Of a DNA stretch of 64,000 nucleotides, positions 1 through 64,000 are shown one piece after another (the stretch's first letter is position 1; each line of letters opens with the position of its first letter). The notes under the pieces were generated by a model. The model worked only from the letters and a program-made list of their open reading frames with translations, was not told the DNA's origin and did no database searches. The translations under genes were made by a program, and so were the position numbers. The DNA lies in assembly GCA_035221665.1 (NCBI GenBank), contig CM069164.1, positions 19,220,001-19,284,000 on the forward strand, given 5' to 3'. The stretch comes from Okamejei kenojei. Taxonomy: Eukaryota.

Positions 1-26
1 TCCCCCCCCCCCCCCCCCCCCCCCCC
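1..26. repeat. Poly-C homopolymer
   Basis: Run of C at the window start. Confidence 0.9.
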
Positions 27-59
27 AATGTTAAACCGCTTCACACCTGAATGATGCCT

Positions 60-450
60 GAACAAATGGACCACTCTGCAAGAGATATCTGTACGTAACC
101 CAGATCATCACACAAACCAGTCTCGCACCCCAGTCATTTTAGCTTCTTCCCTCTCTGGTTAGGCAGGAGATACAAAAGCAAGGAAGCATGCAGCACCACA
201 TTCAAGTACAGTTTCTTCCTCGCTGCTTTTAGACTATTCATGGACCACTCATATGTTAAGGATGTATTCCTGATCTTCCAGTCTACCTTGATGTGGTCAT
301 TGCATTTTTTTATCTGCATCGTCTCTGTAGCTGTGGCAATGTATTTGATATCTATTTACCATCTGATGTACACATGTATGGTATGTATGGATAGAAGGAA
401 AAACAACGTCTTTCACTGTATCTCAGTACAAATGACAAAAATGAATCAAT
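60..450 (+). mobile_element. Degenerate Rex1/Babar-type LINE 3' end
   Basis: SHP.H..F.L.SGRRY.S....T.RF.NSFFP-like coding remnant followed by a tttcactgtatctcagtacaaatgaca tail shared with other copies in the window. Confidence 0.55.
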
Positions 451-670
451 AGCAAAACCAAGCTTTGAATTATGACTTGGCTGTTCAATAACTACCTTGA
501 TAGCACAGGGTGGAGCTGGAGACGCACTGAATATTAGTACTCGGTTGCAGATGGCACAATAACACCAGGAGCCTCCTTCATCCACAGCGAGAGAGTTACA
601 TGTAAATAGCAGTTATTTCTTGAGTTGGGCATTCTTACAAGAAGCTGTCACAGAACTATCTTTACAGATA

Positions 671-872
671 GGGAGGAAAGAACTGCAGATGCTGGTTGAA
701 ATTCAAGAGAGACACAAAATGCTGGAGTAACTCAGTGGGACAGGCAGCATCTCTGGAGAGAAGGAATGATTGCCGTTTTCGGGTCGAGACCCTGCTTCCT
801 GATAAAATGTGTAGGAAAGAACTGCAGATGCTGGTTTAATTCGAAGATAGACACAACATGCTGGAGTAACTG
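671..872 (-). mobile_element. Two adjacent Penelope-like element (PLE) 3'-end fragments
   Basis: gaactgcagatgctgg...gacacaaaatgctggagtaactc unit, present twice. Confidence 0.75.
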
Positions 873-879
873 TCTTTAT

Positions 880-1430
880 AGAATCATGATTAACGGGCTC
901 TGCAGATCAACTCGTCCTCGCCAACCAAGATGCCCCATCTTAGTTAGTACTTTTACCCAAGTTCGGCCAATATCCCACTATGTACCTTCTATCCATGTAC
1001 CTGACCAAATGTCTTTTAAATGTTGTATTGTACCTGCCTCAACTATTGGCAGATTCTGGCATATTGTTCCATATACCCATTGTCCTTTGAGGGGAAACCC
1101 TTTGTGAAACGGTTTCCTCTCAGGTTCCTGTTAAATCTTTCTCCTCTCATCTTAAACCAATGCCCTCTTATTCTAGATTCCTCTGCCATGGAAAAAAGAT
1201 TGTGCACTCACATTACTTATTCTCCTCATGATTGTTTACACCTCTATAAGATTACCATTCAGCCTCCTGTGTCCCCAAGGAATAAAGTCTGAAATGCAGA
1301 AATAAATAGGGATTACTGAAGTCCATAAGGATTACGTATGCAGCCCTGCCCTCATTAAACTTCATGGTTACTTCAAAAAACTCAATCAAATTTGTGAGAC
1401 ATGATCTCCCACGCACAAAATCATCCTGTG
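880..1430 (-). mobile_element. Old CR1-type LINE fragments
   Basis: The reverse strand resembles the CR1 ORF2 end (RRLRGDLIEV...SRTRGH.FKVRG.RF) plus an RT fragment. Confidence 0.6.
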
Positions 1431-2470
1431 TTTGTTTAAAGCCATGATATTATTGTTTTAAAAGATCTCCAAAGAAATTAATCCTCAAACAGTACGCTGC
1501 ATTGAAGTTGTTGGAGATGTATCTAAATTTGCAATCCGGGATTAGGAAATTCCTGCATTGGGCTGGAATCAAAAACTGGTAATTCTTGCTTTGTTCTATA
1601 ACATTGCATCATTTTCCATGCCATTGTTCGTGAGTGTCAGGCCAGATGAGCCCAACATAAACAAATGTTTCCAGCTTCCTTAACAATGTCAGCAATTCAG
1701 ATATGCAGTGAATGTCAAAGTTTCCATATTTTAATGTTCTGCAGGTTTACGGTTCTTCTTCTTTCTTGTTCCCGAAATTCTTCAGTTTGAAAGATGAACA
1801 CAGATCGTAAACATTTATTGTAATAAATGTTTTCAAAAAAAGTGAAGAGCAGGGCTGGGAGGGCCTGTTCCTGTGCTGTACTGTTCTATATTCTGCTAAT
1901 ATCTTCCGAATGATAGTTTGATGCAAAGTTATTCAGTCTCAATAAGCAAGTTGCCAAACGTTGAGTGTGACTGAGAGTTCAAAGAGCTGGAGTTATGAGG
2001 ATAATGAGTGCAGGATAAGATCAGAACTGTTAGAAATTTAGCAAAAGCAGCTTGTACCTCATTGATTTAGCATAATTTTTCTGCCTTGTGCAATTATTTG
2101 TTAAAAATTGAGGCTGTATGCAGAAGAGGAAAGTGCTCGGTTCATTTCCTAGCCCTTTGCTATTTGTTGCTCTCATCTGGTTGATGGAATTGCTGCTTGC
2201 GTTCTTGGCTTCCTTGTAAGTACCACTCGCACAGATGCTGGAGATTACAGCAGCAAGTTAAACAAAAGTAAAACAAGAGTGTGCTTGTCTTGTTGTGTGC
2301 CTACTCCTGTTCAAGCGAACACATTTGAGCCTGCTTGACACAATCGATGCAAGACAAATGTATTGAGCAACCGGTCACCTGCTCCAGTTGGTTCAATGCA
2401 ACACATCCTTTATAATTAAAGCCACATATAAAATCGCTCTATTTAATATTTAAATACAATTGGGAGAAAG

Positions 2471-2770
2471 GGGTGGCACAGCGGTGCAGCAGTAGAGCTG
2501 CTGCCTTACAGAGCCAGAGACCCAGGTTCAATACTGACTACGGGTGCTGTCTGTACGGAGTTTGTACATTTTCCCTGTGACCGTGTGGGTTTTATCTGGG
2601 TGCTCTACTTTCCTCCCACATTCCACAGACATGCAGGTTTGTAGGTTAATTGGCCTTTGTAAGTTGTCCCTCGTGTGTCGAATAGAATTGGTGTATGGGT
2701 GATTATTGGTGGGCGTGGACCTGGTGCGCTGAAGGGCCTGTTTCCACGCTGTATCTCTAAATTAAGCTAA
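2471..2770 (+). mobile_element. V-SINE (HE1-like), near full length
   Basis: tRNA-like head (A box ggtgcagcagtag, B box ggttcaatac), V-domain (tgtacggagtttgtac...ttcctcccaca) and LINE-derived tail gaagggcctgtttccacgctgtatctctaa. Confidence 0.85.
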
Positions 2771-2844
2771 GAAAACTAAACCCTTCCATTAGAACTGCTC
2801 AGTCTGTGTTCATTGATGAAAAGTGCCTGGGGTTGCAGGTCCAT

Positions 2845-3200
2845 CATCTCAAATCCTCTCCTGTGTCTTTTCTTCTGATGCTGGACTTGCTCTGTCGTGA
2901 GATTGTGTGTTGGTATGTGGTAATCGTTGAGTCACTCAGTCTTCTGATGTGGGCTTTGCAGTGACGCTGGCTCCTACTGATGGTTCCTTGGTTATTGTGT
3001 GTCTGTCTCTGTTGACCATCTTGATATTCTTTGTGTGGTGTGTCTATCAGTGTCTCTGTTGGACTGTACATCCTGTTGTATGTGTAACATCTTTCCTGTC
3101 ACCACCTTTGATGAGCATCTTCCAAGAGGCTTCAGTGTGATGTATCAGTCGCACTTTTCTCATTGTTTTTAGCTCCACTACCTTGGGACTGAAGGCTTGC
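2845..3200 (-). mobile_element. Possible ancient RTE-type LINE 3' remnant
   Basis: WKMLIKG and HCKAHIR resemble the RTE ORF2 C-terminus; heavily decayed. Confidence 0.3.
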
Positions 3201-3684
3201 ACCAGTTGGATATAACTTGCTACGGGAGCAGCACATATCTGTGGTTTTCCATCTGCCAGCATCTGACATAAATATATCAAAAGGACACTTGTCATAGCAA
3301 ATTAACCATGTTTGGCACCAGGAAAATTATATTCAAAGGGCATTCTGGATCTGACCCAGTCTCTGTGCCTACACAACACATCTAATCTGGTCCATGGGCT
3401 TAAGATGAATGTGTATTGATTGTAGAAACTATTTTCTAAAGCACATCCTGCATACTTTTCCCATTTTCCCTAGTCCCTTCTTTCTCAGCCACTCGGTTAC
3501 TCAACTCCAAATTCCATGTATTAGTTTTACTGTCTAGGATTCCGGGGAAAATGAAGATGTTAAAATAGCAAGGTGCACCATGAAAGAAAACTTCTCAGAG
3601 AGAATGTTTGTTTTCGACGTGCCTACTCTCAGACGGACAAATTGGACATAGCCTGCTCAATGATGAACAACATAATGATACATA

Positions 3685-3950
3685 TAGACACAAAATGCTG
3701 GAGTAACTCAGCGGGACAGGCAGCATCTCCGAACATAACTCAGCGGGTGAAGCAGCATCTCCGGAGATAAGGAATGGGCGACGTTTCGGGTTGAGACCCT
3801 TCTTCAGACTAGAGTCAGGGAAGAGAAAGATATAGACGGTCTCGACCCAAAACGTCACCCATTCCTTCTCTCCAGAGATGCTGCCTGAGTTATTCCAGCA
3901 TTTTATGTCTATCTTTGATTTAAACCAGCATCTGCAGTTCCTTCCTACAC
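3685..3950. mobile_element. PLE 3'-end fold-back (inverted-repeat) insertion, with an intact hammerhead-like core on the - strand at 3780-3807
   Basis: The left arm gacacaaaatgctggagtaactc...cttcttcagact is the reverse complement of the right arm, which ends gcagttccttcctacac. Confidence 0.8.
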
Positions 3951-4518
3951 ATAACAAAATATATATTGACTTCAGTTGGTCACATGGTGTAATGATGTAT
4001 ACGTCCAATATTACTTAAGCCCCATGTGTCTCAGGATTCCTTTCCTGAACCATTTGTGACTTGTCAGAAGGATGAGCTTATGTGGATGTTCACTGGGACA
4101 AGGGTCGGGGTACAAATTCTGAAACCTTCTAAACTCAAAAGATGCGTGACTGTTGCAAAATGTTGCAAGCTGTCTCTCTGCATCCAATCTGTACTTGTGA
4201 CCAATAATGGACAGGAAAATCTGCTAAGGTCCTTCAAAGACTGAGTGCAAAATTCACATTTGCTAATGAAGGTTAAAGGGCTAATAAAACCGTTAAACTG
4301 TTCAGTGGCTTTTTTCAAGCACAGTTTTCAGGACGTCAACAGTTACGCTCGTAAATAGATTGCTAACAAAACCAGCATTTATTGCCCATTTCAAACTGCA
4401 CGTGGGAATGTAGTGGTGAGCCACATTCTGCACCACTGCAGTCCAATGGGGAAGGTGTTCCCATAATGTTTTATTGGGTAGAGAGTTCTAGGGTTTGGAC
4501 CCAACAACAAAGGAACTG

Positions 4519-4650
4519 TGTAGGTAAGAACTGCAGATGCTGGTTTAAATCAAAGATAGACACAAAATGCTGGAGTAACTCAGCGGGACAGGCAGCATCT
4601 TTGGAGAGAAGGAATGAGTGACATTTCGGGTCGAGACCCTTCTTCAGACT
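4519..4650 (-). mobile_element. PLE 3'-end fragment truncated at the ribozyme edge
   Basis: Same unit; gaactgtg duplicated at 4513-4520 and 4651-4658. Confidence 0.8.
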
Positions 4651-5081
4651 GAACTGTGATGTATTTCCAAGTCAGGATGGTGTGGGTCTAAGGATCCTCA
4701 TGGGGAACAATTCAAATGAACTGATTTGTTCAAGCAAGTGACTTGTGCCTTGTAAATAATCTGTAGATTTTGAAGTATCAGCAGGTGATTTGGTTTCTGC
4801 AGGATACTCAGCCTTTCATCTGTTCTTGTGACTGGTCCAGATGGGTTTCTTCAGGAAGTTCGTAGTTGGGGCCTTGATAATGTTAATGCCCTTAAACATC
4901 AATGATGGATGTTGGACTGTCTTGTTGGAGATAGTTATTATTGGGGAGTTTTCTGTCTCAATGTCACTTAGTGTTTCATCTGCACTTGATTAGACCCTCA
5001 GCAAACTTCTCTGCTTGAGAACACCTACATCAAAAGTCTGCTTACCCACCACACCACCTCCAGGTCCCTCAGATCGGCTGA

Positions 5082-5392
5082 CTTGGAGTTACTCTAGGCA
5101 TAAGCTCAGGGGCGACCGTGCCTTTGCGGTTGCAGTTCCTAGACTGTGGAACAACATCCCTCTTTCCATCAGAACTGCCCCCTCCATCGACTCTTTTAAG
5201 TCGAGAGTAAAAACTCATCTTTACTCTCAAGCCTTTCTTGACGTCCTCTGAGTGAGAGCTATATGTATGTATTTATGTATGTACTTAATCTATGAACCAC
5301 TGTTGTATAACGTTAGTACCTCCAGCAATGTGGTCAACGAGAGTTGTTTTTTAAAAATGCTATAGAAATAAAAATGACTTGACTTGACTTGA
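5082..5392 (+). mobile_element. L2-type LINE 3' end
   Basis: RGDRAFAVAVPRLWNNIPLSIRTAPSIDSFKSRVKTHLYSQAF (typical L2 ORF2 C-terminus), then AATAAA and a (GACTT)n tail. Confidence 0.8.
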
Positions 5393-5555
5393 AGGAAGGT
5401 CAGATAAGGCAGCTAAAGATGGTTGAGCATAAGGCACTGCTCTAAGAAACTGTGGGTAGATCCAGTATCTGGGATGATTTAACAAGATCTTCCTCTTCGT
5501 GAGGTATGCTAACAACTATTGCAGGGTTTTCTCCAGGATTCTCATTGACTCTGGG

Positions 5556-5838
5556 CAGCAGTAGGGTTGCTGCATTACAGCGCCAGAGACTTGGGTTCGA
5601 TCCTGACTACTGGTGCTTGTCTCTACGAAGTCTGTATGTTCTCCCTTTGACCTGTGTGGAATTTCTCCGGGATTTCTGGTTTTCTCCCACACTCCAAAGA
5701 AATCCAGGTTTGTAGGTTAATTGGCTTGGTATAATTGTAAATTGTCCCTTGTGTGTGCGGGACCATGTTAGTGTGCAGGGATCGCTGGTCGGCGTGGAAA
5801 AGGTTTCCGCGCTGTATCTCTGAACTCAACTAAACTAA
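5556..5838 (+). mobile_element. V-SINE (HE1-like)
   Basis: B box gggttcgatcc, V-domain and 3' tail. Confidence 0.8.
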
Positions 5839-6040
5839 AGACTTACATTTTACCAGGGCTTTCAGATGCCCCACTCTCAAATGCTGCCACTTTTTGTCTA
5901 GACTGTCATTGTCGCCACGTCTCTGGGATTCACCTCTAATGTCTATAGTTGGATCGAGGCTGCAGTAGAATAATCTTGGCAGAACTCGAACTGGGTATCT
6001 ATCAGTGAGCTGCTGCTGGAGAGAGTGTGCCACTGAATAG

Positions 6041-6228
6041 TGTAGGAAGGAACTGCAGATGCTGGTTTAAATCGAAGATAGACACAAAATGCTGGAATAA
6101 GTCGGCGGGACAGGCAGCCTCTCTGGAGAGAAGGAATGGGTGACGTTTCGGGTCAAGGTCTGAAGAAGGGAAAATTCACCCATTCATTTTCTCCAGAGAC
6201 GCTGCCTGCCCCACTGAGTTCAGTATTT
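6041..6228. mobile_element. PLE fold-back insertion with 15-bp TSD
   Basis: tgtgccactgaatag at 6026-6040 and 6229-6243; inverted arms. Confidence 0.8.
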
Positions 6229-6556
6229 TGTGCCACTGAATAGCACAGTCAACGGGATATCTCATTAGTTCAATGAGTGAGAGTGGGCTTACTGGATGGT
6301 GAATAATGGGATTGGATTTGCCCTGCTTTATGCGGTGAGCGGAATATGCCTCGGCAATTTTCCACATTATTGGATTGATACCAGTGATGTATCTGTCTTG
6401 TAAGGGCTTGGCTGGTGGTGCAGCTGGATTTGGAGTACAGGTCTTCAGTGTTAGTGTTGGGATGCTGTCTGTTTGTAATCTGGAAGTGTGCAATGCATAC
6501 ATCTCTTACCTAAGGCCACAGATCTTTGTGCTGGTGGTGTTTGTGTCAGTCATGTT

Positions 6557-7412
6557 TGTTCCACTTAGGAAACCTGAATGGAAACCTCTGGTGACCTTGC
6601 GCCCCACCCAAGGTTTCCGTGAGGTTCCCGGAGGTTCGGGTCACTCTCCCTAATGGTCGAAAGTGATTTCCGGGTAGTCATGGCTTCTTCTATGTTCCCG
6701 CGATTATTTCAACAAAATCATAACTGGATTCGACTAAAAATAGGTTGCTGTTTGGTCAAAGCCAGTGGAGTGGGGTCGCTATTTACTTACAGACGGTCGA
6801 AGGCAATCTCCTTCGCTGGCCGGCCATTTTGATTGGCTGATTGGAGTTTTCAGCAAAGATCCTATAGGATCTTTGGTTTTCAGGAGCGAGAAGATCCGCC
6901 GGAAGGTAAAATGCCCGCTAACTTTATTAAACGATTTAAAACTGTCTCCACTCCTTCTCTCTCCCCTTCTCTCTCCCCTTCTCAACCCCCTTCTCAACCC
7001 CCTTCTCAACCCCCTTCTCAGCCCCTTCTCAACCCCCTTCTCAACCCCCTTCTCTCCCCCATTCTCTCCTTCCTTCTCTCTCTCCTCCTCTCTCCTCCTC
7101 TCCCCTTCTCTCCCTCCCTCCCGCGCTCTCTATAGGACTTACTGTGCTCTGTGGCAGCCGTTTACCTTCCTCTTCATCGTGCAGACAACACTCCTCCGCT
7201 GTCCCTGGCCCCCACCTTCGCGATGTGTGTGTGTGTGCGTGTGTGCGGTCGGTAGCAAACATCTTATAGGATCTCTGATCAGTAGATGCAGCTCACGCTT
7301 CGGTCAAGCCTTTCCAGGCGAGTGACCAAAACCTCTGACGACTCATGGAAACCTTGGGTGGGGCTCAAGGTCACCAGAGGTTTCCGTTCAGGTTTCCTAA
7401 GTGGTACAGGGG
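6557..7412. mobile_element. MITE-like non-autonomous DNA transposon with ~90-100 bp TIRs
   Basis: ccacttaggaaacctgaatggaaacctctggtgaccttg...caaggtttcc (from 6561) is matched by its reverse complement ending ...ggtttcctaagtggtacagggg (to ~7412). Confidence 0.75.
6950..7120. repeat. 12-bp minisatellite (CCCCCTTCTCAA)n and CT-rich tract inside the MITE
   Basis: Directly visible tandem units; they generate the LLNP/PPSQ repeats in the ORF track. Confidence 0.85.
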
Positions 7413-7457
7413 CAGAACATTCTTGGCAGAGTTCTTGAATATTGTGTTTGGTTCCAG

Positions 7458-7670
7458 GAAATAATTGAAGCAAAACAGCAGTTGGAAGAGGTGTTGACAG
7501 CTAAAGAAGATCAGCAGGAGATGTTGAGACGACGAGAACGAGAACTGACAGCACTTCGGGGGGTTCTGAAAGAGGAGGTATCTAACCGTGACCAGGAGAC
7601 TGAGGAGCTCAAAGAACAGCATGAGAAGGAGAAGCAGAAACTGAAGAAAAATATTGAAGATCTGTTGCAG
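7458..7670 (+). CDS. CGNL1: Cingulin-family (CGNL1-like) coiled-coil exon A, 71 codons: EIIEAKQQLEEVLTAKEDQQEMLRRRERELTALRGVLKEEVSNRDQETEELKEQHEKEKQKLKKNIEDLLQ
   Basis: ttccag|GAA acceptor and CAG|gtaatt donor. Contains the cingulin-family signature RERELTAL.G.LKEEV..DQE. Aligns without gaps to the equivalent 71-aa stretch of human CGNL1 as recalled. Confidence 0.88.
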
Positions 7671-7956
7671 GTAATTGAACCATTTTCTTGCATAATTATC
7701 TTTTGAAAGCATTATGGACAGAGTGGTGGAGCTGATGGGAAAACAATCTTTCCGTCTGCTTCAATCTGCCCGATAGGTGCTGCACGGATAGACACTGTCC
7801 GTCCTGCTTCATCCCTCTCAGATTCAGAATCCAGGACAGGGCAGTCCAGTAGCTCACAAGCAGCTCACTGCAGATATGAACAAATTAAGTTTAAATCTAA
7901 TAAATTTGGTTTTGTTCTTTGAGTTGAATACTTCAGTGAGAAATAATTGCCAGAAA

Positions 7957-8077
7957 GGCAGCACATGTGGCGGAGCTGTTGTCTCCTGGCGCCAGAGACC
8001 TGGATTTGATCCTGACCTGGAGTGCGGTCTGTGTGGAGTTTGCTCGTTCTCGCTGTGACTCTGTGGGTTTCCTCCGT
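7957..8077 (+). mobile_element. Truncated V-SINE (head plus part of the V-domain)
   Basis: gcgccagagacctggatttgatcctgac...tgtgtggagtttgc...tgggtttcctccg. Confidence 0.65.
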
Positions 8078-8916
8078 GGGATGTAGAGCCTGTGTCCATG
8101 CTGTGGCTTTCCATCAACTCGGGACAGTTAACAGGAACTGCTTGCAATCTTGTGCAATGATGCAGATTGTCATCACACTACATGTACAGAGTAATACTGA
8201 CATAGACTTGGATGCTAAGTTCTTTAATTTTGCTTTATCATGTCATGATAAACCATTTGGCACCTAATGTGGAGATGAATGCAGTAAAACCCTCCTCACT
8301 TCCTCATGTAACTGGCCAATATGTTAATGAGTGGCAGTCTGAAGTAGTTCACTTGCTACCAAAGCACTGTAAATGTAAGTGACAAGATGAAAGTTTGTTA
8401 TATGCTGCAATTGGCCTGAAAAATGACCTATAAGTAGGTCAGAGGCTGGCAGCAGGATGAGTCTATAAATAGTGCTTCTGCTCTCTCTATGGCCTTTCAA
8501 TCTTCCTGCATTTGCACCGAATTAAGTTTTATTAATTAGTGTAAATTATTTTTACAAGCAGTCATTTTCTTTAATGTACAATAGAACAAGTTTCAAAATT
8601 AAATCTAATTACAAGATCACTCATGTGTGAGTCATTTGAACATAATTAATCTCTGGATTTTGAGATTCACACCCCTGCTGCTGAATGTCAAATAAATGTT
8701 ATGCCAAAGATTCATAACTTACCAATGATATTCTTCCTGTTAAACCCTTGCTTCATACTGTGGGTGATTTGGGGGCTTAGAGGGCCGGTGGGCTAACAGC
8801 AGTGGTCTTTGCACTTTTGGCTTCCAATGACAGATCCTGTAAAGCCTGCACCGTAGCAGGTCGAGACAAGCTGAAACCTCCCAACCCCACCGACCCCAGT
8901 GTGGCTGCAGGAATAG

Positions 8917-9444
8917 GGTGGCATAGTGGTGCAGCACTGGAGTTGCTGCCTGTCAGTGCCAGAGACTTGGGTTCAATCCTGACCACTGGTGTTGTCTGTA
9001 CGGAGCTTGTACATTTTTCCTGTGTAGGTTTTCTCCGGGTGCTCTAGTTTCATCCCACACTCCAAAGACATACAGGTCAGTAGGTTAAATGGCTTCTGTA
9101 AATTGTCCCTAGTGTGCAGGATAGGAATAGGAATACTTTTATTGTCACATGTGACTAGGCACAGTGAGATTCTTTGCTTGCACACACAATGTATACAAAT
9201 AGCAGCCACCTACGGCACTGACAAAGATAAAAAGCCATCCGGCTCCCCCCGCCCCAACAGTTCCCCCATGCCGGGTCCCCGTTGTCCTTTGTCCTCCCCC
9301 GCCTCCCTCAGGGCGGTCCCCCCACGCAGGGTCCTCCGTTGTTCTTCTCCTCCCCCCGCACGGCAGATAGTGTTAGTGTATGGGGTGATCGCTGGTTGGC
9401 GCGGACTCTGTCGGCCAAAGGGGCCAGTATCTCTAAAGTAAAAT
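8917..9444 (+). mobile_element. V-SINE split by a ~240-bp GC-rich insertion at 9125-9365
   Basis: The SINE body stops at ...gtgtgcaggatag and resumes at gatagtgttagtgtatggggtgatcgctgg; gatag is duplicated. Confidence 0.8.
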
Positions 9445-10826
9445 AAATGCCCGTGTCCTCATTACTGGTGTTCCCAATTTCGGCTGCAAACCGGTTATTG
9501 ATGTTTCCACTCTTCCCAGCACAAGGCATTGAATGCAATCCATCTCACAGCAAAAAGACACGATGGGGGGAGGGGTGTGCAGGAACACACTTTATTCACC
9601 AACACTCCCAGTGATACACTGCTGACCTCACTAGAACGCAGATCCGCAGATAAGAAGTCAGGGGATGGATGACAAGGGGTTTGTGTGAATCTTGTGTGTG
9701 TGTGTGTATCTGTTGACTGTGAGAGCCAGCTACTCAGAATGCCAGAAAGTGGAAGTTGGAGCTACTCAGATTTATGGTCAAAGAGCAAGGATATGGGAGA
9801 ATTGATTTACAGAATAGCAGCAGAAATGTGAAGCTACATTTGCTGATGGATAATAAGATATGGAGATTTTTGATGCAACACAAACAAGTGCTTTCGTGTG
9901 TGGGACAGAGCTGGGGAGGCCATTAACGAGATTAGCACCAAGATATCTGATGGGGAATTCAGGGCGTTTGGGAATATCGAAATGGTTACCGCATGGGGTT
10001 ACTGAGGTCAATCGTATGGATGCTTTTGCAGGGAAGTTGTATTAGTTTATCAGGATGGGTTGTGTTTAAAAACTAGGGACTGGAGTGGCCTTGGGTGAAG
10101 CACAAATGGCGTCACTGGCTGGCACTAAACTGTTTCTCTGCCCGACTCTCTGAGGTCAGTTTCTAACAGAAATTGGAAACTAATCCTTCCTTCTAATTGC
10201 ACAGACTGTTTGGGTGACCTCATGCTTGCAATGTTCATGGTACAGTTTTTTTGATGGGTGTAAGTGTTATCCTCTGACGTAATCCATTTGACCGGGACAA
10301 ACAGACGGAGGAGCCAGAGCTGCTGTGTGCTTCTTTTAAAGAAGGAATTTGAGCTGAACCTATTTGAGTTCAGCCTGAGTTTTGAGTTTTAAGTAATCAG
10401 GGCACCATAGAAGTTTGATTTCACACAATAAACTATTTTCACGTTTTCCAGGATAGTGGTTCTCCTTTGGGAAATTGGATCTGTAAATTTGTACCCTTCT
10501 TTAGAGGCTAGACTATCATTCAACATGTAATGCGATTTTAAGACTGCTCCATGGTCATCTTTCAGTATTCCTGCTTTTTTTTTAAATAATGAGAGTGCTT
10601 GTATTACAGTGAAATTACTGTGACCCTCTTTTACCAGGTTTGCTGTGAAGTGGTGAATTCCTTTTAAAGTCATTTTTGTAACTATTCGCCAAAACGACCT
10701 AGCACATAAATAGTTTAATTAGTTATCATATTTTAGCAATAGAGACAGCATTTATTCTGTGAAGAATATGGTGGATTTGCCACAGCAGTGCTCGATGGCC
10801 AGAGAGTAAATGAAGACTACATCTTA

Positions 10827-11167
10827 AAGCTTTGTCCCACAGTGTGAGTTATTTCCCAAAGCTGTCCCGAGTTTAAAAAAAAAAATCAAACTCGTGGTAA
10901 GCACGGAGAATGTAACTAGCGGGTACGTCGGAGCTGGGGGACGTTCTTAGCGGCTCATACTCGGGAAGACTCTGGACTCAGGTTCTTGGGAAGACTCGCT
11001 AATGGCAGGTAAGCTCGGGAAGACTCGGGAAGATATTTCAACATGTTGAAAAATGTCCACGAGAGCCCCGAGTACCGATGAGCGGTTATTACTGTAAACC
11101 TCCGAGTTCGAATCAGGGCAAACTCGGGAGAACTCTTGGAATGAACTCGTACCGTGGGACAGGGCTA
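10827..11167. mobile_element. MITE-like element with ~45-bp imperfect TIRs, possibly PIF/Harbinger type
   Basis: agctttgtcccacagtgtgagtt...cccgagttt versus the reverse complement of aaactcgggag...accgtgggacagggct. TTA flanks both sides; internal ctcgggaagactc repeats. Confidence 0.65.
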
Positions 11168-12031
11168 TTAGGTTCTGTAATATTTCTTGTACTGCATGTG
11201 TGAAACTCTTGCTTTTGATGTAGGTGAGGTGAATGCTAACCGTAAAAAGTTATGTTCAAGAAGAAAGTTTGCTTGACACTGTGGACTTTTAGATATTTAC
11301 TATTCAATGTTGCAACCTTGTTTGCATACCTAAACTGGTGCAGTTTGAACTGTCAAAGAAAATCATTAAACCGTTAGTTACTTGCCACTGAATTGTCTTG
11401 TAGCTTCATAGAAGCCGATTCAATCCTGAGCTCTGGTGTTGGCTGTGTGGAGTTTGCATGTCCTCCAAGTGACCATGTAGTTACCCCAAGTACTCTGGCT
11501 TCCTTCCATATCCCAAAGGATGGCAGGTTAATTGGTAATTGTAAATAACCTCTGGAGTAGGTGGGTGGTGAAGGAACTGGGGGAAATTGATGGGGATGTG
11601 AGGGGACAACAGGCTATGGGGTCATAAGTGGGGGAATGGGATTGACAAGATTGTGCAGTGAGACGGCATAGATTCAATGGGCTGAATGGCATCCCACGTC
11701 ATGAGAAAATATGAAAATATGAATTCTGCTGCTGTGATATATTTCCAGCAGGTGCTGTGCATCACTAAAGATAATCTTGAAAACCTACATCATAACCTAT
11801 CACCAACAAAATGCTCAGAGCATGTTGGACAACACGGGGAAATAAAAGTTTGGTTCCTTATTATTGACAAAGCAAGTTTGTGTTGAAATAAAGGTCTCGT
11901 ATTATTGCAATGATCCTTATAATGTTGATCCTCAAAATAATAATGTTGTCCTTAAAAGAAAAGGATATAATGATCTATTAGAATTTGGTTGGTGTCGGGT
12001 TATGAAGAGTCACAATTTCTGCTGGTCAAGT

Positions 12032-12256
12032 TTTAGTTTAGTGGAATCAGGCCTTTCGGCCCATTGATCACCCATTCTCACTAGTTCTATACTATCCCAT
12101 TTTTTCGTCCGTTCCCCACACATTAGGGACAATTTGCACATCGTTCGCAAGTGGAGGTAACCCAAGCGGTCGCATGAACGTGCCAGCTCAAACAGCACCG
12201 GAGGTCAGGATCAAACCCAGATCTCTGGCGCTCTAAGCTGCATCTCTGTGCCACCC
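12032..12256 (-). mobile_element. Internally deleted V-SINE
   Basis: Tail caggcctttcggccc and head caggatcaaacccagatctctggcgct on the reverse strand. Confidence 0.65.
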
Positions 12257-12355
12257 ACGTGAAAAGTCTGGAGAAAATAAGAATACAGCATGATTTTCTT
12301 TCACTAATCTACATTAGTTGAGGGTGTTAAATAGAGGAGATTAATTTATCGAACA

Positions 12356-12808
12356 TAGACACAAAAAGCTGGAGTAACTCAGCGGGACAGGCAGCATCTC
12401 TGAAGAGAAGGAATGGGTGACGTTTCAGACTAGTCGGGGCAAGGGAAACGAGAGATATAGGCGATGATGTAGAGAGATGAAGAACAATGAACAAAAAAGT
12501 AACGATGATAAAGGAAACAGGCCATTGCTAGCTGTTTGTTGGGTGAAAACGAGCTGGTGCGACTAGGGTGGGGAATGGATAGAGAGAGAGAGTGGGAATG
12601 CTGGCGTTACTTGAAGTTGGTGAAATCAATATTCGTACCACTGGCTCAGTTGTAAGCTGCCCAAGCAAAATATGAGATGCTGTTCCTACAAATTGCGTTT
12701 AGCCTCATTCTGACCATGGAGGAGACCTAGGACAGAAAGGTCAGTGTGGGAATGGGAAGGAGAATTAAAGTGTTTAGCAACCGGGAGATCAGGTAGGTTC
12801 AGGCGGAC
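12356..12808 (-). mobile_element. PLE fragment: GIY-YIG endonuclease C-terminus plus 3' UTR
   Basis: The reverse strand encodes VRLNLPDLPVAKHFNSPSHSHTDLSVLGLLHGQNEAKRNL*EQHLIFCLGSLQ...NIDFTNFK*, followed by the shared 3' unit. Confidence 0.8.
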
Positions 12809-14664
12809 CTTCTTTGCTCCTCCTTCGTCCTCATACACACGCACACACACAATCTGTTTTTGCTACATCTTGATTTTACCTAAATGGCCTCTCGGGGCAC
12901 ACTTGTGAACCCTGATAATCTAGGTCTAATACAATGTGCATAATTATGTTGTATCTGGGGCTCAGCGGTGGACGAAGCTGCTCCTGCAATGGTGGGAGGT
13001 TGCGAATTGATGTGAGCTGAAGTCTCCTACTCCCATCGCAATCTCCAACAGCCCGCAGATTGATCAGGCTGCTGGACCAGCAGCTGTGGGAGAGACACCA
13101 GGCTGGTACAACAGCTAATAGTGCAGGTACATGGCTAATGCTGCTGCCTTAATATTGCAGTTTGGGAGCCCACTCTTACACAAGCAGTCCTTCAATTCAT
13201 TCAGCCAGCCAGCTGTGAGGATGTGCAGGCAGACGAGGTTAGTTTAAGTAGGCATGGTGTTGGAGTCAGACATCGTGGGCTGTGGGGTCTAAACGCGAGC
13301 CGTACTGTTCTCTGAACTATGATTCCACCAGCCTTAATCTCAAGGTCTGCGGAGGGCACTCCTCACTCCACTAGCTCCGTGTCATGGGACGCTCAGCCTG
13401 TTATACGGAGCCGGTGTTGTGACGTCTCAAGGGCAAGGAAAGTATTTTGTGGAGCCAGAGGAACACTGAAAATAAACCTATTAGTCTGCCCTATCTGACA
13501 TTTGCTGTTCGTTACAGGCAAGTGCACATGTTGGCAGAGGAATATACTTTTAGTTGCTGTAGATTTAGTTGCTTAGAATCTCCACAATGCCCAACATTCA
13601 TTTCCGTGTGAATGACATTCAGTTGCGTGTGAATATATTCAACAATTCAGAAAGGCTGAGGTACAGTTCTAGGAAGCTCAGTGGAATGCTCGAGTGAGAA
13701 ACGATTAGGATAAAGCTTCAGATCGAGAAGGGACTCCTGGACTGCTGGTACATGTGCGTTAACTGTTACAAGAATGCTTCACACATGGGCGAGGGCACCA
13801 TCACCGGTGCCCTATGTGAGAATGTTACACTGGAGTCTTTTCCTGGACAACGCGTACCAGATAAGCCTTTGACAGAGATTAAATTCACCTTTTATCTCGA
13901 GCACCGGATGGGTGTGCTTGGGTTTCTTACTTGTTTAGTATTAAGGACTAAAAACAAATTTCTACATTAAAGGTTCCTCATGAATAACGGAGGTCAAGAA
14001 AAGCAAACTAATGCAGTTACATAAACATAGAACGGTACGGCAGAGGAACAGGGCCTTCGACCCACAACATCTGTGCTGAACATGATGCCAAGTTAAACTA
14101 ATCTCTGCCAGCATGTGATCCATGCCCCTCATTCCCTGCATATCTATGTACCTAGCTAATCATAAGCCTCCTAAACACCCTTCATAGTTTGGATCAAGAC
14201 TGTGCTGCCACTCCGCTGAGCAGAGGATGCTTTTACAAATACAATCAGTGCTAAAAGTGTTGTTCTAGCATAATGTGGAGTGGTGCAGGTGACAGTGATA
14301 CTGAGCTATAGACCTTGAATCAAACGCTGCCCACAGTTTGTTCTCCCACAGCAAAGAATCTCTCTTCTCAGTACTTTACTCAGTAACAGCCAGCAGCACC
14401 TTCTAGCCTCTTGACTCTTGTGAGTGTTTAGAAACCAGGACTTTGAACACGACAATTAATTGGTTTGCTGTTGGTGACAGCAAGCAGGGTATCGGTGTAT
14501 AAAGGGAAATAAGAACTTCATTTAATATTATTGTGGTTAATCAATTACAATAATTTGGATTCACCTCCTCAACTACTGGGATTATGATCGATGATGAAAA
14601 ATACATGAATAAATTGGACAAAAAAGACATATTTAAGAAAGCCACAAATTTACAGTGATGTTAT

Positions 14665-14875
14665 AGATAATAGACAATAGGTACAGGAGTAGGCCCTTCG
14701 AGCCAGCACCGCCATTCAATGTGATCATGGCTGATCATCCCCAATCAGTACCCCGTTCCTGCCTTCTCCCCATAGCCCCTGACTCCGCTATCTTTAAGAG
14801 CCTTATCTAGCTCTCTCTTGAAAGTATCCAGAGAACCTGCCTCCACCACTCTCAGAGGCAGCGAATTCCACAGAT
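14665..14875 (-). mobile_element. CR1-type LINE 3' end
   Basis: Reverse complement of the tail at 25051-25436 (gaatggcggtgctggctcgaagggcc...tattgtcta). Confidence 0.8.
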
Positions 14876-15129
14876 CTTTTGTTGTATTGAGAAAAGTCTG
14901 AGGGCAATTTACTGCACGTGATATTACCAGTAATGTCTGAATAGCTTAGTTTAATCTGTTCATTTAAATCGCAGATTTACAATTACATCCTTTTGAAAGT
15001 AAATTATCTTGCTCATTGAGTTGACGTCAGTATTTTATTGAATTTTGTGCTTCTTTAGCGTTTTGCATCAGTTATCACCATGAAGGACATTGCGCGTGAT
15101 GACATGGGCTAATTTCATAACAGGCAGGG

Positions 15130-15310
15130 ACTTGTAATATGAGGAGTTGGAAACACACTGGGCTACAGTCCAACAGATCAGTGGGATGTTCTAGTCTGCA
15201 TCCAAGGGGTTTAAAGGAAGTGGCTGCCAAGGCAATAGACCCATTTGTTGAAATTTTCAAAACACTTCAAATTCCAGGAGGGTACTAGAAGGTTGGAAAA
15301 CAGCCGTTGT
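15130..15310 (+). mobile_element. CR1 ORF2 internal remnant
   Basis: LHPRGLKEVAAKAIDPFVEIF resembles CR1 GPDGLHPRVLKEVA..IVD.L..IFQ. Confidence 0.55.
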
Positions 15311-15314
15311 GAAT

Positions 15315-15580
15315 TGTGTAAGAAGGAACTGCAGATGCTGGTTTAAACCGCAGATAGACACAAAAAGTCACTCAGCGGGTTAGACAGCATCTCTATAGAA
15401 AAGGAACAGGTGACATTTCGGATTGAGAACCTTCTTCAGGGGACAGGGAAACAAGAGATATAGATAGTAATATTGAGAGATATAGAATAAATTAATGAAA
15501 AATATGCAAAAAAGTAACAACAATAAAGGAAACAGGTCATTGTTAGCTGTGGGCGAGGTGAAATGGAGAGAGGGAGAAGG
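15315..15580 (-). mobile_element. PLE 3' end including the UTR
   Basis: gaaggaactgcagatgctgg unit plus a purine-rich UTR like that at 12430-12540. Confidence 0.75.
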
Positions 15581-16154
15581 GGCTTGGGTTTAAGAATAGA
15601 TAGGTTTTGCAGGGGGTAGGTAGATCATGAAGGCAGACAATAGGATCTGTTTGTAGAAACCTGGAAGTGTTGCTATTCTGGGGACTTTCAGATGCTTCTT
15701 ATGTTTGCAATTTTAATTATTCTCTCATGATTCCTCTAGCCGCCGCTTCAACTGTGACACACCCATGTCCTTGCATATTTATTGAGGGCAGAATGCCTGG
15801 ATGGATACATTGATCCCAAGGGAATTTTTGCAGTGCACAATGGGAAAAAAACCTACAAAACAGGCTGTTTAAACAAAGATTGCTTTAGTTAATGATTCAT
15901 TCCATAGTTGTTGATGATAAATGGAAGCCATGACCTTGACTGGACGCAAGAACAAGACTGTATGATGAAATATTCCCAGCACAAATTTATAATGAAGGTG
16001 ACAAGTTAAGATAATTTAACCCCAAACTTTCCAAGCCCCTACTCCTACAAAACATAATTTAATGTCCTTTGTATAATCCATGAATTTACTTATAAATATA
16101 GGAGCAAAAGATAAACATTTCTCCTCCAGATAGTCTAAATGTTGAGACTTCACA

Positions 16155-16445
16155 GGGTCTCTTGCCCAGAGTAGGCGAATTGAGAACCAGAGAACATAGG
16201 TTTATGGTGTGAGGGGAAAGATTTAATAAGAACCCGAGGGGTAACGGTTTACCACAAAGGGAGAATGTATGGTATGAGCTGCCTGAGGAGGTAGTTTGGG
16301 CAGGTACTATCGCAACGTTTATGGTACATGAATGAGACGGGTTTAGAGGGATGTGGGCAAATGCAGGCAAGTGGGACTAGTGTAGATGGGACATGTTGGT
16401 CACTTTGGGCAAGTTGGGATGAAGGGCCTGTTTCCACGCTCTATT
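16155..16445 (+). mobile_element. CR1/HER1-type LINE 3' end sharing its tail with the V-SINEs
   Basis: Ends gaagggcctgtttccacgct, as do the SINE tails. Confidence 0.75.
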
Positions 16446-16639
16446 CAGAGATTGCCGCAAACCGATTTCACACGCAGTAGAAGATGCCTAAAGCAACTGG
16501 CAAATCCATCCCGCGGTCTCCCAGATGCTCGGTCCTACAGTATGTAGGGCAGCACACAATTCAGATGTTGGCAACCTTGAGTTGATTAGTACTTGTGATA
16601 CTGTATGCAGGGCCTGTTGATTCCTGCACCATCTCCAAC

Positions 16640-17139
16640 ACTATCTTAGAGTCATACAGCATAGAGTAGAGGTCATTGACTCTTCACGTCCACATTGATG
16701 CTAATAATATGAATTCCATATCCAGCACTTGACCTGTAGTCTTCAGTGCCCAGGCAATTCAAGCGCTCATCGAGACACTTCTTAAATGCTGATAGTGACT
16801 ATGTTTTGGCCTCTCTCTTGGCAGTGTATTCCATGTACTTACTGGTTGAAGAAAAGTCCTCCTCAGTTGCCGTCCAATTTTCTTGCCTTTTGCCCTAAAT
16901 CTAAATCCTCTAAACTTATTCACCTCTGGTATGGAGAATAAATCCTGCAAACCTCTCCTCAGAATTTCATGTAATTCAATCACGTCCCCTCTTAATCTCC
17001 TATGTTCCATGGAAAAACAGACTTAGCTTCTCCATTCTTTGCTTATAACTAAAATGCTCCATCCCAGGCAACGTACTTGTGAATCTTCTCGTAACTTGTC
17101 CAACGCTATCACATTCTTCCTATAGTGTGACACGCAGTA
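16640..17139 (-). mobile_element. Old CR1 3' region
   Basis: ORF 16759..17010 EHRRLRGDVIELHEILR...WNTLP. Confidence 0.7.
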
Positions 17140-17294
17140 NNNNNNNNNNNNNNNNNNNNNNNNNNNNNNNNNNNNNNNNNNNNNNNNNNNNNNNNNNNNN
17201 NNNNNNNNNNNNNNNNNNNNNNNNNNNNNNNNNNNNNNNNNNNNNNNNNNNNNNNNNNNNNNNNNNNNNNNNNNNNNNNNNNNNNNNNNNNNNN
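17140..17294. other. Assembly gap (155 N)
   Basis: N run. Confidence 0.99.
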
Positions 17295-17326
17295 ATTTGA
17301 CATGCCACAGCTTTGTTTATGAAGTT

Positions 17327-17435
17327 GAAACATCACCCCTTCCTTCTCTCCAGAGATACTGCCTGTCCTGCTGAGTTACCCCAGCATTTTGTGTCTATCT
17401 TCAGTGTAAACCAGCATCTGTAGTTCCTTCCTACA
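17327..17435 (+). mobile_element. PLE 3'-end fragment
   Basis: gaaacatcacc...ccagcatctgtagttccttcctacac. Confidence 0.75.
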
Positions 17436-18579
17436 CCTCTATGTTTTATTCAGTTCCCTGACTAATGAAGGTCAGTATCCCATATGTCCCTGGATCCCAT
17501 GCGCCCTGCTCCTCTGGACCAGTCTCCCACGTTGGATCTTATCAATAGTTCTACTAAAGTATCCGCTTTCTGTTTATTCTGCTTTCAGTATTTGTTTCTG
17601 AAGGGCTTCAGCCTTGCTAGGTACTGGATTGCCCATCTTACTTCCCAACTCCTCCACCAAGAACTCCGGCATTGTCGAAGAGCCCTCTCCATCCCACATT
17701 GTCCAGCTTCACTTGTCCAGAACAATCACCTTCACCCACTCCACCCCTGGTGCATTATCTTCTCCCTTGAGGTTGCAAGAGGAATAGACGTTTTTTATGA
17801 GGCTTCAAAGAATTTAAGTCTCAGAGTATTGACTCTCTGCAGATGATTCCATCCAAGAAGCAGTGCGGTTCCCAAGGGCTGGAGACTGGAATTCTGGACA
17901 TTATCAAAAGCACAGTTTGTGTGCTGCCTGCAGTTAATCAGCATTGAATGTACAATATTGGAATGCATTTGCCCATTGCATAAATGGAAGAAATTTGACG
18001 CCATACATGGTCATTCCAGATTTTCACCTTCAAAAGTCAAATTTGGCAGCGATCAGACATTTAAGATTCTCCCATAAGACACGCATACTTTGAAACCATT
18101 GTTCTGCAGAAACCCATTACAAAATGTTGATAAAACTTTCCTGTTCTTTGTCATCAGATTTGGGAATCCTGTTTTAAAAAATGTGCGGCATATTATTCAA
18201 CAAATATTTTATCAGGTCATTCGGATATAAATATTTTTTTTTAACTGAAATGGAAAACGATGACTCATTATTCCTTTCAAAACATAAGAAATTTCAAAAC
18301 AGAAATGTAAAAACCTGACACTTTTTCCCCATGGCCAGAGCCAGCGATTGGTCTCACTGGAAACAAATCTGTTAGTGATGCTATCTGCTCTGTCTTGGCC
18401 TCCATTCACATCCCCATGTCCATAAGACAATGCTGTCAAGAAGGTGTGTTTGAAAGGGTGCTGCTCTGTGAGTGACTGGTATCACGCATGTTTTTGTTTA
18501 GCTGATAGATTATTTTTGATGAACCTTTAGCTGCAATAGATGCGATCATTGTAATTATCCATTGATTCAGTGAGCAACA

Positions 18580-18786
18580 GGACACAAAGTGCTGGAGTAA
18601 CTCAGTGGGTCAGACAGCATCTCTGGAGAACATGGATAGGTGACGTCTCAGGTCGGGGTCCTTCTTCAGACCTGACCCGACCCGACACGTCACCTATGCA
18701 TGTTCTCCAGAGATGCTGCCTGACCCGTTGAGTTACTCCAGCACTTTGTGTCCTTTTGTGTAAATCTGCAGTTCCTTGTTTCTACA
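18580..18786. mobile_element. PLE fold-back insertion (third subfamily, ends gttccttgtttctac)
   Basis: ~80-bp inverted arms ggacacaaagtgctggagtaactc / gagttactccagcactttgtgtcc; ttcagtgag(c/g)aa duplicated on the flanks. Confidence 0.8.
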
Positions 18787-19589
18787 TTTCAGTGAGGAAG
18801 TACAGCTGGCATTTTTTGTTGTTCATGAACGTCATCCTTTCACACAGAGGCAATCTTTCTGTTCAAAGGATAGGTTGAGTGATCTATCGGTACAGAAATA
18901 TTGGGTGTAGACAGCCGTAATTGTACAAGTACCTGAGGGCCATATTGTTCATTTGATTCTGATTGATCTATGTGTCGGAAAGTTCATAATTGGTTTGCAA
19001 GGTAAAAGTCCCTGTCACAGTATTAGCATTTGTAGTTATGTTTTGGATCAGTTGTTATTGGAGCTTTAAATAGGCCAAGAGAAATTCTTTACTGAAGTCC
19101 ATGTATTTGGAATTTCAGAGCTGCTTCAATTGAAAATGGTGCTCTATATTGGACCAGATGTTCATGAAGACTGCTTCATTAATAATGTGAGAGGAATTCA
19201 TGACCACACAGGAAACAGACCAACAATTCTAGTTGCTCATGCCTGCATATTGGGAAGTTGTTTAAATGCACCCACCCAACCCACAGACTACATTGTCAGG
19301 CAATGTGGTGGAACAGAGTCTTGCTCAGCCATGACTGATAAAAGAGCTGTGCGTGTGGGGATCTCAGTGAAAATACTTACTTATACTGTCCCCTACTTCA
19401 CTCAGTACTCCAGAGCTGCTGCTTAACCAGCTGAGTTAATCCAGCCAGTCAGTCATAGGTGATCTGGTGCACAATGAGGAGAAAATCCTTTAATGCAGGT
19501 ATCAGAGAGACAAGTAGCAGGAGCACGTATATCTGAGAATGTTTTGTTGAAATATTAGCAGGTTAGTTTGCTAACTAGCTTAGATTAGA

Positions 19590-19805
19590 CAATCAGAATC
19601 TTTCCCCTGTATTGGAAAGTCAAAGACAGGAGGGCATAGGTTTAAGGTGAGAGGGAAAAGATGAAAGGAGGTGTGTGAGGCAAGAGGGCAGAGAGTGGTG
19701 GGTACCTGGAACACATTGCCAAGAATAGTCATGGGAGCAGGTACAATAGTGGTATTTAAGAAGCTTTTAGAAAGGCATGGATATGCAGGGAATGGAGAGA
19801 TATAC
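19590..19805 (+). mobile_element. CR1-type LINE 3' fragment
   Basis: agggcataggtttaaggtgagaggg...ggtacctggaacacattgcc. Confidence 0.65.
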
Positions 19806-20079
19806 TGTAGATCATAAACTTTGTTTCTCTTTCCATTTTCGGGTCAATGACTTTTCATCAGAACTGGAAAAAAAATGTAGCTAAACAGGTTTAGAGGAGC
19901 AGAGTGATGGAGCAGCAGGGAGAGGTGGATGGGTAATGTCTGAGACAAGGTGGATCACACTGCAGCCTTGATGACGCCCCCGACTTGTTGTCCAATGCCA
20001 CATTTTTTCCCCTTGCCTCCGGCTTTTCGTAGGTGCTATGGTTTGCTCCTGATTATTACTATTATCCTTTCACCCGCGC

Positions 20080-20420
20080 CTTCCTCTGGAGCCGCAGTGC
20101 CTGCCTGTTCACCATCTCCCTTTGCACCTTCCAGGGCTCCAACTATTTTCCCACCTCCTCCAGTTGCGTATGCCGTGCGTGCAGCTCACCGGGTCACCAC
20201 TGTGGGAAGACCTAACGCAGATTGGGTGACAGGTTTTAAGAAGACTTGCACTGAGTCTGCAAGCGAGACTCCAAGTTCTGGTCATCTCCCACTGGTGTTC
20301 CCCATCCCGTTCCACTACACTGCTCCAATAAACCTCAACCTCATGAGGAGCAGCGCCTCCTCCTCTGACTCGGTACTTTACAGCTGTGCACATTCAACAC
20401 AAAATTCTGTGAATTCAAAG
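20080..20420 (+). mobile_element. Decayed PLE GIY-YIG region
   Basis: GKT*RRLGDRF*EDLH*VCKRD...EEQRLLL*LGTLQ matches the GETKRRLGDRFAEHLRSV...EEQHLIFRLGTLQP pattern. Confidence 0.65.
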
Positions 20421-21982
20421 AATCTCTGTGGCTCCCATTTACACCTTTTCTGGCCAAACAATGCTACTTTGTGTCTTGAACAATTTTATCCCCTCTGTCA
20501 GTTAATTCCTTTAATATTTGCGATTTGCAACTTTCATACTTTTGCATCACAGAATTAAACGTGTACAGAACTCGTTTCTGGAATGCAAGTGACAGCAATT
20601 GAGAGCCGATTATTCACTGTTTTCTTTGCTTTGAAGTGTCGGCTCCCGCAATGTGCAAATCATATAAGATTCATATAGTTGGGGAAGATGAACTAGATGG
20701 TGACACCAGAAGTGACATAAAAGGAAGTTTACATTCTGTAAAGTCGGTCAAACCGGTCGATCGTACATTCCTAGAGAGCCAGTTTGGTTTCACTGAAGCT
20801 GAACTAAATGGTGCGCACTTGTTTCCATGAACTGGAAATACTGCTTTTCATATGTAAAGACATGGTTGGGATATTTCTTGATAAAATATGTTGCAGATCG
20901 GTAAACAGATGTAACAACAATGCACTGAAATCGGTTTCTGTTGAAACAGAAATTCTATGAGGAAGAAAAGGCAGTACTTGTATTTACATAATACTTTAAA
21001 ACGTCATCCAGATATGTTGAAGCCCTTTAAAGCCAATTAGATACTTGTGTGTACACTGTTAGACAACATGATGGTCCCAAAATACTGCAAGTGCCAAGAT
21101 CCAGGAAACAACAAACTATCTGAGAGGTAGTCTATTGGTGTACTGTTTGAGAGGGGACATGTTCCTTATTATCACACAGTTCCTGTTCAAGAGCAGTGTC
21201 TCTCTCACTAACAAGGGAGGTTGGAGCAGCTTTAACATTTCGAGAGAGGTTGAAGACTGGGATTGGCGATTGGGCAACATTCCACATTCTTTCTTTAATG
21301 CAAATCGTAGCCTAGGTTGGCAGCATTAACAGATATATAAATGTGGTAATAAATAATGCTAATTGGATGGGATATAGTACCAAATGTATTGAACTAACAC
21401 TGGGAAACTACAGGAAAGAGATTTGGAATGATGCCCAGAGTTTACAAGGAGGTTGAAGGAACAAGACTCTGCTTTCATCTTTTTTTCTTAAGCTGCTTGA
21501 ACTTGTCAAAGTGTTGTGACAGCAGTTGAGTTTGGCTGATTCAGTACCCTAGTGCTCAGTGACCACTTTAAAGTGGTAACATTTCAAACGGGTTGGTTTA
21601 TTTTCTGTTTTTCTTTTAATTTAAGCACTTTTTGTAGTTATCAAATGAACTTTGCTGGATTTAGTTATCTTATGTGACTTTCACCATGCAGCCAGTGTAC
21701 ACTATTGGCTCATTGACATTCTCTGGGATATCAGATGCGGTCCTCCATTCTGGGCCCAGTCTCCAAGTACCAGCTGCATCTAGATTTAAAGTGACCATTT
21801 CCAGCTAAGATAGAATGAGGAAACTGAATGTCTGTGTCCTACATATTCATGGACCGACACAAACTGCATCGCTTGGTTGGATTAAGCTAACTATCCAGCA
21901 AAGTCCATTCAATAAATATAAAAACGGCTTAAATTAAAAACAGAGAAAATAAACCAACATTTTTTTAATCAACACGGTTTCA

Positions 21983-22295
21983 AGGTGGTGCAGCGGTGGA
22001 GTTGCTGCCTTACAGCACCAGAGACCCGAGTTCGATCCCGACTACGGGTGCTGTCTGTTCCTAGTTTGTATGTTCTCCCCGTGACCGCGTGGGTTTTCTC
22101 CGGGTGCTCCAGTTTCCTCCCACACTCCAAAGATGTATAGGTAGGTAGGTTAATTGGCTTCTGTAAAAAAGATTGTAAGTTGTCCCTGGTGTGTAAGATA
22201 ATGTTAGTATACGGGGTGATCCCTGGTTGGCACGGACTTGGTGCGCTGAAGGGCTTGTTTCCATGCGTTATCTATACAGTCTAAAGGTAAAGTAA
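21983..22295 (+). mobile_element. V-SINE (HE1-like), near full length
   Basis: A/B boxes (gagttcgatccc), V-domain and tail. Confidence 0.88.
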
Positions 22296-22440
22296 AGGAT
22301 CGGAAACCCTTTCTGCACCACATGCTGGACACCTGTGGAATATGCTCATTCCCTTGGAAAAGATCTTCCCCAATAAACCCTATCTCTCCTCACTGCAGTT
22401 TCTCTTTCTTTCGCTCTCCCCCTCTCCTCTTTTGCCCTTG

Positions 22441-22756
22441 NNNNNNNNNNNNNNNNNNNNNNNNNNNNNNNNNNNNNNNNNNNNNNNNNNNNNNNNNNNN
22501 NNNNNNNNNNNNNNNNNNNNNNNNNNNNNNNNNNNNNNNNNNNNNNNNNNNNNNNNNNNNNNNNNNNNNNNNNNNNNNNNNNNNNNNNNNNNNNNNNNNN
22601 NNNNNNNNNNNNNNNNNNNNNNNNNNNNNNNNNNNNNNNNNNNNNNNNNNNNNNNNNNNNNNNNNNNNNNNNNNNNNNNNNNNNNNNNNNNNNNNNNNNN
22701 NNNNNNNNNNNNNNNNNNNNNNNNNNNNNNNNNNNNNNNNNNNNNNNNNNNNNNNN
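22441..22756. other. Assembly gap (316 N)
   Basis: N run flanked by CT-rich sequence. Confidence 0.99.
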
Positions 22757-23029
22757 CCCCTCCTGCCTCTCCTGATAGATGACACTATAGTGACACTATG
22801 GGATGGTGCTGGAAAAGCCCCGGGCCACACAATAAAACTTTCACAGTTGAAGCATGGCATCTGAATTAACTGGCGATCAAAATGACGCTGACATTCCAAA
22901 ACAATTGAAAACATTTCAAAATAATTAAAAAATTGATAAAGCTTTTTTTAAATTGATAAGATATTAGAAACTTCAAGAAAATTAAATTAAACAATTAGAA
23001 GCATCCAGCCTAAAATAAACAATGAGGGA

Positions 23030-23338
23030 GTTTAGTTTACATGGAAACCGGTCCTTCGGCCCTACCGGCCCATCGAGTCGATGCCAACCATCGATCACCC
23101 ATTCACACGAATGCAATGTTATCCCATTTTCGCATCCATTCCCTATACACTTGAGGCAATTTATGAAGGCCAATTGACCTACAAACCCGCATATCTTTGT
23201 GATATCGGAGTTAACCGAAGCACCTGGGGAAAGCCATGCGGTCACAGGGAGAATACAAACTCCACACACTCAGGATTGGACCCGGGTCTCTGGTGTTCGA
23301 GGCAGCTGCTTTACTAACTGTGCCACCCGCCGTACCAC
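23030..23338 (-). mobile_element. V-SINE
   Basis: Reverse complement of the SINE consensus seen elsewhere in the window. Confidence 0.75.
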
Positions 23339-25011
23339 ATGCGTGCTTAATCCATCTAGAGATCAGGGGAGGTGATCTCCCAACACCAGGTCTCAGTGAC
23401 GTGGGACTGTTGCATCTTCACACGTCCCTGCTGAACGCCGGGCTGGATATGCCGATACAGAAATCCCACATTTTCTGTGACTCAGACAGGGAAGTGCCGT
23501 GAGTTGCGTGTGGAATGACAGGTTTGTTCTGGACAATACAGCCCATGGACGCAAATGCTGCCTGGTCAGTGGCTTTAAACAAAACAAATGACTGCAAATA
23601 TGGAAAAACAGAAACATTAAATAACAAAACTGTAAGTGAGTCACAACCTGAAAGAATGACCTGCTGACGTGTTGGGTTTGTTGATCTGGAGTCGATTATT
23701 GTCCGTTAAAAACTTGAACCAAAATATTTGATGCCAAAACCAGAATCGGATGTACATATGTGAAATAGCAACCGGTGGTGACCCGAAGATTCAGTTTTTA
23801 AAGCATTGTTCGGTTATCATTCTCTTTCTGGTGAATGGGAGTTCCAGGCATCCTTTTATCAGGTGCTGATTATTATAACTTGGATGGTTCCAGCATTCCC
23901 TTTGGAGAGCTGCCAGGGCTCGATGTCTCTGTGTAATGTTCTGCAGGAGTTTGCTGGGGTATGAGCATGTTACCTTTTGGCAACAGCTTGGGATTGAGAT
24001 TGTTTTGGTTGTCGAAGGGGGGGTTGTGAGCTGGTGGGTATGAAAGAGATAAGATGTGGAATCTTGGCACGGGATATTCCCACAAGCGGTACTTTCTGCG
24101 AAAGTTTGCTTTTGTTGGTTTCTAATCTTCCCAATGTGATGCTGTGTCTGGCATGGAGGAGAACAAATCGCAGCTGATATCCTAATCTCGGAAAGAGTAA
24201 AAGCCTACAAGCTCTCTGATATGGTTTTAGACAGAACCCCTCCCACTCGGAGCAGGATAGTTCATCTATTGTTACTTTCCTCTGTTGGTTCTCGCCTATA
24301 GATTTAACCATTGATTTACCAGTGCCCAAAGATAACTATTTCAACTGTAAAAGTGTGTTGCAGTGGAAATGAACAAAACTCCCATTGAGAGAGGAAGCCT
24401 GACCTTAATTTGAACCACTTGGTGAGGACCAAGTCATTCAGCCTGAAGTTTTTTTTCACATGTTACCATTAAACAAAATTACAATAAATTGATTGTGGAG
24501 ATATGGTTTCAGTTTTCATCGCTATTTATTATATTCATGCTATTGGCAAACCACTTGCCTTGGGGCCTGGCTGCTCACACGGGGTAATTATTTTGATTGT
24601 GTTTCATGTCCCACCCAAAATCTCCTATATCATCCCAGCCTACACTCCCTTGCAGAATAAAACCCCACCTCTCCTCAATGCATTTTTGTAGCTCCAATAT
24701 CTCTCTCATTCTAATATCTCTCACTAATATCTCCCTCACTCACCCTACCGTGTATTAATTGGACATCACCTTTGAGATGCATTTTCTTTGCTTCATTGAA
24801 AGCTTCACGACCCAGACCCACTATTTGCTTTTCCATTGCAATCTATCTTTGCCGGCAATTGCAGGCTTAATCTGAAGATCAGAGTGCTTGAGGAGCTCAG
24901 TGGGTCAGACAACATCTGTGGAGAGAAAGACAATGTTTTGGGTCGATCTGAAGCGTCACCTGTCCGTTCCCACCACATGCTGCATGACCCACTGAGTTTA
25001 GTTAAGAGGTG

Positions 25012-25667
25012 GGGGAAACAGGCCATTCGGCCCACTGAGCCCATGCCAACTGGATCTCATTGAAACATATAAGATTGTTAAGGGTTTGGACACGCTAGAG
25101 GCAGGAAATGTTCCCGCTGTTGGGGGAGTCCAGAACCAGGGGCCACAGTTTAAGAATAAGAAGTAAGCCATTTAGAACGGAGACGAGGAAACACTTTTTC
25201 TCAGAGAGAGTGGCGAGTCTATGGAATTCTCTGCCGCAGAGGGCGGTGGAGGCAGGTTCTCTGGATGCTTTCAAGAGAGAGCTAGGTAGGGCTTTTAAAA
25301 ATAGCGGAGTCAGGGGATATGGGGAGAAGGCAGGAACGGAGTACTGATTGGGGATGATCATCCATGATCACATTGAATGGCGGTGCTGGCTCGAAGGGCC
25401 GAATGGCCGACTCCTGCAGCTATTGTCTATTGTCTATAGCGATCACCTGTTCATACAAGTTCTATTCTACACACTAGTGACAATTTACAGAAGCTAATTA
25501 ACGTACAAACCTGCACGTCTTTGGAATGTGGCTGGAAACCTGGAGAAAATCCATGTGGACACAGAGAATGTACAGACTCTGTGCAGACAGCACCCGGAGT
25601 CAGAAATGAACCTAGGTCTCTGGTGCTGTTAGGCAGCAACTCTACCATGCACCACGATGCTGTCACC
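25012..25667 (-). mobile_element. V-SINE split by a CR1 insertion (pieces 25012-25050 and 25437-25667)
   Basis: Tail ggaaacaggccattcggccc on the left; body gatcacc...ctacacactag...gcagcaactctacc on the right. Confidence 0.75.
25051..25436 (+). mobile_element. Young CR1-type LINE 3' end
   Basis: ORF 25108..25347 MFPLLGESRTRGHSLRIR...RVASLWNSLPQ; ends (TATTGTC)2. Confidence 0.9.
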
Positions 25668-26604
25668 AAGCCCTTCCTGTTGCTCTCTTCTTTATTCTAA
25701 AGATGTTCTGTTTTCATGGCAATTTCCATCCTTTCTAATGAACTTTGGTATTGAAGTTCAGAATGACTGAATTATCTTCCGTGTAACCTGGTTATACGTG
25801 GATTGCTGTCTGCGTCTCACTGCATCACATCATCCTTGGTGCGTTCAGGCTCAGCTTCTCCCAAAGCAGGCTCTTCCCTTAATTATGAAGACCTTGTTCC
25901 TCAGCCCTGAAAACATTGTTTGCCTCTTTGCGTCGCCCAGCCTCACATTACTGTGAAGTCATGCGCCCTGTAGTTTAAAGCTGGACATTTGCTTTTTTTG
26001 TCGACCCTGATCATTGTGCAAGCTGTGATGTGCAAGGCATGTTACATCTCGCATATTGTTGAACAGCAGTGCAGTTTAAACTAGTGTTTCTACGAGAAAG
26101 TATTCCGTCTCAAATCTTCTGTGGCCTATTTCTGCAACATCCCCCAACCCTGTGCCCTTTCAAGGTCACACTGTTTCTTGGCCGTTGACTGCTTCCAGTT
26201 TGCCAAATCCTCTCATCTCGTTCCTTTAAAGTACAGTGCATTCAAATAGAAACCTTAAGCTTTAATGTTTTTCACAATTTTTTTTACTCCAGTCTTTCTG
26301 TTGCACACTTTCACTTATATTGATCGCCATTCTCTCCCTCACTCTCATTCTTCTTAGTCTATGAAACCTATTTTCACTTCAGCCCTCCCCATTTTCAATG
26401 AGTTTAAAGCCTATCTCCAGCCCTCTTTATGCAACTTACCAGGACGCTGCTGCCTGAACAATTCAGTGCAGCCCATCTCAACACAACTGCTCCTTCCAAC
26501 CCATGAATCAAGATCCACCTCTCCCGCACCAAGCTTTGATCCACCTCCAATCCGACTCACTTTCTGCAAATTTTACATGCGATTATCACCCTTGGGGTTA
26601 CATG

Positions 26605-26812
26605 AGTCTGCAGGTGCTGAAATCTTGAGTAGAAGAAGAAACTGCTGGGGGAACTCATTGTGTCAGGAGGCATCTGTGGAAGGAAATGGACAGATGACGC
26701 TTTGGGTCAGGTCCCTTCTTCAGAATGAACTCGCAGGAGGGTCCTGAGACAAGTTGTCATCTGTTTCTGTTCTCTCTGCAGATGTTGCCTGGTCCTCTGG
26801 TTTCCACCAGCA
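26605..26812. mobile_element. Degenerate PLE fold-back
   Basis: ctgcaggtgctg...ccttcttcagaa followed by the inverted gatgttgcctgg...ccagcag arm. Confidence 0.55.
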
Positions 26813-26949
26813 GATTAAAAAAAAATCACCTTAGTTCTGCTTTTCAATTTTGCCCAGAACTGCACATAATTCCTCAGCAGAGTGTCCTTCCTGGTTCTGC
26901 TTATATTGTTGGTTGCCACATGGATCACGGCAACTGTTAAAGATGGAAT

Positions 26950-27300
26950 CTGTGTCTGGTATAGAGTAGAGTGGGGGACTGGGCACCTACAGCCTTGAGG
27001 TTACCCTGTTCTGATGCTCAGTGAGTAGGAAGTGTTGTTGCCAATTTATACTGGTTGCGTTCTGGTGAGGAAGTCAAAGATCCTATGGCATGGGGACGAA
27101 CAGAGACCCGTTTCTTCAACTTTGATGATATGTTTAGAGGAAACGATGGTGTTGAATGCTGAGCTGTAGTTGATTAGCGATAGCCTGATGCATGAGTTCT
27201 TGGTGTTCGAGTGGTCCAATGCAGAGTGGAGAGCCAGCAGGATCTTATCTGCTGTTCTGAAGCGGTGGTTGACGGATTGTGGTGGGTGCAGGTCCACACA
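26950..27300 (-). mobile_element. Rex1/Babar RT remnant
   Basis: ORF 27046..27297 LALHSALDH...INYSSAFNTI...IFDFLTR. Confidence 0.75.
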
Positions 27301-27354
27301 ACGCAGGGGTTAAGACATCCTTAACCCTGGCACCTGGCAGTCAACACAGCTTCA

Positions 27355-27770
27355 GGACTAGAATTTAGAAGACTGAGGGGGGATCTTATAGAAACTTACA
27401 AATTCCTTAAGGGGTTGGATAGGCTAGATGCAGGAAGATTGTTCCCGATGTTGGGGAGGTCCAGAACAAGGGGCCACAGTCTAAGGATAAGGGGGAATTT
27501 CTTTAGGACCGAGATGAGGAAAATATTTTTCACACAGAGAGTGGTGAGTCTCTGGAATTCTCTGCCACAGAAGGTAGTTGAGGACAGTTCATTGGCTATA
27601 TTTAAGAGAGAGTTAGATGTGGCCCTTATGGCTAAAGGGATCAGGGGGTATGGAGAGAAGGCAGGTACAGGATACTGAGTTGGATGATCAGCCATGATCA
27701 TATTGAATGGCGGTGCAGGCTCGAAGGGCCGAATGGCCTACTCCTGCACCTATTATCTATGTTTCTATGT
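27355..27770 (+). mobile_element. Young CR1-type LINE 3' end
   Basis: ORF 27415..27678 DRLDAGRLFPMLGRSRTRGHSLRIRG...; tctatgtttctatg tail. Confidence 0.9.
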
Positions 27771-27839
27771 AAGACTTTGTCTGCTCCCTGGAATGTGCTA
27801 TCCCTCACTACATTTATATTCTCTCCGCCCATTTGAACG

Positions 27840-28350
27840 GTGTCCCATGCCATGGACAACGTGTACATCCCTTCCCTTATCCATACAGGGAACAAGAACC
27901 TTGTATCTCCCAGCCAGGAGTAGGGCCTAAGGTACTTTGGGAACTGTCCTCTGAATCACTCTGCCAGCCTCTCCTGCAGTCACACTATCATTCTCCAAGT
28001 TTCCAAAAATTTATCTGACCGGTGTGACTCCCTCCTGGAATACTGTGTCCAGGCAATTCTCCCTCTCCCGATGTGTCTTAGTGTTAGGAGCTCAGATTCC
28101 AGTGTGTCAACCCTGAGCAAAAGTTCCCCAGCAGCCAACACTTGCTGCGTCTGAAGAAGGGTCTCGACCCAAAACTTCGCCTATTCATGCTCTTCAGAGA
28201 TACTGCTTGACCCGCTGAGTTATTCCAGCACTTTGTGTCCTGTTGTGTATTAACCAGTATCTGTAGTTCTTTGTTTCTATCACTTGGTGCAGATGTTGTT
28301 ACTGTTTATCACAAGAGGGTTGACCATGTTGCAACTACAACACCTCACCA
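27840..28350 (-). mobile_element. Probable CR1 ORF1 remnant, interrupted by a PLE
   Basis: The reverse strand gives SKCWLL followed by a decayed LRVD.LES.L.TLRHI.EGE-like segment, typical of the vertebrate CR1 ORF1 N-terminus. Confidence 0.45.
28149..28280 (+). mobile_element. PLE 3' end starting exactly at gtCTGAAGA
   Basis: cacttg(c/g)tgc duplicated at 28139-28148 and 28281-28290. Confidence 0.8.
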
Positions 28351-29359
28351 TCTCGGTTCTGATTAATTAGTTGGATTGATTAGTTTAATTGATTTGAATT
28401 GGACTTTGCCACTTTAAATATGCACTCCTTATCCTCACTGAAGTACCCTGATTTAAATTTCTTTGAATAGTCAGAAAAGGGCGGAGAGAAAAATATAAAG
28501 TAATAAAATCCGGCAATCTCCTTCATGCTGCCCCGTGACCCAATAGTCTGGCACTCTCAGTCAGAGAGTGGGCAATTAGGGATGGCTGATGAACAAAGGC
28601 CTTGCCAATGGAGCCCAAGATGAATAAACTCTCTGTGGCATTCTGACAGCGCAGGTAATCCATGCTACTGTCACCTTTATTGTTTTGAATGGCAACGTTT
28701 ATTCAAGGCAAGCGTGCTTCTATTGTCCATCCGTCAGTATTGTGTGGGGACTGAGAGTCCCATTTGTTCCTGTGGTAACTGTTTTCATCTTGATCTTTCT
28801 TGGCCTTCAAACAATCAAAGACCGGAAGCATTTCTGCATGTTGGTGCTTCAAAAAAAATGGTGTCAGTTTATTCATTTTCAATGGTGTTCAAACTCGTTT
28901 TTCCCTTCTGCATTTCCACGAACTCAACTGATGTCAGTGCTAAATGTCAAAAGCCCAACTTGATTACCCACAAATGCACCTGCCTTGCGGCAGCAGTTGA
29001 CAGCAAGGTATTTTAATCATTTGGATTATGTTATAATTCGGTACAAGATATACAGTGCATGTACTTCTCTCCAAACTCTGTGGAGGATGGACAGGGAATG
29101 GTTACAATTGCTTGACCCTGATCATTTGTACTGGGATAGTTCCCTATTTTGTCTGTAAATATATTTCATTGCTTCTAAATATGAAAAGAGCCAGGCCATA
29201 ATATCATTTTACAGCTACCAGAGCAACAGATGTTGATCCGATCCGATTTTATTGGTAGTTTTCAGCCCAGTGGTAAGGTAAACACCAATGCAAGACTGTG
29301 CTGTCATGATGTTGCATGTCATGCATGTTCATTTAGAAGCACTCGGCAGGCAATAGACA

Positions 29360-29772
29360 ATAGCGCGGGGATCCTTGGTGGTGGTGGGGCCTCGGCAGCA
29401 ATGGAGCATGGGCGGCAACAGCGGGATCCTCGCTGGCTGTGGAGGGTGAGGGGGGAAGACAATGGGGACCCAGCGTGAGAGGACGGCCGTGAGGAATGGT
29501 GGGAGAACAAAGGTGAACTCCGGGGAGGGGGTGGGTGCGTGGGCACTGATGTTTTAGAATCCTCTGTCCAGGGGATAAGTCTGCGTTCGTTCGTTCGATC
29601 CTTCATTCCGGTTTAGGCGCTGTGTGCACGGCAGCCAACACACAAGTCGCTTGGCCTTTTCTTCTTTTTTTCATTTTTAATTACAAGTTTTTGTGTACCT
29701 TGTTGTGTGTTGTGACTGTTGGCTGACCAACTTCCCTCTGTGGATGAATAAAGTTTATCGTATGGTATCGGG
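29360..29772 (+). mobile_element. GC-rich non-LTR-type short element, related to the insert at 9125-9365
   Basis: gacaatggggacccagcgtg...gagaacaaagg resembles the reverse complement of 9240-9365; ends gaataaagtttatcgtatggtatcg. Confidence 0.5.
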
Positions 29773-29989
29773 TCGTAAATAGACATTTTACATACAGTAT
29801 GGTAACATCTGATGAGTCACTTTGAATCTGAGTTATATAATTTTATGATTGAATTGTTCTTCATCAGTGACATGTATTATGAATCCATTACAACTGATGA
29901 AGGAAGTGTTATTGATGGTGATAGCATGTAATTAATAGTTTGGGTAATGTTTATAATACAAACATGAATGGAAAGAGTAGGGGGTGAGC

Positions 29990-30205
29990 GGGCAGTCACG
30001 GTGGCACAGCGGTAGAGTTGCTGCCCCACAGCAAAATGCAGCGCCAGAGTCCCGGGTTCGATCCCGACTACGGGTGCTGTCTGTATGGAGTTTGAATGTT
30101 CACCCCGCGATCTGCGTGGGTTTTCTCCGAGGTTTCCTCCCACACTCCAAAGACGTACAGCTTTGTAGGTTAATTGGCTTGATTAAAAAAAATGTAAAAT
30201 TGTCC
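29990..30205 (+). mobile_element. V-SINE, 3'-truncated, ~235 bp upstream of exon B
   Basis: ggtggcacagcggtagag...gggttcgatccc plus V-domain. Confidence 0.85.
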
Positions 30206-30440
30206 AAGTTGGCGATATGCAGAGTACCACCCTGCCGACTACAAAATTCAGGAGGTTCAGAAGGAATATTCCACCATCAACTATAAACCAGGCAGAGAAG
30301 CTGGGTCCGTAAAGTTAGAAAAAACATTTAATATTAATTTAATGTATTCTTTTATTTTTGGTTTGCCTACATTGTTTTGGACATGGATCTCAGTATTATA
30401 TTTAAAGCTCACAGGTTTTATTGCAAAATTATTCCAATAG

Positions 30441-30647
30441 ACCCAAAGAAAGCTGGAGCAAGAAAACATTGAAACTAAGCGAGCAAAGGACGCAGCGGAG
30501 GATCGTGTGAGGCAGCTTGAGGATGAAAAAGGGACCTTGAAAAATAAAATCGACAAACTACAAGCTGAAACTGGGGAACTCAATCAAGTAATTTACAACG
30601 TGAAGGAAGAGGAGAGAAGGCAGAGGGATAAGTGTGCTCGTCTGGAG
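30441..30647 (+). CDS. CGNL1: CGNL1-like exon B, 69 codons: TQRKLEQENIETKRAKDAAEDRVRQLEDEKGTLKNKIDKLQAETGELNQVIYNVKEEERRQRDKCARLE
   Basis: caatag|ACC acceptor and GAG|gtaatg donor. In frame with ORF 30507..30956, with heptad E/K/L composition. Fills the 69-aa spacing between the A- and C-equivalent segments of CGNL1 as recalled. Confidence 0.82.
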
Positions 30648-30789
30648 GTAATGCAGCCAGGAAGAGGTGGTTTCACTCGCCCCTCTGTCCTCTCATGCTC
30701 TTTTTTTCTAACGATTTACTATTTCAGTCATTTTAACATGACTGTAGTTCTTCTTGAGGCTTGCATCTTGGAAAATCACGGTTATACCA

Positions 30790-30932
30790 AAGAGACAAAA
30801 CGTTGGAGTAACTCAGCGGGTTTGACACGTCCGCTCCAACCCAAAACGTCACCTATTCCTTTCCTCCAAAGAATTCCTCCAGCATTTTGTGTCTATCTTC
30901 AATTTAAACTAGCATTTGCAGTTCCTTCCTCC
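30790..30932. mobile_element. Degenerate PLE fold-back
   Basis: ggagtaactcagcggg followed by the inverted arm aaacgtcacc...gcagttccttcc. Confidence 0.65.
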
Positions 30933-32333
30933 ACTCTAAAGGTTGGGCCTTGTTGAACCCTTCGTGTGGAGCTCCACCTATCCCATGGTTCTCCAAAGCG
31001 GAGCTTTGCTGGGGGAGGAATGTGAATCTCCATGGACATGTCATTCACCTATAGCCTCGCCAGGAAACTCCTAAAACACGTCAGAGACTTGAGGCAACTT
31101 GGAGACAATCAGCTGCGGGCTTTCCCCAGGAATAGCACTAAGTAATCTGTGCATGCACTGACCACTCAAACCAATCACTGGAACTGTTAAAGAGCATTTT
31201 TGCATGATTGTGCATGGTTGAACAACCAAATAATCTGTCAGACCCACACCATAAAAGGATCCACAGATTTTTAAATTGCTTAGAAGCTTAGTTTCTGGGG
31301 ATTAGTCCTTCAATTTGCCTTTTGCAAGCAAAGATGTTTGGTGTTGGAGGCCAGATTTTTTACTTTGCTTGAAGGGTTGAACGTAAAATGGTATCTGCCT
31401 TAGGGAGTTCTGGTATTTCCTTGTATTTATTTCAGATTTCTAATAATTTGGTTCAACCATTTTGTTTGTTTTTTGTAATACGAGTAAAGGATAGAAAACA
31501 AATGTAAGTGTTATCTCAAGAGCATGTTGGCCCAGTGATATTTTTCTCATTCTAATTTCTGCGTGTTATGTAGATGTTAAAGGTAAGTTATCTTAGGAAC
31601 AGTAAGGCTCATTGTGTGTGTGTGGTAATAACATCTTCTTATTCTACTCTGCTTCCAACACCTGGCACCATAAGGATAATGTATCTTGTACTCTCCAGTT
31701 ATGTTATCGTGCAATATCTTTACAATTGGTATTGTTTTAGTTCTTGCCCTGGATTTTCACTAAATTTGAGTGAGCAAGTTCCCCAATGATGGAATTAACA
31801 CCCACAACAAACTGGGTCTGGAATTCTGCAATTTGAAATTCTGCAGCCAGGGTATGTTAAGTCAGAAGCATGACTTTTTTAGTGACTCTCGAGAAAATCA
31901 AGAAACGGCTGAGAGAGCTGATTGCTGCAGAGGCCATGGGAACATCAACACCTCAACATCTCATCACTCCGACAGAAGACTTGTATTTAAGAATAAGCTG
32001 TGGCTGAGCTCAAACTGTTCCAAAATAGTTACAACATTAGCATATGAATGTGGAGGAGTCAACCCCTCAAAGCTACTTAAACATTCAATAACTTCAATTG
32101 GACATTCCCACCACCCCCAAATATTAAAAAAAAAAATCAAGACTTTATCTACCTCTGCGTTAGAGCTCTTCAAAATATCTCTCTTCCTCAAAGTCTATGG
32201 AAGCAGTTCTAAAGTTCATGACTCTCTGGAAGACCGTTAAACCTGTCACTTTGGTTATAAGAGTGGTCAGCAGCTCAATACCCTGCAGCAAGTGGCTCAC
32301 CGACTGACACTTCCCGCCATCCACAAGTCGCAA

Positions 32334-32531
32334 TAGACACAAAATGCTGCAGGGGGACAGGCAGCATCTCTGGATAAGAATGCGTGACGTTTTGGGTCTA
32401 CTGAAGAAGGGTCTTCACCCAAAACGTCACCCATTCCTTCTATCAAGAGATGTTGCATGTTCCGCTGAGTTACTCCAGCAATTTTGTGTCTATCTTCGGA
32501 TTAAATCAGCATCTGCAGTTTATTTCTACAC
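32334..32531. mobile_element. PLE fold-back insertion
   Basis: tagacacaaaatgctg...gacgttttgggtc | actgaagaagg...tgtgtctatc. Confidence 0.75.
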
Positions 32532-32689
32532 TTTCCACTTGCCTGGATTAGTTCAATGTCAACAGCCCTCAAGAAGTTCAGCAACTTCAGGAGGACACAA
32601 TGCCCACTTGAAGAAACACTCCAACCACCACCCTAAACCTACACTCTGTCCACCTCGGGATGCAGTGTGCACTATGTTCAATATCGACT

Positions 32690-32990
32690 ACAATTCCATG
32701 GCAAGGCTTTTCTGACGGTCCTACCAATCATCTCTACCACCGTGTCGACCCAGACCAGCAAGTGTGTGTGTGTGAACCCAACCATCTGCAAGTTCTCCTC
32801 CGAGCTCAACACATCCTGACTTGGAACAGTTTGCCAGTCCTTCATTGTTGAACTTCCTATCCAACATCACGGTGGGAGTGCCTTCACCAGGAGGACTTTA
32901 AATCAGCAGATCACCTTTCCAAGTGCAACTAAGGATTAGAAACAGACCCCAGTCTGGCCATTGATGGTCTCACCCTGAAAAATAAATTAA
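32690..32990 (+). mobile_element. 3' end of an ancient LINE family (similar pieces at ~46880-47140 and ~55800-55990)
   Basis: Shared catcctgacttggaa...ccttca...ctggcc(a/t)ttg tail; the same motif occurs reversed at ~4665. Confidence 0.5.
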
Positions 32991-33159
32991 TAAAAAATTA
33001 AATTTAGTGTTGTAAATGTGAGGAAACAGTTCCCAAATGTGATAACAGAAAAAAAGACCAAAGGTATCTTTGGAGAACTACATATATACCGTTTTTTTGT
33101 GTGAAGAATTATATAGATTGAGTCTAAAGATATTTATTTATTTCAAGGGTGTTTAAGCT

Positions 33160-33232
33160 TAAGGATATGTATATATGTATAAGGATATGTATACATGTAT
33201 ATTATGTATAAGGATACATAAAGATTATGTAT
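33160..33232. repeat. Short AT-rich tandem repeat (aaggatatgtata-like)
   Basis: Directly visible. Confidence 0.7.
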
Positions 33233-33721
33233 CAGTTGAAGTATTAAATCTTTGGAACAGAAACATAGAATGTTTAATTTTGTTTCCAATTTGTTCTTTT
33301 AGGGTATCCTTCTGTCTAGTAGTTTCTTTCCATCACTGGTGTTGTCCCTTATGATTTGTCCACATGGAATTCTGTCAATCTCAAAATATTTTCATCGCAG
33401 TTTCCTTCTCAGAACTCATTTGGAGAAACATAAGCGTGAGAACCTCCTGGGATCTGGGATCTGGGATCTAGGGCAATGGGGAGAAAGCAAGATTTTGAAT
33501 GATCAGCCATGATGGCGATGCTGGCTCGAAGAGCTGAATGCCTTATTCCTGCACCTACTTTCTATGTTTCTATATTTCTATGAAATAGACTCGGAACTTG
33601 TATAAAAAATTGAGAGCATCAGCAGATCAAACTAAAAACACATTCGCTTTTGATAGTAGAGTAATATTTGATGGTGTTCAGTGATAAACTTAAAGGCTGT
33701 AACCGCAACTTTTTTTTTCAG

Positions 33722-33826
33722 CAAGATAAGAAGCAACTGGAAGCTGCCTTGAGAGACGTCGGAGATCAGGAACAGGATGTTTCACTCGCAAAGAGATCTT
33801 TGGAGAGTCGGTTGGACGATGTCCAG
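33722..33826 (+). CDS. CGNL1: CGNL1-like exon C, 35 codons: QDKKQLEAALRDVGDQEQDVSLAKRSLESRLDDVQ
   Basis: Poly-T tract + cag acceptor and CAG|gtgagc donor. QLE.AL...AKR.LE.RL motif of cingulin-family rods. Confidence 0.87.
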
Positions 33827-36316
33827 GTGAGCTCCAAGCGCCAACACAGCAGGTTCTAGCGAGACAACCCTTCACTGCTAAATTACTCCCTAACCCGAGC
33901 CTTTAGCTTTGATATTACACTGTGGAAGGATCAATAATCTGTATGCTACTGTAACAATGGTAAAGGGGGGAGGGGTCACATCTATTGTTCCAACATACAA
34001 ATATCAGCACTTAGAATAAAATGTAAACACTCTAATTCAGAAGGATGGAGTATTAACCCAGTCTGAGGGCAGTCTATTGAAGACACAGTGTTTTCACATT
34101 TTGGATAAATGATTGCAATTATGATCATGTGGAGTTGGGATTGTATCTGTCCTGTTTGTGGAAATGGAAGCCAGTACTGCTATAAACAATGCAGGTCTGG
34201 CCTCCTGCATTGTGTCCTTCACTGGGGTTCTGCACTCTGTATCTTCCCCTTTGCTCCATCCACTGTCGTTGAGTTTGACTTAATTGTATTTAAGTGTAGT
34301 ATATCTGATCACAGTATGCAAAACAAAGTGTTCACTCTACTGCAAATGGTGCCAACATATTGCAGCTTGCAAGTGTGATCTATGCAAAAAAGAATTTCAC
34401 TGTGCAGGTCACATGTGGCATTAAAGCACCGTTGAATCTCAGTACACGTGACAAAGGATAAGGAGCTGGATCTGTACACTATGATCATTAGGAGAATAGG
34501 GCTGATATTATTGAAACAGACAAGTTCCCAACGAGGCACAGCAGGGTAGATGTTGCGATGTTTCCACCAGTGAAAGAGACTGAAATTGGGGGACATGTAG
34601 CAAGATAAAGCGTGTCCATTTAAACCAGAGGGGCAGAGGTATTTCCTGGTATTGATCTCACAGAAGATGATACATGCGATGACTTCTCTGCCCCCAGAGG
34701 ATTGTGGGTTGGATGGGGCATTTATAGAGGAAGTAGTTTGAAAGAAAGATCAGCCAGGACTATGGGAACTGACAGTAGAGGAGATAATTCCTGGGTCAGA
34801 ACAGCCACTGTTATATTGAAGGATTGTTCAGGTTTGAGAGGACCAGGTGGATTACTTGTTTCCCTTTTTGTGTGTTGTTGCTCCTTATTTGGCACCAGTG
34901 AAGGTACAAGCAACAGTCTCTTGGTCTGAGAGTTAAACGCAAGAGGACAGGCCTTCAGCAGTAGATGCACTGGGGTGGAACCAAGTTGGACAACATCATA
35001 AACCTGAACTCTTGACATTGTCCAACTTTGCTCCTGCTCCAGTGCAGTTATCATAATCCTCAATGTCCCAATGTTTCTTTCAAAAACGTTCCCACTTTCT
35101 CTATAAATACCTTATCCTGCCTCCACAATCCTCTGCGACAGAGTACATCTGATCATGGACTCACGGGATTGCACTGGTGCTGCCCACAGAGTGCACCCAG
35201 AGGCTTCTCATGCGGGCGGAGGTGAGCCTGACCCAACCCCTCATAGTGTTGTACTGCACCCCACTTCCAAGCCTCACCAGCCAGCAGAGCTGTGAAAGAC
35301 AATGATTTTATAAATGTCGAGGAATGCCCCGCATTCACCAAACATTGAAAAACAATCAAAGGTAACGATTGAAAAAAACAATTATAATATTTTCAAATTA
35401 AATAAATTTCTGAAAAGGTAAATTGAAACATCACAAATACCCGTCAATGATTTGAATACAAATATAATTTGATCGACTGTAAAAGCTTCTGCAAGATTGG
35501 CCCTAGTGTGTATGAAATGGTGCAACAGTGGGCAACACAGAACTAGTATGAGTGGGTGATCAATGATTGGCGTGGATTGAAGAGTCCATTTCCATGCCGT
35601 ATCGCCAACTAAACTCAATTACATAAAAAATAAGGAAACTACTCTGTATTATCATGTTCAGAGCCATTTCTCCCAATGAAATTAATGACTTCACAGGACT
35701 GTCAGATTAACTTGGCACATGTTCAGCGTACAGACTTACCAGACTAACTGCTGGCAAAGCTACAGACGTTTGAGCTCCATCCACTGGATTCCACAAAGAG
35801 TTTAATGCAGAGTTGTCTCAGGATCAGCAGACAGCTTATCTCCCACCTTTGCTGGGAAATTAAAGAGAGGCTGAATCCTGGTACAGTCCAGAGCCAGCTC
35901 GCTTGATTTTTGCAGTCCATTTGTTTTCCCGCACTGACCTGTGCTGTAGCTCTGCTGGTTTGTAAAAAGCTGTGTTAGAGTCACTGAGCAGATTTGTGCC
36001 TTATCTGTGCAGCGTAAAACAAAGTTAATGTTTCAAGTCCCTAACCTTTAATTAGAACTGAAAATCTGAAGAGGGGCAAAGGGTTTTAAGCAAGTGGGTG
36101 GTCGCTCATGACGTAGTTTTAATCCAAGACTAGGGCAGATATTCCTGAGAGGATGAAGTGGTTTATTCCACATGAAAACACAACTAATTCTCTTGCTCTG
36201 TGCATCCCAGTTCAAACATGGGCAGGTGCATGACAGGAGCACTTTAATTCTCATATGTAATGGCCTCTTGACTTAAGAAGGAGTTTTAGTCATATATAAT
36301 GTCTTTGATTTCACAG

Positions 36317-36469
36317 AGAAGCCTCAGCAAGAGATCACAGGAGTATCAGGAAATAAATGAAAGGCTGCAGGCGGAGACAGCTCAGAAAGACCTTCTAAAG
36401 AAAACAAAGAATGAAATGGAGGATGAAAGAAGGCACTTGGAGAAGACTGTTGAAAAGCTTCAGAAGGAG
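36317..36469 (+). CDS. CGNL1: CGNL1-like exon D, 51 codons: RSLSKRSQEYQEINERLQAETAQKDLLKKTKNEMEDERRHLEKTVEKLQKE
   Basis: tcacag|AGA acceptor and GAG|gtcggt donor. KNEMEDERRHLEKTVEKLQKE closely matches CGNL1 KNEMENERWHLGKTIEKLQKE (recalled). Confidence 0.88.
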
Positions 36470-37160
36470 GTCGGTCCCTTTGCATCAACACCTCATCACT
36501 GTGCAAATTATTTAGTTAGCATTAATATTCCTTCTTGGAAATTCATGGCTGCAAGGTACCTTCACACTTCTAAGGGTTGCCTCTTGCCTTTCCATTGGAT
36601 GGAAACCTGCTGGGGAAACGCCACCAGTTTTCCATCAATCTAACAGCATTTGGTGCAAGTTTGAGGTTCTCTCACAGATGCACCAAGTCTTGAACTTGTC
36701 GCCTGCCCTTTCGCAGCAATCCCCCGACTACCCTCTGATGTTGGTCATCAACTCTGGGGAGTGAACGCCGTAATTCCCAGCTCCAGTGGAGAATCAGCCT
36801 GACCCGCTGAGTTACTCCAGCACTTTGTGTCCTTTCAAATACAATAGTAATGGAATTATGCTGCAGTAGCATTCGACATTCTTGAGTATTCCCATTTTAC
36901 TTTACTATAGAAAGTGACATGTATCATGGGCTCGTTTACATGGAATAGTTCTCTGGATTTTAAAGAAAATCTGAGTAGCCAGAATAACTTGGTTCTCAGA
37001 ATTCTGAAGGTCTGGATGACATTTCCAACAGTTACAACTTCGGTGAAAATTAAGGAATATTGCTTTATTCTTGAGAGGAGTGATCGAAATGTTAATTCTG
37101 GACACTGCTTTTGTTCATCTCCTGCTGTCAAGATTGCGGCACCAGCTAAGGCTCCCATTT

Positions 37161-37364
37161 TAGACACAAAAGGCTGGAGTAACTCAGTGGGACAGGAAGC
37201 TTCTCTGGAGAGAAGGAATGGGGGGGGGTTTCGGGTCGAGACCCTTGAAGACCCGAATCGTCACCCATTCCTTCTCTCCAGAGATGCTGCCTGTCCCGCT
37301 GTGTTACTCCAGCTTTTTGTGTCTTATCGTCGGTTTAAACCGGCATCTGCAGTTCCTTCCTACA
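37161..37364. mobile_element. PLE fold-back insertion
   Basis: Inverted arms tagacacaaaaggctggagtaac / gttactccagctttttgtgtc; ends gcagttccttcctaca. Confidence 0.8.
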
Positions 37365-38102
37365 AAACGCTACCAGTTTGCCTGACCGCCCCTCTTGGCC
37401 GGATGCAACGGAGTGTGGAATTACGGGAGCACTTCGCTGGTACTGTGAAGATTGCACTGTGATTGAGCCCACAGTACAGCACCAGGCCCTTTGGCCCACC
37501 CCAGCCATGCCTGCCGTCATACCTATTTATAGTAATCCCATTTAATCTAGGTACAGTTCCAAGCAGTGGAAGGAAGTTAAATCTGTGATTGTAGTTTTTA
37601 CATTTCATTAGAAACAAGGTACTGCAGATGCTGGTTTATAGAATGAGTTTACATTTAGTTCCTCCGTTTCAAATATGAAGAATGAGTGACTGGGAAACTG
37701 GGCGGGTTCTCTTTAGAGCAGAGGAGGTTAGTTAGGAGAAGATTTGAGTGGAATGCTTAAAACTATTTGCAGTTTAAATCAAGAAAGTAAGGAGGTGTTG
37801 TTTTTGATGAAACGGGAGTGTCAGTACCTTGAGGGCACTGGGTGAACAGCTAGAGGGAAGATGAGGGTTATTTGTAAGAGTGAGTACCATGATCTGGAAT
37901 GCGTGGCTTGAAAGAGCAATGTAACCAGACTCGCTCAAGTTTAGTGGAGTATTGCATAATATTTTTTAATTAAAAAAATATTACTATGTTCATCAAATTT
38001 TTGTGTACATTTATTTGCCTATGCTTTTAGTACAAGCCATGTTATTCCATTGATAGTATACCAGGATGACATTGGATTTTGTATATACACGTGTTTATGT
38101 AT

Positions 38103-38375
38103 TTAGAAATAGGCCTTTCCACCCACCGAGTCTAAGCCAACCACCGATCACCTGTTCACACTGGTTCTATGTTATACCACTTTCGCATCCACTCCTTACA
38201 CACTAGGGGCAACTTACAGAAGCCGATTAATCTACAAACCCAGGAAGTGAGAGGAACCTGGAGCACCCAGAGGAGACGTGTACGATCACAGGGAGAATAT
38301 GCAAATTCCACGCAGACAGAACCTGACTCTGGCGCTGTGAGGCAGCATCTCTACCAGCGGCGGCACTGTGCTGCC
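38103..38375 (-). mobile_element. V-SINE
   Basis: Reverse-complement tail, V-domain and head. Confidence 0.8.
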
Positions 38376-38698
38376 TCATGCTCCCCTGGCAAGCGGTCCA
38401 AGGGGCTTTAGACATGTTCCATCCCCTCTATGTGCAATGGCCTGGCAAGCAGTCTTTAAACCCGTTGTATAAAAAGCATTGGTTAAACACACAAAAGAGA
38501 ACAAAATCCAGGGCTGCAGAGAAAGTGGAGAACTGGTGGATAACTCATTCAGAGTCTATGCTTCAACATATTGCATTGAGTGAAGAAACTGTAAAGTGAT
38601 TTTAAATCTTTTCTCTGTATAATATGGAACTTTTAAAGAAATGTTTTCTTTGCTGCTTTACCCTCCCCCTTCCCCCAATCCTGTTTTACCTCCTGCAG

Positions 38699-38869
38699 AT
38701 GGCTGAGATGATTAAGGATTCTCAGAGGTCGAGCCTTGATCTGCGGAAGGAACTTGATGAGTGCAAGGAAAAGAGCCGGAGTCAGCTGACTGCCCTGCAG
38801 CAACAGCTGAAAACCAAGGGCCTGGAGGTGGAGAAATCTTCGCTAATGACCAAGAAACTGCAGGATGAG
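38699..38869 (+). CDS. CGNL1: CGNL1-like exon E, 57 codons: MAEMIKDSQRSSLDLRKELDECKEKSRSQLTALQQQLKTKGLEVEKSSLMTKKLQDE
   Basis: Long polypyrimidine tract + ctgcag acceptor and GAG|gtaatg donor. LDE.KEK.R...EKS...QDE motif. Confidence 0.88.
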
Positions 38870-39024
38870 GTAATGCAAGATAACACTGTTTATTTAACCT
38901 TTGACTACTGACCTTTAACCAAAGGATTTCAGCAGAAAGTTGAGCAAATTCTTTCCTTGATGCATCACAGACTGATATTGGTAAAACATAAATGAGATTA
39001 CAGAAATCTTAACTTGCAAAAGCA

Positions 39025-39285
39025 GCAAAACAAGAGGGTCTAGCTTTAAGGTGATATGTGGGGAAAACCTTTGCACAGAGGGTGGTGAGTGCCTGAAACG
39101 CACTGCTGGGGTTGGTGGTTGAAACCGATATGTTAATGGCATTTAAAAGACTTTTCAATATCTATAACAGAGGATGGAGGGATATGGATTATGTGCAGGA
39201 AGATGAGTGATGGTATTGGCATTATGTTCGGCACAGACACTGTGGGCTGAGTAGCCTGTTCTTGTGCTGCACTGTTCTCTGTTCA
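39025..39285 (+). mobile_element. CR1-type LINE 3' fragment
   Basis: acagagggtggtgagtgcctgaaacgcactg...gcctgttcttgtgctgcactgttct. Confidence 0.7.
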
Positions 39286-40769
39286 ATGGCAAAGAGCACA
39301 CTTTCCGCTTATTCTAAACGTTGGAGAAGAACATTAAGAAACTTTGTTTTCTGAAATCGTTCTCAATGGAAACCATTTCCACTCCGGCTGATGTTTGCAC
39401 GAGAGCTAACTCTAAATACGTAGTATTGTTAACCTAATCCTTTGAAATTTTGCTCATTGAAATCAACTCTTAGATTTGTTGCATTTCACATGTATTTGGT
39501 GATCCATTTGAATAACCGTTCAGAATTCCGGTCGCAGTGACCTCACTTGTTTGTGATATACAGGGAGCCTCCTGTTTTCCGCCAGAGCTAAAAAGAAAAA
39601 GCATTGTGAACATTCAAAATTTGTATGAACGCAGACAATCCTCTGATCGCTTCAAAAACAAAATATTTTTTTTGTAAAGAGCAAATCACAAACTTTAATG
39701 GCTTTCTTTGGAAAAGCCAGAGCGTGCAGAGAAAACTGATAGTCAGCTGAGATCTGATGTTGGTTCGCTCAGGATCTCCACTTCCATGTGTGTATTGGGC
39801 TGGAGAGTACACACTGGTGCATCTGACCTCTGGGTCATCATTGAGTCTTGGAAGCTCTGCAACTCCAGCCTGACTTTTCATACAGCAGTGAGTGCACTGA
39901 TGCAGAGATCCAGAACTACAAGTTGGCTGGAGATTGGGCGTTGATGCATCCAAGCTCTGGCTCGCCATTGAGTCTTGGGAGCTCTGCGACTACACCCCAA
40001 TTTCCATGCGTAACGATGCAGAGGTCTGGCTGGATCCCCTTTTATGCGTGTGACCAATGCTTTTTTTCAACTGGTTTGAAGACTACTGTTGTTAACACAT
40101 GCAGGGTTAAAATTATCGCTATACGTGTTGGCTGGTGACAGAGTGTGGCTGCTCTGCAGCTTACTGAGCTGAGGGCTGGATGTGCCTTATGCCCATGCAT
40201 TCTGCTTTACACCAGTCACCGCTGATACATCCAGCAACGGCATGGCTAGCATTAAAACAACGTAATTTAATAATAATTAATTCAAATTAAATTGACTTTT
40301 AAGTGGAAGTATTGAAGGTTTTTAAAAAAGTTCATATACTTTTTCAAGGTTTTCCAAATATCTACGATATTTGGAGACATTTGGAAATGGTGATCATTTG
40401 TCTGACGTCCTGAGCTATCAGACGGTCATGGTGGGCCTTGGTGTTCACTGCCTGGGCCACGTTACTGCTCCAAACTGCTGCACCTCATCGCCACAACAGC
40501 AATGCCATCATCGTGATGAGGCAGCAGAATGTTGGATAGTCTTGCGCTTATAGAGTCCACTTTATTGTTTTGACATGGAGAGAGTCATTCAGACGTGAAG
40601 TCTCCCTGTGTTGGATGATCGTGATGGCCTGAAGAACTGGGTGGTGGTAGAAAGAATGGTTCTAAGAAGCCAGCCTCAGAATGAGGATCCACTCCCATTT
40701 CATGATCCCTGCATGTTTCTGCGCCTCCTCTTTCAGCATTCTGAAGGGAAAGTTCTCTCAGCAGCTCCC

Positions 40770-41142
40770 TGGTCCTCTCTTCCCGCCCCTCCTCCTGGCA
40801 CTTTCCCTTGTAACTGCAGGAGATGCAACACCCGTGCTTTTAACTCTTTCCTTCCCAAACACTCCTTCCAGATGAAGCAGTGATTCTCTTGTACTTCATC
40901 CGATCCAGTCTGCTGGGCTCACTGTTCTCACTGTGGTCTCTTCCCAATTAGTGAAACCAAAAACGCAGATTGGGCGCTTGGCGTGTCAAACACCCACAGG
41001 ACTGGTTCGAAGCTTCCTGCTACCAGACACTTTAGTTCTCCGTCCCATTCCAACTCTGACCTCTATCCGTGACCTCCCAAACTGTTGTATGGGGCCCAAT
41101 GTAAGCTTAAGAAATAGAACCTTCAGTCTGGGCTTGTTGCAA
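40770..41142 (+). mobile_element. Decayed PLE Cys-knuckle plus GIY-YIG region (resumes at ~42633-42660 after the Rex1 insertion)
   Basis: PGTFPCNCRRCNT...PKHSFQMKQ*FSCTSSDPVCWAHCSHCGLFPISETK matches the PLE C..C..C linker and F.CTS.NVIY.I.C..C...YIGET motif. Confidence 0.72.
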
Positions 41143-42632
41143 ACAGAAAAGCCGGAAATCAGGACCGGAAAATGCTTCCCCCTCTACCCTCAAGCTCTGT
41201 GCCGAACAACTGGCACCAGTCTACACAGACATTTTCAATCGGTCACTGCAAACCTGTACTGTCCCTGCCTGCTTCAAAGTCTCCACTATTGTTCCCGTAC
41301 CCAAAAAGCCAAGGATTATTGGTCAATGACTACTGGCCTGTCGCACTGTAGTCATGAAGACCCTTGAAAGACTTGTGCTGGCCCACCTGAAAAATATCAC
41401 AACCCCCCTACTGGACCTTCTGCAGTTTGCATACCGGGCAAATAGATCAGTGGATGACGCAGTCAACCTTGGCCTGCACTTCATCCTCAGGCACCTAGAC
41501 CTCCAGGGGACCTATGCAAAGATTTTGTTTGTGGATTTTAGCTCTGCATACAACACCATTGTGCCAGAGCTACTACACTCCAAACTCTCCCAGTTGACTG
41601 TGCCTCAACCCGTCTGTCAGTGGATCATCAACTTGCTGACAGACAGAAGCACCATGTGAGGCTGGGAAAGCACATCCTGGACCCGCAGACTCTCAGCATA
41701 GGAGCACCGCAAGGCAGCGTACTCTCTCCTCTCCTCTACTCTCTCTACACCAACGACTGCACCTCCACAGACTCCTCTGTCAAGCTTCCCGAGTTTGCGG
41801 ACGACACAACCCTGATTCGACTGATCCAGGATGGGGAGGAATCTGCCTACGGACAGGAGGTGACACAGCTGGCGTCCTGGTGCCGTCGCAACAACCTGGA
41901 GCTCAATGCTCTTAAGATGGTGGAATTGATTGTAGACTCCCCCTCCCCTACTCCCACTCACCATCAACAACACCACAGTCACATCTGTGGAGTCATTTAA
42001 ATTCCTTGGAACCATCATCTCCAAGGACCTTAAATGGAAGGCCACCATCGACTCCACAGTCAAAAAGGCCCAACAGAGGATGTACTTCCTGCGGCAGCTG
42101 AGAAAACACAATCTGCCACAGGCAATGATGGTCCAATTCTATATGGCCATCATAGAGTCTGTCCTCACCTTCTCCATCATGGTCTGGTTTGGCTCAGCCA
42201 CCAAGCACGACACCTGGAGGCTGCAGCGCATCATTCGATCGGCTGAGAAGGATGTTGGCTGCAACCTTCCCTCCATTGGCGAACTGTACACTCCAAGGGC
42301 CAGGAAGCGAGCAGGCAAGATCATCTCTGACCCCTCTCACCCTGGCCACAAACTCTTTGAATCACTTCCCTCTGGGAGCCGACTCCGGACTGTCAAAGCT
42401 GCCACAGCCAGACATAAAAACAGCTTTTTTCCACGAGTAGTAGCTCTACTCAACAGCCAAAAGTCTGTTGCCTCCTTTTGCTCTGGTAATTTATTTAATT
42501 CTTCACGTTTAAATTATAATGTTTTATTTTTAATTGTCTACTGTATATCGTGTTGTTACTTGCGAGCAAAGCACCAAGGCAAATTCCTTGTTTGTATACA
42601 TATTTGGGTAATAAAAAATTTCAATTCAATTC
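41143..42632 (+). mobile_element. 5'-truncated, frameshifted Rex1/Babar LINE (RT region to 3' end)
   Basis: MKTLERLVL...LQFAYRANRSVDDAV...FVDFSSAYNTI; GAPQGSVLSPLLYSLYTND; FADDT; ESFKFLG...KKAQQRMYFLRQL; AATAAA plus (AATTC)n tail. Confidence 0.92.
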
Positions 42633-43176
42633 TTTCTTTAACAAGTTCAGGTAATTTAGATTTTCTCTGTCCAGACTGGCCATTTCTGCTGTACATCATC
42701 CATCTGACCTTGCAGGTCAGGGTTGGAGGAAATGCCCCCATTGTTCCTTTGTTGTTTCCTCTTTCTCTCTCTCTAAATGATCTTGTTAACCCATAAACCA
42801 GATGGTTTCATCAGCACTTTATCCCCACACAACCCTGACATCAGCCTATATGCTATAAATCCAGGCTTCCAGCACCTGCTGTTTGACTATGTTCTCTTGG
42901 CCATCTTCTGTGCTTGGCTGGATGTTTTTTGGATGTCATTAGTTAATGATCCCTGAATGTTTCCAGGTATCACTCTCTAACCCGACCCTATCACATCTAC
43001 TGTGTTGTCATGTGAAAAACAAAAGTACCATTCAATCTGAGTGGGAATAATTTGATTAAATGAATGACAACTCAATTCTATTAGTCAGTATTTTTGCAAG
43101 GATTTTGAGATCATTACTTTGAGATCATTGAGTCGTAGTTTCATCCATTTGGACATGGACATGTGCATGACTTTAC

Positions 43177-43441
43177 GAATTACTGGCATGAACATTGAAT
43201 TCTCTCAATTCTGTTAACCCTTGCTGTCTCCTCCCCTTCCCACCTCTCCCTCAGCACTCGGGCTCCTCCTTTTTCCTTTCTTCCCCCCCGCTTCACCCGC
43301 CCCCCATCAGTCTGAAGAAGGGTTTCGGCCCGAAACGTTGCCTATCTCCTTCGCTCCATAGATGCTGCTGCACCCGCTGAGTTTCTCCAGCATTTTGTGT
43401 CCCCTCGATTTTCCAGCATCTGCAGTTCCTTCTTTAACAAC
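43177..43441 (+). mobile_element. PLE 3' end with intact hammerhead-like core (43312-43339) and 13-bp TSD
   Basis: GMNIEFSQFC ORF end; tgcatgactttac at 43164-43176 and 43442-43454. Confidence 0.85.
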
Positions 43442-43739
43442 TGCATGACTTTACATATTACTTAGAAGGTATGGATGAAACCTTTTTCCTAATTCTGTTG
43501 GTTCACAGCACCCCAAACTGCAGTCATATCCCTTCCAAGAATTATACTAAAACAAAACTTAGTTATCACTTATCGCCCACTTTTCCAATGTTGTCAAGCT
43601 TTTGATTGTCCTTAAACGCATGCCTGTAATATTTTTAAGGCAAGTTCCAGGAATTATCACATCGCTTGATACATGCTGACCAGGCGTATAACGTCTCTTA
43701 GAGTTATGGAAACTAGTGTACATTCGCTGAGCAGAAATA

Positions 43740-44030
43740 AAAGTGTTGGAATGTCTTAGCGGGTCAGGCAGCATCTCTGGAGATCATGGATAGGCGATGT
43801 TTCAGGTCGGGACCCTTTATTGGACTGATTTTAGTAGGGGGGAGAAAGCTGGAAGATAGGTGGAGGCAGAACAAAGCCAGGCAAAGTGATAGGTGGATGC
43901 AGGTGAGCGGGTTGATAAACAATGGGTGGATAATGGCTAGAGATGAACAGGACATAAAAGGCTGTGAGATTAGGAGCGAAAGACGTTAACTGTGAGGCAG
44001 AGGACGGGATATAGCTAGAAGGGAACCTGT
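43740..44030 (-). mobile_element. PLE 3' region, older copy
   Basis: gcgggtcaggcagcatctctggag...gatgtttcaggtcgggaccc followed by a purine-rich UTR. Confidence 0.65.
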
Positions 44031-44059
44031 TGGTTAGGATAGACACTCTGGGAATCACA

Positions 44060-44360
44060 TTTTAGTTTTAGTTTTAGAGATACAGAGTGGAAACAGGCCC
44101 TTCGGCCCACCGAGTCCGCACCGACCAGTGATCCCCGCACGTTAACACTGTCCTACACAGACTAGGGACAATTTACATTGATACCCAGCCGCTTAACCTA
44201 CAAACCTGTACGCTTTTGGAGTATGGGACGAAACCAAAGATCTTGGAGAAAACCCACACAGGTCATGGGGAGAACGTACAAACTCTGTACAGACAAGCAC
44301 CTGTCGTCGGGATCGAACCCGGGTCTCTGGAGCTGTAAGGCAGCAACTCTACCGCTGCGG
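44060..44360 (-). mobile_element. V-SINE, well preserved
   Basis: ggaaacaggcccttcggcccaccgag...gggatcgaacccgggtctctg...gcaactctaccgctgc. Confidence 0.9.
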
Positions 44361-44858
44361 CTCTGTGCAGCTCCGTGCGCTCGCTTAAGCTAGTGTGTAA
44401 AAAGTTTATTCTCACAATGAATACAATGTTACTGTTGTACCTGCCCAAGCAGAGTTGAGTTCGGGTGAGAAAGTGTTAAGCTGAGGCAGAATGCTGTTCG
44501 CTCGGCTTCTGTGCACCCATTGTATTAATGTGGAGACAGGAAGCTGGCCATCCTTCCTTCTAACTGGCTGCTTTGTTTTTGTTCTGGAACAGCAAGTGAA
44601 AATATCGCAGTATTGAATTTCAATGACGGCCTTAATTGCAAAGCACCCACATATGGTTACAGATGAGCACATTCTCTGCAACTAGTTGCTAATTTAAAAT
44701 CATTTCAGATATATTCTTGAAGTGCAAAGGTTTTGAATTATGCAGGGTATCACGTTATTTACTATTCCAAATAATTGGTCAGGAATAATCAATTGTAGAA
44801 TAGCTTCTGTGGAATAATGTAAAAAGTAAATGTCACTCCTAGATTCAGCAAGCATTAA

Positions 44859-45050
44859 ATGGGGAGGAATCTGCCTACAGACAGGAGGTGACACAGCTGG
44901 CGTCCTGGTGCCGTCGCAACAACCTGGAGCTCAATGCTCTTAAGACGGTGGAATTGATTATAGACCCCCCCTCCCCTACTCCCACTCACCATCAACAACA
45001 CCACAGTCACATCTGTGGAGTCATTTAAGTTCCTTGGAACCATCATCTCC
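44859..45050 (+). mobile_element. 192-bp Rex1 fragment duplicating 41831-42022
   Basis: Ungapped alignment by eye gives 187/192 identity. Confidence 0.9.
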
Positions 45051-45563
45051 CCAATTCCCCCTCCCATTCCGTATCCGACCTCTCGGTCCTGGGCCTCCTC
45101 CATGGCCAGAGTGAGCAACACCGCAAGTTGGAGGAACAGCACCTCATATTCCACTTGGGGAGTCTGCATCCTCTGGGCTTGAACATTGAATTTTCTCAAT
45201 TCTGTTGCTGTCTCCTCCCCTTCCCACCTCTCCCTCAGCCCTCGGGCCCTGGCATTCCCCCTCTCTCTATCTCTCTCCCCCACCCTAGTCACACTAGCTT
45301 CTCATTTTCACACCACAAACAGCTTACAATGGCTTGTTCCCTTTATCATCGATACTTTTTTGCATATCTTTCATTCATTGTTCTTTATCTCTCCACATCA
45401 CCGTCTATATCTCTCATTTCCCTGATCCCCGACCAGTCTGAAGAAGGGTCTCGACCCGAAACGTCGCCTATCTCCTTCGCTCCTTAGATGCTGCTGCACC
45501 CGCTGAGTTTCTCCAGCCTTTTGTGTACCCTCGATTCTCCAGCATCTGCAGTTCCTTCTTTAA
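45051..45563 (+). mobile_element. PLE GIY-YIG C-terminus, 3' UTR, hammerhead-like motif (45438-45465) and terminus
   Basis: NSPSHSVSDLSVLGLLHGQSEQHRKLEEQHLIFHLGSLHPLGLNIEFSQF; ends gcagttccttctttaaca. Confidence 0.88.
45438..45465 (+). ncRNA. Putative minimal (PLE-type) hammerhead ribozyme core
   Basis: CTGAAGA-A-GGGT-CTCG-ACCC-GAAA-CG-TC. Conserved core boxes and stem II are present; helix III is palindromic ACGT; stem I is only ~2 bp. Confidence 0.6.
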
Positions 45564-46299
45564 CATTAAATGGGGCATTGTGGTTTGATCCTTTCTTGAA
45601 AATCCGGTTTGCAGAACTAGGTACACGCTAGCTGTGTGGGAAACCTTCTTGAGGTTTTCCGTCTGGTATCCCTCCCACTCGCTGCTCATCTTGTGAGGCT
45701 GAGTAAATATTGAGACTGGCAGCACACCCATTGATCGTCACCCCAACATTTGGTGACGAAAGATCATCACCCTGAACTGTTGGGTCCGGTTCCTTGCTCA
45801 CAGATGCAGCATCACCTGCAGTGTGTCCCCAGTACTCTGGGCTTCGCTTTAGATGTTTGGAACACATTTGCATTTACAAAGGAAGGGATTAGTTTGATGT
45901 TTATTATGGGCACATGTGCTGAGTTACAGTAAAAAACGTTGTTTTGCACTCTGTCCAAACAGATCGGCTATCCATACATAGATACAAACAGTCCGAACTA
46001 AAGGACAATTGATAGAGCAAAGAGGAAGGTTCAGAGTGCAGGATATGGTTCTTAGCAATGTCCTGATAACTTGGATGTTGAATTGATAAAAATAATTAAC
46101 TTCTTTATAATTTGATTGTACGTTTGGAGTTTTTTGTAAATTAAAAAATGTCCAAAAGGTCACTTGGTTGAATAGTCAGTAATACACAGATACAGGCTGA
46201 TAGGGAGCAGCAAACATTCAAACCATATACGTGCCTAGGCAGAGAGCAACCCGACAAGAGGGAGTCTAACCACACATTCTTGACATCCAAGGGCATCCA

Positions 46300-46407
46300 A
46301 AAGGGATACTGAGTTGGATGATCAGCCATGATCATATTGAATGGCGGTGCAGGCTCGAAGGGCTGAATGGCCTACTCCTGCACCTAATTTCTATGTCTAT
46401 GTCTATG
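46300..46407 (+). mobile_element. CR1 3' tail
   Basis: Near-identical to 27670-27770. Confidence 0.8.
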
Positions 46408-46488
46408 GTTTTGCTGACACCCCCCACCACCAAACTCCCAGGAGATATCCTTAATCCAAACCTTATCTGAACCAGGCACATGAATACT

Positions 46489-46624
46489 GTGTATAGGAAG
46501 GATCTGCAGATGCTTGTTTAAACCGGAGATAGACAAAAAAAGCTGGAGTAACTCAGCGGGTCAGACAGCATCTCTGGAGAAAAGGAATAGGCGATGTTTC
46601 GGGTCGAGACCCTTCTTCAGACTG
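46489..46624 (-). mobile_element. PLE 3' end truncated at cagtCTGAAGA
   Basis: Same unit; ends ccttcttcagactg. Confidence 0.8.
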
Positions 46625-47556
46625 CAGCAGTAGCTCAGAGGCTGGGAACCCTTAAGATGACTTGCCTCCTGATTCTCCACACCATTATGTGAGGAAGGTT
46701 TTGGGAAACTCTCCACTTGCCTGCATAAGTGAACAGCATTTAAGCCGTCCATTAATCTCCTGAAGCAATCTGTTTAGTGACAAGCTAATCGCCATCCTGA
46801 ACTATCCCTCCCACCCGTTGCCAGTACACTGGTTGTATTGTGTGTTATCTTCAAACTCTTGTATTTACTTGCCAGTATATGAAAACAGCACTTCTAAAAC
46901 TTGTGTCCACCAGGACAAAGGCACCAGGCGCTTCGGATCAGTTGTGAAATAACACAGTGTCCTGATGGAAAAATATCAGTTTCTTCATCACCGCTGGGTC
47001 TAGAGATCTTGGATCTTTGTCTACAGCAGCCCCTTGGGAATTCCTTCACCAGGAAAGATGTCCAACTTCCCAAGGGCAGCTCGGGTTGGGCAGACTATGC
47101 TGGCATTGCTAGTGACTTCCATGTCCTATTTTTTAAAAATAAATCAAATCACATTGAATGGCAGTGCTGGCTCGAAGGGGCGAATGGCCTACTCTTACAC
47201 CTATTGTCTAAAATGTGTTCTTCCCTAAAAAATCTGGGATTGTTTTCAAATTTTGCATTGCCCTATAACTTAATTTAGTCTCATTGACCAAGGTCACATA
47301 AATAACGTATTGTTATTTCCCCCTTCTGTGTTATCCCCGGATTGGTGTGGATTTTGTCTTCTCTTCCCTCTCTTCATTGTGGAATCTCAACATGGCAGAG
47401 AAGTGATGGGTTGCTTTACATTCCGTTCAGATTTCCAATGAACAAATAAAGGTTGGATTCTTGCACATGTTGTTGATGAGGAGTCATTGCTGGGGATGGG
47501 GGAGGAGCTTGTTGTGCTGGCTGATCAGTGCAAATAAAGTTCCACTGAAGGCTCGT

Positions 47557-47764
47557 GTTAAAGAAGGAACTGCAGATGCTGGAGAATCCTTTTTTGCATA
47601 TCTTTCATTCATTGTTCTTTATCTCTCCACATCACCGTCTATATCTTTCGTTTCCCTGATCCCTGACCAGTCTGAAGAAGGGTCTCGACCCGAAACGTCG
47701 CCTATCTCCTTCGCTCCTTGGATGCTGCTCCACCCGCTGAGTTTCTCCAGCCTTTTGTGTACCC
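47557..47764. mobile_element. PLE insertion with internal inversion; intact hammerhead-like core on the + strand at 47672-47699
   Basis: 16-bp TSD tccactgaaggctcgt at 47541-47556 and 47765-47780. Confidence 0.88.
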
Positions 47765-48060
47765 TCCACTGAAGGCTCGTCATGTTACTGCCATCTATTG
47801 ACCGTGACTGGGATTTCTCCATGGGGAACACATTATTTATTGTTTCTCCAACAGGGACCGAACCAGTTTGTATTCTCCACTGTTGTTGCTATTGCTACTC
47901 AGTGTCTACCAGAGGATCTTCAGAGGGATTGACATTTCTATTTTCCAGTTGCCGCCTAAACTAAAAGAAGCACAAAAGTTCAGCGTTGGAATCATTAGAC
48001 AGTTTTGATATGATATAAAAAATACATGTATATTTCTACTCTGCTCAAATTATTTGAATT

Positions 48061-48165
48061 CTCGACCCGATAAGTCACCCATTCATTCTCTCCAGAGATG
48101 CTGCCTCTCCCGCTTTCTGGGTCTATCTTCGGTTTCAACCAGCATCTGCGGTTCCTTCCTGCACA
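48061..48165 (+). mobile_element. PLE 3'-end fragment
   Basis: ctcgacccga...ccagcatctgcggttccttcctgcac. Confidence 0.7.
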
Positions 48166-49249
48166 GAAATAATTAATTTTTTGAATATTGCTTAAGACTT
48201 CTTGAGTATGGAAATCATTTTGCACTTTATACATTTATTTGTGCTGTGTTACGTTTCCATGTTCACATCCCCCTTCAGAGACTTGAGCTCAGCAGTCCAG
48301 CAGCAGTGAGCATGTGCTGCAGCGTTGTGGGTGCCTTCCTCTGGATATGATGTTGAACTGAGGGGCTCATCTACTCTCTAAAGTGATAATGAAAGATTCC
48401 TGTTTCCATGAAAAAGAGAGTGTTGTCCACTGTTTATCCCGAATCAGTGTTCCTACAAGGATTCAATTATGAGAGCTTACTGTGTGAAATTGGCAACAAT
48501 ATCACCCAAAGCACAATTGAAACTGCCCTGCAAAAGCCCTTAATTATTTCTGAAACACTTTGGGACTTTCTGAAAGGGATGCACAGGCACTACTTAAACG
48601 CAAGTCATTCACTTTCTTTAACTATGTTGGAAGGTGCTACCTGTGGAATAAACAGGCACGATGTGTAATGACCACAATGTTGAATAGTTCTTGAACTAAT
48701 GTTGTCAGAAGTAGGGAACATTGGCTGCAAAAGTACTGGGGACAGATGAGAATTGTTCTGGTAGGGAGCTGGCACAGACCTGATGGGCCAAACAGCGGCC
48801 TTGTGTTCTTTACCCATTCTATGACTGTGGTTTTGCTGCCAATACGAGGTTGCCATGCCAGCCTGCACACATTTCATCCTGCCGAGCTGAGCTAAATTAC
48901 CATTTACTTGTTTCACAGCGTCATTTGAGTAAAATGTGTAGACCAGGACCTTTGGTTTGATGCCTCATTGAAAGATGCTACCTCTGGCAATGCAGCACCC
49001 ACTCCGTTTTGCACTGAGATCCTGGGCGATTTACACATTTTCACTGGCATTAAACAAAACTTACTCTCTTCATATTTAAATGTTGGCATATTTATATCAT
49101 CATAGTCATCAAAATAAATGAAGGTAAAATAATCTACTCTTAATCCATAAAAACTGCACCATTTTCATAGAACTCCAATAAGAGAGGGGGTGGTTTAATT
49201 GCACGTTCGGTGGTGACCTGCTGATTTTGTCTGCCGTGTTTTGGAGCAG

Positions 49250-49411
49250 ATACGGCACATGCGGGAGGAGTTGGAGGAGCATCACCATCAGCAGGATGAA
49301 GCACTTCTGAAGAACCAGCAGCTGAAGCAGAGCATCAATGAGCTGGAGCACGACCTTGAAAGCAAAAAGCATTGTGTGGATGATCGAGTGCGGCAGGTCA
49401 AGCACATTGAG
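49250..49411 (+). CDS. CGNL1: CGNL1-like exon F, 54 codons: IRHMREELEEHHHQQDEALLKNQQLKQSINELEHDLESKKHCVDDRVRQVKHIE
   Basis: gagcag|ATA acceptor and GAG|gtgaac donor. QDEAL.K.Q.L...DDR.R.VK motif. Confidence 0.87.
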
Positions 49412-49529
49412 GTGAACACATGCTTTATCTTAACATTTTGCCTTAACTTCCGGATCTGGGAAAAGCTGAAATTATCACAGGATCACACCTGATCATGTGG
49501 CTACTTTTAATCTAAACGACACAACCAAG

Positions 49530-50450
49530 GGTTTCATTGACACCTCTGCTTCATGAGGAGACTGAGGAAATATCTCCAATAACTCATACAAACCTTTACT
49601 GATGCACCATAGAGAACATACTGTCGGTTTGATCACAGCTTGGTTTGGGATCCGCTCTGCCCAAGACCGCAGGAAATTACTGAGAGTAGTAGATGTAGCC
49701 TAGTCCATCACAGAGACCATTGACCTCATCTACACTTCATGCCGCTTTGGGAAAGTAATCAACATATTCAAAGAAGTGTCCCACCCTGGTCATTCCTCCT
49801 CCTCCCTAGTCCTGTCCAGCAGGATTCACCTCTACCCCATTGGGGACATGGGACTTTTCAAAGCTACTGAGAACTCTATTCTGCACTCTGTATCCTCCCC
49901 TTTGCTCCATCTATGGTAAGGTTAGGTTTATTATTGTCACAGTACTGAGGTACAGTGAAAAGCTTTGTTTTGTATGCTAGCCAAACAGATCAGATAATAC
50001 TATATATAAATAAAATCACTTCAAATTCAAATACAACACTTAGAGCAAAGGGCAAAGAAATGTACCCTGTAGCATACCAGTTGCATAGACAAAATCCAAT
50101 CTTCACAGTGGGGTAGAGGCGAATTGGACTATACCCTTGCTTATGTAAGGACCGTTCAGAAGCCTGAAAGCTTTTCCGAGGCAGCGTGAAATGTAGATGG
50201 AGACAATAGTGGGAAGTCAGGTCTTTATGATGCTCTAGCCGACTTTTACAACTCTCTGCAATTTCTTGCAGTCTGAGGCAAAATTGTTCACAAACCAAGC
50301 TGTGAAGCAGCCTGACAGTATGGTGCATCTTGTACTTGAGTTTGATGTATATATTTATATATATATGGTATTAACTGATCTGATGGATAGCATGTAAAGC
50401 AAAGCTTTTCACTGTCTCTCAGTACACGTGACAACAATAAACCTAAACCT
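49530..50450. mobile_element. Nested Rex1/Babar-type 3' fragments (+ copy at 49530-49915 and 50330-50450, split by a - copy at ~49917-50328)
   Basis: RRLRK...YRCTIENIL..ITAWFG..SAQDRRKL.RVV-like remnants on both strands, with matching tails. Confidence 0.65.
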
Positions 50451-50555
50451 AAGAACCAATATTGAAACATAATGCATCACTTATATATAATAGTCCGAGG
50501 CTGCTTTATGGGGAAAAGTGGTTGCTACTTCCATCAACCTGATTTATGTTTGCAG

Positions 50556-50645
50556 GATAAACTGGCAGATTTGGAGATGGAATTGGATGAGGAGAAAAAC
50601 AATTCCGACCTTCTGACAGAGCGCATGAATAGAGACCGAGAGCAG
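50556..50645 (+). CDS. CGNL1: CGNL1-like exon G, 30 codons: DKLADLEMELDEEKNNSDLLTERMNRDREQ
   Basis: ttgcag|GAT acceptor and CAG|gtaact donor. Matches the DK...LEMEL.EE.NNSDLL.ER..R.REQ segment of the myosin-tail-like region of CGNL1/CGN. Confidence 0.9.
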
Positions 50646-53267
50646 GTAACTAAGCCAGTTGGAGTGACGCGATAATGGATTAAACTTGTTGCAATTGATT
50701 AGCCATGGGAATGGCTGTCTTGTCTATGGTGTAAGAATCTGCCTCATAAAGCTGCCACTAAAAGGGCAGCCAATATAAATAAGTTGACAAAGTAACTGAT
50801 AAAATTCTAGGCATTAATATCGTCTGTAAGTCAGTATTGATTTTCCTCTCCCTGTGAGCAACACAGAGCAACCGGCCGTTGTATTATTCAGCTGCCTTGT
50901 GTTTGGAATAATGTGTTGACGTGACCATAAAAAGACATTGGTTGGGTTGGCTGATATATTCCACACCAGGCGATGACAATGGGTAAGTTGCTCAATAAAT
51001 ATTCCTTGTCTAACGTGCTGTAAAGTTGCAGATCTGCAGCCGATTGCCTCACTCGTAAATATACACGTCAACACATACCGTGTCTGATAAGTTTGCTTAT
51101 TAATTTTGTGAACTGCCACACGATTCATTAGCTCTATTCCTCTCCAAAACTAATGTGTGAAAAAAGTTGAAAGGTTCCCATTAAAACATTCCTGCGAGTC
51201 CAGAGGTTTCTTGGCTATTCAGTTGGATCGTCTTGACCCATTCCCTACAACCAGCTTCCTGCCTTGCTCCACAGCCCTCAGCAGCAGAGTGGCAGCTTGA
51301 AGTCGAATTATTATGCTGCAATATGAGACGATAAAAGGTGCTCTATTCTCAGCTTGCTCGTGTGTGATACCATTGTGACACACAGCATAATTGGGGGGCA
51401 CAGTACAGGTCGCAGTGACCTTGAACTTTACTTTTATTTGCAGCAAAGTAAAATAGTTTGAACTGCAGAGTGAAATTGCTCAGATTTGGATTCAATAGCC
51501 ATTAAATGACATGTTGAATCATATATCACTTTCGTCTTTACCAAGCTAACTTGGTTTGAGTTTTAAGTCCTTCGATAATAATAGGTTATATGTGTGCTTA
51601 AATAAAGATGGTGCAACCAGTATGAATGGCGAAGGCAATAATTGTTATTAACACCGTATCGGTTTCATTTTGGACAGGCTACCAGTGATGTAACTTAGTT
51701 AAGTGGAGTAACACTCAACTCTGTTACTGATCACCAGCGATCTCCATTTTCGCCAAATACTCTTGTGTGTAAAGTTTCAACACACTAGGTCTTACAGCCA
51801 AAAGTTCTAGCCATATCCACCCATCTAATCTGTTTTAAGACTGAATCAATGCTTAGCCCACAACATTAAAGGTTTATTGTTCCTGCATAATATTGTTTTG
51901 AAATATTATATTTCAAAGGGAAAACAATTTCTTCATTCGTATGGAATGATCAAGCAGGCTGGGACATTTAATATATCCAAACAGTGAAGCCAGCATCTCT
52001 CCAGCTGATTTCATGCCTCATTTAAGAGCTGCTTATTTCCCTTGATTAGTTGCCAAATCATAGACTAAACCATTCACGAGCTACAGAATTTTACATAGTG
52101 TTTCTGTCATTTGATCTTCTGGCATGTAATTAAAAGAGTCCTTTTAACCTCCAGTGCAAATAGGTTTTGAATCGGGGGATTATGGAAAGGGGTTTTATTC
52201 CTCCTGACTTTGCATGTTGAGAGATTTGAACTTCTTGCTCCATAAAAATAATCCCTTTAAAATTGGATTGTACTTAATTTCCATTAGTTCGTAAAATGAA
52301 GATTATGTTGCATCTTGGCTTGTGTGGAGATTCTTATGTGACTTGCCTACTTGTGTGTTTTTTCCTGATATGTACGTCTGTTCAAAACAACTACTTGTTC
52401 ATTTTTGATATTCATAATCTGGTTGCATATTGAATAATATAATTAGAAGGTTCAACATTTCCTTGTTATGTCAATGTTTATTGCTTTTTAATGCACCGAG
52501 TGGGTGTGCATGATTTATATTTGACTGGAAAATATCTCGGTAAATTGTTTGAAAATGGAAGTTTTGTCTTCATTGGAAAGTAGTGGCTGAGTTCAAGGGG
52601 CCAGGTTGGCAATGTTTTTTGATATGCAAATGCATTCATGAAAGGGTTTGATAATGAAAGGGTGTGATGTTCCACTAGTACTCACTTAGCGATTTTTACC
52701 TTCAGCATATTACCCCGCAGTTAGAAAACGTTAGAAACTAGATTAATATAATGCGTGGAATTTATCAGGGATGGTATGACATTATAAATGCCAAAACTCT
52801 TTAGGCCAAAGAGTTTTATGTACCACACAAGCTTCGTCTCACTTTTCAGAAAGCACCAATGCATGTGATAGCAAAACTTGCATTCTGCATTGTCAAAGAT
52901 ATAAGCTTATAAATGAGTTGTTAATTAGACCCCTACATACAGTACCTACTGATGTAAATGTAAATTAACCTATCGCATTATTCAGTGAATTGTGTAGTTT
53001 TCCACCAAAATCTGACGAAAAGTGGTCATTATGTTTTCACTGTTTGTGGCATTCTTCGTTGCACACACAATAACAGCTATTATACAGCAAATGGAATTAG
53101 TTGGCTAAAAACACTCGGGCCACTGTGAGGTACAAAAAAAGATGTTTTGTAAATGCATAATTTTTCTTATTTTGGATCGTAGATTAGTTTCTGTAAGCAG
53201 CTTTATCCGTTTTATAAATATCTTTATTAGAGAATAAATGTGTTTGACAGTTTCGGTGTGTTAATGT

Positions 53268-53496
53268 TTAAGAAGGAACTGCAGATGCTAGAAAATAGAA
53301 GGTAGACAAAAATGCTGGAGAAATGCTGGGTGAGGAATCATCTGTGGAGTGAAGGAAATAGGCAACGTTTCAGGTCGAAACCCTTCTTCAGACTGAAGAA
53401 TGAGCTCAGTCTGGTTTCGACCTGAAACGTTGCCCATTTCCTTCGCTGCATAGATGCTTCCTCACCCGCTGAGTTTCTCCAGCATTTTTGTCTATC
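53268..53496. mobile_element. PLE fold-back insertion with 16-bp TSD (1 mismatch)
   Basis: ttcggtgtgtt(a/g)atgt at 53252-53267 and 53497-53512; the centre reads cttcttcagactgaagaa. Confidence 0.85.
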
Positions 53497-54316
53497 TTCG
53501 GTGTGTTGATGTAGTGTTTTGTGTAACTGACAGCGACCATCATTAAAATGATGGGAGTTGAACATATTCAGCTGAATCTTGGACATCTAGAACCTTGGAC
53601 ATCTTCTTGGACTCATCGAGCTCATGGTCATGACATGAGAACCACGAGATAGGACACTGGCTCAGGCTTAGCATGTTTGCTGGAGTTTGTCAAAGTAAAT
53701 ATGGTGAGCCTCAGTCAGAACTCATCCCAAGCTCCGTCTGTTTAAGAAAGACTTTCATTTATCCAGCACATTTCACAGCTGTCACAGTTCTTTGTAACCA
53801 ACGGCATGCTTCCTGTTGTCTGATCACTTTTATAAGGAACATGGCAGATTAATTGCATAGCAGAGTCCCACAAAGGTAGTCCAGGTTTCTGGTGGTATTG
53901 ATACAAACTATAGGAATTTGCCATTGTCACCCTGTGAAGAGGCAGAGACTTTGGGACTTTTGCGCAAGACTGGTACATCTTCTATGGAGATCCCATACAT
54001 CCTCATAGGCATCCATCTCCAATGATGTTAATGAAAATCACTTGAGCTGATTTGAATTTAGGGTAATCCTCTATGGCCTACCCTGAAAATGTTTTCTGAA
54101 TTCTCACTAGATCTTCATGGACAGCTTTCATTAAGGTCAACAGCTAGTGCCACTGGGGAATTTTGGAGTGATTTATTCAGGGTGGATATTACCTAGTGTA
54201 AGAGCAGGTAAACTGTGTCGCATTACCCTAAGAAAAGCCACTTGGTTGGCAACATACACCACACCAGAATGTTGGGTTGACAGAGCCATTATCAGTTGTG
54301 AGTGTGAAGCATGTAC

Positions 54317-54577
54317 TTTAGAGATAGAGCGTGGAAACAGGCCCTTCGGCCCACTGCGTCCGAGTGATCATCCCGTAAACTAGCACTATCCTACGCACTC
54401 GTGACAAAGCCAATTAACCTACACATCTCTGGAGTGTGGAAGGAAACTGGAGAAAACCCACGCGGTCGCAGGGAGAACGTTACACACTCCATGGAGACAG
54501 CAACCAGAGTCAGGATTGAACCTGGGTGTCTGGCGCTGTAAATCAGAAACTCTACCGCTGCGCCACTGTGCTGCCCC
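54317..54577 (-). mobile_element. V-SINE
   Basis: Reverse-complement tail, V-domain and head. Confidence 0.85.
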
Positions 54578-56479
54578 TCGACGTTGTCAATTTCCTGAGA
54601 GTTAGTGTAGGAGGCAGAGAAGAAGGCAGCGCAGTGCTGACAGTGCAGTATCAACAAGAGAACCTTCCTGCTGGTTGGGAGAATGAGCCGATGAACATGT
54701 CAGCTACGACCCTTCAAACCTTCCAGAATGCGACCTACATTCTTACCAGAGATTCATAGACATTCACTCCAACCATTATGGAGCAGTGCGGAAACCCCTC
54801 AGCTGAAGGAAGTGATGGGAGGTGAGCATGTGTTGTTATCAAATGATTGATGCATTGATTGTTTAATCTAAGAGCTATCTCCCACGAACATCTTTAGTTA
54901 TCATTGGCAAAAGGAAGATTTCGAACCAGCCTTTGTAGTTCATATAAATATAATTATTTACCCAAATCATATTTAGAACATGTATAACAGTAATGGTTGC
55001 CATATTACACTGGATGTATTCCACTTTATTGTTCAAGAGAAAAATATATTTTGTCTTAGTTTAGTTTATTGTCATGAGGTATGATGAAATGCTTTTGGTG
55101 CATGCTAACCATTCAGCAGAAAGACAATACATGATTACAATCAAGCCATTCGCAATGTACAGGTACATGATAAAGGAAATAACGTTCAGTGCAAGGTAAA
55201 GTCGGATCAAATTGGGCTTTTGGGTAAATTGGGCTTTAAGCCACAGTCTTCAGATGGGAATAATCAACATATGTTCCAGCATTTGAATAGTTTAGTTACT
55301 TCAGCTGTTGTGTGGGTGCAGGATAAAGTAAGATTCTGTTGTGATAACCTTGAACTCCACCAATTGCCAAATTGGTTTTGAAGCTTTGAACTGCATCACA
55401 GTCAGGGTTCAGGCATTGAAGAGTTGCCGATGCCTGGGTTTTTTCCAAAAACACTTGGATTTATTTAAAAGCTGTCCAACCAATTGTTGGAGTTGCAAAT
55501 AAGTATGCTTTGAAGATCTTTGCATTTGTGAAATTACAGTTTGCGAGATAAATATAGTGAAGGATAAACAGAATAATTTTGAGAGCTGCAAAATTGTAAT
55601 CCACAATCCCTGGCACACAGTTACTGGTAAATTGATGACCTCTATGTTGGAAAGGATCAAGTCCCTAGTTATTTTTTGACCCAATATAATCATGATGTTT
55701 TTTTAATTGGTGAGACTGAGTTCTAATGGATAAAAGTATGATCAAAAGAATATTATTGGTACAAGTTTATAAAGTATACAGATACACAAAATATACGGTA
55801 CCTTGCTGACTTGGAAACCTCTCACCATTCCATTGTCACTGGAGCTAAATCTCGGAGTTCAGAGCCTGGTAGCAGAGAAGGAGCACCTTAACTGCAAAGT
55901 CTGTGGCTGTTCAAGAAAGTGATTCCCTACAACAGCACCAAGACCAGCTGATAAATACTGGCCTTGGTAACAACTCCCACATCTCAGAAATGTAAAGAGA
56001 CAAACGGATTTGCACTGAATGGTTTAATGCTAAATCCATAGACCTGTCAAGAACACATCAAGATTAATATCGTAGAGAAAAATATATTGATAAAATGTTC
56101 TTTCATTTCCTGATTCAGTTTGAAGTGCTTCAGTGAATTACTATTGAAGAGTGTGTTTGCTGTTATTTTGGAAGCTGAATCAGGACTCAAGCTGCACATG
56201 AGGTCACAAAAACACTAAAATACTCCACTTGACATTAAATGATGATCTAGAATGCTTGACAGATGTTTTTCTGGTTTCCTGACTCCACGCCATTTTGTTA
56301 AGTAGGATTTATTTCCTTTTAAAATTTGCCCAAGTGATGTTTTCAGCCAGATGTGTCTGAGCTTCATATCTAGTGAAGCAAAGCTTGTTGTAGAAAAATG
56401 CTTTTGGTGAGGATGAAGTCACCGGTGAGTGTGGTTATTCAGTCCAGTTCGCAGCAGTCCCATTACCAATAAAATGGTG

Positions 56480-56990
56480 TCGTTTTCATTTTAAGTCACA
56501 GATGCTGAGAAAGTCTCCCTCAGCAGGGCTCCAAACTTTGCACCACAGCTCCTGCCGCTCTTTCTCCAATTCATAGCATTCCCCTGCTGTGTTGTTACCT
56601 TCCCCCTTCCCACCATATTCCAGTCACTGCCACTGAGTTTGAATCTCAAAGATAGCCTCTTTCCAATTTCGAGAGCTGGGGGGGGGGAGGGGGGAGAATC
56701 CTTCGGACTCCTCCTCTCCTCCCTGAACAGCATCTTGTAACCAGCCCAGTGTTGCGCAGTACAAGGGAGATCCTCCACTGCACTCCTGTGTTCTTGTTGC
56801 TGTGTGGAGGCAGGGGTGTTACCACAGCAATGGTAGAATAGAGGAAGATGAGCGTGTCCTGCTTCTGCCCACTGCTGGGTCCCGGCTGATAACTGTGCAC
56901 CTGCTACACACACAGACACCAGGTGTTGGGGCAGCTCAGTGTGACGGTGGAAATGAAGCCCCATTCATCTGGATACGAAACAAACCAGGC
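56480..56990 (-). mobile_element. Probable RTE LINE ORF2 C-terminal remnant
   Basis: AQHWAGYK....ERRSPK...LEIGKR..LRFK resembles RTE QLRWAGHV.RM...R.PK...GEL..GKR....LRFKD. Confidence 0.5.
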
Positions 56991-57359
56991 AAAGCTGACA
57001 CTGTTTAAACTTGTTCCGTTGTGATGGTTTGGGTCCCTGCAGCATTTATTGGCACTGATTATATGGAGTCAGAGCAGAATAAATACAGTAAACTCAGAGG
57101 AGAGCTAATCATTTTATGCAAGAAAGGAAGTAAATTCTGGCATTCAAATCTTAACAGTTGACCTGACCTTCAAAGTGTGGAATGCATTCTGTTCTTGCTA
57201 CATGAAGTGGTTCCAATCCACGCTGCCTAATGCTTTAATCTGTAGTTTGTTTTCTTTATATTTTGAATTTAAAAGAATAAGTGCATGCACTTGGCATGTA
57301 GTTTTTATCAAATGTTTCAATTTTGGATAAAGGGGCCCCTTGGGTGCTTGGGTTGTTGA

Positions 57360-57540
57360 CAAAAAATACAAGGTGCCGGAGAGTCATCTCATTGACATAT
57401 AGCTGCCAATTCAGGTCAGGACCCTACTCCCAACTGAAGGATTATGACCCTACACGTTGCCTATCCATGTCCCTGAGAGATGTTGCCTGACCTGCTGAGT
57501 TACTCCAGCTACTTGCGTTTGCTTTTGTAAACCACCATCT
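57360..57540. mobile_element. Old PLE fold-back remnant
   Basis: ctgaagga...acgttgcctatccatg...gacctgctgagttactccagc. Confidence 0.55.
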
Positions 57541-58021
57541 TGGTCTTGGATTGCTGAATTCTTAATAATTGATTATTATTCTGTTGATTCTGGTGCAGCA
57601 TGATGTGAATTGAGTACTAAATATTTTCCTCAGTGGTAGGAATGATTTATGTTTAAAGCTGTACCATAACAAGAAATGGCTTACGATGGAAGCTCTTTTA
57701 AGGTTGTAATGGAGCTGGATTGCTGGGAAATTCAATTATAGCATAGCTACATGGTTTCACAGCTGCAAATTAATTTTGGATGAGACACGATTGTGAAATT
57801 TTCCACTTGCTTTGTGTTGCTCTGGAAATGTAACCAGTAGTCAGTCAGTCACCCTCGCAACGCTGGTGACAGGAGGATATCATTCCATGGACATCTCCCT
57901 TTGGAGCTTTGCTGAGGAGTGTTAGACCATGCTGCCTGGGAGTGGCTGTTAGTGGGCACTGTGGACCATGTCATGCAGGCAAGGTCATCCTTGGTCATAT
58001 CTCCACCTCACCACCCCCTCT

Positions 58022-58023
58022 CC

Positions 58024-58054
<31 letters not shown>
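58022..58054. repeat. Poly-C tract
   Basis: Homopolymer; source of the poly-Pro ORFs. Confidence 0.9.
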
Positions 58055-58056
<2 letters not shown>

Positions 58057-58156
58057 CCTCTCATCCCATCCCTGGACTGCACTGCATCACGCTTCCCAAA
58101 CTTTTCCCTCTTACCATTCCTCCCAACACCACCCTGGTTGGTTTCTCAGCCGTCTT

Positions 58157-58265
58157 GTGTAGAAAGGAATTGCAGATGCTGGTACATACCGAAGAAAGAC
58201 ACAAAGTACTGGAGTAACTAACTGAACATGCTGGTATATTCAGTTACTCCAGCATGTTGTATCTT
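58157..58265. mobile_element. Short PLE fold-back (terminal ~60 nt)
   Basis: ctggagtaact...agttactccag arms; ttctcagc on both flanks. Confidence 0.65.
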
Positions 58266-59442
58266 ACCTTCTCAGCTATCATTTCCCCCACTGCCATATA
58301 CTAGTCCAGAGGGCTATCCACTCAGACAAGAGAACAGATCAGATCAGACTTGTGGCCACTTGTCTACTGATTCCAACCGTGGACAGCAACATTGGATGAA
58401 ACATCTCTGTGAATGTCCATCTCGTCAATCAGTTCCACCCAATGCTCAGCTGCTGGTGAGGCTCCCAGTAGGTAGCAGTGCCTGAATTCTGGGCACTAGG
58501 CATTGCTTAAAACTTCACATGTCACTTCAAAGACAAGGAACAAAATAACACGTTCAAAGGTCACATTGTGAATGGAGCCTGGTAGATCCAATCCCAGGGA
58601 TATTTCAATGATGCTCCTCCACACTAAGATTTTAGAGACAATTATTAGCCATGCCAAGGCACATCCACGTTACACTATTCCCCCAACTAACTTGTGAGTG
58701 TTTAACTCGTCGTGGGTACCTTAAACTAGTTCATGGATGAAATATCAGTCGGTCTTTTTAATGCTCAGAAGTACCAACATACACGAGCTGTTCTTGAAAT
58801 GCGCCTGTTTCTCGTCAGCTGTGGAAAGGCAGCTGAGTCGCACTGACGTGTACTGTCTGACCCACAGGTTTGGGTACTGTTTTTGCCCCTTCATTTCTCA
58901 GCCTTGAGGGACAATGAACCCTTTTTAATCATTTTACAGTGTGCATCAATGAAAAAATGCATTGGTATCGTTCACATTTTGCTCCTTGGCAGCAGTAGCT
59001 CGAGGGTCACAGTCATGGGTCTAAACCTAAACAATGCTTGGCCCATGACTTTTCAGACTGTTAAAAATATAAACTGCAATGAAATGGGGTTAATTTTTCC
59101 CCTCCATGTAGTTTAATTGGCCTTCCCACAGTGAGAAGTGTTTGAGTGTTTAATTTTAGTTCAAATAAAATCACTTTACTACTTTTCTGATGAAATCCAG
59201 CCTGGCTTTTCAAATGAACTGCTATGTATGTGTTGGTGTGAATCTTCATAGTGCTTTAATGCTCATTTCTTGCACTCCAAGCTTCAGTGCACGTTGCATA
59301 TTGTATATCCCAACTTGTTTACATTGTTGAGGTTTCTTTTAGTTTTACCTGAACACTCGAGCTGTTCTGCAACATTGTGCTTACTTTGTACAGTTGTTGG
59401 TAAAGCGGAAAATGCTCAGCAGGTCAGACAGCCTAGCACAAC

Positions 59443-59981
59443 TATGTGTGCAGCTTTGGTCTCCTAATTTGAGAAAGAACGTCCTTACTATTGAGGCAGT
59501 GCAGCGTAGGTTCACGAGGTTAATCCCTGGGATGGAGGGACTGTCATATGAGGATATATTGGAAAGACTGGGCTTGCATTCACTGGAATTTAGAAGGATG
59601 AGAGGGGATCTTATTGAAACATATACAATTATAAAAGGACTGGACAAGCTAGATGCAGGAAAAATGTTCCCAATGTTGGGGGAGTCCTGAACCAGGGGCC
59701 ACAGTCTAAGAATAAAGGGGAGGTCATTTAAAACTGAGATGAGAAAAAAACGGTTTCACCCAGAGAGTTGTGAATGTGTGGAATTCCCTGCCACAGAGGG
59801 CAGTGGAGGCCAATTTACTGGATTAATTTAAAAGAGAGTTCGATAGAGCTCTTGGGGCTAGCGGAATCAAGGGATATGGGGTAATGATTGTGGATGATCA
59901 GCCTTGATCACAATGAATGGCGGTGCTGGCTCGTAGGGCCAAATGGCCTGCTCCTGCACCTATTTTCTATGATTCTATGTT
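59443..59981 (+). mobile_element. CR1-type LINE 3' end
   Basis: CVQLWSPNLRKNVLTIEAVQRRFTRLIPGMEGLSYE..LERLGLHSLEFRRMRGDLIETY; tctatg tail. Confidence 0.92.
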
Positions 59982-60038
59982 AACAAACTGCAGGGAAAGT
60001 GGAAAATGACAGGCAGGTGGAAAGAATGGGGAGTTATT

Positions 60039-60061
60039 TGGGGGGGGGGGGGGGGGGGGGG
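60039..60061. repeat. Poly-G tract
   Basis: Homopolymer. Confidence 0.9.
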
Positions 60062-61620
60062 TCATTTACCTGTGATAGGGGAAAAGACAGGTGAGTGAAT
60101 AACCAAAGTGGTGGTGAATCTGGGTGGATGGACACTGGTGAACAACTGTATATATTGTGATGTAGTTGAGGGTTAAAGTGGAGTCTGGTTCATCTTAATT
60201 GGTGGAGGGGAGGGGGTGTTTTATGCCTGGAAACCACAGCACAAAGGGATCTGATTCACACTCTGGACTACAAAAGGTTCTGATTACTTGCGGTACATTT
60301 CTTGAACTATCGAAGATGATAATTCGTTCCAGACAGCAATCAGGAGGAAATTAGTTGCCATATTACAGTAAACCATCATAATAACGGAAGAGTGGATTTT
60401 GGTTATAGTGGATCAAGGCTCCAGTAGGACCCCCCTCCCCTCCACCCCTACTTCCCCACTTCTGCCAAGTATCCAACAACCTGGCACCAGGTGACGTTCT
60501 ACTGGTTGCGGGAGTGGACCTAACCCTCCCCCAACACCACGTTTCTCCCCTCCCTTTACCCCCCTCATTCGGATACAGTGGACAATCAGCAATAACGGAC
60601 ACCATCCTCTTCCCCTACTCAGTGGTCCGTAATTAAGAGGGTTTACTCTAATAATAAAATTAACTATTCCCCTAAATATTACAAAGTAAAGGGTGAAATT
60701 CAACACAATGAAAAGCAATTCGGCGGTGTGTAATATTAAAGCAAGAAAACATAGCATCAACTTGCAGACAACCAATTTGATTTGAACTAAATTTGGGAGT
60801 CAAGAGTTATTTTAAATGCAGTTAAATTATAATTAAATTTAAAAATGTGTTTGAATAATTAGCCCAGCGGTTAGAGATCCTTGGAACAATTATGGCTGTC
60901 CACATTGTGCTTGCTTTCCAATTGGTCTGAATGTTTAAGACCAACCCCAACGTTAGAGTTCACAAAGACTTTTAGCATCCGATGTGAGCGACTCAAGGCT
61001 GTTGAAAGTGGAAACAAACATGTCTATTCTTTGAATCTTGAATAAAGTTTGAATGCAGTTCGATACGTTTCATTTGTCTTATCTGCTGATTGCAGATTCG
61101 TGAAATTCCATTTGAGCAGTTGCAGTGTACTTGATCACTTTGTACAAAGCCGGAAGGTCACAAGCCAATTCCAGCGAGACAATTCTGGCAAACTCTCAAA
61201 GTGCTTACACTGACTGCAAAAAGCCCTTTCCTGCAACCAGAACCATGCATAAAGGCCATTGTCATTAAGCTTCAAATGTGAAGTACAACAAAAGCGGAAG
61301 GGACCCGGGAACACTGGTGAGGGCACATTGAGAGAACTCTGTTTCTACATTTATAATTCCAGGCAAGCTTTGTAAAAAGAAATTCCATTCCACACACAAG
61401 TACAATTTTCTATCAACCTCAGGATAAATACAACTGTTCATGTGTACCAGATGTTAATCCCTTCTAAAGTCAACTTCCTGTCCTTTCACTTCCAATATTT
61501 TAATCCATAGTGATGAATTTTGAATGTTTTACAAGCTGTTTCATATTATCCCTAATACTAAACAACTGTTTCTTTTAGATTTTCACCCCATCATTCCCAT
61601 TGACCAATAGTCAAGGTCGA

Positions 61621-61832
61621 AGGTGGACAAAAAAGCTGGAGAAACTCAGTGGGTGAGGCAGCATCTATGGAGCAAAGGAATAGGCGACGTTTCGGGTCGA
61701 GACCCTTCTTCAGACGTCCCGCCCCGAAACGTCGCCTATTCCTTCACTCAATAGATGCTGCCTGACCCGCTGAGTTTCTCCAGCTTATTTGTCTACCTTC
61801 GATTTTTCCAGCATCTGCAGTTCTTTCTTAAA
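61621..61832. mobile_element. PLE fold-back insertion; intact hammerhead-like core on the - strand at 61686-61713; 16-bp TSD
   Basis: caatagtcaa(g/t)gtcga at 61605-61620 and 61833-61848; ~75-bp inverted arms. Confidence 0.85.
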
Positions 61833-61944
61833 CAATAGTCAATGTCGAGTGTTTCTTCTTCACTTGCTTCATTGGTCTGATGGTAATAAGAACATTTTAT
61901 CGTGGAATATATACAGGGTGTTCCTTTAGTCAAAGAATCTCAGT

Positions 61945-63030
61945 CAACAGGTCCATAGCCTGAGGTAATTGCTGAAGTAATTCACGTGCTCGTCTGTATG
62001 TCTACGTATAAATGCTGACAGCTGCCCAGCTTCAACCACTCTTGCAGGCTGAATGTTCCAGAAACCTCCCACTCTCTGGGTGAAGAAGGTCTCCTTTATG
62101 TCCCCTTGTATCTCTTTCCCACTGCACCCTAAATCTGGTCTCATCTATTGATGATATGGGGATAACTTTCCTAAGGTCTATCTAGCTATGGCCCATAATT
62201 TTATATACTTCAATTTATGCCTCATCACTCCAGGGAGAAAACATCTAGCTTCTTCAGGCTCTCCTTGTAACTGAACTGTTTCATCCCAGGTAACATTCTG
62301 GTGAATCTGTTCTGCATCCTTTCTAGCACCATCAATGCTTCCTGCACCCTGGTGACCAGATCGGCACAGCTGAGATCTGACCATGGTTTTATAAACATAG
62401 AGCATTACCTTGTATTCAGTGCCCTGACTAATGTAAACCTGTATCCCATATGCCTGATTAATGAAAGCCCATATCACACATGCCTTACTAACCACAGTAA
62501 CCACCAGTAACAGCCACCTTCAAAGGTCCAAGGTCCCTCTGTTCATCAACATTCCCTATAACCCTGCCGTTCATGGTGTATGTCCCAGCCTCATTAGAGC
62601 TCCCAATATACATTGCATCACATTTGTCTGGATTAAACTCCATCTCCCATGTTTCAGCCCATTTATGCAGTGCATTGATATAGACCACCTGGTACAGACT
62701 ACCCGCTGTGCTATCAATAACTCCACCAGTCATTGAGTCATCTGCAAAAAGCAAACTGACTGAATGTCCGGGGCTTTCTTACTGATCACACCATCCACAT
62801 CCACGTCATTCATGTATATTAACAGCCGGGGTCCCAGCACTGATATTTGTGGGACACATCATCATCATCGTAGACATTCATTTGCAAAAGCACCAGTCTA
62901 CCATCTACTAACTCTTATTGTTAAGCCAATTTTTAATTCAGTTTGGTAACTTGCTCAGGATCACATGGCCCCTAACCTTTCAACCAGTCTCCGATGTGGG
63001 ACTTTGTTGGAGGCTTTAATAAAGACCATG
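61945..63030 (-). mobile_element. Older CR1 ORF2 RT-to-3' segment
   Basis: FADDS..GG...WAETWEMEFNPDKC..M...QRDLG; FFTQRVGGFWN. Confidence 0.85.
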
Positions 63031-63044
63031 TAAATCAGGGTCAA

Positions 63045-63260
63045 GGAAGCTGGTTAATAACCAGATGCTGGTTAATAAACAAAAGGACACAAAATGCTGG
63101 AGAAACCCAGCAGGTCAGGCAACACCTCTGGAGAACATGGATAGGTGACATTTTGGGTTGAGACCCTTCTTCACGCTGAAAAAATGTCTCGACCCAAAGC
63201 GTCACCTATACCTGTTCTCCCGAGATGCTGCCTGACCAGCTGAGTCACTCCTGCACTTTG
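63045..63260. mobile_element. PLE fold-back insertion (subfamily as at 18580)
   Basis: Arms ggtgacattttgggttgagacccttcttca / ctgaa...tctcgacccaaagcgtcacc. Confidence 0.75.
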
Positions 63261-64000
63261 AGAGCTTGCATGTAAATTGCACCTACTGCACTGCCTTCTC
63301 CAATACTCTTCAAAAAATTCACTCCATTGGTCAGACGTGTTCTTCACTGGTCAAAGCCATCTGATTAGTCCCTGTCTTTCCGAAGCGATCATTAATCCTG
63401 TCTCTCAGAATTTATCCAGCATCTTCCCTACCACTGATGTTTGGCACACAGGTCAATAGTTATCAGTTATTATTTCCCAAAGAAAATCCCCTGTGCTTGC
63501 TTACGTGGCTTTGGTCTGCAGCTTTGCTGTCTGAAGCAGTGTATGATTGCACTTCAGATAGAATTGAAATTCACATCACAACAACGAGTGAAGTGGTGGA
63601 GATCAATAAGGGAGAGTTATGTCAAACTGAATCTCTTGCTAAAACATAACTGAATAGAAAGCGATAAGAGACAAAAGTGCTGAATAATGAAAGTAGCACG
63701 CTTCATTAGAATGGGGTAAACAATGAGATGAAATATTAGAATTTTGACAAGTCTTGTCCAACCCCACAATGGATTATTTTAGTGACCTTGGTTAAGCTCG
63801 AATGCTGTATAAAATAGTGTCATGTTTATTTTTCTTGGCACACCTGAAAGAGCAGTTAAAGCCTTGTTCAGTTGTTTACTACATTTGGCTTTACATTAAA
63901 TGTTTTTGTGCCCTGTAGTATATTGTTTACTGTGTGTGTGTCAACTAAATTGAATCTAATAAAATTTGCTAACTTGAAGGAAATAATTATGAAAATATAT

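Follow-up and report, generated by a model that had tools for sequence, protein, structure and literature searches.

A minimal type-I hammerhead motif in the pseudo-LTR of a probably Neptune-type Penelope-like element of a skate, with dispersed copies probably made from uncleaved RNA

Introduction

Minimal hammerhead ribozymes are a motif class already known from Penelope-like elements (PLEs), and neither the 56 motifs of Fig. S3 nor Table S1 in PMC4209133 include any from cartilaginous fish. A cleavage-and-circularisation model was proposed in that work, and the function of PLE hammerheads was termed unclear by Craig et al. (10.1101/2021.04.23.441226). As reported in PMC4209133 and PMC6765202, PLE minimal hammerheads did not cleave as monomers and were slow as dimers. 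The ribozyme of PAc, the Poseidon element of Anolis carolinensis, requires its own protein for cleavage, PAc inserts without cleavage, and its tail reflects two internal start sites of the reverse transcriptase (RT) (PMC11167929). An inverted copy and a tail of 30–40 nt have been described for PLEs (10.1101/2021.04.23.441226, PMC3846280), and Penelope of Drosophila virilis has an internal Inr/DPE promoter (PMC2377424). Related hammerhead-bearing retrozymes were reported by Li et al. in one chondrichthyan (10.64898/2026.07.22.740005).

Here, we analyzed a stretch of 64,000 nucleotides from the skate Okamejei kenojei (hereafter, the window), in which a first-pass annotation had pointed out a hammerhead-like motif within an abundant repeat. 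A minimal hammerhead in a PLE is expected; what is new is the pattern of the 5' ends of its copies and the overlap of the motif with promoter-like boxes. We found no description of the skate motif, or of a promoter within a PLE hammerhead, in the open-access papers searched. With 43 pieces in 64 kb, the family is dense enough to analyze the start and stop points of its copies statistically at base level, and copies that start before the ribozyme, with none at the cut, offer an inexpensive way to test the cleavage-and-circularisation model on genomic sequence.

Results

The repeat derives from a PLE, probably of the Neptune type

The window lies in the gene for cingulin-like 1 (CGNL1, + strand), as an exon peptide matches skate and ray CGNL1. 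Seven CGNL1 exons were mapped at 7458–50648 (+), covering about residues 750–1114; the remainder of the protein did not map within the window, which is probably entirely within the gene. The focal PLE copy (Table 1) is in the sense orientation to CGNL1, in the intron bounded by the exons at 38872 and ~49235. It sits in a LINE remnant that stops at 45050 and resumes with eight matching bases at 45566, with ~7 bp of the target lost, and no target site duplication (TSD) was found at this copy. Its 3' end, first placed at 45563, is at 45565. The LINE encodes an RT with a FADD motif and has a long copy at 41145–42630 (+), which appears to interrupt an old PLE ORF remnant, and a short one at ~44860–45050 (+), which was the target of the focal PLE. 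We take this LINE to resemble Rex1-type elements.

Table 1 Positions of the focal insertion, its parts, and related copies in the window
Feature	Position	Strand	Details or basis
Focal 5'-truncated Neptune-type (putative) PLE copy	45051..45565	+	Boundaries set against the longer LINE copy (near 41990-42060)
C-terminal GIY-YIG remnant (HF-like to EF end region)	45053..45199	+	Homologs, weak Pfam, tblastn, translation
Pyrimidine-rich 3' UTR / upstream part of pseudo-LTR	45200..45432	+	Differs between subfamilies
5'-end hotspot, Inr-like CCAGTCT	45433..45439	+	A+1 = 45435; also YAG acceptor-like after a pyrimidine tract
Stem I, 5' strand (G2.2, U2.1)	45436..45437	+	2 bp, with 45466-45467 as partner
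Core box C3-A9 (CUGAAGA) and the extra A	45438..45445	+	Extra base in PLE consensus CUGANGAH
Stem II, 4 bp GGGU/ACCC, CUCG loop	45446..45457	+	G10.1-C11.1, near-palindromic
GAAA box; helix III, palindrome ACGU (45461-45464)	45458..45465	+	C17 at 45465
Putative cleavage site	between 45465 and 45466	+	
Core-promoter-like boxes	45452..45466	+	CGANC at +18..+22 (45452-45456); RGWYV 4/5 at +28..+32 (45462-45466)
Predicted competing hairpin	45443..45478	+	45443-45447 with 45474-45478; 45452-45455 with 45463-45466; folding
Downstream stem-loop	45486..45547	+	45486-45493 with 45540-45547; encloses the short 3'-end site near 45527
PLE tail	45528..45565	+	~40 nt between two 3'-end clusters
Sister insertion	47541..47780		Core 47672-47699 (+), inverted tail piece 47556-47585 (-), 15-bp TSD
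Copy with ORF end, stop codon and short UTR	43164..43454	+	Core 43312-43339 (H17 = U), 13-bp TSD
Solo module	4517..4650	-	8-bp TSD
Second ORF-linked copy	12346..12814	-	Hammerhead core deleted
Head-to-head pair	3682..3952		Intact core 3780-3807 (-)
Head-to-head pair with TSD	53263..53503		Core 53364-53391 (-)
Head-to-head pair	61608..61837		10-nt TSD, intact core 61686-61713 (-)
Old remnant of the same ORF family	40647..41145	+	Cys linker (CNCRRC; in 40647-41063) and N-terminal endonuclease half; tblastn E 1e-15; frameshifted continuation

The 49-aa GIY-YIG remnant of the focal copy, in which the stop codon of the copy at 43170 is missing, had 16 homologs among 37 candidates, the best being a skate protein with 86% identity. 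Pfam GIY-YIG matched six of the 16 homologs weakly (E 0.001–0.05, all under the gathering cutoff). The longer homologs contained an RT-like YIDD, a CxxxxCxxC linker, CxxC, YIGET, HF, and the same C-terminus, with the YIDD segment of P0004 and P0011 upstream of this shared end. The remnants in the window align to homologs that have CxxC, YIGET and HF, in agreement with the C-terminal GIY-YIG endonuclease (CCHH motif) of endonuclease-bearing (EN+) PLEs. The Cys linker that is characteristic of Neptune was detected in P0003, P0015 and the window remnant near 40800–40830.

A zinc-finger linker with a C-terminal endonuclease is found in Neptune and Nematis (Craig et al., 10.1101/2021.04.23.441226), and Neptune and Poseidon are the only PLEs reported from vertebrates (10.64898/2026.07.22.740005); this layout and clade range, rather than an RT tree, therefore suggest a Neptune-type element. 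No RT remnant or full-length element was found within the window, so we infer both the clade and the tandem structure of the element. The initial assignment of the repeat to a PLE 3' end is upheld by the GIY-YIG C-terminus and by the insertion architecture described below. Two repeats had been reported as linked to GIY-YIG, and the C-terminus is indeed attached in both (45053–45199 and 12650–12814), but the copy at 12356–12808 lacks the ribozyme, as an 18-nt deletion joins CTGAA to ACGTC. A heavily decayed GIY-YIG-like remnant was also detected at 20198–20416 (+; tblastn E 0.004); no ribozyme module was seen to follow it. Separately, an annotated skate neuromedin-U receptor model (P0002) ends in the PLE GIY-YIG C-terminus, reflecting either exonisation or a gene-prediction artefact.

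The core belongs to the PLE hammerhead class

The first-pass annotation was exact about the letters of the motif, with 45438–45465 (+) reading CTGAAGA-A-GGGT[CTCG]ACCC-GAAA-CG-TC, flanked by GT and GC. The core boxes CUGANGA, GAAA and NUH are in type-I order, an unpaired base lies between positions 9 and 10.1 (an A in all 19 arms covering it), and stem II starts with G10.1-C11.1 and has 4 bp, within the class range of 3–7 bp. The palindrome at 15.2–16.2 (ACGU) permits a dimeric helix III, and the motif is located in the PLE pseudo-LTR (pLTR), 240 nt 3' of the GIY-YIG C-terminus. Its proposed identity as a PLE minimal hammerhead agrees with the consensus of Cervera and De la Pena 2014 (PMC4209133 Fig. 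S3). We conclude that 45438–45465 is almost certainly a homolog of the PLE hammerhead, and the skate copy is a further member of this known class.

Stem I is as short as was noted at the outset (GT with GC, 2 bp only). Helix I has 2 bp in six of the seven intact loci and does not reach the published descriptor minimum (minlen=3). This minimum is a search setting and not a family boundary, because PMC4209133 itself counts the 2-bp helix I variants of D. virilis, Culex and Oikopleura as PLE hammerheads. With a helix I of 3 bp as a requirement, descriptor searches overlook one of the major repeats of a skate genome. The flanking letters, pyrimidine-rich on both sides, do not extend stem I, and an extension via the inverted partner arm needs an arm beginning at N1.1, which none does.

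A structure descriptor, the kind of search that had been recommended, was run on the window with both core boxes, a stem II of ≥3 bp, pairable 15.2–16.2, and UH. It returned seven loci (3807-, 4647-, 43312+, 45438+, 47672+, 53391- and 61713-), which are copies of one repeat and hence not independent events; 100 dinucleotide shuffles gave 0.17 loci on average and never more than two. The 28-nt core was found within five edits at 16 loci of the window. None of the 14 Rfam matches of the window at E ≤ 10 was to a hammerhead family, i.e., the motif is not a canonical Rfam hammerhead; matches to microRNA families at 3738–3903 and 37181–37305 were rejected, as these are inverted pairs of the hammerhead repeat.

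Subfamilies share the ribozyme, and inserted copies decay neutrally

Using an nhmmer profile built on 17 window copies, we detected the hammerhead module (~135 nt) in 43 pieces totalling 4109 bp, or 6.4% of the window. The module is the commonest repeat in the window, with a self-BLAST depth of 33 vs 10 for the next family; its description as the most abundant short repeat was thus correct, and the estimate of 25–30 pieces was too low. An older copy at 19837–19861 (-), missed by the profile, keeps both boxes (CTGATGA) with a different N7 and stem II, has a T-tract and CCAG upstream, and ends directly after GAAA. The sister insertion at 47541–47780 and the focal copy share 96.7% identity across 181 nt.

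Other repeats were also noted. The second commonest one (44070–44370 and about ten like loci, e.g., 2483–2697 and 21985–22238) is ~200–300 nt long and SINE-like, presumably an HE1-like SINE. The 3' ends of another LINE family, with short terminal tandem repeats, are found at 46290–46400 and at like loci (25342, 27670, 47148 and 59878), and we assume this family to be HER1/CR1-like. Assembly gaps (N runs) are at 17140–17294 and 22441–22756, and the copy at 17327 begins 32 nt past the first of these.

The three subfamily termini reported earlier all exist, and families B and C form clades (support of 0.99 and 0.91, respectively), whereas A is not resolved as a clade. A comparison of the consensuses of A, B and C, which had been named beforehand as a test of core conservation, bore out the expectation: 2 of 32 ribozyme columns differed, compared with 25 of 94 downstream (Fisher p = 0.014). 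The first differing column is N1.1, where either A or G pairs with U2.1, and the second is G12, changed to A at a CpG in family C, which has few copies. The conservation of these columns could reflect promoter function instead.

The inserted copies show a different picture. A complete core was present in just 7 of the 43 pieces, and G12 was changed to A in 8 of the 28 arms that could be aligned. Both C11.1-G12 and C15.2-G16.2 are CpG sites, suggesting that CpG decay removes the ACGU palindrome and G12, the general base of the hammerhead (PMC6155905). Outside CpG sites, mutations in the inserted copies were about as frequent in the core (21/204, 10.3%) as elsewhere, i.e., downstream (185/2062, 9.0%; p = 0.52), so no selection was found on the inserted copies and the cores decay neutrally.

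The claim that sequence variants keep stem II paired was not borne out as support for the ribozyme. Two-sided changes were absent from all six pairs of stems I and II (including the four of stem II) across the 28 aligned arms, where there was little variation to work on, the three subfamilies sharing a nearly identical stem. The covariation analysis that had been proposed, run on the window arms, found no covariation above shuffles for stem II, the downstream stem or the competing hairpin. Among the variants that had been cited, CTCA and GTT are CpG-type transitions, probably produced by deamination, and TTCG is a change in the loop. Stem II was lost by deletion in three arms (12429, 6158+ and 24943+) and possibly in a fourth; the arms with most or all of it deleted are 12346–12429 (-), 6158–6234 (+), 24943–24999 (+) and 37250–37367 (+). 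Some of these deletions fall between short direct microhomologies, and they look like skipping of the hairpin by a polymerase.

Insertions have the architecture of EN+ PLEs

A total of 12 inverted pairs were identified, all head-to-head and none tail-to-tail. In 11 of them, a single arm enters or spans the ~40-nt tail and the other arm stops short; this combination of an inverted 5' copy with a tail at one end is that of EN+ PLEs. Direct repeats of 9–15 nt flank five of the 12 pairs, and among 12 other insertions two had TSDs, plus one weak 7-mer. The 3' ends fell at model positions 87–109 in 13 of the 43 pieces and at 125–136 in 22, with eight elsewhere. Paired arms were 77–93% identical in the nine pairs compared, which does not separate fold-back from the joining of two cDNAs.

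Only two same-strand adjacent pairs were found among the 43 pieces, neither with two cores, i.e., without the tandem arrangement of retrozymes. In a partial direct tandem at 670–871 (-), a 5'-truncated tail piece is followed by a module beginning at the ribozyme, an arrangement that forms a pseudo-LTR.

Many copies begin at the front of the ribozyme and none at the cut

The 5' ends of 42 arms (the 43 pieces minus one internal duplication) were entered by hand from the alignments, approximately for seven long copies, and in windows picked post hoc 28 of them fell within a 33-nt stretch that begins just ahead of CUGA and ends at C17, where 3.0 were expected from the rate elsewhere. By model position, 15 were at -2 to +4, 13 at 5–23, and none at 24–41, around the cut. 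Counting one end for each of 25 insertions (after exclusion of a weak partner arm and of five single pieces with low scores), 12 started in a 7-nt window just upstream of or at CUGA (0.23 expected), and 17 started within the ribozyme (1.7 expected, or 3.5 by the UTR rate alone; p about 2e-7). None of the 42 arms started at the cleavage site, which is informative because the cleaved 3' product, if copied, would give an arm of ~100 nt, long enough for detection. In the solo copy at 4517–4650, the start delimited by the 8-bp TSD is either the A of CAGT (Inr A+1) or the base preceding it.

The best reading of these ends is that the copies were made from uncleaved RNA, probably starting 3 nt before the core. 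For the ends within stem II, self-priming on an antisense template, by which PMC3846280 explains palindromes at inverted PLE junctions, remains a rival. A stable hairpin that blocks the RT was rejected, as ends would be expected 3' of the hairpin and none are there. The palindromes at rotifer pLTR 5' ends (18 and 38 bp, described in PMC3846280) might themselves be hammerhead stem II.

Promoter-like boxes overlap the ribozyme

The 5'-end hotspot matched YYANWYY at 7/7 positions in eight of nine copies tested. Counted from A+1 at 45435, the original MTE was matched at 8/10 positions (+18 to +27); of the revised MTE as given in PMC5580651, the CGANC half was exact and the CGG half (+27..+29) unmatched. 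Only 3 of 1472 Inr-like sites in the window had Inr, MTE and DPE together, and all three were in the hammerhead repeat. By eye, TCAGTY was found within ~15 nt upstream of CUGA in 5 of the 56 motifs of PMC4209133 Fig. S3, against a rough expectation of <1.

Transcription start at the hotspot is therefore our preferred reading. Its fullest form is that the hammerhead doubles as a Pol II core promoter, that the ribozyme lies at the mRNA 5' end, and that the ~135-nt copies are run-off (strong-stop-like) cDNAs. We offer this only as a tentative model, short of even likelihood, because the test was post hoc and the consensuses come from flies. Stem I would then be limited to 2 bp because the ribozyme is at the extreme 5' end of the mRNA. 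If the model is true, a run-off cDNA arises when the RT, priming internally, begins within the 5' pLTR of an RNA that has not been cleaved, the inverted 5' arm is the same cDNA product primed from a second nick, and the copies record cleavage off the insertion path and map the transcription start and both RT sites to the base.

The same boxes would also fit a catalytically dead hammerhead relic, with the 30-nt block conserved as an internal Pol II promoter and/or protein-binding site. An Inr at the hotspot, CGANC exactly at +18..+22, RGWYV at 4/5 positions at +28..+32, and the restriction of the triple to the hammerhead repeat are all consistent with this, as are the internal Inr and DPE of D. 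virilis Penelope (PMC2377424), the 2-bp stem I, the competing hairpin, and the lack of covariation. A promoter, however, leaves CUGANGA, the extra A and the symmetry of stem II unexplained, and the older CTGATGA copy keeps both core boxes yet matches the MTE at only 3/10. The thresholds were set after the site was seen, the MTE/DPE consensus is derived from Drosophila and the DPE is rare in humans (PMC5580651), the CGG half of the revised MTE is unmatched, and a 2-bp helix I is shared by other PLE hammerheads (D. virilis, Culex and Oikopleura; PMC4209133). Altogether, we regard the relic reading as unlikely.

An equally doubtful reading is a splice-switched ribozyme, in which the YAG before stem I is the acceptor of a 5'-UTR intron and the spliced exon gives an activating stem I. 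Short copies speak against it, as they retain the final AG or G of the presumed intron and have no upstream exon letters in common; copying from spliced RNA was rejected as the origin of the short copies for want of such a common exon. No donor or stem I-lengthening exon was found by eye. The YAG does directly precede T(T)CTGA in seven of eight copies that keep the UTR, despite otherwise different UTRs, and 15–17 of the 20 upstream bases are pyrimidines in the six such copies tested, but pyrimidine richness runs through the whole UTR. D. virilis Penelope provides a precedent (PMC4209133, PMC2377424). This reading is compatible with the best explanation, i.e., copying of uncleaved RNA, and does not exclude it.

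Predicted folds disfavour activity in the present copies

The predicted competing hairpin pairs the GAAGG and CGAC stretches with letters beyond the cut and hides the core. The probability of stem II was 0.007 in the focal copy, ≤0.007 in four of the seven intact copies (including the focal one), and 0.07 in another; in copies 61713 and 3807 it was 0.40 and 0.49, respectively, thus misfolding is not universal. Stem II was predicted (P 0.96) only while the RNA stops short of passing the cut site. The modelled active dimer was ~15–23 kcal/mol above the minimum-energy fold, in calculations that ignore tertiary contacts and are uncalibrated against a known-active minimal hammerhead. Downstream, 45466–45563 had a folding z of -2.4, and 90.6% of cells were paired in the downstream stem.

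The folding predicts that the active state is disfavoured in these copies and, because the competing hairpin hides the core, that any activity would need a dimer or protein help. Cleavage by a free monomer is hardly to be expected, while measurable cleavage as a dimer, with an extended helix III or with protein, has about an even chance. Where they are inserted now, the copies are probably idle. The proposal of a genome with working motifs at high density found no support, given 7 intact cores in 43 pieces, neutral decay, no covariation, and the rarity of the predicted active fold.

The intact cores are three in sense and four antisense to CGNL1, and the arms between mapped exons 15 and 12, respectively; no strand depletion of the copies was found within CGNL1, nor any hint of purging by the host, and the copies look inert for this gene. 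Three intact sense cores (43312, 45438 and 47672) lie within 4.4 kb in the intron flanked by the exons at 38872 and 49235, where a dimer in cis is possible in principle, and the dispersed copies might then be active, high-density ribozymes that cut host pre-mRNA. We consider this very improbable. The cores decay neutrally and are not depleted on either strand, the arms of inverted pairs are on opposite strands, the active form of the 45438/47672 dimer was modelled at -6.7 vs -29.4 kcal/mol, and PLE minimal hammerheads described in PMC4209133 are slow even as dimers.

Discussion

With the motif, its link to GIY-YIG, the PLE insertion architecture, the conservation among master subfamilies and the neutral decay of copies as observations, we think it likely that the window contains a minimal type-I hammerhead in the pseudo-LTR of a skate Neptune-type PLE, and that its copies are fossils made from uncleaved RNA. 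As suggested by the PLE literature, helix III would need two copies that pair via the ACGU palindrome, and cutting after C17 would thus require a tandem transcript and probably the element's protein, as in the anole Poseidon ribozyme. The likely task of the ribozyme would be to trim tandem or read-through master transcripts. The RT may prime at two internal sites ~60 and ~100 nt past C17, which delimit the tail, one for each nicked target strand. Its template would be uncleaved RNA, with copying usually ending where the ribozyme begins or within stem II, and head-to-head pairs would result from the joining of two cDNAs. The focal copy and the other scattered copies would be fossils that seldom fold actively and are losing G12 and the palindrome through CpG decay.

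A chance resemblance inflated by copy number is scarcely credible, even with seven loci from one non-independent family, no Rfam match and no covariation, as the motif sits where PLEs carry hammerheads, the extra base, G10.1-C11.1 and the palindromic 15.2–16.2 emerge outside the published descriptor (PMC4209133), and the old divergent copy at 19837–19861 keeps both boxes with a changed N7 and stem.

Among known systems, the skate motif resembles the PLE minimal hammerheads shown in PMC4209133 Fig. S3 in having CUGANGA with the extra A, a 4-bp stem II from G10.1-C11.1, a 4-nt loop, and GAAA-C-G-U-C. The pyrimidine-rich upstream sequence, the position 3' of the endonuclease domain, and the occurrence mostly as solo copies, with pairs on opposite strands, are shared as well. 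The skate stem I, however, has 2 bp, where the descriptor minimum in PMC4209133 is 3 and 3–5 are typical. Like the non-LTR retrozymes of Li et al. 2026 (10.64898/2026.07.22.740005), the skate copies are short non-coding units related to PLE pLTRs with a type-I hammerhead, but retrozymes are described as head-to-tail tandems with a ribozyme per unit, whereas the skate copies are solo or head-to-head, with one partial tandem (670–871) and no array.

The pLTR of D. virilis Penelope, as described in PMC2377424 and PMC4209133, also has a 2-bp helix I adjoined by a YAG, an internal Inr/DPE-type promoter, an inverted 5' copy, and a tail. The D. virilis start precedes the ribozyme by ~125 nt, with a 75-nt intron in between, whereas the start suggested for the skate is 3 nt upstream; and the promoter-like boxes of the skate are inside the ribozyme, unlike those of Penelope.

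The Poseidon element PAc of A. carolinensis (Frangieh et al. 2024, PMC11167929) differs in clade and in that its ORF begins inside the ribozyme, whereas the skate protein appears to be of the Neptune type and no conserved ORF start was seen by eye in the module. Protein-assisted cleavage is a feature of PAc (PMC11167929), and the skate element is known here from its sequence. In both elements the hammerhead is shortly upstream of two sites of RT start, mapped in PAc (PMC11167929) and agreeing with the two skate 3'-end clusters 40 nt apart; these sites define a tail of 30–40 nt, and the copies of the skate element, like those of PAc, would have been made from uncleaved RNA.
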